Shown piece by piece: positions 1 to 64,000 of a stretch of 64,000 nt of DNA. The notes under the pieces are model-generated. The model was not told the DNA's origin. It worked only from the letters and a program-made list of their open reading frames with translations, and ran no database searches. Numbering within the stretch: the stretch's first letter is position 1; every line of letters begins with the position of its first letter. Made by a program: the position numbers and the translations under genes. Source of the stretch: an uncultured Alphaproteobacteria bacterium (GTDB lineage Bacteria; Pseudomonadota; Alphaproteobacteria; CAAHEQ01; UBA3637); NCBI GenBank assembly GCA_944392145.1, contig CALXVS010000004.1:5833-69832 (forward strand), in the 5' to 3' direction.

Positions 1-9001: not shown

Positions 9002-10662
9002 AGCATATCCCCTTGGTTCAAACAGGTTTCATCAATCTTTTTCTGACGACGATATTTTTTAAGTTGTGCCTCTACTTGTAACTCGGCTTCCTCACGTAAA
9101 GACCGAGCGGCACGCGATGCTTTAATTTGCCCTTCAATATCGGCAACATTGGCCCGCGTTAAATAAACATCTCCCTCTTCATCTGTTCGCAAAGCAGCAA
9201 TCAAACGACGCGCTTGTTCCTCGGGCGTCAAGCTGATAATTTCTTTAACTTGTTGATACAAAGCCTGTTTATCGGCACCATTTTTTATCTTTTGATTAAT
9301 ATAGGCTTCTTTAGCCGCCCGTTCAACCGGTGGCATTTGAACAGCCAACCCATTGGCCTCATTAGCGGCAATGGCAGCAGCGGCTTCATCCAGATAAGCC
9401 TTTTTACGTGCCTTGATTTGTTCTTTCAAGACTTTCATACGGGCTTCATTTTTAAAATCAATTTGCCCCGTAACATCCGGTTCGACCACAAGATTATATT
9501 TCGTCATCATCCCCTGCGCCGTTTTTTGAATCACATCGTGTTGGCGCTGTGTAACCTCCTGAATTTTTTCACTGGAACTTAATTGCTTTTTAAGGGCCTG
9601 ATATACTTCTAACCGATTGTGATTCAACGTATCGGGGGAGCGCTGTCCCACATCTGAACGCACCTGAAAGCTTCGCCCCACAAAATCCTGCCCCATTTCA
9701 CCATTCGGATTATAGGCCGTGAAACCGCTTTCGGCAAACGTTTGCCATGGCGCGGGTGTCTCGGGGAATAAGGCAGTGGTTCCATCTTGATTCTTTAAAT
9801 AAATAACACTTTCACCCACCGGCGGCAAAGGCTTAGGCGCCGCAGCAGGTGCCTGACGCATCCGATCTGGCATCAACAAGGCTCGTTCGGGCTTGGCCGC
9901 TGATAAAGCAGCAATATACGCATTATGCGCCAATACAACCTCACCATGTTGTTTATAATCATATTTTGAATCACCAATCAAAGGCCTTCCAGTCGGTGGA
10001 ATACCAAAAAATGCATTGATTTCATTATATTTTTGATCATACGCCCGATCAACTAAATACTTTTGGTCTTTCCACAATGGGAAAACAGCCGTATTGGGCT
10101 TTTTGGGTTCCCCCCATTGTTCGGGGTTTTGATAGACATCATTTAAAATCGCGCGCCCCAATGACCAATACATAAACATCTCACTTAATTCTTGATCTGT
10201 TGCCGGATGATTGCTGGTTAACAGCTGTGTCTTTTTTTCATCAGGCGACAAAACGGTTGATGAATTAAAATAAATGGCTAAGTCTTTTTCATCTCCGTCA
10301 TATTTTTCCTTCATTTTACGCCAAACTTCTTCCGGGTTCTTAAAATATTCTTCCAACCGTTGAATATTGCATGCCTCCATAGCCGCATAACGCCGCCGAT
10401 CCTGAACGGTTTGATCTTTTGCCCGTTCAAAACGGGTTTGATCTAATTTATAATCGGGGAGCTTGTTTAAAAAATTATGCAATTCCGTTGCCTTAAGAAG
10501 TGGTGTTTGATAATCGGCCGCTTTTTGCACTTGTGGCAAAGGTTTAGGCTGTGGCACCCGAGCACGTGTAAATGTATTTTGAGCATTTGCTGAAATAACA
10601 CTCCCCATAATTAAACCGAATAACAAAGTACCCGATAGAATGATCCTCTTCATTTGTAACAT
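8998..10662 (-). CDS. Secreted coiled-coil protein (554 aa), T4SS-locus associated, function unknown
   Basis: Signal peptide (…SVISANAQN). Long K/E/Q-rich predicted coiled coils. Start overlaps the downstream gene (ATGA), suggesting operon coupling. Confidence 0.35.
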   Translation of the reverse strand: MLQMKRIILSGTLLFGLIMGSVISANAQNTFTRARVPQPKPLPQVQKAADYQTPLLKATELHNFLNKLPDYKLDQTRFERAKDQTVQDRRRYAAMEACNIQRLEEYFKNPEEVWRKMKEKYDGDEKDLAIYFNSSTVLSPDEKKTQLLTSNHPATDQELSEMFMYWSLGRAILNDVYQNPEQWGEPKKPNTAVFPLWKDQKYLVDRAYDQKYNEINAFFGIPPTGRPLIGDSKYDYKQHGEVVLAHNAYIAALSAAKPERALLMPDRMRQAPAAAPKPLPPVGESVIYLKNQDGTTALFPETPAPWQTFAESGFTAYNPNGEMGQDFVGRSFQVRSDVGQRSPDTLNHNRLEVYQALKKQLSSSEKIQEVTQRQHDVIQKTAQGMMTKYNLVVEPDVTGQIDFKNEARMKVLKEQIKARKKAYLDEAAAAIAANEANGLAVQMPPVERAAKEAYINQKIKNGADKQALYQQVKEIISLTPEEQARRLIAALRTDEEGDVYLTRANVADIEGQIKASRAARSLREEAELQVEAQLKKYRRQKKIDETCLNQGDML

Positions 10663-10677
10663 GCCCCTTTTCCCACC

Positions 10678-11448
10678 TTAAATCGTTTTATTTGCATCTG
10701 CCGTGTTCTCTTGAACAGCGCCTGTCTCTATAATTGGTGTTGTCAATTCACCCACCTGACGTCGCATATCTAATGCCTTATGTTTTAACCGCAACGCTAA
10801 CACTTGTTGTTTATATGTCAACAATTGACTCCATACAACACGCAAAGCGGCATTACCGCGAAATGCCGCATTTAAATTTTCATCCGAGCCGTCTCCTTCC
10901 GTCGGACCAATTGCCTCAATTTCATCAGCCATTTTTTTCAACTCGGACAATTGGTTTTTCAAAAACAACACATTCGCCAACATATCAATTGTTTCGGATT
11001 GCCGCTCATAGGCATCTTCCATCTTTTTACGATTAATTGACTCCAACGTACCGGCATCACTGACCATTTTATTTTGTTCTGCATCAATAACTGATTCTGT
11101 CGGGTTATCAATCGGATCTTCCCCCTCTTTATTTCCGGAAACCTGATCCGTTGCTGCAGGAGCAGAAACTTTTTGAACCGCAGTTTGTCTTAAATCTTCA
11201 GCACCACCCGACAATAATGTTTGTTTTTCAATAGTCTGTGTCGTATCCAAGCGTGATTCTTGCACTGTTTGTAACTTTACATTTAACGATGACGATTTTT
11301 GCGATGTGCTGGCCGTATCCATAATCGGAAAAGGCGGGGGACAAACACCCGTCAATGTTTCGGGACATCCCATATATTGGGCATAAGCACTGCCAATAAA
11401 AACCATTGACATACACACACACCACATCATTTTATTTACATTTTTCAT
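10678..11448 (-). CDS. Secreted helical protein (256 aa), unknown; VirB5/TrbJ-like is speculative
   Basis: Signal peptide (MSMVFIGSAYAQ). Cysteine pair near the N-terminus. Coiled-coil C-terminal part. Confidence 0.3.
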   Translation of the reverse strand: MKNVNKMMWCVCMSMVFIGSAYAQYMGCPETLTGVCPPPFPIMDTASTSQKSSSLNVKLQTVQESRLDTTQTIEKQTLLSGGAEDLRQTAVQKVSAPAATDQVSGNKEGEDPIDNPTESVIDAEQNKMVSDAGTLESINRKKMEDAYERQSETIDMLANVLFLKNQLSELKKMADEIEAIGPTEGDGSDENLNAAFRGNAALRVVWSQLLTYKQQVLALRLKHKALDMRRQVGELTTPIIETGAVQENTADANKTI

Positions 11449-11621
11449 ATCTTATCCCATTCTTTTTTCTTACCTGCATCGCCTCTCATTTAAGCTTACA
11501 GCAAAAAACTGATACTGGTAAATACTTGAATAATCCTCTTTACCGGCGCTTTCACCCTTTGAGCTCAAACAAACAACTTTTTTCATATTTTTTATTTCTA
11601 TCAGCAACATCCTTATCCCCT

Positions 11622-12392
11622 TTACGGAACAATTGCCAACCTACCGGGCATAATTTGCGGTCCTTCGGCATCCGGCTCGGCCTCTTTTGGTGCTGGCGTT
11701 TCTGGTTCTTCCTGTTCGGGCAACGGATCGGGTTTTGAAAGCACTAATACCGGTTCAGTCTGTAATGTATCAACAACACTCCGTTCTAATAAGGCAATTT
11801 GGAAACCGATTTCAGCAATCGTTTGACGAATTAAGGCCTGCACAACAGTTGAATCAACAGCGATATCCTCTAAAATACCACAGGTCTCAGCCGACATTTC
11901 CGCGGCTTTTTTCTTATCATCTGCCAATTTTTCCAACACCCCCGCGGCCAAAGAACGCATGTGTTCTTGAAATTCCTCATTATAAGCTTGACGAGTATCC
12001 ATGATTTTTTGTTCAGCCTCAGGCGTCAGTGGCTCTTCCCCCGGTTCATAAAAATAAGTACTTTTAACAAAATCAAGAGCACTTTCTTTTGTTTTTTGTG
12101 GGGCATTGTATTTGGATGCGTCAGCCTTTTCAAAATATTCCGCATTCATAAAAGCGTAAGCCGTTGTCAATTCAGGTAATTTCACACCACATGATTCACT
12201 GTAACTTTGGTTTTGCTCATCGTTTTGGTCATTCTTCATTTTTTGCGCTTCCAATTGCTCTGTCCGGCCGGCCTGTTCACTTGGTAAATTAGACGTTGCC
12301 CGCGCGGCATCAAACGCCATCGGATCACCCGCAAAAACGGAAACATTCCAACAAACAACACCGATAATTATCAAAAAACATAATCCTCGCAT
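11622..12392 (-). CDS. Secreted acidic coiled-coil protein (256 aa), unknown
   Basis: Signal peptide (VVCWNVSVFAGD). Same operon orientation. Confidence 0.3.
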   Translation of the reverse strand: MRGLCFLIIIGVVCWNVSVFAGDPMAFDAARATSNLPSEQAGRTEQLEAQKMKNDQNDEQNQSYSESCGVKLPELTTAYAFMNAEYFEKADASKYNAPQKTKESALDFVKSTYFYEPGEEPLTPEAEQKIMDTRQAYNEEFQEHMRSLAAGVLEKLADDKKKAAEMSAETCGILEDIAVDSTVVQALIRQTIAEIGFQIALLERSVVDTLQTEPVLVLSKPDPLPEQEEPETPAPKEAEPDAEGPQIMPGRLAIVP

Positions 12393-12401
12393 TTTCTTTA
12401 C

Positions 12402-13601
12402 TCACTTATTTCCATACGCCTTTTTAAGACATTCTTGTCGTTGTACACCCGTAACAACAGTTCCAAGATCCCCATCATGAAAATAACAATATTCTCTCCC
12501 TTGTGCTTGACAGGTTTTATATTCTTGATACTTTGTTTCTGCTTGTGCTAATGCGTTTTGAATTTTCGCAACCATTTGTTTTTTCGTTATTTCCTTTATT
12601 CCCGGATAGTTTGAAACAACCTCTGCTTTTCTTTCAGCCGTGGACTTAAGACACGCATAGAAAACATCTCTGTCATACTTATCGGCTTTCTCTTCCAATG
12701 ACGCAATTTCCACAGTTTTTGTTTCTTGAGCCCGAGTTATTGACCCTGCGGCAGTATCCTTTTTACCGGTTGCCTCTTGAGCCCGTTTTTCGCGTTCCTC
12801 GGCTGTTAATTCGGCTCCCCGCAAACTGCCCAAAGCATCTAACTCCATCATTTGAGCATAAAGCCCTTTAATTTCATTTAATTTTTGATACGAATGAACC
12901 GTCGTTGAGGCCGTCGCAGACAATACCCCTGTAAATGTGGTTGCCGCTTCCACCTTTTGCCGATCCTCATCAATTTCCTGTTGCGCTTTAGCCGATAATT
13001 CAAAGGACCTCTTGGCATTATCCAATGCCCGCATCACTCCCGCCGCAACAAGACGATTTTGCAAATCTTGTGTTGCATAAAGCTGTTCTGGCTTTGATTT
13101 GTCAATTAAAACAACCTCGGCAATTTTTTTCTTTACTTGAGCCGGATCGGGTTGCTCTTCTTCCAGTAACAAAGCAATATCTTCTGGAACGATTGGTGGC
13201 AAAGAATCAATCGGCAAAATGCTATTTAATATGTCAGCACTGTTTGTATTACTCCCTTTAAGCTGTTTAACGGCAATAGATTCAACTGTTTTTTCAGTGT
13301 CATTTTCCACCACTGCTACAGACGCCAAATTATCTTGTTCCGTTAACACTGTTGTCTGATCTTGTGTATTTTGAGTTATATCCGACATCTGCGAAGAAAT
13401 GGATTCATCATAATTAAAATTATCCATATTAATTTTTTCTACAGAATACGTTGCGTTTTGATACATGTTCTCCTCTGAAACCGCAACATTATCCGACGTA
13501 TCTTCAACCAACTTAACGACATCTGGATGTTCCTGGGCAACCGCAGAAAGAACAATGCAACTCCCCGTCACAACCGACAAAATGATTTTACACAATTTCA
13601 T
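12402..13601 (-). CDS. Secreted coiled-coil protein (399 aa), unknown
   Basis: Signal peptide (…GSCIVLSAVAQE). Long coiled-coil. Confidence 0.3.
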   Translation of the reverse strand: MKLCKIILSVVTGSCIVLSAVAQEHPDVVKLVEDTSDNVAVSEENMYQNATYSVEKINMDNFNYDESISSQMSDITQNTQDQTTVLTEQDNLASVAVVENDTEKTVESIAVKQLKGSNTNSADILNSILPIDSLPPIVPEDIALLLEEEQPDPAQVKKKIAEVVLIDKSKPEQLYATQDLQNRLVAAGVMRALDNAKRSFELSAKAQQEIDEDRQKVEAATTFTGVLSATASTTVHSYQKLNEIKGLYAQMMELDALGSLRGAELTAEEREKRAQEATGKKDTAAGSITRAQETKTVEIASLEEKADKYDRDVFYACLKSTAERKAEVVSNYPGIKEITKKQMVAKIQNALAQAETKYQEYKTCQAQGREYCYFHDGDLGTVVTGVQRQECLKKAYGNK

Positions 13602-14260
13602 TCTACCCCCCCATTACCCGTTTCAGGCGCTTTTAGGGCATCGCCAACATTATATTGAATGGCACTGCTTTGAATAGACTGAGCCGCAATATCAATCAAA
13701 ACAGCCGTATCCCTTGCCAATTGAATCGTTGACAAAGACAAAACCGTAATCATATCTTTTTCCGTTGTGGCGGTCTGAATCCGCTGGTTCAGTTGATTTA
13801 TCTGATCTGGCAATTGTGCAGCACTCATTGAATAAACCCACGCATTGGCCAACCCTGTCATTCCCAGTTCTTTTTCGGCGGTGGCCTGATTTGTCCGAAC
13901 CGACTTCATCTGAGACATATCAACCTTTGACGTATCTTTGGGAACTTGCATGTTTTCTTTAATATTTGCTTTGGCAACGGCCGGATTTTTTTTATCTTCC
14001 GCACTAACACCGGGCACTTCCGGTTCGGCGGGTTCCAACAACGACTCTTTTAAAAAATCTATCCCGGGAACACCCAATTTCCCCAAACTATTTAAAATAC
14101 CGGCCAACGTTTGATCCAATGCTTGGCGCTTGGCTTCATTTCCCATTTCTGATGCCTTTTGCCCCGAAATTTGAACCAATGCTTGTGAATCCTGAACATT
14201 TTGGGCATAAGAAGGGAATCCCAACAAAAAAACAGCTAACGCGATTATGACTTTCTTCAT
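13598..14260 (-). CDS. Secreted protein (~220 aa), unknown
   Basis: Probable start MKKVIIALAVFLLGFPSYAQ; the ORF-track start further upstream looks like an extension. ATGA overlap with the neighbouring gene. Confidence 0.3.
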   Translation of the reverse strand: MKKVIIALAVFLLGFPSYAQNVQDSQALVQISGQKASEMGNEAKRQALDQTLAGILNSLGKLGVPGIDFLKESLLEPAEPEVPGVSAEDKKNPAVAKANIKENMQVPKDTSKVDMSQMKSVRTNQATAEKELGMTGLANAWVYSMSAAQLPDQINQLNQRIQTATTEKDMITVLSLSTIQLARDTAVLIDIAAQSIQSSAIQYNVGDALKAPETGNGGVE

Positions 14261-14634
14261 GAATCGGTATTCTCCTTTGTCGCAGTAACAGCACTTAAGG
14301 CACTGGTTGCCTCCATATGCGCTTGATATGCTATCAAGGTGAAAAAATCTATTTCCAACCACAAAAGTGTGATATCTGCCCCCGTCAGTGCCTTTAAAGC
14401 ACTTCGCTTATCCGTAGAAGCATTCTGAATATCCTGCTGCACTTTTTCCGAATTTCCCAAATACTCTTTGGCTAACTCGGAACGATTCAAAGCCTGTGCC
14501 AACGCTTCGGCAGTTACCTCTTTTGTATCGGGCAACTCGGAGGTTTCTTCCGTCTTTGTTTGAGCGTAAGCAACACCCGCCGACAAAAGAACCACTAATA
14601 TGATCCAAAATCTCCCTCGCATTACACTCACCAT
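14257..14634 (-). CDS. Secreted small protein (125 aa), unknown
   Basis: Signal peptide (ILVVLLSAGVAYAQT). Confidence 0.3.
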   Translation of the reverse strand: MVSVMRGRFWIILVVLLSAGVAYAQTKTEETSELPDTKEVTAEALAQALNRSELAKEYLGNSEKVQQDIQNASTDKRSALKALTGADITLLWLEIDFFTLIAYQAHMEATSALSAVTATKENTDS

Positions 14635-14945
14635 CCGGCAGCATCCTTAGCGGAACTACCCGCTGACGACAATGAATCAGTTGCCGATCCACCTCCAGTC
14701 GTCAATCCGGTTGAACCCAACACACCGTTCCCCGACATAGTCCCAGCAGTTCCCAACCCCAACCCTGTGTCTACACCTGTTGCCAACGTCGCAGTTTGAA
14801 TAACTTTTTGAGCGGAAATGCTGGCAATACCGTCTAATGTCAAGGGTAATTGATCATATCCAACAATCGGTACCAGCGCCCCTGCTGACATACTTTTAAA
14901 AAGTATAATCAAAAATACGCCCCAAATACCTTGCTTTAATGTCAT
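14628..14945 (-). CDS. Small hydrophobic Gly/Thr-rich protein (105 aa), first gene of the T4SS-associated operon
   Basis: N-terminal hydrophobic segment, then a GxG-rich tail. RBS-like AGGAGG upstream at ~14950. Confidence 0.3.
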   Translation of the reverse strand: MTLKQGIWGVFLIILFKSMSAGALVPIVGYDQLPLTLDGIASISAQKVIQTATLATGVDTGLGLGTAGTMSGNGVLGSTGLTTGGGSATDSLSSAGSSAKDAAGW

Positions 14946-15019
14946 GGGCAGGCCTCCTTTTTTAACGTTTATCTTTTCTTTTTATTATACCCCATTTTTC
15001 AAACGGCGCAAGTTTTTTT

Positions 15020-15877
15020 TCATACCTTTTGCATCGCGATTGAAACAACGTTTTTTAAAAGCATTGTTATCGTCATGGGGCCCACCCCGCCCGGCACAGG
15101 CGTCAAAGCCCCGGCTTGTCCTTCAACAGAAGTCCTGTCAACATCTCCGGTCAAATGACCATCTGCATTCTTTGTGATACCGACATCAATCACAATTGCA
15201 CCGGATTTAACATGATCTTTTGTAATCAATCCGCCATGTCCGGTCGCAGAAATCAAAATGTCGGCTTGTGACGTAATATCTTTCAGATTTTTAGTCCTGG
15301 AATGTGCCTGTGTAACCGTACATTGGGCATCTAACAATAATTGCGCCAACGGCTTACCGACAAGCCGCGACCGACCGACAATAACCGCATACATCCCTTC
15401 TGTAGAAGGGCAGACGGCGTGAATCAGCTCCAGGCATGCCATCGGCGTGCAAGGCACCAATGCCGGGTGACCGGCAAATAATTTTCCCAAATTAATACTG
15501 TGCAATCCATCAGCGTCCTTTTCAGGCGCAATACTTTCCAAAACCCGAGCCGTATCCATGTGTTCGGGTAACGGCAACTGTACCAAAACCGCATCAATTT
15601 CGGCATTTTCATTCAATTCCCGAATAAAAGAAATCAAGGCATCCTCGGTCATCACTGGAGATAAGTGAAATAACCGCGTCTCAATGCCGACTTTAGAGGC
15701 TTTTACTGTTTTGTTACGCACATATGTCAAACTGGCCGGATGATCACCGACCAAAACAACAGCTAAAACCGGTTTTTTAGGTAATTTTTCCACCTGCTGT
15801 GCCAATTCGGCCTGAATTTTTTCAGCCAATGCTTTGCCGTCAATGATTTGTGTCTGCATTTTATCCTCTTTCATCAA
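15020..15877 (-). CDS. folD: Bifunctional methylenetetrahydrofolate dehydrogenase/cyclohydrolase
   Basis: Conserved FolD blocks (IIDGKALAEKIQ…, VGDHPASLTYVRNK, PVPGGVGPMT). Confidence 0.85.
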   Translation of the reverse strand: MMKEDKMQTQIIDGKALAEKIQAELAQQVEKLPKKPVLAVVLVGDHPASLTYVRNKTVKASKVGIETRLFHLSPVMTEDALISFIRELNENAEIDAVLVQLPLPEHMDTARVLESIAPEKDADGLHSINLGKLFAGHPALVPCTPMACLELIHAVCPSTEGMYAVIVGRSRLVGKPLAQLLLDAQCTVTQAHSRTKNLKDITSQADILISATGHGGLITKDHVKSGAIVIDVGITKNADGHLTGDVDRTSVEGQAGALTPVPGGVGPMTITMLLKNVVSIAMQKV

Positions 15878-17028
15878 TGATAAACAATAACCGCTAACCG
15901 TTTATACCCCGTCAACAACTTATCTGACAACAGAGCCATTTGTTCTAACCGTGCTTGTTCTTTTAACTCCTCCAATGATGGAACCAATTTGCGTTGTGTT
16001 TCCTCGCATTTCATAAAATACATGACACCACTCTCAACCGTCACAGGCCCCGCCAAAGTGCCTGTTTTTAGTGGGGTCAGCAATTCTTTCAACGGAACAG
16101 GCAACTGTGCCGGTGATACCATACCGCGTTGTAAAGAACCGGGAAAAGCAGTTCCCTTCGCATGCATCTCAAATGTATCACATCCTTTAATGGGGGCTTC
16201 AAATGGTAACGGGAAAGAAGCCTGAACCACATCCCAAATATCAACATAATCCCCTGTTAAAGGGGCTTTTTTGTCATGAATCGCCACAATTAACCACCCT
16301 TTGTCAGTTTGAATCGGATCCGACAACTGTCCTGCATCCAACTTATCTAACACCGCCCAAACAGCCGCTCCATAATGCGCCGGCCCGATTTCACCGACAA
16401 AGCCCCCCTCTTTTTTCGTCGGCGCAATTGAATATAATCGTGCCAAATCATCAAAACGGGAATCTTTTAACCCTTCGGCCACCGTGCGTATTGTTGCTTC
16501 ATCTGCCACCAAAATTTCCGATACAATAGCTGCCGGCATCGCCAAAATCTTACGAATTTGCTCTTGTTTTTCCTTTAATGCTGCTTCAGAAACCTCAAAT
16601 GCATCTGTGCGATTCTTTTGCAACACTTGTAACCACAGTAAATCAGCTAAAATCTGATCTGTTAAGGTATTCAAAGCAATCCCGCGCTCTGTCAATGTTT
16701 TTGCAAGATCCCCTACTGCCATTTTGTTTTGCTGTTCTAAATGCCGAATGGCTTCCTGAATATCTGCTTCAGACACTGAAAATCCCTGTTTTAATGCAGC
16801 TTGCTTTTTAACAGCTTCCTCTATCAACATATCCAATACACGCCTTTGAATGGCCGCTGCAGATAAATTGTTAAATTCGCCGGGCTGTTGCAACCGAATC
16901 AATTTTGTTCGTTCAACAACATCAAAATTGGAAATCGGCACATCATTGACCGTCGCCGCAATTTTACCAGCCAATGCCGGCGATACCATAATCAAACTAC
17001 CAATAAAAAAAGCCGCGATTATCCTCAT
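15874..17028 (-). CDS. surA: Periplasmic chaperone / peptidyl-prolyl isomerase SurA
   Basis: Signal peptide; SurA N-domain and parvulin-like region. Immediately downstream of lptD (ATGA overlap), the canonical lptD-surA linkage. Confidence 0.8.
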   Translation of the reverse strand: MRIIAAFFIGSLIMVSPALAGKIAATVNDVPISNFDVVERTKLIRLQQPGEFNNLSAAAIQRRVLDMLIEEAVKKQAALKQGFSVSEADIQEAIRHLEQQNKMAVGDLAKTLTERGIALNTLTDQILADLLWLQVLQKNRTDAFEVSEAALKEKQEQIRKILAMPAAIVSEILVADEATIRTVAEGLKDSRFDDLARLYSIAPTKKEGGFVGEIGPAHYGAAVWAVLDKLDAGQLSDPIQTDKGWLIVAIHDKKAPLTGDYVDIWDVVQASFPLPFEAPIKGCDTFEMHAKGTAFPGSLQRGMVSPAQLPVPLKELLTPLKTGTLAGPVTVESGVMYFMKCEETQRKLVPSLEELKEQARLEQMALLSDKLLTGYKRLAVIVYH

Positions 17029-19175
17029 TCCATGCCCCCCAACGTTTTTAAAATAAACTTCACCATAAACGAAGTATCTCCTTTATAATCTCTATCTCGC
17101 GTATAAGAACGGCTGACATCAAATAAAATGCCTAAACACTCATTATCATACCTGGCCGTCACATCAAAACTGACCGGCCCGCCTGTCTTTCCCAAATTAT
17201 AACGGTAAGATCCTGCAAGTGTCCAATTTTGAGAAAATTTTGATGCTCCGTGTAGAACAATTTCTTCTCGCGACGGATAAAATGTATCCCCCATCTGCTC
17301 GCTTTTTAAATAGACATATTCAATGCCGACGCGCAAGGGGGCTGTTCCAGCCCATGCCTCAACCTCATGTTTGTTAGGGGTCAGGTTATCCTGATCCAAA
17401 CGAAAATGATATGCCAATGAAACCGGACCGTAATTCATTTTGATACGACCGACATAATCCGAAAAATTGGCATTATAGCCCATCAGAGCCCCCAAATCAT
17501 CATCTTTACGAAACCGATAAGATTGCCCGAATAACGTTGAAACCGACCGATTTTCCCGATCATACAATGCCCATTTGATACCGTAATTCAGGCGTGTCCC
17601 CGATTCAACCCGATCATAACCGGCAAAACGATTACGTGAAAATAAATTTGTATCATCAAAATCATAAATCAAACTGTCCATGTTAGGAATTTTTTTATCG
17701 TTACTGCCGTTCGGAGCAACAACACCCATCACAACGGGCTCTAATATCTGCATGACCCCCGTATCCGATACACGTGAAAGCGGGTAGCTTACCGTTGCCG
17801 AAAAACTGGGAAAAAAACGCCCTGTCACATAGGAATCATCAGCTTTGACACCCGTAAAACCATTTCTTCCGGAATCAATACTGTAACCGTCGGCACGAAT
17901 TGTTCCAACCATATCAACGGTCGCCCCAAAACCGGAAACATACGGCATCTGAAATCCTTGTGTAACAGATAAACGATTTGATTTAAAATGTTCTTTCGTA
18001 TTGATCAATGCCGCGTTAATATGCGAAAAAGCTGTTAGTCCTCCAGCCGTCAGCGGCAATGACGTCCGATAATAATTAAAAACCGGTAAAATGGTCGGAA
18101 TACTGTCGGATGAAACACCATCTTCTAAACTTTGAAAAGAGAGCCCACGCGCATTAAAATACACCCGTTCCCCAAAATATTCGGCCGTTGCATGCGAAGT
18201 TAAAAACGAATCGCTGTCATCTATCCCCTCAATATCATACCGCCGAAAATAAGTATCACTGGACACTTTAAACAATTCACCGGATAACCGCCAATCAGAG
18301 GTTAAATCATACACCCCCGCCGCACGGATGTGCCCTTGCTGTGACCCATCATCATCTCGTGTGCCACTTAAAGCCATTTTCAGTCCTGCTTTTGAAAAAA
18401 GCCCCTGATAATCCATTTGAATCAACGGATCATGCGTAACGGAAAGTGTGGGCGAAACAGTTAAATTTTGATTGGGAGCCACATCTATAAAAAAAGGCAG
18501 CGTTATTCCCCCCTTCATTGTTGACCCGTGGGATAAGCCCGGCGCCAAAAAACCCGTCTTACGTTTAACTGTATGATCCGGCATGCTTAAATAGGGGAAA
18601 TAAAACACAGGCACCCCACTCACATCAAAAAAAGAATGTTTAAAAACATACGCCTGATCCGGTGCATCATGCCGCATTTGCTTGGCACGTAATTGCCATA
18701 ACGGGTCTTTCCCCTCACATACATCACAAGGTGTATAACGTAAATTATTTAAATCTAAAATCGTCCCGCGTTCTTTTCGCTCTACATTTTCAGCTTTAAT
18801 TGTTGTTCCATCGGCCAACCGCATTTCAATCATTTTGCCTACCAATGCCGTCATATCGGCCGACAGCGTCATTTGCGCACTTTGTGTCACCGTGCCATCG
18901 GGTGAAATCAACGTTACTTGATCGGGCGCAAAAATTTGATTTTTACGTCGGTCAAATAAAATCCGTGGTGTTTTCAATACCGTTTTGTTTTGCGTGACAA
19001 TCACATTTCCCGTTGCCGTTACTACATCGTTTTGTGCATCATAAGCGATTGTGTCGGCTTCAAAATCAACGGGTTTATTTTGATTAAATCCATCAAAATC
19101 CGGTCGTGGCACGGCCAATGCCGATACAGATATCAGGCAAGTAACCACAATCGGTATTAACTTTTTGAAAAACAT
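17025..19175 (-). CDS. lptD: LPS assembly outer-membrane protein LptD (716 aa from internal Met 'MFFKKLIPIVVTCLISVSALAVP')
   Basis: OstA/LptD-like N-domain followed by a large beta-barrel with the C-terminal aromatic motif. Its own signal peptide starts at the internal ATG (revcomp of 19173-19175). Confidence 0.8.
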   Translation of the reverse strand: MFFKKLIPIVVTCLISVSALAVPRPDFDGFNQNKPVDFEADTIAYDAQNDVVTATGNVIVTQNKTVLKTPRILFDRRKNQIFAPDQVTLISPDGTVTQSAQMTLSADMTALVGKMIEMRLADGTTIKAENVERKERGTILDLNNLRYTPCDVCEGKDPLWQLRAKQMRHDAPDQAYVFKHSFFDVSGVPVFYFPYLSMPDHTVKRKTGFLAPGLSHGSTMKGGITLPFFIDVAPNQNLTVSPTLSVTHDPLIQMDYQGLFSKAGLKMALSGTRDDDGSQQGHIRAAGVYDLTSDWRLSGELFKVSSDTYFRRYDIEGIDDSDSFLTSHATAEYFGERVYFNARGLSFQSLEDGVSSDSIPTILPVFNYYRTSLPLTAGGLTAFSHINAALINTKEHFKSNRLSVTQGFQMPYVSGFGATVDMVGTIRADGYSIDSGRNGFTGVKADDSYVTGRFFPSFSATVSYPLSRVSDTGVMQILEPVVMGVVAPNGSNDKKIPNMDSLIYDFDDTNLFSRNRFAGYDRVESGTRLNYGIKWALYDRENRSVSTLFGQSYRFRKDDDLGALMGYNANFSDYVGRIKMNYGPVSLAYHFRLDQDNLTPNKHEVEAWAGTAPLRVGIEYVYLKSEQMGDTFYPSREEIVLHGASKFSQNWTLAGSYRYNLGKTGGPVSFDVTARYDNECLGILFDVSRSYTRDRDYKGDTSFMVKFILKTLGGME

Positions 19176-20261
19176 TCCCAACCGTCTGCCGGTCATCAAA
19201 ACATAAACCAAACCGATCGGAACCACGGCATTTAACACCATCATCGGCAAAAACCACAAGTTTTTACCGGCCATATTTTCAAAAGCCAACGCCAACGATT
19301 GAACCATTAACGCAGCCACAACGGCAGCATTGATACGTCCGATCTGACCACGGCGGTTATAATGCCCCGATAAAACACCGAACACCGCCAAAAAAACAAA
19401 CGTAAAATTATAAAGCGGTTGAACAAGCCGCTTTAATGCTTCAACTTTATACTTACGATAATGTGACATGTTCGGTGTATCTGCCGGTGTTGCCGATAAC
19501 AATTGACGCATATCATATTCGCGAATATCACTGCGCCGCTCACCGGTATTATCCCGGTCACTGAACCACATGGTATACCGGTCAAATTTCAAAACGGAAA
19601 ACTGACGCGTTTCGGGATTAAACTCTTGACGCGTTCCCTCTTGAAAAACAACCTGAATACCGGTATCTTCCTGAAAAATTGTTCCTTTTTGTGCAATTAA
19701 TGTTGCCACTTTTTTGGGATCTTTGGCATCATAGGCGATGACGCCCCGCACCGTGCCATCCTTGGCGCGTTCACGAACATAAAGGGTCAATCCGTTTTTA
19801 AAGGAGTTAAATTGTCCCTCCTGCAACAATAAATGTGACAGATCATTTCTGACTTTCCACTTTAACTCACGCAAATCCGTGTTGGATTGAGGAATCAACA
19901 CCAGTGTTAAAAAATATCCCACTCCCGCCAACACAACCGCCAACATCAGCGGGGCCGCCATAATCTGACGTCGGCTCATCCCGACAGCCTGCATAACCAT
20001 CAACTCTTTATCCGACTGCATCCGCGAAAAAACAAATAACACAACGGCAAACAAAGATAACGGTGATAAAATTTGAATAAAATTCGGCAAAACCAAAAGC
20101 GTCATTTTTAAAAAAACACCCACGGATACACCCTTGGTCACAATCATGTCCAACATCCGAAGCGATTGTGTCAGCCACACCAACGTTGTCATTCCCAATA
20201 AGACAACAACAAAGCCGACAATCAACTGTTTTAAAACATAGGCGTTTAAAATTTTCATCAA
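19176..20261 (-). CDS. lptG: LPS export permease LptG/LptF family (YjgP/YjgQ), 362 codons with no stop codon before lptD
   Basis: Six-TM permease (MMKILNAYVLKQLIVGFVVVLLG…). Reads in-frame into lptD ('…LMTGRRLG|MFFKK…'). Confidence 0.7.
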
Positions 20262-21166
20262 TCCGATCCTTTTGCCTCACTATACGCTAAAGGATGATAT
20301 TTTTCAACCGTCTTTTTTAACCGACCGGACAAAATATGCGTATAGATTTGCGTGGTGGCAACATCGGCATGCCCCAACATTTTTTGAACAGAAATCAAAT
20401 CGGCATCATGTGCGATCAAGTGGGAAGCAAATGAATGCCGCAGCACATGCGGTGAAATTCGGGCGGGCTCAATCGTTGTCTTGCATGCTGCCAATTTTTT
20501 CAATTCTTTAAAAAAACCATCACGCGTTAAATGCCCTGTTTTCCCATAAGAGGGGAACAACCATTTTGATTCCCGCCGATACCGTCCTTGCCGTTCAATC
20601 AACCAATCTTCCAACGCCGCAACTGCCATTTTTGTCAATGGCACCATGCGCTCTTTATGCCCTTTACCCACCACCGTTAAATGATGTGTATCATCGGTTA
20701 CGGCCACGACAGGCAGACAAACCAACTCACTAACACGTAACCCTGTGGCATAAAGCACCTCCAAAATTGTTTTTAACCGTGTGCTTTTTTCTCCAGCGGC
20801 CGCAGTTAATAAGGCTTCAATTTCCACCTCACTTAAATATTTGGGCAATACTTTACCGGATTTTGGCGACAACAAATAATCGGTCGGATTTTTCTTAATA
20901 CGTCCCTCGGAATACAAATATCGGTAAAATTCACGAATGGCAGACAGCCGCCGCCGCTGTGTCCGCACACTAAACCCTTGACGGGCCAAAGCATCTAAAT
21001 ATGTTTGTAATATCGCCTTATCAGCCTTTTCCAACCGAATGTTACGTGCTTTCAAAAAACCGAATAAATCACTTAAATCCCGACGATAAGCCGCCGTTGT
21101 ATTGTCCGCAGCGCCTCTTTCTGCCGTCAGCACATCCAAAAAGGCCTCAATTTGCGCTACTGTCAT
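20258..21166 (-). CDS. xerD: Tyrosine site-specific recombinase XerD (XerC/D family)
   Basis: R…HVLRHSFA…H…LGH…Y catalytic signature. Adjacent to aroK, as in many alphaproteobacteria. Confidence 0.8.
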   Translation of the reverse strand: MTVAQIEAFLDVLTAERGAADNTTAAYRRDLSDLFGFLKARNIRLEKADKAILQTYLDALARQGFSVRTQRRRLSAIREFYRYLYSEGRIKKNPTDYLLSPKSGKVLPKYLSEVEIEALLTAAAGEKSTRLKTILEVLYATGLRVSELVCLPVVAVTDDTHHLTVVGKGHKERMVPLTKMAVAALEDWLIERQGRYRRESKWLFPSYGKTGHLTRDGFFKELKKLAACKTTIEPARISPHVLRHSFASHLIAHDADLISVQKMLGHADVATTQIYTHILSGRLKKTVEKYHPLAYSEAKGSD

Positions 21167-22734
21167 CGTGACATTAACCTTTCACGCTCCAAAGCCGCAC
21201 CTGCTCCTTTAGGCAATAGTGTCTGAATCAACCATAACAACTCCCCTTCAAACGTTGGAGACGCATTTAATAATATCAACCCTTTTATAAGGGCTTCACC
21301 GTCTTTCATCCCCTCTTTCAAATGACGGATTTGTGCTGTAACAACCGGCGGATACACAGCCTTTTCTATCGGCCGAATTTCCGGATAAGATAAGACATCA
21401 GGCATAACAAAATAAGGAGTCAATCGTTCCATGAGCTCGTCACACGACGTCTTGTCTTCACGACACAAAAAAATCAATCCGTCCAACGACGGTAACCCCA
21501 TACCGGCTGTTTGAATAAGCGGCGCAACTTTCAAAGCGGCGATCGGATCGGCCTGAAGCACCTGATACCACAAATAAGCGGCCGATAAATTATTCTCACT
21601 TAAAAAAAGGATAACCGCATTTTGTGCCAATGCTTTATTTTCCGGTACCGGTTCAATATGACGAATGGCTTCGGCCAAAAACGGAGCGGTTTGGGAAAAA
21701 ACGCCATCCGCCCGCGCTGATGCGATAAACGCCGATACTGCCTTTATTTTATCGGAAACGGCAGAAGCCGTCCGAAGGACCGTTGCTGCCCGAATCCGAT
21801 CCGACAGCCCCTCTTCTTGGGAAAAAGTTTCGGCTTGCTCATAAACTGTTCTGAATGCTTCCGGTTCGCCCCCCATTCGTTCCATTGCTTTTAATCGTAT
21901 AACAGGCGGTAAACCACTTGATTGTTTGATAAAAGACATAACCCACATCGGTTGAGGAAACGCCAACAAATCCCCCTGCCCCAACGCTTCAATAAACGGC
22001 AAATGAACCGGCTTTAACATCACATGGTCCGGCTTTTTAAAAGGCCGTTCTTGAAAGAGTGCATCTCCCAACGCGGTGAACAAAGGATCGTCGTTTGCAT
22101 GATTTTCACGATACAGTTCATAGGCCAACGCAGCCCTGGCTTTATCACCATACGCGTTTAAACAAATCAACCGAATTTGATCGGAATATTCCAATTCCTG
22201 CATTTCCGCCGCTTGGCAAGCGGCTTCTCCCTGCCCGCTGAAAAAACGAGCAAAAAAAACAATCGTGTCCATTTCGGGGAGTCGGTCTTTTTCCGGTACG
22301 TATTGAATCAATTCGCTTCCCTCATGAAAGGCCCCCAATGAAAACAGTGTCCGCATGCGTGCCATCAAAAACGCCGTATCATCCAACGATTTAAGAGCCG
22401 GCCACACGGTATCCGTCGTATCGCTTAAAAGCAAATGAACCAATATGTCCCGCTCGGCCGGTGTCCAGTTAACACCGCTTACTTTATCAAACAATCGCAT
22501 CAGTTCCACAGGATCCGAATTAGCCCACAAACCAACCGGCCCCGCGACAGAACCAATTGTATTCAAACTCAACCGATCCAATTCGCGAATCGTAATCTTA
22601 TCCGCAGCCTGTGCTTTTAATACGATCGCCGTGACTATCAGGAAAATACCGCAAAAAAGTGCCGCGATTTTAGTTTTGATTCGCCCCATTGATGACTTCT
22701 TTTTCAATCGTTTGCACAGGCGGTGTTCCATCAA
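21163..22734 (-). CDS. Periplasmic protein of unknown function (523 aa)
   Basis: Signal peptide (…IVLKAQAADKI). Helical repeat-like composition. No recognisable motif. Confidence 0.4.
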   Translation of the reverse strand: MMEHRLCKRLKKKSSMGRIKTKIAALFCGIFLIVTAIVLKAQAADKITIRELDRLSLNTIGSVAGPVGLWANSDPVELMRLFDKVSGVNWTPAERDILVHLLLSDTTDTVWPALKSLDDTAFLMARMRTLFSLGAFHEGSELIQYVPEKDRLPEMDTIVFFARFFSGQGEAACQAAEMQELEYSDQIRLICLNAYGDKARAALAYELYRENHANDDPLFTALGDALFQERPFKKPDHVMLKPVHLPFIEALGQGDLLAFPQPMWVMSFIKQSSGLPPVIRLKAMERMGGEPEAFRTVYEQAETFSQEEGLSDRIRAATVLRTASAVSDKIKAVSAFIASARADGVFSQTAPFLAEAIRHIEPVPENKALAQNAVILFLSENNLSAAYLWYQVLQADPIAALKVAPLIQTAGMGLPSLDGLIFLCREDKTSCDELMERLTPYFVMPDVLSYPEIRPIEKAVYPPVVTAQIRHLKEGMKDGEALIKGLILLNASPTFEGELLWLIQTLLPKGAGAALERERLMSR

Positions 22735-22897
22735 TAAACGCTATAGCCGCAAAAAACAAAACGGCCAAAATGACCAGCGCTTTTAAAATATAGTGTTTTT
22801 TTTCACTTTTATAACGCATTTTATCATCCTTATACTAGACAGAGCATTAAAAAATTGATATAATCCCCTTGAATTAAGTTACAATTTTGCAAAAGAT

Positions 22898-23503
22898 TTG
22901 TCAAGAAAGAACATGAAATATCGACTGACGGAACCGAAAATCATTTTGCTTGTCGGCATGATGGGCGTTGGGAAAACTTCTTTAGGGCGTATTTTATCCA
23001 AAAAATTGGGTCTTCCTTTTACCGACAGTGATAAGGAAATAGAACGCACAACCGGTTTTACAATCTCTGAGTTATTTGCCAAATACGGGGAAGCGGCCTT
23101 TTGTGAAGGTGAGGAAAAAATTATGGCCCGTCTTTTAAACGGTGAGCCATGCGTTCTGTCATCGGGGGGCGGTGCTTTTTTATCCGAAAAAACGCGATCA
23201 ACAGCAGCTAAAAGTGCCATATCCATATGGTTAAAAGCCGAAACCGACATTTTATCAAAACGCACACAGGGACGGTCTCACCGCCCGCTTGTGCCGGCAG
23301 CAGACAATAAAAAAACGATTGAACGCCTTGTCAATGCCCGTTACCCGATTTATGAAAAAGCAGATATTACAGTCCCTTCTTATAATGAACCCCCGTTTAA
23401 AACCGTTTCACGGGTTGTTTATGAATTGAAAAAGCGCGGTTTGATCACAGAAATCGTTTGTGATAAACCGCTAAAACGTTTTAAGAATAAGGATCCCCGA
23501 TGA
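22898..23503 (+). CDS. aroK: Shikimate kinase
   Basis: Walker A 'GMMGVGKTS', LID and shikimate-binding blocks. Confidence 0.85.
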   Translation: MSRKNMKYRLTEPKIILLVGMMGVGKTSLGRILSKKLGLPFTDSDKEIERTTGFTISELFAKYGEAAFCEGEEKIMARLLNGEPCVLSSGGGAFLSEKTRSTAAKSAISIWLKAETDILSKRTQGRSHRPLVPAADNKKTIERLVNARYPIYEKADITVPSYNEPPFKTVSRVVYELKKRGLITEIVCDKPLKRFKNKDPR

Positions 23504-24753
23504 CCGCTTATCTTTTGCTGGTGATTTTATTAGGATGTTCGTTCTTTTTTTCGGGAACGGAAACAGCATTGACCGCCGTTTCACAACCTCTGTTGCATGA
23601 GCAGGAAAAACAAGGAATCCGTCGGGCAAAAACCTTAAATGCCCTGAGACAAAATTCACCCCGTTTAATCGGAACCTTGTTATTGGGAAACAATCTGGTT
23701 AATATTGCCATTACGGCCTTGGCAACCAGCTTGTTGATTGAAGCTTTCGGTGATTATTACGGTATTTTGCTGGCAACATTTGGTGTCAGTTTTGTCGTTC
23801 TTGTGTTTTCGGAAATTTTGCCGAAAACCTATGCCTTAAGCAACCCGTTATCCTTTTCACTGGCTGTGGCACCAATCGTAGCATTTGCCGTCAAAATTTT
23901 CGGCCCGTTCGTTACGGGGTTAAATTGGCTGTCCGCCCAAACAATGAAATTACTGCCCAAATCTCAAAGCGGCACATCGGAAGAAGAACTGCGCGCCGAA
24001 ATCCGCGGGGCAATTGATTTAAAAGCCGATAAAATGCCCCAAGAAAAAGGCATGCTGAAAAGTGTGCTTGATCTGTCCGACGTAACGGTTGAAGATATCA
24101 TGGTGCACCGTTCACAACTTGTTTCCTTAAACGCCGCCTTACCGGTCAAAGATGTTTTTGATTTTGTCACGCGCAGTCCGTTCAGCCGTATTCCTCTGTG
24201 GCGCGGCAAACAAGATAACATCATTGGTGTGCTGCACTCAAAAGCGGTTTTAAAAGCCATGAATACGTATTATTCGGGATATAAAAATATTCAATTAACC
24301 GACTATTGCACAAGACCCTGGTTTGTTTTAAACACAACCCCGTTGTTGGATCAACTGAATGAATTTAAGCGACGGCGTGATCATTTTGCCGTTGTGGTAG
24401 ATGAATACGGTGTCTTACAGGGAATTGTCACACTGGAAGATGTGCTGGAAGAAATTGTTGGTGATATTTCGGATGAAACTGATCGCCCAGAACTGTCAAC
24501 GTTACAAGTCATCAAAACCGATTCGGGCGCTTTTCGGTTAGACGGATCTGCGACCATTCGGGACATCAACCGTCATTTTAAATGGGAATTACCGGATGAT
24601 CATGCCGCAACATTGGCCGGTTATCTGATGTATGAAACCGAACGCATTCCCAACGTTGGTCAAACATTTGTTTTAAACGGCTTTACGTTTACGGTTGTTC
24701 AAAAAAACCGTAATCGCCTCACGCAAATAGATATTATTCCACCGGCAATTTAG
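23500..24753 (+). CDS. DUF21/CBS-pair/CorC-HlyC domain membrane protein (TlyC/CorC-type)
   Basis: Four N-terminal TMs, tandem CBS domains and a C-terminal transporter-associated domain. ATGA overlap with aroK. Confidence 0.8.
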   Translation: MTAYLLLVILLGCSFFFSGTETALTAVSQPLLHEQEKQGIRRAKTLNALRQNSPRLIGTLLLGNNLVNIAITALATSLLIEAFGDYYGILLATFGVSFVVLVFSEILPKTYALSNPLSFSLAVAPIVAFAVKIFGPFVTGLNWLSAQTMKLLPKSQSGTSEEELRAEIRGAIDLKADKMPQEKGMLKSVLDLSDVTVEDIMVHRSQLVSLNAALPVKDVFDFVTRSPFSRIPLWRGKQDNIIGVLHSKAVLKAMNTYYSGYKNIQLTDYCTRPWFVLNTTPLLDQLNEFKRRRDHFAVVVDEYGVLQGIVTLEDVLEEIVGDISDETDRPELSTLQVIKTDSGAFRLDGSATIRDINRHFKWELPDDHAATLAGYLMYETERIPNVGQTFVLNGFTFTVVQKNRNRLTQIDIIPPAI

Positions 24754-25354
24754 AACTTTCCCGATAACGATGATGGGCTTTTTCATCGGCTTTGAAACGC
24801 CCCAAAATAACAACATCGTCTACACCGGGCGTATTTTTAATAACAGACACGGCACGGGCTAACTCTTCAGACGTCTGAAAAATACCCATAACATACACAA
24901 CACCGTTTTCCATAACCAACTTATAATTGCTGGAAGAAATACCACGCGTAAATGTCAACTCCATTCTGATTTTGGCGGAAAGTGCTGCATCCTGATTCAC
25001 AACATCCAATCCCGGCGGCGGCGCCAAACGAATATAATTATAAACTTTATAGACATCAGGAACATTCCAAGCCGTTTCGCACACCTCATCAATCAAGGCT
25101 GGATCGGGTAATGCTCCCGTTAACAGAACAGCGCCCTCAAATACAGTCACTTCAATATCCAATCCATATTTGGCATCTCGCCGCACAAGACGATCGCGTA
25201 ACTCAATATTGATGCGTGTATCCGTCATATCGTCGGAAAAAGAACGGTCGTCCAACAAAATAACCGTGACACGGCTGACGCCGTTATAAACGGTGGTGAT
25301 GTATTGACATCCACTTAAACAAATCGCTAAAATCAAACAAATCCACAACCGCAT
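24734..25354 (-). CDS. Dual BON-domain outer-membrane lipoprotein (DolP/YraP-like)
   Basis: Likely start MRLWICLILAICLSGC (lipobox LSGC); the ORF-track N-extension looks spurious. Two BON-like segments. Confidence 0.6.
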   Translation of the reverse strand: MRLWICLILAICLSGCQYITTVYNGVSRVTVILLDDRSFSDDMTDTRINIELRDRLVRRDAKYGLDIEVTVFEGAVLLTGALPDPALIDEVCETAWNVPDVYKVYNYIRLAPPPGLDVVNQDAALSAKIRMELTFTRGISSSNYKLVMENGVVYVMGIFQTSEELARAVSVIKNTPGVDDVVILGRFKADEKAHHRYRESSKLPVE

Positions 25355-25355
25355 G

Positions 25356-25730
25356 TTACAAAACTCGCCATGCATTCTGAATATGTTTCGGTCCCCACGT
25401 TCCGGCTTGCCATAACAAGGCATCATACCGAATCAGGCATGTTCTAAACTGTGTGTTTTTCTTTAAAAACACACCCGATGACCGCACAACACGCATTTGA
25501 TTTTGAAGGGTAATGGCTTCAATAGCCTCACGGAATGTCGGACGCCGCTTAACCTCAACAAAAACAAGAATCTTGCCTTTTTGAACAATTAAATCAATTT
25601 CCCCCGCACCGGTCCCGCGACCGACCTTAAAATTTTGTGCAACCACATGGTACCCTTTCAGCCGCAAATACCACGCACTTAACCTTTCATATAAACGCCC
25701 CGTCCGATATGTGTCTTTTTTACAAGGCAT
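25356..25730 (-). CDS. yraN: YraN family (UPF0102) endonuclease-like protein
   Basis: Conserved 'GE.DLI…VFVEVK.R' core. Confidence 0.7.
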   Translation of the reverse strand: MPCKKDTYRTGRLYERLSAWYLRLKGYHVVAQNFKVGRGTGAGEIDLIVQKGKILVFVEVKRRPTFREAIEAITLQNQMRVVRSSGVFLKKNTQFRTCLIRYDALLWQAGTWGPKHIQNAWRVL

Positions 25731-26548
25731 TATTTCAACTCCAAAACCCGTTTGTAAACCGCGGCTTTAACCTGCCCCGTCATCGCGCATATTGTTTTAA
25801 CGGTATCGCGGACACTGTTTGTTTCAAGTGTTTTTAAAATCAGCCGATCAATCGCTTCCGGCGTCCACTCCTCTCCGGCTTGCGCCCGACCAATGACAAT
25901 GACCAATTCACCTTTCGGCGCCCCGTTTAATTGATAAAAATCTATCAATTCACGACAGCTGCCGCGCCGCGTTTCTTCAAATTTTTTTGTAATTTCACGC
26001 ACAACAGCCGCCGGCCGATCTCCCAAAATATCTGCCATATCCTGCAATGATTCAACCAACCGATTGGGGGCTTCATAAAAAATCAATGTGCCGGGAATGG
26101 TTTTAAGGGATGATAATACCTCCTGCCGCGCACCGCTTTTAACCGGCAAAAATCCTTTAAAAAAAAAGGCATCAGACGGCAATCCCGATAACTGCAACGC
26201 CGATAAAACCGCATTCGCTCCCGGCACCGTCGTCACTGTCACCCCCACTTCATGGCATGCCCGCACCAGTTTATAGCCCGGATCCGAAACAAGCGGTGTG
26301 CCCGCATCACTCACCAACGCAACCGTCATCCCCTCTTTTAACCGCCGCACTAACGTCGGCCGAACCCGATCGGCATTATGTTCATGGTAAGCGACCAATC
26401 GCTTCCCTTCAATGCCTGTCAATGTCAACAACTGATGCGTCACACGTGTATCTTCACACGCGATAATATCGGCACGGCGCAGTGTTTCTTTGGCCCGATC
26501 CGACAAATCCCCCAAATTGCCGATCGGCGTTGAAACAAGAATCAGCAT
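25730..26548 (-). CDS. rsmI: 16S rRNA (cytidine1402-2'-O)-methyltransferase
   Basis: Tetrapyrrole-methylase fold. Starts 'MLILVSTPIGNLGDLS…' (internal Met of the tracked ORF). Divergent from the lpoA-like gene, as in the E. coli rsmI/lpoA arrangement. Confidence 0.85.
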   Translation of the reverse strand: MLILVSTPIGNLGDLSDRAKETLRRADIIACEDTRVTHQLLTLTGIEGKRLVAYHEHNADRVRPTLVRRLKEGMTVALVSDAGTPLVSDPGYKLVRACHEVGVTVTTVPGANAVLSALQLSGLPSDAFFFKGFLPVKSGARQEVLSSLKTIPGTLIFYEAPNRLVESLQDMADILGDRPAAVVREITKKFEETRRGSCRELIDFYQLNGAPKGELVIVIGRAQAGEEWTPEAIDRLILKTLETNSVRDTVKTICAMTGQVKAAVYKRVLELK

Positions 26549-26638
26549 AAATCCGTTATCCCCTTTCAGATATCCCTTGAAAAAAACTGAAATCCAGTAT
26601 ATCATAGAAAAAGGTTTTTTGAAAAGGATTTATTAAAC

Positions 26639-27952
26639 ATGAAATCAAAAATCATCCTGGTTGCCGTTATTTTTTCCGTTTTAACAGGGTGTCAAACATC
26701 CACCATGAAACAACGACCGCATTTTGAACAAACACCGGTCTTGGAAAGCACCGAAACAACGTTTCGGCCAATGCCCAGCACAACGGTCATGCTGCTGCCT
26801 TTGTCGGGCCCGCAAAAAGCGGTTGGAGAGGCTCTGCAACAGGCCGGTATGATGGCTCAGGTTGAACGTCGTGGCAATCAAATGGAGTTGGTGTTTTTTG
26901 ATACCCATGGAACCGCCGAAGGAGCTGTTGCCGCTTATGAGAAAGCCCTACAAGTTCACCCGGATGTCATCTTGGGCCCTGTCTTTTCGGCCGAAGTCGC
27001 CGCCATAGCAAAACAAGATCCCAACATACCGGTTATTTCGTTTACCTCGGATAACAGTGTTTTAACGGACAATGTCTATACCATGGCCTTGCTGATTCCC
27101 TCACAAGTGCAACGGATTGTTGATTTTGCCTGTGCCTCCGGAAAACGTCGTTTAGCCGTTATGGGCCCCGAAAATAAAACAGGTGAATTGGCGATGAATG
27201 CGCTTTCTGAATCCATCAAAGTCTGTCCGGGCATGACACTTGAAAAAGTATCCCTTTATGCCCCTAAAACGGTTAATTTGGATCCGGCTGTCCTAAAAAT
27301 CATTCCCAAACCGATTGACCCCAAGAAAAAAGATCTGACACCCGAAGAACAAGAAATTCTGGCAACGCCTTTGGCCGACAGATTGACTTTTGATGCATTA
27401 TTTATCTTTGAAGACGGCGTTCGCTTACAGCAATTGGTTTCCCTGTTATCCTTTTACGATGTGACACCGACTGTCGTGCCGTTTTACGGCCTATCCAACT
27501 GGCAAAAAAGTAAAGATAAAAATTTGGCAGGTGCCTATTTCCCCAATTTACCAACATTCCGTTATCAACCCTTTGTTCAAAATTACCGCGCTGCTTTCGG
27601 TACGTCCCCCATGGAGCTGGCCGGATTCGCCTATGATGCCGTATCATTGGCATCGTTTTTAAATATGCAGCGCGCCATGAATCCGGCAACACTAACCGCC
27701 GAAACGGGATATAACGGCGTTCATGGTTATTTCCGTTTCTTACCCGACGGAACAAATGAACGATTATTGGGGATTTCCCAAAAAACACGACGGGGTCATT
27801 TACCCGTTGAACCGGCCGCCGAAACGTTTGAACGTCCGGTATTTGAGGCCTTACCTGATGAAACGTCTTTAAATGAGCCGTTTAATGAGTTCCCTAATGT
27901 GACACCGTCTTTTGAACAACAGACTCCTTTAAATACCATCCCCGCATTTTAA
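26639..27952 (+). CDS. Penicillin-binding-protein activator LpoA-like lipoprotein (periplasmic-binding-protein fold)
   Basis: Lipoprotein signal (VLTGCQ). PBP type-I-like domain. Conserved position next to rsmI/yraN. Confidence 0.5.
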   Translation: MKSKIILVAVIFSVLTGCQTSTMKQRPHFEQTPVLESTETTFRPMPSTTVMLLPLSGPQKAVGEALQQAGMMAQVERRGNQMELVFFDTHGTAEGAVAAYEKALQVHPDVILGPVFSAEVAAIAKQDPNIPVISFTSDNSVLTDNVYTMALLIPSQVQRIVDFACASGKRRLAVMGPENKTGELAMNALSESIKVCPGMTLEKVSLYAPKTVNLDPAVLKIIPKPIDPKKKDLTPEEQEILATPLADRLTFDALFIFEDGVRLQQLVSLLSFYDVTPTVVPFYGLSNWQKSKDKNLAGAYFPNLPTFRYQPFVQNYRAAFGTSPMELAGFAYDAVSLASFLNMQRAMNPATLTAETGYNGVHGYFRFLPDGTNERLLGISQKTRRGHLPVEPAAETFERPVFEALPDETSLNEPFNEFPNVTPSFEQQTPLNTIPAF

Positions 27953-27985
27953 TATAAAAAACAAACTGTTAGAACTTTTGAAAAA

Positions 27986-28140
27986 AGCGTTACAAAAAGG
28001 TTCCTTTTTTTGCAACCGTTTTTTTATGTTTTTTGAAAAAAAATAAAAAACAAGAAAATCCCTTAAGAATCAATCTGTTTTTTAAAAAATATCCGATAAG
28101 TCTTCTATCCGTTTGGACGGCGTTACAAAAAGGAACCTTT
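27986..28140. promoter_or_regulatory. Two copies of a 22-bp motif GCGTTACAAAAAGG-WW-CCTTT (27986-28007, 28119-28140) upstream of 28193 gene; candidate operator
   Basis: Direct repeat, each with an internal palindrome AAAGG-WW-CCTTT. The second copy is ~53 bp upstream of the ATG. Confidence 0.3.
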
Positions 28141-28192
28141 ATGTTACACTGCTAAGCATCTGTTTATACGTATCATAACGGGGGTTAGTATC

Positions 28193-29449
28193 ATGAAAAA
28201 AGACGTAACATCACAAACAATTTTATCCACAGACACCGGTCGCAGCATGGTAGAGATGTTGGGCACGTTGGCGATTGTGGGAGTATTAAGCATTGCCGGG
28301 ATTGCCGGATATCGGTATGCGATGGATAAATACCGCGCGAACGAGACGATAGATGAACTGAACAAACGGGCGTTTGTGTATGCCACACAGGTTTTAAATA
28401 ACGAGATACGGTCCGGAGAAACTTTAAGCAACGGCGAGTTTGGGAATAAAACCGCTTTGGGATATGATATAGAAGCGAACAAATCATATTATCCGGACGA
28501 ATTTGAAGTAACGTTAAGCAATTATCCGTCAGAGGTATGTCGTGATATTTTAAAAAATTACATGATACCGTATCAGATTATCGTTTCGGGGAAGGTTTAT
28601 GATCCGACATCAGATAATTATAGCATATGTGGAGAAGACGGTGAAACGGCCCCGGAAACGTTGTTTGTGTATACGGCGGATTTAAATCAAGAAAAAGAGG
28701 TTTTTGAAGAAGTAGAAGAAGAAGAAGTAACAACTTTTTATTACGATGAGGTCTGCACACCCGGTGAGGAGTTTGCGTCACAAGGCCAATGCTATCCGTG
28801 TGACAGCAGTGGGAGCTATTATATCGGCGATCAGTATGAATACGAATTGTGCCGCGCGTGTGGACGCCGGATGCCAGTTGGAAATTATTGCGTTCCGGGG
28901 TGCATGGCGGGACAGGTATATCATGCCGATAAAGAGGAATGTGTAACGCCCGAGTGCGTAACGAACAGTGATTGTGGTATAGGTAGTGGGAAATATTGTA
29001 AGTTGGATTCAAGCCAAAACAATTATTCCTGCACGGAAGCGCCGACGTATGGCACGTGTGAGAGCACCTCGGGCACACCAGTAACAGTTATCGGCGTTGG
29101 GAGATACCAAAAGTCCGGCAGCGGGATGAACTGGTGGAGTGCACAGAACTATTGTGAGGCGATTGGGGGACGTATGGCTACGGTTGCTGATTTTGGCTGC
29201 GGCTATGATTATGTGGGTGCAGGTAAGACGGGGTATTGCAATACGGATACAACAACGTCTTCAAGTGGGACACGCTCTGCTAATATGCAGGCGTTCCAAT
29301 CGGACAGTGCCTTTGGTAAGAGTAATTATTATTGGACAAGCGATTCGTATTCTGCGTGTTACGCTTACAACGTCCATCTGCACAATGGTAGCGTGCGCAA
29401 CGACAATCGCAGCCTCAGCACCTACGCTTTGTGCCGCGTCGGGGATTAG
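28193..29449 (+). CDS. Secreted protein with type IV prepilin-like N-terminus, Cys-rich middle and DUF1566/C-type-lectin-like C-terminal domain (418 aa)
   Basis: Leader MKKDVTSQTILSTDTG followed by RSMVEMLGTLAIVGVLSIAGIAGYRYAM (pilin-like hydrophobic helix with Glu at +5). ~25 Cys in the central part. C-terminal 'MNWWSAQNYCEAIGGRMATVADF…YYWTSD…ALCR'. Confidence 0.5.
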   Translation: MKKDVTSQTILSTDTGRSMVEMLGTLAIVGVLSIAGIAGYRYAMDKYRANETIDELNKRAFVYATQVLNNEIRSGETLSNGEFGNKTALGYDIEANKSYYPDEFEVTLSNYPSEVCRDILKNYMIPYQIIVSGKVYDPTSDNYSICGEDGETAPETLFVYTADLNQEKEVFEEVEEEEVTTFYYDEVCTPGEEFASQGQCYPCDSSGSYYIGDQYEYELCRACGRRMPVGNYCVPGCMAGQVYHADKEECVTPECVTNSDCGIGSGKYCKLDSSQNNYSCTEAPTYGTCESTSGTPVTVIGVGRYQKSGSGMNWWSAQNYCEAIGGRMATVADFGCGYDYVGAGKTGYCNTDTTTSSSGTRSANMQAFQSDSAFGKSNYYWTSDSYSACYAYNVHLHNGSVRNDNRSLSTYALCRVGD

Positions 29450-29567
29450 AGGCACAAATAAATCGGGTTCTTTTGCCTTGGGGCGGGTGTCTCCCATAAA
29501 ACTATTCCCGCCGATCAGCAAAAGAAAGCCCCCGTCGGCTCCCCGCCGGCGGGGGTGTTAAAAAAAC

Positions 29568-31202
29568 TCATCCTTGACTTAACGCCGCCGCAATAAAGGC
29601 GTTAAAAATCGGGTTCGGCCGGCCGGGACGCGAGGTAAATTCGGGATGGAATTGAACAGCGATAAAAAACGGGTGTTCCGGAATTTCCACAATTTCCGGC
29701 AACAATCCGTCGGGGGATTTGCCCGACACAATCATGCCGTGTTCGGCCAACACCGATTCATAGGCAATATCCATTTCATACCGATGCCGATGCCGCTCCC
29801 GAATTTCATCAGCCCCCTTATATAGGCGCTTGGCCAATGACCCTTCCTGTAACACACACGGATAAGCCCCCAAACGCATCGTTCCCCCCATATCGGCATT
29901 ATCGGGACGAATGTGCTGTTTCCCGTCTTGTTCCCAAACGGTCATTTTGGAAATGACAGGCGTGCATTTACCACCAAATTCGGCGGATGAAGCATCTTTA
30001 ATGCCGGCTAAATGGCGGGCTGCCTCAATCACCGCCATCTGCATGCCTAAACAAATACCGAAAAAGGGCGTTTTTTGTTCACGGGCAAATTGAATGGCTT
30101 TAATCTTTCCCTCAATACCACGAATGCCGAAACCGCCCGGCACCAAAATACCGTTAAATCCGCTTAAACGCTCTTTCAGGGCCGATTCATCCAACGCTTC
30201 CAACTCTTCGGCCTCCAACCAAGTGATTTTTACTTTAGCCCGATGTTGAATACCCGCATGAATCAATGCTTCGTGCAGGGATTTATAGGCCTCCAGCAAC
30301 CCGCAATATTTACCCACAACAGCAATTTTAACTTCTTTTTCATAATTGGAAACAATATGAGCGATTTCTTGCCATTTATCCAGTTTCGGTGCCGGTGCGC
30401 CCTCTAACAAACGAAAATGTTTTAATACCTGAATATCCAGGCCTTGCTCGTGATAGGTTAGCGGGATTTTATAAATATTATCCACATCCGGGGCAATCAC
30501 AACATCATCAGGGGATACATTGCAAAATAACGCCAACTTACGCCGTTCATCCGGCCCCATCATGACTTTACTGCGACACAGTAAAATATCTGCCTGAATC
30601 CCTGCTTCAAGCAGCGTTTTAACGGCATGCTGCGTCGGCTTTGTCTTTAATTCGCCGGCCGTATCAATATACGGTAACAATGTTAAAAAAATAATCAACA
30701 CATTTTCCCGTCCGGCATCGTTTGAAAATTGGCGAATCGCTTCTAAAAACAATGTTCCCTCAATATCCCCGACGGTGCCGCCAACCTCATACAACACAAA
30801 ATCTTCACCATGCAGGTCCGAAGCAATAAAATTTTTAATTTCGTTGGTGACATGCGGAATTGCCTGAACCGTCGCGCCCAAATAATCGCCGCGCCGTTCT
30901 TTTTGAATCACGTTAAAATAAATTCGCCCCCCCGAAATGCTATCGGTTTTGTGGCAATTTAAATCGGCAAACCGTTCATAATGGCCCAAGTCCAAATCCG
31001 TTTCGGCCCCGTCATCCGTCACAAATACCTCGCCGTGTTGATACGGTGACATTGTTCCCGGATCCACATTTAAATAGGGATCCAATTTCCGCATACGTAC
31101 CGAATAACCGCGCGCCTTTAATAAACTGCCAACCGCGGCCGAGGCAATTCCCTTACCCAATGATGAAACAACACCACCTAAAATAAAAATGTATTTTGTC
31201 AT
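29568..31202 (-). CDS. pyrG: CTP synthase
   Basis: Synthetase domain N-terminus (MTKYIFI…[10 protein letters not shown]) and GATase domain with 'GICLGMQ' Cys active site. Confidence 0.9.
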
Positions 31203-31489
31203 ATCATTCCCTTTCCCAAGATGTTAAAAGGTCGCTTTACCATAAAGCGACCTTTAAAAAAAACAGTTGTAACAAGAGGGAAAAACACCCGCCAAAAGCC
31301 GAAAATCTTTTGACACCCAAAATACAGACGCTTAAAACACGTTTTCGCATTGATGCACCCTTCATCACAAAAGATAATTGTATCGTTTCTTAAAACAAAA
31401 GGCAAGGATAAAAGAAAAAAAAGGTTGCCTGAACATCCGAAAAGGAGTATAATATAGAGCAATACATCTTTATTTTATAAAGGAAAACC

Positions 31490-32539
31490 ATGTCATTTTT
31501 AAAACAACTGAAAAATAAATTGTTTGTTACGGGTGCTTTCGTTGTAGGGGCTTCTGTCGGTTCAATCGGTGCCGTAAAAAAAAATGCACCCGAGTCTGCG
31601 TCATCAGTTCAAACCGCCACTGCACCGCAAAATGCCACAAAAAAAGAGGCCTTAATTAAAGCTTTCATGGCAACAATTGACAAGTTTGAAGGAATGTCTC
31701 TACATCCTTATTTGGATACAAAAGGGAACTTAACCATCGGATATGGTCAAAATATTCAATCGGCAGCGGCATTCGCTCAAGTTCGGTTTCAAGGGGATGC
31801 AAATATAAGCGACACACGCATTTCCCTTATGGAAAAACGAGCAAAATTTATGAATACTGTCACCAACTGGAAAACCATTCGGCAAAAAAACGGGCATTCA
31901 ACTAAAATCTTTAATGTAACAGCCACTGGACAAAAAGACATTTTCGGATCTGTTCGCATTACAAAAGCGGAAGCCAAACGATTATTGAAAAATCATCTGG
32001 CTGCCATTTTACCGGTTTTGGAAAACAATTTAAAATCCCAAAAATTGGATTTATATGCTTTGCCAATAATGGCACAAGTAGTCTTGTTGGATATTCACTA
32101 TAACACCGGCAATACGGCACCGGCGAAATGGCCCGCCCTGTATCAAGCATTAAAAGCCGGTGACTGGGAAAAAGCCGCCCGTGAATCCGCCCGCAAAGAT
32201 GTTCAATCCGCCCGTAATTTATGGGCGGCACGACAAATGCGACTGGCGGGGTTAACCCTTGAACTAAACCGTGCCGGCATTTCCTATGAACAACTGCCTG
32301 TGCCAACACGTGATGTAGTCAATTATATGTCAGCAATTTTAAAAAATCGTCTGACGGCACAAAAATGGCCCAAATTTTTTGATGCCCTTAAAAAACAAAA
32401 TTATACGGCCGCTGCCGCCGAATGTCGTATCCGCGGCATACCCGAGGCTAAAAACATTTGGATGAAAGAGCGCATGCTTGAAGCGGTTGCACCAAGTACA
32501 ACACAAACATATTATTTAAATCGGACTTGCTCCCGATAA
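31490..32539 (+). CDS. Secreted phage-type (GH24-like) lysozyme-domain protein with C-terminal extension
   Basis: Signal/TM, then 'IDKFEGMSLHPYLDTKGNLTIGYGQNI' (lysozyme catalytic block). Confidence 0.55.
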   Translation: MSFLKQLKNKLFVTGAFVVGASVGSIGAVKKNAPESASSVQTATAPQNATKKEALIKAFMATIDKFEGMSLHPYLDTKGNLTIGYGQNIQSAAAFAQVRFQGDANISDTRISLMEKRAKFMNTVTNWKTIRQKNGHSTKIFNVTATGQKDIFGSVRITKAEAKRLLKNHLAAILPVLENNLKSQKLDLYALPIMAQVVLLDIHYNTGNTAPAKWPALYQALKAGDWEKAARESARKDVQSARNLWAARQMRLAGLTLELNRAGISYEQLPVPTRDVVNYMSAILKNRLTAQKWPKFFDALKKQNYTAAAAECRIRGIPEAKNIWMKERMLEAVAPSTTQTYYLNRTCSR

Positions 32540-33789
32540 CATTCGGAGGACCCATGGCAAAAACATCTTCCATTTCTCCCAAAAAACAGCAAGATCAACT
32601 AACCGATCAATTATATTTGGCTGTTCAAACAAATAACGTAGCAGCAGCCGCTCGGTTAATTGAGCAAGGTGCCGATGCCAAGTGGTCGCATACATGTCGT
32701 TTTGATAAAGGGGATACGAAACCGAATGAAAGTTTGCTCAGCATCGCACTTAACAATAAAAACACAGACATGATGCGCTTGTTAATCAAACATGGGGCGA
32801 ACACAAAATTCCGCACCATTGCCGGCATTGTTCAAACGAATGATAACGAAATAATTGTTCAATATGAATCCTTATTACGCCAAGCTGCCAAAATAGATGA
32901 TCCTGTTTTTGCCGAAATTTTGATAAAAAACGGAGCCCCGATCAACGATGAAGAGGCGGAAGGGGCAAACGGTACAGCATTGTTTGATGCCGTGGCGCAA
33001 GGATGCCTAAAAACAGCGGCACTTTTGCTTGAAAACGGGGCACATCCGGGGGCATGTGCTTTACCAACACGGGAATTTATGAACGGTCGTTTTAATATGC
33101 GTCAAATTCCTTTAGGGGAAGCCGTGCGCCGTGGCGATTATGACATGACCTGCCTTTTATTACATTATGGCGCTGCCCAATATATCAATGATGATATTCG
33201 CACAACTTTAATCCATTTGGCGGCAGAGGGAACAAATAAACCTCTTGAAGCGATGTTGTTGGAAACACCACAGGATTTAAACGAAGCCTTTCAATTAATT
33301 CAATTCCGTAACCCCGATTGGGCACGACATTTAATCAATAAAGGGGCTCAAATCGGTTTCCCCGTTGATATTGGCAAGTGTCAGGAAGAGTATTTTATGG
33401 GACTGCAACAAGTTCCCGTCCAAATTGCATTGACCAGTCCCTTGGCCCGTGCCATCAAAGCCCAAAAATATGATATTGCCCGCTTGATGATCAAAAAAGG
33501 GACCAATTTGAATGTGGATGACTTAATCCATTTACTTAAAACAAAAAACTTTGATACTTTTTCAAAGGTTACACGCGGCAACACGCCCCTTTTAAAACAT
33601 CATGGTCATTTGTTTTTAAAAACCGTTCACCGTTTAATACATCCTCCTTACGAGCGTCGGCCGGATAAAAAAGCAGCCTTGTTTTATAAGTCATTATCCC
33701 GTAAAATAACGCTTTTAAATAAAAAAGAGGTGCAACATCCGTTATCCCGAAACACGGTGCAACAAAAACGGTTAAAAGTGCGTGAATAA
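32527..33789 (+). CDS. Ankyrin-repeat protein (420 aa), effector candidate
   Basis: Multiple 33-aa ANK-like units (…LLIKHGANTKF…, …ILIKNGAPINDE…GTALFDAV…LLLENGAHPG…). Confidence 0.6.
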   Translation: MLPITFGGPMAKTSSISPKKQQDQLTDQLYLAVQTNNVAAAARLIEQGADAKWSHTCRFDKGDTKPNESLLSIALNNKNTDMMRLLIKHGANTKFRTIAGIVQTNDNEIIVQYESLLRQAAKIDDPVFAEILIKNGAPINDEEAEGANGTALFDAVAQGCLKTAALLLENGAHPGACALPTREFMNGRFNMRQIPLGEAVRRGDYDMTCLLLHYGAAQYINDDIRTTLIHLAAEGTNKPLEAMLLETPQDLNEAFQLIQFRNPDWARHLINKGAQIGFPVDIGKCQEEYFMGLQQVPVQIALTSPLARAIKAQKYDIARLMIKKGTNLNVDDLIHLLKTKNFDTFSKVTRGNTPLLKHHGHLFLKTVHRLIHPPYERRPDKKAALFYKSLSRKITLLNKKEVQHPLSRNTVQQKRLKVRE

Positions 33790-33797
33790 AAATATCA

Positions 33798-34340
33798 TTA
33801 TGGTATTTGTTCTAAATCACACTTACCCGCATCACGAAAAAAATTATAAATCGTTTTAGAACTGACTCCCAACACACGGGCGATTTGTGTTTTGGGTATG
33901 CCGTTTTCATGCATGCGTAACACATCCTTGACCTTTCCATCCAAAACATGAATCTTGTTCTTACTTTCGTTCCGCCGTCCCAGCGGTCGGCCCTTGGCTT
34001 TTAAACGACGCAAAGCTTCTTTTGTGCGCTGACTGATAAATGTGCGTTCTATCTCGGCAACAAGCCCGAATGCAAAGGCAAAAACCTTGCTTTGAATATC
34101 CGTCCCTAACTTATAATTATCTTTAATCGTCCAAATCTGAATCTCTTTTTGCATACACAAATGCAAAAATGTCATAATTTGAAATAAATTACGTCCAACG
34201 CTCGTTTTTCAAAAGATAAAGCCCCACTGACCGTTTCCATAACCCATTCATCAATGCAAATATCCTGTCGTCGGCAAAAATTCTGAATCTCAAACCGTTG
34301 ATTCTCAAGCGTTTGTTTATCCGTACTGACACGCAGATAT
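33798..34340 (-). pseudogene. Frameshifted small serine recombinase (resolvase/invertase)
   Basis: Manual translation: N-part MIYGYLRVSTDKQTLENQ… (catalytic Ser) ends at a stop after 59 aa. C-part in a different frame = ORF 33798-34175 with 'GLVAEIERTFISQRTKEALRRLKAKGRPLGR' and an HTH domain. 59+125 aa = normal resolvase length. Confidence 0.6.
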
Positions 34341-35115
34341 CCGTAAATCATACTTTTTCTCCAATATATATAAAATGTTCAATCTTATATATATGAATAC
34401 CCACCCCTAAATTGCAAATACTCCGGATAAAATATTAAATATCAATAAAGGTAAAAACAAAAATCCGGTATTTTTGGCGGTTCAACCATATTTAAAAACA
34501 ACTCTCATATAACCATATATATTTATTATTAAAAATTAAAAACAAACGTCTGCTTATTTTGATTTTTTTTAGAACAATAGATTAATAATTTTTAAATGTA
34601 TTAACGAATATAAAATGATCCACTGAAAAAAATCAACAGGTAATTTTTTTTAAATAAAGACATCCTTATTAATTATAAAAGCTCTTTATCTTATGACATT
34701 ATCAATCTTTCTTTGATAATAATTAAATTTTATACCCTATAATAATGGAAAGAAGGATAATACAATTCCCCTGTCGTATTTTGGTATAATTAACGAAAAA
34801 ACAATCAATATTTTTGTCAAATCTTTACAAAAAAAGTGATTGATAAAAAAAGAAAAATATGTTTAAATGAAAAAAATAACATCGACTCAAAAGAAATATC
34901 TCGAAAACCAGAAAAACTTTTTAAAAACAAAGGAAGTATAAAAACATGAATGAAACCGACCAACGTATGGTTAAAATATCGGGTATGTTAAATCGGGGAG
35001 GAATACCTGTAACCGACATAGCAAGTTAGCCGGTTACGATGAATCAATATTGTGTGAACAAGATTTGAAAAAAATGATACAGATTAAACTATATAAAAAA
35101 TCAAAAAGAATATGT

Positions 35116-35670
35116 GTTATGAGTATTCTGGTTATTTTATTTTTTGAATTTTTTAAAATTGCTTTGTTGACAATCGGCGGCGGATTAGCCATGATTCCGG
35201 CCATTGAAGATGTTTTTGTTAACAAAAGGAAATTATTAAAAAATTCAGACATTTTAGATATGGTGGCTCTGACACAGAGCGTCCCCGGTTTAATCGCCAT
35301 TAATTCAGCGGTATTTGTAGGACATAAGTTAGCCGGATGGAAAGGAAGCTTATCGGCGATGCTGGGTGTTATCTTCCCGTCCATTGTCATCATTATACTG
35401 ATAGCCATGTTTTTCCCTTTGCTTCATTTGGAAGATAAACATTTACTAAAAGCTTTTAATTGTATTCGCGCCTGTGTCACGGGAATATTTGTTGTTTTGA
35501 TGGTAAAAATAGGCAAAGCTGTTTTAAAATCAAAATCAGAAACAATCATTGTGATTTTGTTGACCCTTTGTTTATTAACTGATATCAGTAAGGTTTGGAT
35601 TATTTTAGCAGCCTGCCTGTTGGGGTATATGGTTTTATTTCTATCAGAACAAACAGTGGTAAAAAAATGA
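35116..35670 (+). CDS. Chromate/sulfate transporter ChrA family, N-half (short CHR)
   Basis: 'ALLTIGGGLAMIP…' CHR signature. ATGA-overlapped with a second half-gene. Confidence 0.65.
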   Translation, partial: VMSILVILFFEFFKIALLTIGGGLAMIPAIEDVFVNKRKLLKNSDILDMVALTQSVPGLIAINSAVFVGHKLAGWKGSLSAMLGVIFPSIVIIILIAMFFPLLHLEDKHLLKAFNCIRACVTGIFVVLMVKIGKAVLKSKSETIIVILLTLCLLTDISKVWIILAACLLGYMVLFLSEQTVVKK

Positions 35671-36251
35671 TAAGCATTCTGTTATTTATCAATTTTTTCA
35701 AATTCGGAATTTTATGTTTCGGGGGCGGTTATATGATTATTCCGCTGTTGTATACCTCTTTTGTTAAAGAGTCAAAGCTATTTTCAGCAGAAGAATACGG
35801 GAATTTATTATCTATTTCACAGGTTACACCGGGGGCGGTAAGTATTAATACAGCAACATATGTGGGATATCTGGAAAATGGTATCATCGGAGGAATCAGC
35901 GCCAGTTTAGGGCTTTGCATGCCGTCTTTTATTTTGGCTATATTGGTTTTAAATTTTATGAAAAAATATAAAGAAAGCCTCTTTATTCAAGGGATACAAA
36001 AAGGAGCAAAATGGGCGGCTTTTGTCATGGTTGTCTTCGCGATTTGTTTTTTTGCAAATATCTCCATATTCAAAAATCCTGTTAAGACAGAAGACTTGGG
36101 AAATATTCTTGCTTCTTTTTCACTATCCAATCTCCGTTTATTTGAACTTTTTATTTTAATTTTAACGATTGTTTTATCACATTATAGAGTTTCCTTTATG
36201 GGGCTTATTTTATTTTCCGGAATCGTCGGATGGGGATACAGTTTTATATGA
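35667..36251 (+). CDS. Chromate/sulfate transporter ChrA family, C-half (short CHR)
   Basis: 'ILCFGGGYMIIPLL…' signature. Paired with 35116-35670. Confidence 0.65.
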   Translation: MISILLFINFFKFGILCFGGGYMIIPLLYTSFVKESKLFSAEEYGNLLSISQVTPGAVSINTATYVGYLENGIIGGISASLGLCMPSFILAILVLNFMKKYKESLFIQGIQKGAKWAAFVMVVFAICFFANISIFKNPVKTEDLGNILASFSLSNLRLFELFILILTIVLSHYRVSFMGLILFSGIVGWGYSFI

Positions 36252-36366
36252 TTGGGATTTTTATTCACGCGATGGTATCTGCCGGAGCAATTTATTGTTT
36301 CATGAATCATCAAATATATTATCTCCGGTGTTATCGGACAATTAATTAAGGAGTGTCTCAAATATA

Positions 36367-37242
36367 ATGGAGAATGCATTGAAAAATCACTTAATTGAAC
36401 TTGAAAACGAGTCTCTTGAATTAATCAGAGAGGTGTGTTTTACAAATGACTTTGATAAAATCGTTGTTTTGTATTCTATCGGAAAAGATTCTTCCGTATT
36501 ACTGCATTTATTTCAAAAGGCCTTTTACCCTTTTCCGATTCCCGTTCGCTTTATGCATATTGATACCGGTTGGAAGTTTAAGGAAATGTATACGTTCAGA
36601 GAAAAAATCAGTAAAGATATCAATCTGATTGTTTACAAAAATCCCGAAAATTTAAATCCGTTTACGGACGGATCTCGGTATACAGAGATTATGAAAACGG
36701 AAGCATTAAAGCAGGCTATTGAACAATATGGTTTCAAAATCGCTTTCGGTGGAGCACGACGGGATGAGGAAAAAAGTCGTTCTAAAGAAAGAATGGTTTC
36801 TATCCGTGATAAATATCATAAGTGGAATCCCAGAAATCAAAATCCTGAAATATCTCCGCTGTGGAATACGTATTATACAGAAGAAACGGAATTACGAGTT
36901 TTCCCATTATCTAATTGGACGGAATTAGATATATGGGAGTACATCAGACAGGAAAACATAAACGTTGTGGATTTGTACTTTGCGAAAGAGAGAAATGTTG
37001 TAAAAACACCCTCCGGTATGTATATTGCGACACAAGATAAGCATAAAGGAGAAAAACGCTCTGTTCGCTTTAGAACGCTCGGATGTTATCCGTTGACCGG
37101 TGCTGTTGAATCCGAAGCAAAAAATGTGGATGACGTTATAGAAGAATTAAAAACGGCAAAATATACCGAACGTATCACACGTGTCATTGACTATGATACG
37201 GAAGGTTCTATGGAAAAGAAAAAAAAGGATGGGTATTTTTAA
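36367..37242 (+). CDS. cysD: Sulfate adenylyltransferase subunit 2
   Basis: PAPS-reductase/ATP-sulfurylase small-subunit blocks ('[15 protein letters not shown]', '[10 protein letters not shown]'). Confidence 0.8.
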
Positions 37243-38453
37243 TGGATAAGATTTTTTCTTTTATATGTTGCGGAAGTGTTGATGACGGAAAATCTACGCT
37301 GATCGGCAGATTATTGCTTGATTCGGGAAACGTAAAAATTGATCAGCTGCAAGAGGCAGAAAAAATATCTAAAAGAAACGGCTCAAACAGAACGGAATTA
37401 AGCCTGTTATCTGACGGCCTGTTAAGTGAACGGGAACAACAAATTACAATAGACGTTGCACACCGTTATTTTGATTATAACAATATTCGTTTTCATATTT
37501 TAGATTGCCCGGGACACAAACAATACACAAGGAATATGGTCATTGCCGCGGCCATGACAAATACGGCTCTTTTAGTGGTTGATTGTATGGGAGGTATTCA
37601 AGAACAAACACTAAAACATATTGATATCTGTTCATTATTAAGGGTTCAAAATCTGTGTATTTGTATTACAAAATGTGATTTACTGCAGGGAGATTTGCAA
37701 GACAATCCGATTCTTAAAAACCTTTGTAAAAAAATTGAAACCCTGATGAAAAAGTATAATTTTAACTATACAATCATACCGATTTCTTCTGTCAGCGGTT
37801 ATAATATTGATAAGGTTTTTAACCAAATATATACTTATGCGCAAGAAGTTTTAGAGACACAGAATAAAAAATGTATTTTACATATCCAAGCAGCTCGATT
37901 ATCAAAGGATACTCGTTTTTATTATGCCAGGGAAACAACTCATACGTCTCCTGAAAAAGGAGAGAATTATACCTTATACCCCGCAAATATCGGCGTCGGA
38001 ATCAGTAACGTAACCGGTCATGGTGTTTTTAATATTGATTCAGATATTGATGTTGAAAGGGGTGATTGTATTACAAATACCCCTGTTCTTGTTCATAACA
38101 TCCTAAAACAAAAAACGATTTGGTTTAATGAACCATCCGAAGATATGTTACTGAAACATGGAACCAGAATCGTTAAAATTAAAAAATATACCGATGATTT
38201 AATTGAAACGGATGATGTTATCATTTTTAATGACATTGATGATATCAAAGAAAACGGATTTGCCGTCATTATTGATAATAAAACAAAAAGAACAATCGGA
38301 TGTTGTGTCTTTATTGATAACAAAAGAAGCAATCAACAAACGACAACACATAAAAATGAAGATGAAAGCAAGAAACAAAAATTAAAAAGTATATTAGCAA
38401 GTCAGGGATTTTCACAAGCTGATATTAATAAAATGATTGCGAGCATCAAATGA
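37242..38453 (+). CDS. cysN: Sulfate adenylyltransferase subunit 1 (GTPase; no APS-kinase domain)
   Basis: G1 'GSVDDGKST', G3 'DCPGH', G4 'TKCD'. Translationally coupled to cysD. Confidence 0.7.
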   Translation: MDKIFSFICCGSVDDGKSTLIGRLLLDSGNVKIDQLQEAEKISKRNGSNRTELSLLSDGLLSEREQQITIDVAHRYFDYNNIRFHILDCPGHKQYTRNMVIAAAMTNTALLVVDCMGGIQEQTLKHIDICSLLRVQNLCICITKCDLLQGDLQDNPILKNLCKKIETLMKKYNFNYTIIPISSVSGYNIDKVFNQIYTYAQEVLETQNKKCILHIQAARLSKDTRFYYARETTHTSPEKGENYTLYPANIGVGISNVTGHGVFNIDSDIDVERGDCITNTPVLVHNILKQKTIWFNEPSEDMLLKHGTRIVKIKKYTDDLIETDDVIIFNDIDDIKENGFAVIIDNKTKRTIGCCVFIDNKRSNQQTTTHKNEDESKKQKLKSILASQGFSQADINKMIASIK

Positions 38454-39046
38454 GATATATATTGTTTTTTCTGTATCTGCTGTTTCCATTCTGTGTGAAT
38501 GCCGATATTTCTTACATTACAGAACCGTTTGACAGGGAAAAATGTAAAAACGGAATGGCGGATCGTTGGGATAATGCATGCAAATGTCCAAATTTTTCAG
38601 AGTATGACGGTCAGTATTGTGATAAAAAAGAAATGAAACAATGTAAAACAAATCGAGATTGCCCAAACGGATCTTATTGTTATCTTGTTAACCAAGAGGG
38701 CGTATGTCATGAATTAACGGTATATGCTCCTGTTTTATACAATCAGAAAAAATTTTTTCTTTCCGGAGAAATTTTAAATTTAAAATCCGCAGATAATTTA
38801 TGTTCTGCCTTAGGTGCTCGTTCCTTAACAAGAGAAGATTTGGCGTGTAATCGGAGTGGTCCGGGATGTCTTGATACGGATACGATTATTCATTTACAGG
38901 AACATGTCGGAATTTTAGGATTTTATTGGTTGGAAAATGAAAGAAATAAATTTTATTATTTTGATATCAATGACGGAACCGTCTACTTTTTAGATAAGGA
39001 TTCTATCAGTCATATGCAGGCAATTTGCATTCTTGAGGACAAATAA
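38450..39046 (+). CDS. Secreted Cys-rich protein with DUF1566/C-type-lectin-like C-terminal half (198 aa)
   Basis: Signal peptide. 12+ Cys. '…ADNLCSALGARSLTREDLAC…GFYWLEN…AICI' resembles the C-terminus of the 28193 protein. Confidence 0.4.
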   Translation: MRYILFFLYLLFPFCVNADISYITEPFDREKCKNGMADRWDNACKCPNFSEYDGQYCDKKEMKQCKTNRDCPNGSYCYLVNQEGVCHELTVYAPVLYNQKKFFLSGEILNLKSADNLCSALGARSLTREDLACNRSGPGCLDTDTIIHLQEHVGILGFYWLENERNKFYYFDINDGTVYFLDKDSISHMQAICILEDK

Positions 39047-39047
39047 A

Positions 39048-40769
39048 ATGAAAAAATTTTTCATAATTATCGCATTATTATCAGGCTTTGCCATTCTATC
39101 GTTTTTCTATTTACAATTTGGTATTATTTCAAGTTTAAATATAAAAGTTAATCCATATGGATTTTCCCCTTTAACGGCATTAATTGACATAGAAACCAAA
39201 ATACCGACATCCGTTTTTTTAAGAGTAAAGGGGAAAAACGGGGTTGCCGATATTACAAAAGAATTTTCCGATTTGACAACAAAACATAGTATTCCGGTAT
39301 TGGGATTATATTTAAACCAGGAAACTGATGTCATTTTGACCGTAAAAAACAAAAATTTTTCAAAAGAAATTCCTTTAAAATTAAAGACAAATTATAAAGT
39401 AAGACTCCCTGAAATACAAATTGAAAAACAAACATCCGAAAAAAATACTTATTATTTTTTAGATGAAGGCTTAATCATTGATGAAAATGGAGATGTTCGT
39501 TTTATTTTTGATAAACCGAAAAATAGAATTAAATATTATATGAATGGTGAAATTATTACAGAGAACCGAATTAGCGGTATTATGCGCTTTGATTTATTGG
39601 GCCGTAACATTCGAAATTATCGTTATCCGAAAGGATTTACTTCATTTACCCATGGACTGGGGATTAAACCAAACGGCAATTTATTTGTAATAGGTGGTTT
39701 TTCAAATAAATCTCTTTTATATAACGGTGAATGGGTTCCTTCCCACCGCGAATTCGTCATAGAATTGGATGCCATAACAGGGGAAGTTGTCAATAAAATA
39801 GATTTGGCAGAAAGATTAAATCCTTATCGTTCAGAAATTGTTTCAGCCCCTTGTATTGATTACGGTATCAGTGATTGGTGCCATATTAACGGTGTAGATT
39901 ATGATGCAACGGACGACAGTATTGTTATCAGTTGTCGGCACTTCGGCATGTCTAAAATTGATCTTAAAACAAATAAATTAAAATGGTTGATTACACCTAA
40001 TATCGGTTTAAATATTTCCGGACGGGATGGTAAAAGCGGAGATATTTCAAATAAAGTTTTAACTGCAGTTGACTGGCAGGGAAAACCGCTTCCGGATGAT
40101 TTCCAAAAAGGACTAAAGGCTGATAAAGAATTCAGATGGCCTACAAAAAATCATCATCCTTCCGTCATAGATGGAAAATATTTTTCAATTTTCAATAATG
40201 CCGGAAATGTCTTTAATAAAAAAATATCATCAACAACCGATGCCAATGCGTTAATTTATTATGTAGACGATAAGGAAAATACAATTAAAAATATCTTTCA
40301 GTATCAATTAAATTTTCCATCGTCTGCGGCCGGGGCCGTAACTTATATACCGGAACAAAATACTGTTACAATTTATATTGCGGATGCACAACGTGAGAAT
40401 GACCAACGTTTGACAGATGGATATATTTATGTTATTGATTTTTCCTCTTATGAAATTTTGTTTAAAGCAAGGATCCATAGGGGTGGAAAAAATTATTTTT
40501 ACAAAGCAACACCCTTCAGTTGGTATACGGATGACGCTTTAAAAGTAATATCCGATATACATCAAGATAAAGAAACTTATCTGTATTTTAATCACAAACA
40601 TTGGAATGATTTTGTGTCAATAAAAAATGATAAGTTAATTAGAAATAATGGCGATACCGCTCGTATAATATCCAGAACGGATAATGAGATTACCGTTAAA
40701 TGGGATAAATACGGCACGGAAACTTTTGTGAAAGATGACTTGGGATATAGTTTGAAACAGAATAAATAA
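39048..40769 (+). CDS. Periplasmic arylsulfate sulfotransferase (ASST family) beta-propeller protein
   Basis: Signal anchor. Conserved '…DWCHINGVDYDATDDSIVISCRHFGMSKIDLKTNKLKW…' block typical of AssT. Immediately after cysDN. Confidence 0.6.
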   Translation: MKKFFIIIALLSGFAILSFFYLQFGIISSLNIKVNPYGFSPLTALIDIETKIPTSVFLRVKGKNGVADITKEFSDLTTKHSIPVLGLYLNQETDVILTVKNKNFSKEIPLKLKTNYKVRLPEIQIEKQTSEKNTYYFLDEGLIIDENGDVRFIFDKPKNRIKYYMNGEIITENRISGIMRFDLLGRNIRNYRYPKGFTSFTHGLGIKPNGNLFVIGGFSNKSLLYNGEWVPSHREFVIELDAITGEVVNKIDLAERLNPYRSEIVSAPCIDYGISDWCHINGVDYDATDDSIVISCRHFGMSKIDLKTNKLKWLITPNIGLNISGRDGKSGDISNKVLTAVDWQGKPLPDDFQKGLKADKEFRWPTKNHHPSVIDGKYFSIFNNAGNVFNKKISSTTDANALIYYVDDKENTIKNIFQYQLNFPSSAAGAVTYIPEQNTVTIYIADAQRENDQRLTDGYIYVIDFSSYEILFKARIHRGGKNYFYKATPFSWYTDDALKVISDIHQDKETYLYFNHKHWNDFVSIKNDKLIRNNGDTARIISRTDNEITVKWDKYGTETFVKDDLGYSLKQNK

Positions 40770-40865
40770 AAAAATTGCCTTGACAGTTTCTCGGCGTTCT
40801 TTCGTCCGCCGATGCCTGTGGCCGAACCTACTTTCCCGTAGGTTCAAATCAACTTCCCAATCCAT

Positions 40866-40899
40866 AAAAAAAGACAGACAATAAGTCTGTCTTTTTTTA
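40866..40899. terminator. Bidirectional Rho-independent terminator (AGACAGAC-aata-GTCTGTCT flanked by A/T runs)
   Basis: Perfect 8-bp stem, 4-nt loop, T7 run downstream and A-run upstream. Marks the end of the low-GC sulfation island. Confidence 0.6.
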
Positions 40900-41338
40900 T
40901 GGTCGGGGTTAGTAAGATAAAACCGAAAAAAATATACACTTTTTCTCACTAACTTTTTTCATAAGTTTAATCTACTTCAGAATTTTGTAATTTACAATAC
41001 CATTTTTTTATTTTTTGACTGATACCTTGGATTGTTCATAACTATCTAAGTTAGATGATAACTCTTTTTTTGAATAAGTTTTTTATTTATTTTCAATGAA
41101 TTATAAAATAATCAAAAAATTTTTCACCTGTTTGGTACTTTTTTGCCTCCTTGTGGATTTTTACCTTTCGAAAGGAGGTCAAAATGACCCTAGCAGAAAA
41201 TTTAGTAAAAACCATACTGCCGGAATTTTTAACATATTTAGATAAGTTAGAAAAAGGCGAAATAGTTGAGAAAGAACTGGATATAAATAAAAATCCAAGC
41301 ATTCATAGCGATGTAAACAAATCGAAAGGAGTCGAAAA

Positions 41339-41747
41339 ATGCAGTTAGCACTAGAAATCGCAAGATTAGAAACACTTCCGCTTACCGAATTACGTCGTTT
41401 ATGGAAGCATTACTTTAAAACCGATTGTGAAATCCAAAAAAAAGGATTATTACATTTCAAGAATTGCCTATCGTATGCAAGAACTGGAATTAGGCGGTTT
41501 GAAAGCATCAACTAAAAAGATGATTGCAGAAATTTGTGAGTCAACAAAAAAGCATAAAGCACTACCACCATACGGAACACGAATTGTTCGTGAATATAAA
41601 GGTGTTGAACACTCAGTCAAAATAGTTATGGGGGGCTTTGAATATAATGGAATGAAATATAAAAGTCTGTCCAGTATCGCAAAATTGATAACCGGTAGCA
41701 AAATATCGGGAAACTACTTTTTTGGATTAGAACGATATAAGGAGTAA
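41339..41747 (+). pseudogene. DUF2924-like recombinase-associated protein, frameshifted in an A8 run (41436-41443)
   Basis: Frame 1 gives MQLALEIARLETLPLTELRRLWKHYFKTDCEIQKK…. Frame 2 (ORF 41427-41747) continues …DYYISRIAYRMQELELGGLK…GTRIVREYKGVEHSVKIV…FFGL. Together they give a contiguous DUF2924 profile. Confidence 0.5.
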
Positions 41748-41749
41748 AC

Positions 41750-42142
41750 ATGGAACAGAAAACAATCAGATGTGCAGTATACACTCGTAAATCAACAGAA
41801 GAAGGGTTAGACAAGGAGTTTAACACTTTAGAAGCTCAACGAGAGGCTGGTGAAAACTATATCAAAAGCCAAAAACAACAAGGTTGGATCTTGCTTCCAC
41901 AGCATTATGATGATGGTGGTTATAGCGGTGGCACATTAAAACGTCCTGCCCTTCAAAGTCTATTGTCAGATGTGCAAAATGGTAATGTTGATATGATTGT
42001 TGTTTATAAAATTGACCGCTTAACCCGTTCTTTGCTAGATTTTTCACAACTGATTAAAACGCTTGATGCACATAATTGTTCTTTTGTTTCTGTTACACAA
42101 AATTTTAACACTTGCGATTCCATGGGTAAGCCGCCATTGTGA
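41750..42142 (+). pseudogene. Large serine recombinase, N-terminal catalytic domain only (130 aa, truncated)
   Basis: 'CAVYTRKSTEE…GYSGGTLKRPALQSLL…DMIVVYKIDRLTRS' resolvase-domain signature. Ends after 130 aa where portal homology begins. Confidence 0.6.
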
Positions 42143-42792
42143 ATGCAATGATTGCCGCATTTATTGAAACGCCGATGGATAATGAAGGCTTAAACGAACT
42201 GTTCGGTGGTTCAAGCGACGAATACTTGAATGCCAAAAAAGATTGGCAGGTCAAGTTAGAGGGTGGATCGATTATTCCGATATTCCCCGGAGATAAGGTC
42301 GCCCCATTTACCCCGTCTCGCCCGAACTCGGCATATGGTGCTTTCGTTGAAAACTTGCTCCGACACATCGGAACCGGATTAAACATTCCGTATGAGTTGC
42401 TGTTAAAAGACTTCTCAAAGACCAATTATTCGTCCGCTCGTTCTGCTTTATTAGAGGCTTGGCGATATTTCAACGGCCACCGGCAATGGCTGTCCGATTA
42501 CTGGGCAACACCGGTTTATGAACTATGGCTTGAAGAAGCTGTCAATAAGGGACTGGTTGATGCTCCGGACTTTTATGAGAACCGCTACGCATATACAAGA
42601 TGTAAGTGGATCGGTCCGGGTCGTGGTTGGGTGGATCCTGTCAAAGAGGCACAAGCCTGCCAAATCCGAATGGAGATAGGACTTTCAACATTAGAGGCCG
42701 AATGTGCCGGTCAAGGCTTGGACTGGGAAGAAGTTTTAGAGCAAAGAGCAAGAGAAAAGGAACGTATGAAAAAACTTTTTAACGAGCGTTGA
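42139..42792 (+). pseudogene. Phage portal protein (lambda gpB-like) C-terminal fragment
   Basis: C-terminal '…WIGPGRGWVDPVKEAQA…' block typical of lambda-family portals. N-terminal ~300 aa absent. Confidence 0.5.
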
Positions 42793-43134
42793 TAGCGAGG
42801 AAAATTAGTTTTTCTGGTTCCTTTCGCCGGATTACCGGTAAAATGCTGATAATAAAACATGCGACAGGCAAACTGCCAAACTCGCCGAATTAGGTTTAAC
42901 TTTAGGAGATTTAACCCGAAAGGAGGAAAAAACGATACAAAATGATGATGAAATACAGACTATAGAATAAAATTTTTATATATTTTGTAATTTTTATTGA
43001 ATTATTTGGGAATATCTGGGAAATTTTCTATTTTGCAAAATAGCAAAAATGCAAAAAAATAAAATAGGACTTGCTTTTATGTTTGTTTTTGGCTATATTG
43101 GAGTCATATTCCATTTTAGCCAAAAGGATGTCTT

Positions 43135-44358
43135 ATGTATCAAAGAACTTTATCACGTCATCTTGACCGATTAACTAAAAATTTTCCAGTATTATTAATT
43201 ACCGGCCCTCGTCAGGTCGGTAAATCAACGTTATTAGAAACTTATATTTCTGATAAATATAATCGTGTTACATTGGACGATTTGAATGAACGAGCAAAGG
43301 CAATTAATGATCCTGCTTTATTTTTGCAGGAACATCAACCCCCCGTTTTAATCGATGAAGTACAATATGCACCGGAACTTTTTAGTTATATAAAAATATA
43401 TGTTGATCAAAACAGAGATAAAAAAGGATTGTTTTTATTGACCGGTTCACAAAAATTTCATCTTATGAAAGGAATTCAAGAAACTTTGGCAGGTCGAGTA
43501 GCAATACTTGATTTATTGGGGTTGTCCAATCAAGAAATAAACAATCATCCTGATACTGTTCCTTTCCTTCCAACGGATGATTTTATTGATGAACTGAAAA
43601 AACAAAAAAAATCTCAAAGCACATTGCAAACGGTTTATACAAATATTTTTAACGGTTCTTTCCCTGAACTGGTAAGCAGAAACGGTGAAGACAGAGATAT
43701 TTATTACAGTTCTTATGTGAAAACATATATAGACCGAGATGTAAAAGGTTCTTATAATATATCTGACGCTATCAGATTTAATAATTTTATAAAAGCAGTG
43801 GCTGCACGAACTGGTCAATTATTAAACATTGCAGATATTGCCAGAGATGTATCTATTGATAATAAAACGGCCCAATCTTGGTTAAATATTTTAGAAGCTT
43901 CCGGTTTGGTGTATTTATTACATCCTTACTACAATAATATCACTAATCGTATTATAAAAACACCAAAGATTTATTTTTTGGATACAGGGTTATGTGCATA
44001 TTTAACAGGTTGGGATGCTCCAAAATCTCTTGAAGCGGGTGCTATGAGTGGAGCGATACTGGAGACATACGTGTTATCTGAAATACTCAAATCATATTGG
44101 CATAATGCTAAAGAACCAAATATTTATTTTTACAGAGATAAAGATGCTAAAGAAATTGATTTTATCATAGAGGCGAATAATACAATTTATCCGATAGAGG
44201 TAAAGAAAACAATGATGCCTGATTTAAATGCTTATAAAAACTTTAATGTACTTGAAAAACTGCAAAAGCCAATAGCAAAAGGTGTTGTTTTATGTTTAAA
44301 ACAGGAAGTATCTTTTATTTCTAGAGAAATTGTTGCAATACCTATTGCATTTATTTAA
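43135..44358 (+). CDS. AAA+ ATPase with DUF4143-like C-terminal domain
   Basis: Walker A 'GPRQVGKST', Walker B 'VLIDEVQ'. Widespread orphan ATPase family. Confidence 0.6.
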   Translation: MYQRTLSRHLDRLTKNFPVLLITGPRQVGKSTLLETYISDKYNRVTLDDLNERAKAINDPALFLQEHQPPVLIDEVQYAPELFSYIKIYVDQNRDKKGLFLLTGSQKFHLMKGIQETLAGRVAILDLLGLSNQEINNHPDTVPFLPTDDFIDELKKQKKSQSTLQTVYTNIFNGSFPELVSRNGEDRDIYYSSYVKTYIDRDVKGSYNISDAIRFNNFIKAVAARTGQLLNIADIARDVSIDNKTAQSWLNILEASGLVYLLHPYYNNITNRIIKTPKIYFLDTGLCAYLTGWDAPKSLEAGAMSGAILETYVLSEILKSYWHNAKEPNIYFYRDKDAKEIDFIIEANNTIYPIEVKKTMMPDLNAYKNFNVLEKLQKPIAKGVVLCLKQEVSFISREIVAIPIAFI

Positions 44359-44492
44359 GTATCTATCAAACAAAACAAAGCCTCACTTCTCGTGGGGCTT
44401 TTTTGTTATCCAAAACACAAAAAGTAAAGGTTATCAATTTATCCTTTACTTTCTCAAAAAGAAAGTAAAGGTTTTCATTTAAGTGAAAGGAA

Positions 44493-45398
44493 ATGAGAAT
44501 GAAACTATTAAACAAGACCGTTTGGGCAATAACGCCAGAGATGTTGCAGACGATGATGACGATAGCGAGGCAGAACAACAAAAGCCCTGAAGCAGTCGCC
44601 AGTCAAATTGGTAAAGAGATGAAAAACACAAACGCCGTTTCTATCCGAGACGGCGTTGCTGTTATCAGGGTTGCCGGCCCATTGTTCAGGTATGCAAACC
44701 TGTTAACTCGCATTTGTGGTGCAACCTCTTACGAGCTTTTCGCTCAGGACTTTAATAAAGCCCTCAAAGACCCGACAGTTCAAGCCATTTTGCTTGATGT
44801 TGACAGTCCGGGTGGCGAAGTAAACGGCTGTTCGGAAGTTGCCGATATGATTTATAAGGCTCGTGGCACAAAGCCGATTGTCGCTTATGCATCCGGTTAC
44901 TGTTGCTCGGGTGCTTATTGGATCGCCTCAGCCTGTGACAAGATTTATGCAACCGATACGGCCGTCATTGGCTCAATCGGTGTCGTTTCCATTTTTGAAA
45001 AGGATGATGAAAACAAAACCATAGAGATTGTTTCATCGCAAAGTCCGAATAAACGACCCAATGTGGAAACCGAGGAAGGTAAAGCCAAAATTCAAGAACA
45101 CGTTGATGCGTTGGCTGATGTTTTTATCAATAAAGTTGCACTTAACAGGGATATCTCCCCGGAAGAAGTTATCGAAAACTTTGGTGGTGGAGATGTGTTT
45201 GTTGGGCAAAAAGCCGTCACTATCGGTCTGGCGGACGGCTTGTCCTCATTCGAGGAATTAGTGTCAGACCTTAACACAGGGACGTATTACCAGTTAATAG
45301 GCAAAAATGGCAAGAGTAAAAATTGTTTTAGAACAATGGATTTTTCACAAAGTGTAACCCTGGGAACATCAGGTGGGGCTCTGATTGGCTCGGATTAA
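44493..45398 (+). CDS. S49-family serine peptidase (phage prohead protease gpC / SppA-like)
   Basis: '…LLDVDSPGGEV…' and '…GYCCSGAYWIASACDKIYA…' S49 catalytic blocks. Confidence 0.65.
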   Translation: MRMKLLNKTVWAITPEMLQTMMTIARQNNKSPEAVASQIGKEMKNTNAVSIRDGVAVIRVAGPLFRYANLLTRICGATSYELFAQDFNKALKDPTVQAILLDVDSPGGEVNGCSEVADMIYKARGTKPIVAYASGYCCSGAYWIASACDKIYATDTAVIGSIGVVSIFEKDDENKTIEIVSSQSPNKRPNVETEEGKAKIQEHVDALADVFINKVALNRDISPEEVIENFGGGDVFVGQKAVTIGLADGLSSFEELVSDLNTGTYYQLIGKNGKSKNCFRTMDFSQSVTLGTSGGALIGSD

Positions 45399-45402
45399 AA
45401 CA

Positions 45403-45433
45403 GGACGGAAAAGAACAAGATCCGTCCTTTTGT
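45403..45433 (+). terminator. Hairpin AGGACGGA-(12 nt)-TCCGTCCT followed by TTTT
   Basis: Directly after the S49 peptidase stop. Confidence 0.4.
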
Positions 45434-45466
45434 GTATTTATATCGGCCGTTTATGGTATTCGTGCG

Positions 45467-45733
45467 TTGGCAAGATTACTGCAAAACTATCAACGGATCC
45501 ATGGCTTAGATACGCCAAGAAAGATAATCAGCCGATACGCTCCGCCGAGTGAAAACCAAACACAAGCCTACATCCAAAGTGTGGCCGCTCAGCTTGGTAT
45601 CACACCGGATGGTAAAGTTGATTTGACCGAAATCGGTACTTTAACTGTGTTTATCAAGGCCATAATTCGTCATGAAAACGGAATGCAACCTTATTCAAAC
45701 GAAACCATTCAGAAAGGAATTGCTTTGCTATGA
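45467..45733 (+). CDS. Phage-associated protein fragment (88 aa)
   Basis: 'RYAPPSENQTQAYIQSVAAQLGITPDGKVDL…' block. Precedes the lysis-like genes. Identity uncertain. Confidence 0.25.
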   Translation: MARLLQNYQRIHGLDTPRKIISRYAPPSENQTQAYIQSVAAQLGITPDGKVDLTEIGTLTVFIKAIIRHENGMQPYSNETIQKGIALL

Positions 45734-45909
45734 AACGGAAATGGATACCAACAATCGGTTGGATTTTGTGCTACGGGATATTCCACAATTGTGTGGTTGT
45801 CCCGTTTTTTAGTGTCCCAAACGTGGATTGGGAGTATCTGCTGATGGGACTGGGTATTGTGCTTGGCGTAAGCGGAGTACGAGATATTGGGTTAAAGAAA
45901 GGAAAATAA
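45730..45909 (+). CDS. Small two-TM membrane protein (59 aa), holin-like
   Basis: Found manually (below the ORF-track threshold): MKRKWIPTIGWILCYGIFHNCVVVPFF…WEYLLMGLGIVLGVSGV…KKGK. ATGA-coupled to the upstream gene. Confidence 0.3.
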   Translation: MKRKWIPTIGWILCYGIFHNCVVVPFFSVPNVDWEYLLMGLGIVLGVSGVRDIGLKKGK

Positions 45910-46025
45910 ACGAGGTAATTGCTTTATTTTCGAACGGGGTTAGTGAGAAAATTTAGCAATACCGGTTTATTTGCCCGATTCAACAAAAAAAATCTAAACA
46001 CAAGAAAAATGGAAGGGAAACTACA

Positions 46026-46247
46026 ATGTTAGCACTCATAACAACGGCTTGGAATAAAGCAAAGTATTGGATTATAGGTGGTGGTTTGGCAATTTTATAT
46101 TTGCTTGGCTACCAAAAAGGAAAACATAAAGAGCAAGTGAAAGTAATGAAAGGAACGGTGGACAATGTCAAAACGGCTAAAAGAAGTCGGGATAGCCTGG
46201 CTGATCCTGAGCGCGTTAAGCGGTTGCACAACAAATATAAACGGTGA
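46026..46247 (+). CDS. Single-TM protein with highly basic tail (73 aa), holin or i-spanin-like
   Basis: TM 'YWIIGGGLAILYLLGY', then a K/R-rich C-terminus. Confidence 0.35.
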   Translation: MLALITTAWNKAKYWIIGGGLAILYLLGYQKGKHKEQVKVMKGTVDNVKTAKRSRDSLADPERVKRLHNKYKR

Positions 46248-46359
46248 TTTTTGCCTTTTATATGAACCGGTGTATGCAGATTATGAGCACGACACCCCCG
46301 AAACAGTCCGTCAAATTGATAGAAACAATGTGGTTTACGATGATTTATGTAAAAATTAA
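46165..46359 (+). CDS. Small lipoprotein (64 aa) overlapping the previous gene out of frame, o-spanin (Rz1)-like
   Basis: MSKRLKEVGIAWLILSALSGC (lipobox LSGC). Starts inside 46026-46247 in the +1 frame, the embedded/overlapped spanin architecture. Confidence 0.4.
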   Translation: MSKRLKEVGIAWLILSALSGCTTNINGDFCLLYEPVYADYEHDTPETVRQIDRNNVVYDDLCKN

Positions 46360-46456
46360 AAGATTTTGTTTGACTTTTCTTGCAAAAATGGCTCGAATTA
46401 TAGGCAGAGGTGTCATGAACCTCTGTAATCTTAATATTAAGAAAGGAAAATTAAAC

Positions 46457-46729
46457 ATGAATAAAACAGAATTTGTTGAAGCTATTGCTAAAACATCCGG
46501 TTTGACCAAAGCTGATGCTGGTCGTGCTGTTGCCGCCGCCATCGAAGTGGTCACAAAAGCCTTGAAAAAAGGTGATGCAGTTCAAATCACAGGTTTCGGT
46601 ACATTCGGCGTTGCTAAACGCGCCGCTCGTAAAGGCCGCAATCCTGCTACTGGCAAAGAAATTAAGATCGCCGCTTCTAAGGCTCCTAAGTTCAAAGCCG
46701 GTGCAGTTTTGAAAAAAGCTGTAAAGTAA
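46457..46729 (+). CDS. hupB: DNA-binding protein HU (90 aa)
   Basis: MNKTEFVEAIAK…GFGTFGVAKRAARKGRNPATGKEIKIAASKAPKFKAG. RBS AAAGGAAAA. The ORF-track N-extension is spurious. Confidence 0.85.
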   Translation: MNKTEFVEAIAKTSGLTKADAGRAVAAAIEVVTKALKKGDAVQITGFGTFGVAKRAARKGRNPATGKEIKIAASKAPKFKAGAVLKKAVK

Positions 46730-46749
46730 GTCAAATTTATCTTACTATA

Positions 46750-46781
46750 CCTCACAGGTTTTATCCCCGTGAGGTTTTTTT
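46750..46781 (+). terminator. Rho-independent terminator after hupB (CCTCAC…GTGAGG + T7)
   Basis: 6-9 bp GC stem followed by TTTTTTT. Confidence 0.6.
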
Positions 46782-46861
46782 GTTGCATTTTAATCTGCCA
46801 TGGGTTATAATGGGCGTGCTTGGTTAGTTATGCCCAATCAGGCTAGGATTCGATAAGTCCG

Positions 46862-46998
46862 ATTATCAGTATGGGCAGAAGGTATTTCTGTCGGCATCCG
46901 CCATGGATACGCCGAAAGATTGTGTTAGTTCATGGGTGGATGCCTGCCGAATAAGGTATCCACCCCAATAAGGCAGGACTATTTCTCATACTGATAAT
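46862..46998 (+). other. Structured intergenic element (candidate cis-regulatory RNA/sRNA) closed by a 12-bp long-range stem
   Basis: 'ATTATCAGTATG' (46862-73) pairs with 'CATACTGATAAT' (46987-98). Internal hairpins include GGCATCC/GGATGCC, GGGTGGAT/ATCCACCC (overlapping, mutually exclusive) and CCTGCC/GGCAGG. Confidence 0.3.
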
Positions 46999-47069
46999 AG
47001 TTTATCGACATCCACCCGCCTCATCACAGGTGGGTAAATTGTTGATATGGGGCGTATGAAGGGTGGATC

Positions 47070-47510
47070 ATGGGCAAGATATGCTCGTTTTTTGGACACA
47101 GTCATTTATATGGACAATCAGAAAGTATTGTCCATCAATTAAGGCAAATCATTATCAATTTAATTGGAAAAGGCGTTGATACCTTTTACGTTGGCAATCA
47201 TGGTGAGTTTGATATTTTTGCCAGCCGGGTAGCCTATGATCTGAAAAGTTTATATCCTAACATCCAAATCATTGTTGTTTTATGTTATCCAAATGAGTTG
47301 CAATACTTAAAATGTGCCTTCACGGATTTTTTGATGCCTCCGGAAATAGAAGCGGTCCCCAAACGGGCTTGCATTGTAACTCGCAATCATTGGGTTGCTG
47401 ATAATTCTGACTACGTCGTCTGCTTTATCAAATACAAAATGGGTGGAGCCTATGCGGCTATCGAATACGCCCAAAAGCACCATAAACAAATTATAGAGGT
47501 AAGAGCATGA
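47070..47510 (+). CDS. YpsA/DUF1273-like (SLOG-family) Rossmann-fold protein
   Basis: 'FFGHSH…YVGNHGEFDIFASRVAYDLKSLYPNIQIIVVLCYPNE' resembles the DUF1273 pattern. Confidence 0.35.
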   Translation: MGKICSFFGHSHLYGQSESIVHQLRQIIINLIGKGVDTFYVGNHGEFDIFASRVAYDLKSLYPNIQIIVVLCYPNELQYLKCAFTDFLMPPEIEAVPKRACIVTRNHWVADNSDYVVCFIKYKMGGAYAAIEYAQKHHKQIIEVRA

Positions 47511-47609
47511 AGCAAGCAGGCATTCGTCACATTTTGGCCGAACGGTTGACTTCGCAAGGGAAGACAGATAAAATTGGCCCGGTAAAAACTCTTAAAGAAT
47601 GGTGTAAAA

Positions 47610-48203
47610 ATGCGTAAAAATCAAGTCAGTCGAAATCAAAGGATTCATATTCCCAAAAAAGTGGAAGATGCTTCGGTACAATTAATGTTACCGGTAGATG
47701 TTGCTTCTGTAAAGCAAGCATTTGCAACAGCTAATGACAAACGATTTAAATATGCTGATGCGCTGGATCAAGCAACCAAAGAAGATCCGGAATTGCATCA
47801 AATTTCAACAATTCCAAGCGATTCAAGCGAATTAATTGTTATAACGAAACTTAAAAAACTGGGGGCTTATATTCTAGCCGTGACGGTTAAATCGCCGGCC
47901 AAATTCAGACCTGTTTTTATCAATCGGATGCAAAATTACAGCTTGTCGGCTTTGGAAAATTTATTGAATGCTAATTTTATTCGGATGGATAGCCCCGAAC
48001 ATAAAGCCCAGCGAGAAAAGCATCAAACGGATGCACTCATTCAGTTAAAAATGGTGGCATATGTTGCAATGCTGTCGGAAAATGCAAAGTGTATTTTGAT
48101 GAGGCAGTATAAACAAATATCAATTCAGGTTGGTGAAATTATTAACCTGATTATGGCATGGAAAAAAAGTGATGATAAACAATGGCAAACAAAAAAGTTT
48201 TGA
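47610..48203 (+). CDS. avd: DGR accessory variability determinant (Avd)-like protein with N-terminal extension
   Basis: C-terminal '…DALIQLKMVAYVAMLSENAKCILMRQYKQISIQVGEIINLIMAWKK' aligns with the BPP-1 Avd helices ('DAGLAMLRFWLRFL…QVLIAEVGRILGSWIAR'). Ends 40 bp before TR. Confidence 0.55.
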   Translation: MRKNQVSRNQRIHIPKKVEDASVQLMLPVDVASVKQAFATANDKRFKYADALDQATKEDPELHQISTIPSDSSELIVITKLKKLGAYILAVTVKSPAKFRPVFINRMQNYSLSALENLLNANFIRMDSPEHKAQREKHQTDALIQLKMVAYVAMLSENAKCILMRQYKQISIQVGEIINLIMAWKKSDDKQWQTKKF

Positions 48204-48243
48204 ATCCGAAAGGATCAAAAAAGGGAAAGTTGATAATGCGTAT

Positions 48244-48362
48244 TGTGCCTCTTGGTCCGCGTCTTCAAATGAAAATGAAAACGTGCGTTGCGTCAACTAT
48301 AAGGACGATAAGAACTGGAATAACACGAATAAACGTAAAATCTCGGCGCGCCCCGATTTGCT
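48244..48362 (+). repeat. DGR template repeat (TR), 119 bp
   Basis: Matches 49868-49986 with ~21 mismatches, ~20 of them at TR adenines. 3' GC-rich 'TCTCGGCGCGCCCCG' IMH*-like end. The overlapping ORF 48169-48561 is regarded as spurious. Confidence 0.85.
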
Positions 48363-48610
48363 TTTAAGGAGAACAACAAAATGTGGTCGGCAAAGACACA
48401 GATCTCTGAAACAAGCCAGATATGTGGATTTTAGAAAAAATCCGCCCGTGCTCAAAGCAAAGGAAACTTTCTCTTTTCTAACCGCTGTCAGCTTAATGCT
48501 CAGTGCGGTGGAAGAAGTAAAAATGCAGAGTTTGCGTTTTATGGGGTATCACATATATTGACACATTTTGTTTTAATATATTATCGGGTACCCCTTTTTT
48601 ATCAGAAAAG

Positions 48611-49690
48611 ATGACGATGAAGATTGAAGAGATATTTACATTTGAAAACCTGGTTGCGGCTCATAAAGCGTGTCGGCTGAGCAAGCAACATAAACGGGGA
48701 ACAATCATGTTTGAAATTGAGTTGGGGCGTAATGTCACCAATCTGGTCAAACAATTGACGAATAAAACATATCGTTTAAGTCCTTACAGATCCTTTACCA
48801 TTTATGATCCGAAGAAAAGATTAATTGAGGCTTTGCCTTACAAAGACAGAGTGGTTTTAATGTGCTTTTGTCAGCATTCGGTAGCTCCCCGGCTAGAGAG
48901 ACACCTTATTTATGATAATGCCGCCTCACGCAAAGAAAAAGGGACGCATTTTGCGGTGGATCGATTGCATTCATTTATGCGAAAGCTGTACATCAAAAAC
49001 AAAACAAATCGGATTTATTTTTTGAAATGCGATATCAGGAAATATTTTCAAAGCATCAATCATGAGATTTTACTGGAACAGTTGGCCAAAGTCGGTTTTT
49101 CGGCTGATGAGATGTGGTTTTTAAGGATGATTATTGAATCACACGGCTCTATCGGATTGCCCTTGGGTAATCAGACCAGCCAATGGTTTGCCTTGCTGTA
49201 TTTGAACGGAATGGACCGGCTGATTAAAGAACGCCTGCGTATGCTTTACTATGTGCGCTATATGGATGATTTTGTTATCCTAAGCGAAGATAAATCTAAA
49301 TTACAGTTATGCAAACAACAGATTGATGAATATGTTAAAGGGCTGAAGCTCTCCTTAAATCAAAAGACACAAATCGGGCTGTTATCGGATGGTATAGATT
49401 TTTTGGGATTTAACCACAAATTATCGGCCACCGAAAAGATTATTAAATCTCTGCGCGGATCGGCCAAAAGCCGCCAAAGAAAATACCTGAAAGCTATCCG
49501 TCACTACTATTTGAATGATGTTCTTGATGATGAGTACATAGACGTCCGTTTAGCCTCATATCGCGGGCATTTAAAGGGCACTAAGAACTGGCTACATATC
49601 TGCAACCGCTTGACCTCCTTGAAACACGAGAAACGTCGTACAAAAAAATTGTTGCAGAACAATAAATTGTATGATATACTGGGAGTATAA
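48611..49690 (+). CDS. DGR reverse transcriptase
   Basis: 'IFTFENLVAAHKA', 'YRLSPYRSFTIYDPKKRLIEALPYKDRVV', 'LGNQTSQWFALLYL' (DGR-type SQ motif), 'YVRYMDDFVIL' (YxDD), 'GIDFLGF'. Alignable with Bordetella phage bRT. Confidence 0.9.
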   Translation: MTMKIEEIFTFENLVAAHKACRLSKQHKRGTIMFEIELGRNVTNLVKQLTNKTYRLSPYRSFTIYDPKKRLIEALPYKDRVVLMCFCQHSVAPRLERHLIYDNAASRKEKGTHFAVDRLHSFMRKLYIKNKTNRIYFLKCDIRKYFQSINHEILLEQLAKVGFSADEMWFLRMIIESHGSIGLPLGNQTSQWFALLYLNGMDRLIKERLRMLYYVRYMDDFVILSEDKSKLQLCKQQIDEYVKGLKLSLNQKTQIGLLSDGIDFLGFNHKLSATEKIIKSLRGSAKSRQRKYLKAIRHYYLNDVLDDEYIDVRLASYRGHLKGTKNWLHICNRLTSLKHEKRRTKKLLQNNKLYDILGV

Positions 49691-49709
49691 GCTAAATTAG
49701 GAGGCTCGT

Positions 49710-51659
49710 ATGGGCTTTACGTTTTTGAAGGAAGATCAGATATGGGGCGATGATGCCCTGGATGTAATGAAACGTTATGGTACGAAGGTTGCGCCAACGG
49801 ATCTGACAGTCATATTGGGTGGTTATATGACCGGTGGTGGTGATCGTACTTCTGAAGATGATCTAACTTGTGCCTCTTGGTCCGCGTCTTCGAATGATTA
49901 TGGAGACGTGCGTTGCGTCTACTGTTTGGGCGTCCAGATCTGGAATGACGCGCATAAGCGTACGATCTCGGCGCGCCCCGCTTTGCCTCCATCGGAGGCA
50001 TCTAAAATCAGCCCGAGCGAAGCGAGGGCTATCGCTGGAATCCGCGTAGCGGAATATGGGGAATACCCGCAAACGGTCGCCGATGAGCGCACCAGTGCAA
50101 AATTAGAAAAATTACATGATTCAAGATCTCTCCGTCCGACCGGAAAAAATTACACATTTGATTCAGTTGATTTAGGCGATTATGGCACGTCTTTTAAGGC
50201 CACATCCTATCAGGAATATGAAATGGATGGCAAAAGGTATATCCGTGTTCCTGGACGGCCTGCTGACGGCGATAGCAAGCTATCTACAGGTGAACAGGTA
50301 GAAGAAGGAAAGCCATACTGGGTTGAGGTCCAACCGATAGAATGGCTGATGGATAGAAGCGGCACAATGGTCGCCAAAAAATGCTTATTCGCCGGTATTC
50401 AATTTGATACGAAAGATTCATATGATGGCGGCTTTTCCAAAACGTCCATAAAGCACTATTTGGACACTTATTTTGCCAAAGAAATGGAGCCGACCGGACG
50501 TGTGGCCGCAAGAACGGTATCAAGAGACTATGAAGAAGAGCCGGAAAGAAAAGAACCCGTTAAAAAGAAAGAACCGACAGCCAGACAGAAGAAATACGGG
50601 ATCGAGGTATCTGATGAGCCTATGCCCGTCAAAGACCAAATAAACTTCTATATTCAAAACGGAATGAGCTTCATGCTCCATGGCCCGTCCGGTGTCGGTA
50701 AATCACAACGTGTGAAAGAAATTGATCCGGATTTGACCTCAATTACACTGTGTAACGGAATTTTGCCTGAAGATGTTATCGGTAAAACAATCTATCCAAA
50801 CGGCGTGGGAGCCGATGGGGCCTCCGGTGGTGTTTGGGTGCCGCCTAAGTGGTACACGGATTTGTGCAGAAAATGCGAAACAGAACCGGACAAACAGCAC
50901 GTCTTATTTATCGATGAAGTGACCAATGCGCGTGAAACAACACAAAGTTTGATCTATCACGTAGCGTTGGAAAAATCAATTGCCCAGGGCGTTGGCAAAC
51001 TGCCTAATAATGCTGTGGTCGTGTTGGCCGGTAACAGCAAGGAAGAATCAGGAGCCGCTTATAACATGCCGGCCCCGTTGTTCAGACGTTTAAGCCATAT
51101 TTACTTGGACTTGAATATTCAGGATTGGTTGGAATGGGGCTCGGAACACAGCAAGAGCCATCCGGAAGATCCGGATCGCTTAAACATCCATCCGTTAGTC
51201 GCCAGTTTTGTGGCAACCTACGGACGGCAAGTGTTCTATTCCGAGTATGATGAAGAAAACCCCGGTAAGTTTGCTCTTGACCCACGAAAATGGGAAAAGG
51301 TATCAGATAAAATCTATGCCAATAAGGGTGTGATGCGCCGTGAGATTTTGGAAGCTGATATCGGGCCTGAATTGGCGGCCAGTTTATTGTCATATGCTAA
51401 AAATCCGCCGCTATCTTTGGAAGAAGTGATTGAGGGCGAATATACCCGCGAGGATATTCCTACGGGACAGGATGCCCGTTTGGCGTTGGCGTTGAGTTTG
51501 CGTCATGCAACACCGAAACAAGTCGGAAAAGTACGTCAATTTGTTGAAACACAGTTAGGCGCAGAAAATCGTGCGATTTTTGACTCTGTTTGGGTGGGCA
51601 AGGATGATACACGCGCCATGCAGATCGCCACTCTACATAACTTAAAGGGAGGAAGATAA
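49710..51659 (+). CDS. DGR target protein: N-terminal variable region fused to a MoxR-like AAA+ ATPase (649 aa)
   Basis: Strong RBS AGGAGG. VR encodes aa ~53-92 ('CASWSASSNDYGDVRCVYCLGVQIWNDAHKRTISARP'). Walker A 'GPSGVGKS' and Walker B 'VLFIDEV' further downstream. Confidence 0.75.
   Translation: MGFTFLKEDQIWGDDALDVMKRYGTKVAPTDLTVILGGYMTGGGDRTSEDDLTCASWSASSNDYGDVRCVYCLGVQIWNDAHKRTISARPALPPSEASKISPSEARAIAGIRVAEYGEYPQTVADERTSAKLEKLHDSRSLRPTGKNYTFDSVDLGDYGTSFKATSYQEYEMDGKRYIRVPGRPADGDSKLSTGEQVEEGKPYWVEVQPIEWLMDRSGTMVAKKCLFAGIQFDTKDSYDGGFSKTSIKHYLDTYFAKEMEPTGRVAARTVSRDYEEEPERKEPVKKKEPTARQKKYGIEVSDEPMPVKDQINFYIQNGMSFMLHGPSGVGKSQRVKEIDPDLTSITLCNGILPEDVIGKTIYPNGVGADGASGGVWVPPKWYTDLCRKCETEPDKQHVLFIDEVTNARETTQSLIYHVALEKSIAQGVGKLPNNAVVVLAGNSKEESGAAYNMPAPLFRRLSHIYLDLNIQDWLEWGSEHSKSHPEDPDRLNIHPLVASFVATYGRQVFYSEYDEENPGKFALDPRKWEKVSDKIYANKGVMRREILEADIGPELAASLLSYAKNPPLSLEEVIEGEYTREDIPTGQDARLALALSLRHATPKQVGKVRQFVETQLGAENRAIFDSVWVGKDDTRAMQIATLHNLKGGR
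49868..49986 (+). repeat. DGR variable repeat (VR) with IMH at the 3' end
   Basis: 119-bp partner of TR. In frame in the target gene. GC-rich 'TCTCGGCGCGCCCCGC' terminus differs from TR by one base. Confidence 0.85.
49985..49999 (+). promoter_or_regulatory. GC-rich hairpin (GCCTCC-atc-GGAGGC) immediately 3' of the VR
   Basis: Equivalent position and shape to the hairpin/cruciform element that enhances DGR retrohoming in Bordetella phage. Confidence 0.5.
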
Positions 51660-51660
51660 A

Positions 51661-52131
51661 ATGTCATTAAAAGAAATGCTTGAAAAAAATCGGAAGAAAC
51701 GCAAGAATGGCTTAGTCATCCAACCTGATATAGGATGGGCCGGACCGAAACCCGCCCGAACAAAAGCCGAAAAGATTAATCAAATCAAAACGGAATTTAT
51801 TGATGATAGAGCTTTGTTGATTGTCGGAGCCAAAGCATCCGACTTTGCAGAATATCCGAAGATAGAGGCTGATATCTCAGTCCAAGACTTAATCAAGCAT
51901 ATTGAACAATTAGAATCTGTAAAACAGAGACTGAAAAAGAAGATGTTGCTTGTTATAACCGGACTGGATAAGATTTCGGCTGACGAACAGGCAAAATTCA
52001 TTCCTCTCTTGAAGGATAGGCAAATTATGGCAAGTAAATTGCCTGATGCAGTTCAAATTGTTATGCCTGTTGCTGATGCTGATGCAGTTTCTCATGCAAC
52101 AAAGTCACTCATTTTTGAATTGAAAGTATAA
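51661..52131 (+). CDS. Hypothetical protein (156 aa) between the AAA+ and VWA genes
   Basis: ATG 2 bp after the upstream stop. No motif recognised. Confidence 0.3.
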   Translation: MSLKEMLEKNRKKRKNGLVIQPDIGWAGPKPARTKAEKINQIKTEFIDDRALLIVGAKASDFAEYPKIEADISVQDLIKHIEQLESVKQRLKKKMLLVITGLDKISADEQAKFIPLLKDRQIMASKLPDAVQIVMPVADADAVSHATKSLIFELKV

Positions 52132-52133
52132 TA

Positions 52134-53972
52134 ATGCCTAATATGGTCACAGAGCAACAGGAAGAAATTCAATATATCAAAGAACAGGTTTTGGCCAAGT
52201 TCCCTTTGCTCGGCGTGACGATGAGACCCTTATCGGTTGTTCCTGATGATAGAATTGGAACAGCGGCCACAGACGGGCATCGCATTATCTATTCTCCAAA
52301 GTTTTTTAGCACTTTATCGGATGAACAGAAACAATTTGTCTTTGCGCATGAAGTGATGCATGTCGCTTTTAACCACATTTTGCGCAGTAAGGGCCGTAAT
52401 CAAAGGTTGTGGAATATCGCAACCGATTCTGTTATCAACCAAATTCTGAAAAATGAAAAATTGCCATTAACGGAAGGTGGTGTTGATATTGCAGAAGCTG
52501 TCAACCATTCGGCCGAAGAAATGTATGAAAAACTCTTGAAAAAGAAAGAACAGCGTGATCAGGAAAAGGGGCAAAATCAAGAGCAACAGCAACAATCACA
52601 ATCCGGTGGGACGGACCAGCCTCAGGATCAGGATGCACAAAATCAGCCTGAACAGGAACAACCTCAGGATCAAGACGGACAAAATCAATCCGGACAAGAC
52701 CAGCCTCAGGATCAAGACGGGCAAAAGGGACAAGAACAATCCGATCAACAATCAGACGGTTCGGAAAATCAAGATGAACAAAACAAAAATTCATCAGAAG
52801 GCTCGGAAGGATCCGAACAACAGAAAGATCAATCTCAAGATGGTGATTCAAACTCTGATCAAAACAGTTCTTCCGGTCAGGGAGACGAAAATCAATCTGA
52901 TTCAAATTCCGAACAATCAAGCGACAATCAACAAGGATCCTCTAAACCCCAAAAGGGTGGTCAACGTTCGCAATCCGGTTCTTCCTCTCAATCAGAAGAC
53001 ACCGACTGGGATGACAGCAATATCGATTGGGACAATGAAGATGAACAAGTAGGCCACGATACACACGATATTTGGAAAGAAGCGGTTGAAGAGGCAGAAC
53101 GTGAAGAACAACGGAAACAGGAACAAGCGAATAAGAAGAGTTTGTGGGATAGGCTGAAAGAAGCCATGGGGCAAAAAGAAGTTAAAGAGGATCAGCAAGG
53201 CGAACCTCAAGAAAAAGAAGCTCCTATACCGCAAGATGAAAACATGGATGCGTATGAAAAAGGCTTCTTGGCAGAAAATCAAGAAAAACGTCATGAGATG
53301 GCCGAACAGGTGCGCGAGCAATTAAACAGGATAAAAGGAAGCCTCCGTCAATCAAATGATCATACCACCCTCGGGGATGTTGGGGAAACTCAAACGCCGG
53401 TGGTTGATTGGAAAAAAATGCTTAAAAAATCTTTTGATGAAGAGCGTGATCGTTGGTCCTATCGTCGTTCCGGTTCTGAAAACGACTATATGGCTCGGGT
53501 GGAAGAATTGGAAGATGAAGGCCGTCCGGATACGGAAGTCATGTTGGATGTGAGCGGTTCTGTAAATATCCGCTTGTTACGTGAATTTTTAAGACAACTT
53601 AAACCGCTCCTCAAATCCTCTAAATTAAAGGTCGGTTGCTTTGATGAGTTTGTTTATGACTTTAAGGAAATAAAGACTAAAGAGGATATTGACCATTTCC
53701 AAATTACGGCAAAATCTCAATGGACTGAAAACTGGGATGCGGCTGTCCGGGCATTTTCTAAGAAAAAAGAAGTGAATAAAATTATTTTTACAGACGGATA
53801 TCCATGCCCAGGAACAATGCCTAAAGAAGATTTAAAGGGTAAGAATGTTATTTGGATAGTTTACGGAAATAAAGATTTTAATCCATGCTGTGGTAAAGTC
53901 ATCCAGGTTTCTGAACGACAACTTCAGTCGTATATTCAGACGGCCGCTCCACTTTCTAGAGGTGGAAGATAA
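52134..53972 (+). CDS. Putative metallopeptidase (HExxH) - acidic low-complexity linker - VWA (MIDAS) domain protein; MoxR partner
   Basis: 'HEVMHVAFNH' zinc-binding motif. Long Q/D/E/S-rich linker. C-terminal 'DVSGSV…' MIDAS-type VWA. Confidence 0.6.
   Translation: MPNMVTEQQEEIQYIKEQVLAKFPLLGVTMRPLSVVPDDRIGTAATDGHRIIYSPKFFSTLSDEQKQFVFAHEVMHVAFNHILRSKGRNQRLWNIATDSVINQILKNEKLPLTEGGVDIAEAVNHSAEEMYEKLLKKKEQRDQEKGQNQEQQQQSQSGGTDQPQDQDAQNQPEQEQPQDQDGQNQSGQDQPQDQDGQKGQEQSDQQSDGSENQDEQNKNSSEGSEGSEQQKDQSQDGDSNSDQNSSSGQGDENQSDSNSEQSSDNQQGSSKPQKGGQRSQSGSSSQSEDTDWDDSNIDWDNEDEQVGHDTHDIWKEAVEEAEREEQRKQEQANKKSLWDRLKEAMGQKEVKEDQQGEPQEKEAPIPQDENMDAYEKGFLAENQEKRHEMAEQVREQLNRIKGSLRQSNDHTTLGDVGETQTPVVDWKKMLKKSFDEERDRWSYRRSGSENDYMARVEELEDEGRPDTEVMLDVSGSVNIRLLREFLRQLKPLLKSSKLKVGCFDEFVYDFKEIKTKEDIDHFQITAKSQWTENWDAAVRAFSKKKEVNKIIFTDGYPCPGTMPKEDLKGKNVIWIVYGNKDFNPCCGKVIQVSERQLQSYIQTAAPLSRGGR
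52605..52745 (+). repeat. Imperfect tandem repeats (CAGCCTCAGGATCARGAYGG.CAAAA…) encoding (Q-P-Q-D-Q-D-G-Q-N-Q)n
   Basis: Three visible copies within the linker of 52134-53972. Confidence 0.45.
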
Positions 53973-54014
53973 GATACAACACCATTCTTAGACGATGAAT
54001 GGGAAAGTGTTAAA

Positions 54015-56046
54015 TTAATATAAATTAGCCTCAAAAATTTGATAAAGGTCAAATTCTATACCGTCAACGCCTCTGATGAGGTCTATTTCGTCTTCGGCGG
54101 CGACATCAATTCGGGCCTGATCCAAAAACAAGCCTTCTTCTTTTTTGCGGAGTTGTTTTTCCATTTCGTTGATTTGCTTTTGAATTTTAAGTTCTTCTAA
54201 GCGGTCTTTGGCACTACCGATACTTTCTTTAATTTTTGATGTTTCTTGGCGTAAGGATTCAAGAGTTTGTTCTAATACGGCTTTTTGACGAGATGAACGC
54301 ATTTTGATAATATCAATATCCGTATTAAAAGCACCTTCTTGTTGTTTGATATAGTTGTTTTTCAACTCATCTTCTAAGAATACTGGCAACCTGTCAGAAA
54401 ACGAACTGTTTGCTAGCCAATAAGAGCGTTCTCTATCCTTATTTTCAACAGATTTAATTGGCTGTGATAAAATTTTGACACATTCTTCTTGGGTTAAAAT
54501 CTTGTCATCTTCTGTTTTGCCGGTTAAAACATCATAATTTTTAAGAAACTTTCCCTTTCGGCGTAATTCAACATTATACATACTGATTTGGCAAGATTCA
54601 ATGCTTGTTTCAAGCTGTATTTCGCCCTCTGTAGCACACTCAATTTCACTAAAAATTCCCTTAGCTAAAATAGAAGTTAAGGTAATTCTTCCGCTTGCCG
54701 GTTTAAAATCTTTGGTCATGCCATACTGACGTTTTCCCGTATAAGGTGTGTTTCTTGTCCCGGTCCAATAATAGAACATATGTGGCAATTCACAATCATC
54801 CGGTAAAGTTAATGTTTGATTGATATCATCAATAATATATTGAGGATGATGCTTTTCAAAATAAAACTTCACAACCTCCCATAAGTCCCGATTGAGAAAT
54901 TCTGCCTGTTCTTGAATATATTGAGGTGAGACCTGTATTTTTTCGGCCACATCCTTTGTAAATGTCGTAAATAAAACACTTTCGGCATCCGAAACAACTT
55001 GTGCGTTGGCATCTTTATTTATCTCTAAATTCTGTGCAAAATCCCGTTGAATATCGGGCAAGGTTCGGCGTTTTTGCAAAACTGCTTCCAATGTTTCATC
55101 AAAGTTGCCCACCATATCATCCGACATCCCGAAAATACCCTGAAATTGTAAAGTTCGTTTGTTAATCAATTCCAAAATACGCACATCAGACATATTTTCC
55201 TGACTGAGCAAATTGATAACCAACACATCGGATTGTTGCCCTTGACGGTGGCAACGACAAATTCGTTGTTCCATCTCAACGGCATTATAAAGTAAATCAT
55301 AGTTCGCGACAACCGGACAGTATTCTATGTCTAAACCTTTGGCAGTTGCATCGTTTGTGATGAGAATTTGAATATTTTTATCTTCTCTAAAAATCCTCAA
55401 AGCATTATCATCTGTGTGTTTTATAACTGAATAATGTCCCTTCAATAACTTTGATAAAACGGATATCCTGCTCCTGATTGATGATATTTTCAGCCTTTTT
55501 AAAAGCGTCAATGTTGATAATCATAATTTCAATGTTGCTGGAAGTCGCAAAAGCCCGAACATCTGACAGTTTTGCCGAATTATAGATAAAATATCTGTAA
55601 GGCACGCTGTCATATTGATTTTTAAAGTGTTCTTCGGTGATTTGGAAGGATTTATTCACACCTTCACGAATAGCAATACTTGGCACAACAATGATAAACT
55701 TTGTAAAGCCGTAACGTTTATTGAGTTCCAAAATTGTTTTTGTGTAAACATAGGTTTTACCGGTTCCGGTTTCCATTTCAATAGAAATAGGCAAGGCTTT
55801 GCCGGATTCAATATCTGTTTGAGGCAAAGATTGACCTTTTTGAATATTTTTCAAATTAGAAACAAGCGTTTCCTTATCAAGCAGAAGTTTGTTACCAAAA
55901 CCAAAATCATTTTGCAATAAACTAAATTGAGCCGAATTATCAACGATAGAAAAAGTTGTTCCGGCTTTTTCTTGTCCTTTGAATAAATCAGCAACAGCAT
56001 TAACTGCCTTTTCTTGAAATTCCTGTTTCTTAAATTTTAGTTTCAT
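54015..56046 (-). pseudogene. Type III restriction enzyme Res subunit (SF2 helicase-nuclease), frameshifted/internally deleted
   Basis: N-part ORF 55408-56046 carries Walker A 'METGTGKTYVY'. C-part ORF 54015-55511 begins with helicase motif 'ILITNDATAKGLDI' and 'QRICRCHRQG'. The two ORFs overlap out of frame at 55408-55511. Combined length is short for Res. Confidence 0.55.
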
Positions 56047-56995
56047 TGCTATCGCCTATTGCTTCTTTGTTTTTATCAGAAACATCTATTGTATTAGGAT
56101 GAGATTGGTATGGGCTAGAAAATACATTACCTATTTGTGTCATAGCTCCTTGAGCTTGAGCGGCACCAATCTTTTGATGTATGTATTTCACTCTATCTAA
56201 ATTCACATAATCTTGCATATTTCTATATACCGAAGTCTTCATATTATCTTTTAATATTCTTTTCTCAAGAATTTTATATTCATCTTTTAAAATACTAATT
56301 TTCGCATTATTGCATACAACATCTTGATTTTCTATTGTTGTTTTTTCGGGAATATTAACGATTTCAGCTTCAAAATTGTAGCAAACTTGTTCGTTTGCTG
56401 ATGTTAAGTAGTCTATTGTACAATCAAAATTTAAAATTGTTTGATTGTTCTTATCCAACTCTTCCCAAAGTTTATCTCTTTGTTCTGTATTATGCATTCT
56501 TACGATAATTTCTTCATTTCCTCTTAATAAATTTACAAAATTTGAGAAATGATCTTCTATTTTTGCATCTGAACTTGTCTTTAATATTGTTTTTATATCT
56601 AATTTTACCGAATGTATATCTTTTTTGCTTTCATTTTTTATAGAAAATAAGCGATTATTTTGGATATTTCTTTTTTCATTATCATCAAAAAAATCAAAAC
56701 CATCTTTATCAGATGAAACGAGTAATACTCTATCTCGAATATTAAAAAGAATAAGTTCCTCAATAATTCCAAAAAAACTTCCCATTTTAATGGTAGGCTT
56801 AATGATTACCATATTATTACGTCTATTTTGATACTCTTTATCTTTCTCATACAGTTCAACAGTCTTTTTATTTGTGTACCAAACCGCTATAAATGTTACT
56901 ATAGCAGTTAATACACCAGCAAATATAGTTGCACCAAACATCCACCAGTCTGTTATGGCTTCCATTATTATTTCTGTTTCTTGGGTATCCATCAT
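56030..56995 (-). CDS. Hypothetical membrane-anchored protein (321 aa) between mod and res
   Basis: One N-terminal TM (WWMFGATIFAGVLTAIVTFIAVWY). K/N/E-rich. No motif. Confidence 0.3.
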   Translation of the reverse strand: MMDTQETEIIMEAITDWWMFGATIFAGVLTAIVTFIAVWYTNKKTVELYEKDKEYQNRRNNMVIIKPTIKMGSFFGIIEELILFNIRDRVLLVSSDKDGFDFFDDNEKRNIQNNRLFSIKNESKKDIHSVKLDIKTILKTSSDAKIEDHFSNFVNLLRGNEEIIVRMHNTEQRDKLWEELDKNNQTILNFDCTIDYLTSANEQVCYNFEAEIVNIPEKTTIENQDVVCNNAKISILKDEYKILEKRILKDNMKTSVYRNMQDYVNLDRVKYIHQKIGAAQAQGAMTQIGNVFSSPYQSHPNTIDVSDKNKEAIGDSNETKI

Positions 56996-57004
56996 TCAAA
57001 TCCT

Positions 57005-57703
57005 CTACAACAACTCAATCTCAATGCCTTTGTCTTTACTGATATAATAGGCGTTGGAAAGGGCGACATCGTCCTTAAAGGCTTCTTCGGCGGCGACGAT
57101 TTTGGCTGGTGTCAAATCGCACATAGCCGTAATATCTTCCGGTGTAATACCTCCGTTAGAACCATCCAAGCATACGAGAACAAGTCCGTCTTCGCCAATG
57201 GAATAGACTTTACGGCCGTTAATGTCAATCGGGGCTACCTTGTATGTAACGGGAATACCCAATTTTAACATCACTTCATACACCACGTCCAATTCCGAAC
57301 GGTCAAATTTCAAGCTTTTAATCATAGTATCAAAGCGTTCTTTCAAGGCATTTGCATCGTCAGTCGGTGTATCATCCCATTTGACGAGGTTGGAGGTATC
57401 CAACTTCAATGTTTTGAAACCGGTATCAACTTCGGGATGTTCGGCTTTAATCTTAGCTCCGGCACGGAGGATACGTTCTTTGCCGATTTCGCAAATGTTT
57501 TTGTATCCGGCTTTAAAGGCTTCTGATTTCTCGTCTGTTACTTCCGGCAGTTGTACCATAATGAATTGACGTTTTCCGCCATCTTCAGCATTTAATTGCA
57601 TAACGGCATGAGCCGTAGTTGCAGAGCCAGAGAAAAAGTCGAGGATGATATCGTCATCTTTATCTGTTGCTATTTGTAGCATTTCTTTTATATATGGTAT
57701 TGG
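57005..57703 (-). pseudogene. Type III Mod (N6-adenine methyltransferase) C-terminal fragment
   Basis: '…[36 protein letters not shown]…' (motif I region of beta-class MTases). The ORF-track N-terminus (57707-57898) is antisense read-through of the groEL fragment. Confidence 0.6.
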
Positions 57704-57704
57704 T

Positions 57705-58247
57705 TTAGCTAAGTTATCCGGCGGCGTAGCCGTTATTAAAGTCGGTGGAGCAACTGAAGTTGAAGTCAAAGAAAAGAAAGATCGTATTGATGATGCTTTA
57801 CATGCAACACGTGCTGCTGTTAAAGAAGGTGTTGTTGTTGGTGGTGGTGTTGCTTTATTGTATGCAACACGTGCATTAGAAGACTTAAAACCAGCCAATG
57901 ATGACCAACGTGTTGGTGTTGATATTATTCGTCGAGCAATTCAGGCTCCATTGCGTCAAATCGTTTCAAACGCGGGTGAGGATGGCGCTGTTGTCGTTGG
58001 AAAACTGTTGGAAAAATATGATACCAATATGGGTTATGATGCTCAAAAGGATGAGTATACAAATATGTTTGACGCAGGTATTGTTGACCCGACTAAAGTG
58101 GTTAGAACAGCTTTAGAAGGCGCATCTTCTGTCGCTAGCTTGCTAATTACAACAGAAGCTATGGTGGGTGATAAGCCGGAAGATGAATGTTCTTGTGGTA
58201 AAAATGCTGCCGCAGGTGGCATGCCAGGTATGGGTGGTATGTACTAA
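57705..58247 (+). pseudogene. groEL: groEL 3' fragment (C-terminal ~180 codons of chaperonin GroEL)
   Basis: '[52 protein letters not shown]…' to the GGM-rich tail. Homology starts abruptly at ~57705 with no N-terminal part. Confidence 0.7.
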
Positions 58248-58270
58248 TAAGCTCCGCTATCCTTGGTTTA

Positions 58271-58300
58271 AAAAAGCTCTTCGAAAGAAGAGCTTTTTTT
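58271..58300 (+). terminator. Rho-independent terminator after the groEL fragment (AAAGCTCTTC-gaaa-GAAGAGCTTT + T-run)
   Basis: Perfect 10-bp stem, T7 tail. Confidence 0.55.
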
Positions 58301-58511
58301 ATTTCTTTACAAGATAAATATATTTTTTTCTTTTAAAATGAATAAAAGAATGTTAAGTTTTTAAAAAAGGATAAATTTGTTAGGATGGCCAGCATGTTTT
58401 CTTTTATAAAAAATTTACTTATTATAAGATTAAATAACTTTTTAACAAAATAATGGTTGACGACTTTTTTTTATAAATTAAAAATAAAATATGAATTTTA
58501 TAAATTATATT

Positions 58512-58561
58512 CAAGGAGTTTGTTAATGATTACCCCCCCCATGCAAATCACGAAACAATAA
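58512..58561 (+). promoter_or_regulatory. RBS (AAGGAG) + 11-codon mini-ORF (58526-58561) containing a C8 homopolymer (58533-58540) upstream of the Cys-rich gene
   Basis: ATGATTACCCCCCCCATGCAAATCACGAAACAATAA. A -1 change in the C tract fuses this ATG in frame with the downstream ORF. Confidence 0.4.
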
Positions 58562-58619
58562 TATCAATACTCGCAAAAGTTTAAAAAAATCTTTTTTTTC
58601 CTTTCAATCAGGTCGGAGC

Positions 58620-61139
58620 ATGATAGAGATGCTGGGAGTACTGGTTATTGTAGGTGTATTGAGCGTAGCGGCATTATTTGGATTTACCTATGCGATGAAC
58701 AAGTATAAAGCGAACGAGACGATTCATGATGTGATGTTACGTGCTTCGAATGTCCCGATGATAGATGAGTATTATCAGATACGACCGACAAATTATGCAT
58801 TTAAATTTCCGGATTTACAGGATGAGTTGTCTTCTATGGGGTATACGATGAAGACATTAAAGACGGATGAATTTGGGTATGTGTATAAGGTGGAAGCCCC
58901 TTCGGTGCCGAGACGGATATGCAGTTTAATTTTACAGATGGAACCGACGGACATAGATGAGATCCGGATAGGGACGGAGAAGATATTATATACGGCGGGA
59001 CATTCAGAGCTATGTGAAGAGTACAAGGATAGTTCAACGGAAAGCACGATGATGACCTTTTACTTTGAACGGGGTTGTGAGACGAATGCGGACTGTAGTA
59101 AGTGTCAAGAATGTTATCAAGGTCGTTGTAAAGCGAACTATGATTTACCGGGATGTGGAGAACCTGTAGAATGTAATGGAGATGATGATTGTCCGGATGG
59201 TTTATGTTGTCGTGATGGTTCTTGTACGACGAATTGTGGTATAGAAACATGTGATCCACCTTGTGATGAGTGTCACACATGTGATGAGAGTTTGCGTCAA
59301 TGTATTAAGAATACTTGTTCTATAGAGAGTTGTCCTGAGGGGCAAGAAGCGAGTGGCTATGATAAGTGTGGATGTATAGAAGGCTGTATAGAGAAGTGTC
59401 CAGATTTGAAGTGTAATGAGGAATGCACAGTCCCGAATTACGACACCTGTAGTTGTGAGGCGGATTCGGATCCCTGTTGTGGGTTCGAAGGAGCTGCGTT
59501 GACTTGCTGTCTAGGAGGATTGAGTTGCACGGAGCCGTGTCAAGAGGCGAATTACGAGAGTTGTACCTGTGAACCGAAGGTTTGTACATTAGAATGTAAA
59601 GAAGGGGAAGAAGCGACGGGGTATGATAGTTGTGGCTGTCCGACGGGTTGTTCTCGTCCGTGTACAGATGATTGGGAGTGTAATGGGTTTTGTTCAGTTT
59701 GTGAGGGAGGATATTGTGTAGATAAGACGGAGCAACAAGATATATCGGAATGTTGTGATGGTAGTTCATACACGAGTTGTTGTCCGTTAAATGGGAATAA
59801 TTGTGGTTGTACGCCCAATACATGTGCTTTAGTTGTTTCAGAGATACCGGTTGGTCAAGAGGCCTGTTATGAGAATGTTCCTGAAGGAGGAGAGATATGT
59901 GGTGAAGTCTGTTCTGGAGGGTATAAGAAGAAAGCGTGTCCGAGTGGGGATCATTGTCCTGAAGGAGAACGAGAGATAGGGCGAGATGAATGTGGATGCC
60001 CCTATTGTGAACCATGTCCTGATGGTGAATTTTCTTGTGGGACGGAATGTTGTAATGCTGCTAGCGAAACTTGTTGTGGAGGGAGTATTTGTTGTCCGGT
60101 AGGGCATGCCTGTTGTGAAGGGGTATGTTGTGGAGAGGGGCAAACTTGTGGAAATAATGGTGTTTGTTGTTCTCCTTGTGAATTGACATGTTTAGGACAA
60201 GGCTTAGAATTAGACGCTTGTGGGTGTCCGACTATTTGCGGTTGTGATGATGAAAAACAATGTCGTGCAAATGAAATCACTGAAGATGACAATATTGACT
60301 GTTGTGAATTTGTAGGCGGTGTTTACCATGATAACCATTGTTGTTCAACAGATCTTCCTTATTGGTCTGACGAAGAAAAAAAATGTGTAAAATGTTTAAT
60401 TGATCAGCATTGTCAAGAACGGAAGGATGGAAAAATAAGGTGTAATCAAGAAACAAAAATATGTGAATGTCCGGAAGATAAACCTTATTTTTCAGGAGAA
60501 AAATGTGTCGAATGCTTAAATAATGCAAATTGTTCAGATAGAACGGACGGAAAAACGCAATGTGATACAGAAACTTATACTTGTATTTCTGGTTGTATTT
60601 CTTTAGGAGAAACATGTGAAAAAGACAATGGAGAAGGTGGCCTTTGTGTTAAGGAGAGCAATTCTTCTTCTACACTTGTTTGTTGTTCAGTTGATAAAAT
60701 GGTTGTGAAACTTAATGGCATCGGATGTCCAGCTTCTCCACCAAATCAATATAAAGAATGTTGCGAGGATGGTAAAGTTTATCGTCCTAAATCAGTTGGA
60801 ACTGGTTGCTGTCGTTCTCCTAATGTTTGGATGTCGTCTGTTTCTTCTCTTTCTTTTTCCTCTAAACACTGTGATATTCCTCTTCCAGATGAGTATTTGA
60901 TGAGATCATGTTGTTGCCCTGGTCTAAATTATATTTGTTCTGAAACAGGAGATTGTGTAAAGATAGATGAAGTGGATGATATCGGAGAATGTACAGAAAT
61001 ATGTACAAGGACTGATAAGTTGTATAAAGTTTGTTGTAAAGGTGGAACGCCGACACAAACAGCAGGTGGATGGTATAGCTGTCCAGGATGTGAATGTACG
61101 GAAGCTTTATTGCCGGAAACTTGCTCCTTTGGTGGTTAA
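58620..61139 (+). CDS. Giant cysteine-rich protein (839 aa from first ATG) with type IV pilin-like N-terminal helix
   Basis: '(GRS)MIEMLGVLVIVGVLSVAALFGFTYAMNKYKANETI' homologous to the N-terminus of the 28193 protein. ~120 Cys (~15 %) in CxxC, CC and CxC arrays. AGA/AGG/ATA-rich codon usage unlike the core genes. In-frame upstream extension to 58530 lacks a canonical start. Confidence 0.6.
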   Translation: MIEMLGVLVIVGVLSVAALFGFTYAMNKYKANETIHDVMLRASNVPMIDEYYQIRPTNYAFKFPDLQDELSSMGYTMKTLKTDEFGYVYKVEAPSVPRRICSLILQMEPTDIDEIRIGTEKILYTAGHSELCEEYKDSSTESTMMTFYFERGCETNADCSKCQECYQGRCKANYDLPGCGEPVECNGDDDCPDGLCCRDGSCTTNCGIETCDPPCDECHTCDESLRQCIKNTCSIESCPEGQEASGYDKCGCIEGCIEKCPDLKCNEECTVPNYDTCSCEADSDPCCGFEGAALTCCLGGLSCTEPCQEANYESCTCEPKVCTLECKEGEEATGYDSCGCPTGCSRPCTDDWECNGFCSVCEGGYCVDKTEQQDISECCDGSSYTSCCPLNGNNCGCTPNTCALVVSEIPVGQEACYENVPEGGEICGEVCSGGYKKKACPSGDHCPEGEREIGRDECGCPYCEPCPDGEFSCGTECCNAASETCCGGSICCPVGHACCEGVCCGEGQTCGNNGVCCSPCELTCLGQGLELDACGCPTICGCDDEKQCRANEITEDDNIDCCEFVGGVYHDNHCCSTDLPYWSDEEKKCVKCLIDQHCQERKDGKIRCNQETKICECPEDKPYFSGEKCVECLNNANCSDRTDGKTQCDTETYTCISGCISLGETCEKDNGEGGLCVKESNSSSTLVCCSVDKMVVKLNGIGCPASPPNQYKECCEDGKVYRPKSVGTGCCRSPNVWMSSVSSLSFSSKHCDIPLPDEYLMRSCCCPGLNYICSETGDCVKIDEVDDIGECTEICTRTDKLYKVCCKGGTPTQTAGGWYSCPGCECTEALLPETCSFGG

Positions 61140-61297
61140 AAGGTGTTTTATCTTGCTATCTATCGTAAGGGAGACTCTCAATGAAAAGTTTTATTTTCAA
61201 AAATGAAATTTTCTGGAAGTGTTTTTTAGGACAAACTAGTTTCTAGTTTTGTTCAGATAATTAAAACTTTGTTCTTGTGTGTTTTAAGGTAAACTTT

Positions 61298-62095
61298 CTA
61301 TTTTTCAACAGATTTTTTTGAAATTAATGTAGAATAAATAGTAGCTTGTTGGTTGTCTTTTTTATCATAAGTAGAACAAGAGTTTTCTTTTAATAGTTGT
61401 AAAATCTCAGGATCTTGAGGCATATATTGGCCTGTTTTTAAATCTAATCTATTTTGGTAAAGATGCATTGCTTGTTCAGAAGAACGAGCACCTCCATTGA
61501 TTAAGGCTTTTATTGTATGTTTATCTCCATAACGAGCCGCATGCATTAAAAGAGAAGTGCCGTTAGTGTCCGTTTCATTTACATCAGCTCCTTTTTTTAT
61601 AAGAGTTTCAAGAATTGGCGTTAACTCAGGTTTACCATGTGCGGCAATAATAGCTAAGTACAAAGGGGATTGGTTCATATGATTTTTTTTATTAGCTTGT
61701 GCGCCAACATTCAACAATGTTTCAACAAGCTGTGATTTTCCATTCAACACTGCTGCTGTCAGGAGTGTTTGTCCCCACCCATTCTTAATGTCATTTAGTC
61801 CGGGAGCTGTTAGATGTTCTTTTTCAATATGGTGTATAGGAATATTTTTCACGCCGTGATCTGTAAGTATTTGATATTGCCATTGATCTAAAGGAAATGT
61901 CGGTTGATTGAAGAAATCAATTCCATCAAAAGATTGAACTAGTTTTGTTTTTTCGGATTGTTTTTCCGCCGCCTGAGCTGTTTGTGTTTCTAAAGAAAGG
62001 GCCGCAGCTCCAATTAGAATCGTTTTTTTTAATACATCTTTTAAGGACATATTTCCCTCCTTCTCATAGTATAACACAAATAAAAGTATTTTCAA
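61298..62095 (-). CDS. Secreted ankyrin-repeat protein (265 aa)
   Basis: Signal peptide (…AAALSLETQTAQA). ANK units ('GQTLLTAAVLNGKSQLVETLLNVGAQAN', 'GTSLLMHAARYGDKHTIKALINGGA'). Confidence 0.6.
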   Translation of the reverse strand: MKILLFVLYYEKEGNMSLKDVLKKTILIGAAALSLETQTAQAAEKQSEKTKLVQSFDGIDFFNQPTFPLDQWQYQILTDHGVKNIPIHHIEKEHLTAPGLNDIKNGWGQTLLTAAVLNGKSQLVETLLNVGAQANKKNHMNQSPLYLAIIAAHGKPELTPILETLIKKGADVNETDTNGTSLLMHAARYGDKHTIKALINGGARSSEQAMHLYQNRLDLKTGQYMPQDPEILQLLKENSCSTYDKKDNQQATIYSTLISKKSVEK

Positions 62096-62259
62096 ATAGT
62101 TTTTTCATATTTTATGAAAAAACTAAAAGAGGAGATGAAACTGAATATGAATTTTTATTTGATATGAAAAAAGAAGGAGAGGTTTTTTCTTTGATGTCAA
62201 GTTCTATAAAAAAATCAGGTGTTGATAGGTTTTACTGATGTTGTCAATTGATTTTTTTC

Positions 62260-63396
62260 TTAAAAAATATGTTGTTCTTTAGGTGTATCAAAGACAATAC
62301 TTTCAAATAAATTTTTTATTTCATCAGCCGCATTAGCAGCATTTGATACATTATCCCATAAAGTTTCAGGTATTTTTCCTTTGTTTTCATATATAAAGAG
62401 CTTACGATATATGTTATCACCATGTATAATCAATTTATTATCTTCATCCATTTTGGTTAGATTTTCTTTACTAAACAACCACAATCTTTCAGAAAAATAC
62501 TGACCTGATTTACTTGTAAAATCGTACTTAACACCTCCTTGCGTACCTCTTGCCCAGCAGGCTAACATTCTATAATCGCCACGAGGATCATTGTCTGGAT
62601 TTTTATAGGCTTTTTTAGTTTCGTCATCTAATTCAAGAAAATTTGTATTAAAATAATCTTTTGATTTTGAATAGAGAACTAAATATTCGTGAGCTTTACT
62701 AAACCATCTTGCTGAATTATCGCGTCCTCTTTTTCTTTTCCAAACTATTTGTGCTACAAAATTTTCTTCTCCGAAAACCTCATCACAAATACGACGAAGA
62801 TTCGTCACCTCATTATCATCAATGCTGATAAAAATCACACCATCATCACGAAGTAAGTTAGAGGCTAAACGCAAGCGAGGATACATCATATTCAACCAGT
62901 TGGTATGATATCTGCCCATTGTTTCGGGATTTAATTTTGTTGTTTGACTTGTAATTTCTTTATATTTTGCCATTGGGTCCTTAAAATCATCTTCATAAAC
63001 AAAATCATTACCGGTATTATACGGTGGATCAATGTAAATCATCTTAACTTTGCGATAATAGGCTGTTTGTAAAAGTTTCAAAACTTCCAAATTGTCGCCT
63101 TCAATATACAGATTATTGGTGTTTTCAAAATCAACGCTTTCCTCCGGACAAGGACGGAGTGTTCCGGTTGAACGCTTACCTGCAATCCGATAGCATTCAG
63201 ATTTGCCTTTCCATTCAAATTTATACTTTTCAAAGTCGTTGTCTATATATTCGCCACATAAAGACAAAAGTTTATCAATATCCAAATTACCCTCGGTAAA
63301 ACACTCAGGAAAAACCGTTTTCAACTTTTCCTTGTTTACGCCCGTCACATCAAAGCTTTTGCCGTCCATTTTTTGAATTTGAATATCGTCTGCCAT
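62260..63396 (-). pseudogene. Type III Mod methyltransferase N-terminal fragment (378 aa)
   Basis: 'IYIDPPYNTGNDFVYEDDF' (motif IV DPPY) … ends '…IVFDTPKEQHIF*' where the KP…LI region and motif I should follow. Confidence 0.65.
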
Positions 63397-63854
63397 GAAA
63401 ACACCTCATTTATCAGCATAAAATTATAATCCGTCATATTTTAATGACTTCTACCTAAAATTGCAAGAAAATAGTCATTTTTTCAAAAAAAATGAAAATC
63501 TCTTTATATGCTCCAAACACCATGTGTGTAAGTTATAAAAAATTTAAACTCCTTATAAAATAAGGCTTTTAGAGGTATGTGTAAATTGTGGTATCAGTTT
63601 TTGGGTTTCTAAACCAACCAGTGCTTGGCAAGATTCGGAAAGTTAATGTCATACCATTACAATCAATTATTCAAAAACAATAACTTACGGTCAAGTGGCT
63701 CTGGCGAAAAAATCACATTGCACAAGGTATATATATTCGGGCAAAAGTATATATCAATTTGGAAAAATCTCGGCAACCACATCGATTTTGGTATAAAATC
63801 ACTTTTTAACAGTTGGCTGTCCTAGGGCTTTGCAGGGGATTTAGATAATAAAAA

Positions 63855-63881
63855 AAGCGAAAGTATAAACTTCCGCTTTTT
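63855..63881 (+). terminator. Hairpin AGCGAAAGT-ataa-ACTTCCGCT + TTTTT
   Basis: 9-bp stem with one mismatch, T-run. Confidence 0.35.
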
Positions 63882-64000
63882 GATATTGGTCGGCGACATC
63901 TAGGGAAAATCCCTACTTTGATACAGCCTCGTTTTCATTTAGATGAATTATAGCGATATAACGCTGAAAACACTAGGGCTTTCTCAATTTTTACAAACCA

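Follow-up and report, generated by a model that had tools for sequence, protein, structure and literature searches.

Tract-mediated switching of surface proteins and a proposed case in an uncultured alphaproteobacterium

In Neisseria, phase-variation candidates with tracts of C7–C8 have been accepted, with variation in tract length between strains as the criterion, and homopolymers within promoter spacers form the switches of fetA in N. gonorrhoeae (poly-C) and porA in N. meningitidis (poly-G) (PMC5320596). Other neisserial genes carry the repeat in the coding sequence; pilC has a poly-G tract of G9–G15 in the 5′ region that encodes the signal peptide, and opa genes have CTCTT repeats in the leader and occur as 11–12 independently switching copies. 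Promoter-spacer switches are also known from the vlp genes of Mycoplasma hyorhinis (poly-A) and the fim genes of Bordetella (poly-C). The variant-specific surface proteins (VSPs) of Giardia form a large, Cys-rich (CxxC-rich) and variable gut family, few members of which are thought to be expressed at once.

Here we describe a gene within a 64-kb stretch of DNA from an uncultured alphaproteobacterium (the window), which is probably a contingency (phase-variable) locus, currently OFF, encoding a pilin-headed Cys-rich surface protein. A homopolymer placed between start codon and leader is a textbook switch, so this single locus adds nothing to the known mechanism; the novelty lies in what is switched, a protein without a significant Pfam match that belongs to a very large pilin-headed superfamily.

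Organisation and reading frame of the locus

The initial annotation described a Cys-rich ORF whose pilin-type leader lies out of frame behind a C8 homopolymer, and every sequence detail in it that could be checked was found where it had been placed (Table 1). Upstream of the ORF the gene frame continues as the peptide LPPPCKSRNNNINTRKSLKKSFFSFQSG, joined directly to RSMIEML, and this leader does lack a start codon, containing no ATG, GTG or TTG. The leader frame opens just 3′ of the in-frame stops TAA (58524-26) and TGA (58527-29), and an alternative in-frame start could be ruled out from these stops and the absence of any of the three start codons before 58620. The strong ribosome-binding site and the 11-codon mini-ORF in another frame are likewise present, the mini-ORF running from ATG 58526 through the C8 tract, which begins four codons further on. 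Simulation of the frame in silico reproduced the predicted effect of losing one C: C8 yields the 11-codon ORF, and C7, C10 or C13 each yield a full precursor beginning MITPPCKSRNNNINTRKSLKKSFFSFQSGRSMIEM. Any OFF allele lies, trivially, a single nucleotide away from an ON length, and this was set aside as evidence. No tandem repeats of note were found in the gene. A T8 run in the leader, to which attention had also been drawn, is present but is missing from two other alleles and is not conserved.

Table 1. Features of the locus and of related parts of the window
Feature	Position	Strand	Remarks
Paralog with intact leader, no tract	28193..29449	+	Conserved ortholog group; orthologs 80-86% identical, in many assemblies
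groEL 3′ fragment and terminator	57645..58299	+	Left part of a 4.5-kb insert splitting a type III mod gene
Cassette: gene with its 5′ control region and ~200 nt of 3′ flank	58403..61337	+	Shared with alleles in another genomic context
Promoter-like TTGACG-17 nt-AAAAAT	58457..58485	+	Consensus scan only; weak evidence
Shine-Dalgarno AAGGAG	58513..58518	+	7 nt 5′ of ATG 58526; read from sequence; identical in three alleles
ON-form start codon, opening the 11-codon dead-end ORF at C8	58526..58561	+	OFF product MITPPMQITKQ, then stop
Leader-coding region in gene frame, …CKSRNNNINTRKSLKKSFFSFQSG	58530..58613	+	Gly(-1) at 58611-58613; without its own start codon
C8 homopolymer, proposed slipped-strand switch	58533..58540	+	ON lengths C7, C10, C13
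T8 run within leader	58592..58599	+	Specific to window allele; other alleles read TTCTTCTTTGT
Type IVb pilin-like domain	58614..59099	+	R(+1)SMIE(+5)ML, 48-residue alpha-1 helix, beta-sheet head
Cys-rich ORF	58620-61139	+	839 codons; 123 Cys (14.7%)
Cys-rich variable extension, 680 residues, stop codon included	59100..61139	+	Mosaic of segments common to different paralogs

The tract in other alleles

No G/C run in the window is longer than C8, which occurs there once (runs of 4, 5, 6, 7 and 8 nt number 199, 41, 9, 2 and 1), and since about 0.5 such 8-nt runs would be expected anywhere in the window, its length alone is unremarkable. What is remarkable is its placement in a leader of ~90 nt (~0.1% of the window) and its recurrence in orthologs and paralogs.

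A comparison of tract length between isolates had been proposed as a check on the switch. It was possible with L022 and L083, alleles from two other assemblies in which this 5′ cassette occurs in diverged form. The 60 nt 5′ of the tract, including the Shine-Dalgarno sequence and ATG, are identical in all three copies, and the tract itself differs, being C8 in the window, C12 in L022 and C6AC6 in L083 (CCCCCCACCCCCC). The sole other leader indel between alleles, 3′ of the tract, is of 3 nt and so keeps the frame. Exact-pattern scans of JGI metagenome contigs found no further alleles of the 5′ cassette. The possibility that the mini-ORF is a conserved regulatory uORF was rejected, as its peptide differs between alleles (MITPPMQITKQ in the window and MITPPPHANRE in L022); conservation of the mini-ORF, which the initial annotation had named as an outcome that would refute the switch, is therefore not observed.

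None of the three alleles with this leader type (0/3) is in the ON state: with a tract of another length, L022 too is out of frame, and L083 is in frame through the tract but has a CGA to TGA change in the leader. Another family member, L085, has CAA to TAA in its leader, and these nonsense leaders mean that leaders in the family also decay or may be dispensable. A rival reading is that the protein is made independently of the tract. It would then either start internally, at ATG 58620 or ATG 58629, and be anchored in the membrane without leader or cleavage, or be produced constitutively in small amounts because the frame is restored by slippage, whether of the ribosome (+1, on CCC-A) or of transcription (on the C run). 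Runs of CCC codons are known to be prone to +1 frameshifting; the nonsense-leader alleles L083 and L085 keep long open ORFs (775 and 619 aa), and ATG 58629 has a GGAG 10 nt before it (58615-58618) and is the start picked by public gene callers (P0001, 836 aa). This GGAG, however, is simply part of the codons CGG-AGC, is also found in the intact-leader copy L020, is absent from many family members and stands only 1 nt from ATG 58620. An internal start is not conserved, since the large RTLLEML subgroup has Leu in place of Met(+3), and, judged by the alignments, a form without Gly(-1) to Glu(+5) would lose the conserved features that define the family. Translational coupling is unlikely because the mini-ORF ends 59 nt before 58620. 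We consider tract-independent expression a poor fit overall, and quite improbable.

The same C8 is present in all assemblies of the clone, namely the NCBI-derived window, an ENA scaffold, a Logan contig and a second ENA assembly, which have 0 mismatches over 5.5 kb (100% identity). Some sequencing chemistries make errors in homopolymers, and the window comes from a metagenome, which leaves room for an intact, constitutive gene disguised by a sequencing or assembly artefact; this is very hard to reconcile with the agreement of the four assemblies, the low Illumina indel error at 8 nt and the ortholog L022, likewise out of frame at another tract length, and we give it almost no credence. All clone assemblies being C8, and without read-level data, no tract heterogeneity is visible at the consensus level. 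The window tract is shorter than the C12–C14 of its relatives, and therefore less mutable. Among mutable tracts already known, C8 ranks with the shorter ones.

Long G/C tracts across the family

Three other members of the family have C13–C14 in the leader, among them L021 (C13) and L077 (C14, out of frame), and L032 has an A8 frameshift in the same region. L020, a near-identical copy of L077, has a degenerate tract, GGCCCCCTCCTCCC, and is in frame from the equivalent ATG, reading MFISRKVGPLLPSSKINKFLSSNQTG and then RSMIEML, so that the ATG 5′ of the tract is usable as a start in this sister copy.

More broadly, 37 of 75 family 5′ regions contain a G/C run of at least 8 nt (8–16 nt). Most of these tracts (25 of the 37) lie directly 3′ of a TTGACA-like -35 box and 5′ of TAnnnT, with spacers of 13–20 nt and the overall pattern TTGACA-(0–7 nt)-G/C(8–16)-(0–5 nt)-TAnnnT; we infer that the tract sets the -35/-10 spacing in these 25 paralogs, with promoter function assigned by consensus only. 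In the window copy a T8 at 58465-58472 (T7 in allele L083) lies directly 3′ of the promoter-like -35 box. This is the position held by poly-G in the promoter-type paralogs.

Long G/C tracts are non-randomly tied to genes of this family: 34 of the 40 runs of at least 9 nt fall within 460 nt upstream of family genes, a space that makes up 8.7% of the DNA (binomial P about 2e-30). Contig ends coincide with four long tracts. Tracts of this kind in so many promoters or leaders suggest that the family is a repertoire of surface proteins, each of which can be switched on its own. The slipped-strand ON/OFF switch suggested for the window copy thus has the allele tract lengths, L020 and the family tracts behind it, but switching itself has not been observed directly.

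The family is a dispersed multigene one, with two copies in the window and 10–25 per genome in related MAGs. It forms a multi-copy, mosaic subfamily with 7–17% Cys within a pilin-headed superfamily of 6354 clusters at 50% identity. Among the matches listed, only one of roughly 230 homologs carries a source name. No description of the family was found in the literature, where the sample and assembly accessions also gave no result, and both the protein family and the organisation of its repertoire appear to be undescribed.

The pilin-type N-terminus

As had been claimed, the N-terminus is shared with the protein encoded from position 28193, a paralog in which an intact leader, MKKDVTSQTILSTDTG, is followed by RSMVEML. 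In the window precursor the junction between …FQSG and RSMIEMLGVLVIVGVLS has all of Gly(-1), Glu(+5) and a hydrophobic alpha-1N segment. Profile evidence is slight, with a TIGR02532 match of 16.6 bits barely over the 16.3 cut-off and Pfam N_methyl below threshold in 10 of 13 members; the weak PDB profile matches are pilins. An AF2 model from a 60-sequence alignment, which replaced an earlier 13-sequence run that was too uncertain (pLDDT 60), meets the criterion for a pilin fold, with a long alpha-1 helix packed on an antiparallel beta-sheet and a disulfide-bounded C-terminal region. The head contains two nearly invariant Cys (58920-22 and 59013-15), and dN/dS in the N-domain is 0.03–0.18. One criterion of known pilins is not met. 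The first residue of mature pilins is Phe in type IVa and Met, Leu, Val or Ser in type IVb; here, nearly all of ~200 homologs have Arg at +1, and a few have Lys.

Gene order in relatives links the family to a type IVb pilus operon. In three MAGs (L035, L056, L081) family genes lie directly after T2SSE and T2SSF genes, and in the closest relative (L091) a family gene follows genes for a TcpQ-domain protein, a secretin, an R64-type PilO, an ATPase and a platform protein. Together with the TIGR02532 match, marginal as it is, and the fold, this linkage confirms the pilin identity of the N-terminus. No pilus machinery was found within the window, no A24 prepilin peptidase motif (GGGDxK) in the 524 kb of retrieved DNA, which does not represent whole genomes, and no Flp or TadE by motif scan of the retrieved DNA. 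The motif scan for prepilin peptidase, Flp and TadE exposed GspE-like ATPases, and these led to the pilus operon.

The Cys-rich extension

Cys makes up 17.5% of residues 161-839. The arrays reported by the initial annotation are there, comprising 19 CC, 10 CxC and 11 CxxC motifs and the string CCGGSICCPVGHACCEGVCCGEG, and modules are repeated, for example CPEGQEASGYDKCGCIEGC, which occurs three times in the extension. The accompanying label of ‘eukaryote-like’, with spacing of the EGF, laminin or metallothionein kind, has no homology support: no Pfam family matches the window protein at E<=10, and a PDB sequence search of the Cys-rich region returned only chance matches to TSLP. Some homologs have marginal matches to EGF_2, EGF_Teneurin or Dumpy.

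Conservation in this part of the protein is concentrated on the Cys residues (71–86%, vs 28–61% for other residues). Against L083 the C-terminal dN/dS is about 1.4, a value that is compatible with diversifying selection as well as with relaxed constraint and is ambiguous in this respect.

Genomic context

By blastn, the window copy is 86–98% identical to L083 and L022 over 58403-58775 and 60278-61337, and its surroundings differ from theirs. The two other alleles lie between rpsM and adk; the window copy lies after the groEL fragment inside the split mod gene, in a scrambled low-GC3 island in which the res gene is also split. The groEL fragment matches Pfam Cpn60_TCP1 over profile positions 331-489 only and is followed by the terminator at 58270-58299; its GC3 of 0.25 suggests, on composition alone, a foreign origin. 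No flanking inverted or direct repeats that would convincingly mark the 4.5-kb insert as a transposon were found. The Cys-rich gene too has the unusual codon usage attributed to it, with a GC3 of 0.28 compared to 0.39–0.50 in housekeeping genes and a TGT:TGC ratio of 112:11 compared to 13:13.

A copy that had moved into a junk island and become silent, with an effectively permanent frameshift, C8 as the remnant of a longer tract and eventual loss of the gene ahead, would be at home in such a setting, where the insert splits mod and carries a piece of groEL, res is broken as well and GC3 is foreign to the housekeeping genes. The identical C8 in all clone assemblies, the nonsense mutations in sibling leaders (TGA in L083, TAA in L085) and the C-terminal dN/dS of about 1.4 can be read in the same way. 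The gene does not, however, meet the criterion for a pseudogene: all 839 codons are open without an internal stop, the N-domain is constrained and the scaffold Cys are kept far better than other residues. The Shine-Dalgarno sequence, ATG and leader frame are also intact, with no leader indel between alleles besides that of 3 nt, and the single lesion coincides with the tract, which is hypervariable from allele to allele and represents a regulatory device found throughout the family. We therefore regard decay as unlikely, though it is the most serious competitor of an OFF contingency locus.

A model for the switch and its implications

For the contingency locus that we favour, translation would start at ATG 58526 behind the strong Shine-Dalgarno sequence, with the poly-C tract four codons on setting the frame. 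At C8 the ribosome would read 11 codons and stop. A change to C7 (or C10, C13), through slipped-strand mispairing as the DNA is replicated, would join this ATG to the leader and allow the whole protein to be made. The predicted precursor would have a class III (prepilin-type) signal, in which a basic leader ends in Gly(-1) and R-S-M-I-E(+5) opens a long hydrophobic alpha-1 helix, and then a type IVb pilin-like head and a 680-residue, putatively disulfide-scaffolded, variable Cys-rich extension. Other copies in the family may be gated likewise, or else through a G/C tract lying between the -35 and -10 promoter boxes, and, with copies gated individually, a population could therefore display different subsets. 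In the ON state the product would be expected to undergo prepilin peptidase cleavage and then to use the type IVb pilus machinery of the lineage. Most plausibly it serves as a variable adhesin or antigen that is associated with the pilus, sits at the tip or resembles a minor pilin; its switching and the rate of this, its cleavage, its surface display and its function as adhesin or antigen are inferred.

About half of the Cys-rich subfamily have G/C tracts in promoter or leader, and a type IVb pilus operon is present in the lineage. Should it be confirmed, the system would constitute a contingency-gene repertoire in uncultured, commensal-type Alphaproteobacteria and a new way to diversify pilus-associated adhesins. 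It also holds a warning for metagenomics, in that genes of this family break assemblies, their ON/OFF state can be read only from reads, and their N-termini are called truncated, at 836 or 839 aa instead of about 868.

Comparison with known systems

Among the closest parallels are pilC and opa. In these, as proposed for the window copy, the frame of a pilus- or surface-associated product is switched by a repeat that separates the start codon from the mature part, the family is multi-copy with independent switches, and tract length varies from strain to strain, the criterion used in Neisseria (PMC5320596). Unlike pilC and opa, the window gene belongs to an unrelated protein family and its product is itself pilin-headed; its C8 tract is shorter than the G9–G15 of pilC, with switching undemonstrated, and its host is an uncultured alphaproteobacterium and no known pathogen. 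The many copies of one variable surface protein family, each with its own tract, recall vlp, although the window copy uses the translational mode and not the promoter mode of fetA, porA, vlp and fim.

Identity to type IVb pilins and large minor pilins (CofA/CofB, TcpA/TcpB, S. Typhi PilS, R64 PilS/PilV) is only 7–14%. The window family departs from these in its Arg at +1 and in a tail that is an array with 15–17% Cys and no known domain, and neither incorporation into a filament nor cleavage has been shown for it. Variation in the R64 shufflon also differs in kind from that seen here, which comes from dozens of dispersed SSR-gated genes.

Giardia VSPs can be compared by analogy only, having no detectable homology to the window protein (Pfam at E<=10 was empty) and differing in anchoring and switching mechanism, but they are likewise a large, Cys-rich, variable surface family in a gut organism. 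It is conceivable, and we offer this as a tentative idea with less behind it than the switch itself, that an uncultured, apparently gut-associated alphaproteobacterial lineage has evolved combinatorial surface variation on a type IVb pilus, through dozens of dispersed genes that each join a pilin head to a Cys-rich, disulfide-scaffolded module of their own, each independently gated by a promoter or leader G/C tract and reshuffled by recombination between copies. Such a system would be a functional replacement for the R64 PilV shufflon or for pilE/pilS conversion in Neisseria, working in the style of opa or vlp; it would be convergent with the Cys-rich coat of Giardia, and might attach to host or protist cells alongside the T4SS and ankyrin proteins of the lineage.

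Gene structure and reading frame

The cysteine-rich gene described in the initial annotation was recovered by sequence reading of 58200-61400 and from the ORF listing (58620-61139, forward strand); it encodes 839 aa with 123 Cys (14.7%), and residues 161-839 contain 17.5% Cys in an array with 19 CC, 10 CxC and 11 CxxC. Other claims made for it also held: codon usage is unlike that of local housekeeping genes (GC3 0.28 versus 0.39-0.50; TGT:TGC 112:11 versus 13:13), the N-terminus is the same as that of a paralog at 28193, whose 16-residue leader is intact, and its own leader lacks a start. The gene-frame stops TAA (58524-26) and TGA (58527-29) are followed by LPPPCKSRNNNINTRKSLKKSFFSFQSG and then RSMIEML, and no ATG, GTG or TTG occurs in the gene frame between these stops and 58620. 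The ATG at 58526 opens a mini-ORF, MITPPMQITKQ*, which runs through a C8 tract, and in silico simulation gave one uninterrupted precursor, the ON state, at tract lengths 7 (the length first proposed), 10 and 13. Since the window has 199, 41, 9, 2 and 1 G/C runs of 4, 5, 6, 7 and 8 nt, the existence of a C8 run is roughly what chance allows; its position is beyond chance.

Features of the window and of one related locus (L091)
Feature	Position	Strand	Remarks
Gly-rich repeat ORF, giant	5506 to beyond position 1	-	>1835 aa; extends off window
CagX/VirB9-like T4SS gene	5507-7252		neighbour of Gly-rich ORF
Two VirB8-like T4SS genes	7365-9001		neighbours of Gly-rich ORF
Five ORFs	8998-14362		no Pfam match; neighbours of Gly-rich ORF (whole region 1-14362)
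LptF/LptG permease + LptD domains	17025-20261		single ORF, 1078 aa; either unusual fusion or missed stop/frameshift
Low-GC island (0.29-0.36)	34000-44000		two chromate-transporter halves, PAPS reductase, EF-Tu-like GTPase (CysN-like), arylsulfotransferase, resolvase; prophage remnants (lambda-type portal fragment, S49 protease)
Diversity-generating retroelement	47610-49986
bAvd-like ORF of retroelement	47610-48203
Template repeat	48243-48361
Reverse transcriptase	48611-49690
Variable repeat	49868-49986		inside ORF 49710-51659; 21 mismatches to template over 119 nt, 20 at adenines of template
42-nt tandem repeats x3	52613-52738		74-100% identical; within DUF2201 metallopeptidase/VWA-like ORF 52134-53972
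Type III restriction-modification system	54015-63396		in pieces: res 54015-55511 and 55408-56046; mod 62260-63396 and ~57005-57700
groEL fragment	57645-58247		GC3 0.25; foreign origin suggested by contrast with local housekeeping genes
Shine-Dalgarno AAGGAG	58513-18	+	7 nt upstream of ATG 58526
C8 tract	58533-40	+	longest G/C run in window
Type IVb pilus operon	L091 4899-13046		TcpQ-domain protein, secretin, R64-type PilO, 306-aa ORF, ATPase, platform, then family gene

Tract variation among alleles

Comparison of tract length among alleles, proposed as a check on the switch, came out in its favour: two diverged alleles of the same 5' cassette (loci L022 and L083/L084) carry C12 and CCCCCCACCCCCC. 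The three do not differ in the 60 nt upstream, Shine-Dalgarno sequence and ATG included, and their leaders have only one further indel, of 3 nt. Conservation of the mini-ORF would have counted against a switch, and the out-of-frame peptides differ (MITPPMQITKQ* versus MITPPPHANRE*), which excludes a conserved uORF as its role. An artefactual frameshift is scarcely credible, as every assembly of the window clone carries C8, a second ENA assembly having 0 mismatches over 5.5 kb, and the frameshift is therefore real; these same assemblies reveal no length heterogeneity of C8 at consensus level.

Other family leaders contain C13 (L021), an out-of-frame C14 (L077) or an A8 frameshift that would be ON at A9 (L032, ~2975). 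The upstream region of L020 is nearly identical to that of L077 with a degenerate tract (GGCCCCCTCCTCCC), and is in frame from the equivalent ATG (MFISRKVGPLLPSSKINKFLSSNQTG, then RSMIEML), which shows, as far as sequence comparison can, that an ATG 5' of the tract can serve as start. Tract-independent expression, by an internal start or slippage during expression, seems improbable. None of the three alleles of the window leader type is ON.

Family size, tails and genomic setting

A protein search returned 107 homologs, all metagenomic and unnamed, which share a conserved N-terminus of ~150 residues (leader-G, then RSMIEMLGVLAIIGVLS…ANETIHDVMLRA.NVPM) and have variable tails with 7-17% Cys. 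The 80 kept from 105 matches in a species-representative genome collection derive from about ten records, whose titles read uncultured or MAG Alphaproteobacteria except for one, Butyrivibrio; some labels suggest gut metagenomes (Hadza, HGM), although habitat rests on these labels alone and is unverified. Several MAGs hold 10-25 copies, dispersed singly among housekeeping genes. The wider set defined by the paralog has at least 630 matches, and an N-domain profile search gave 6354 clusters (50% identity) at E<=1e-3, falling to 5217 at E<=1e-10. Literature searches for the family, its architecture and its repertoire organisation found no description, and all three appear undescribed; the switch mechanism itself is of a known kind.

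The Cys-rich tail had no match in Pfam or PDB. Its Cys positions are 71-86% conserved versus 28-61% for other residues, a pattern consistent with variable loops on a disulfide scaffold. The gene has a mosaic structure, in which the 5' cassette and last 1 kb are 86-98% identical to L083, the N-domain is 90-93% identical to L003 and L004, and the middle matches neither. dN/dS is 0.03-0.18 for the N-domain; it is ~1.4 when the 286 C-terminal codons are compared with L083, and selection there could be either diversifying or relaxed.

The window copy lies in a 4.5-kb insert that splits the type III mod gene (at its TPKP motif); this insert comprises a groEL 3' fragment, a terminator, the gene itself and an ankyrin gene, and is part of a low-GC3 island. 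The two other alleles are located between rpsM and adk, a difference implying that the cassette (58403-61337) has moved.

Association with a type IVb pilus

The repaired N-terminus scores barely above the cut-off of NCBIfam TIGR02532, the prepilin-type cleavage/methylation domain (16.6 versus 16.3 bits), Pfam N_methyl is below threshold in 10 of 13 members, and the weak PDB profile matches are pilins; residue +1 is Arg, unlike known pilins. A motif scan of fetched DNA placed GspE-like ATPases upstream of family genes, and in three MAGs (L035, L056, L081; upstream of 3001) a member is directly 3' of T2SSE and T2SSF genes, with a G12 promoter-type tract between platform gene and family gene in L035. 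In the closest relative, L091, the pilus cluster adjoins the T4SS genes VirB4, TrbC and SLT, and its family gene is at the contig end. Judged by operon order in these relatives, the lineage has a type IVb pilus system to which the family is genetically tied. No A24 prepilin peptidase was found in the fetched DNA, and no pilus genes within the window.

The paralog (28193-29449) has orthologs at 80-86% identity in many assemblies; this conserved group lacks a tract, and the paralog may be a constant pilus component, contrasting with the variable copies. Its C-terminus resembles a lectin-type domain (…MNWWSAQNYCEAIGGRMATVADF…), where Pfam finds no domain.

Homopolymeric tracts as a proposed switch

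The fetched loci, 367 kb in total, contain 40 G/C runs >=9 nt, and 34 of these runs fall in the 460-nt zones 5' of family genes, which make up 8.7% of the surveyed DNA (binomial P ~2e-30). Runs >=8 nt occur in 37 of 75 family 5' regions, 25 of them directly after a TTGACA-like hexamer (gap 0-7 nt) and before TAnnnT; the predicted -35/-10 spacers of 13-20 nt would be the classical layout of transcriptional phase variation. The tract is variable and, as inferred from sequence, the regulatory device of the family. Contig ends coincide with four long tracts (G11-G16 or C12; L062 and L066 at position 1, L026 at position 35, L052 at its end) and many family contigs end within the conserved N-domain; family genes systematically fragment short-read assemblies, and gene calls for them have truncated N-termini.

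We consider it probable that the window gene is phase-variable and at present OFF, and that it belongs to a repertoire of variable, Cys-rich proteins with type IVb pilin heads. That it is instead a decaying silent copy is unlikely, though it has some support in leaders disabled by other means: in L083 (~930) the leader is in frame with an interrupted tract but CGA has become TGA within it, and in L085 (~960-1000) CAA has become TAA (MKKK*TG). Against decay stand the low dN/dS of the N-domain and the concentration of tracts upstream of family genes.

The criteria used for Neisseria are the same, with a coding poly-G at the 5' end of pilC and a poly-C between -10 and -35 of fetA (PMC5320596); the Neisseria work also relies on tract differences between strains and accepts C7-C8 candidates (PMC5320596).
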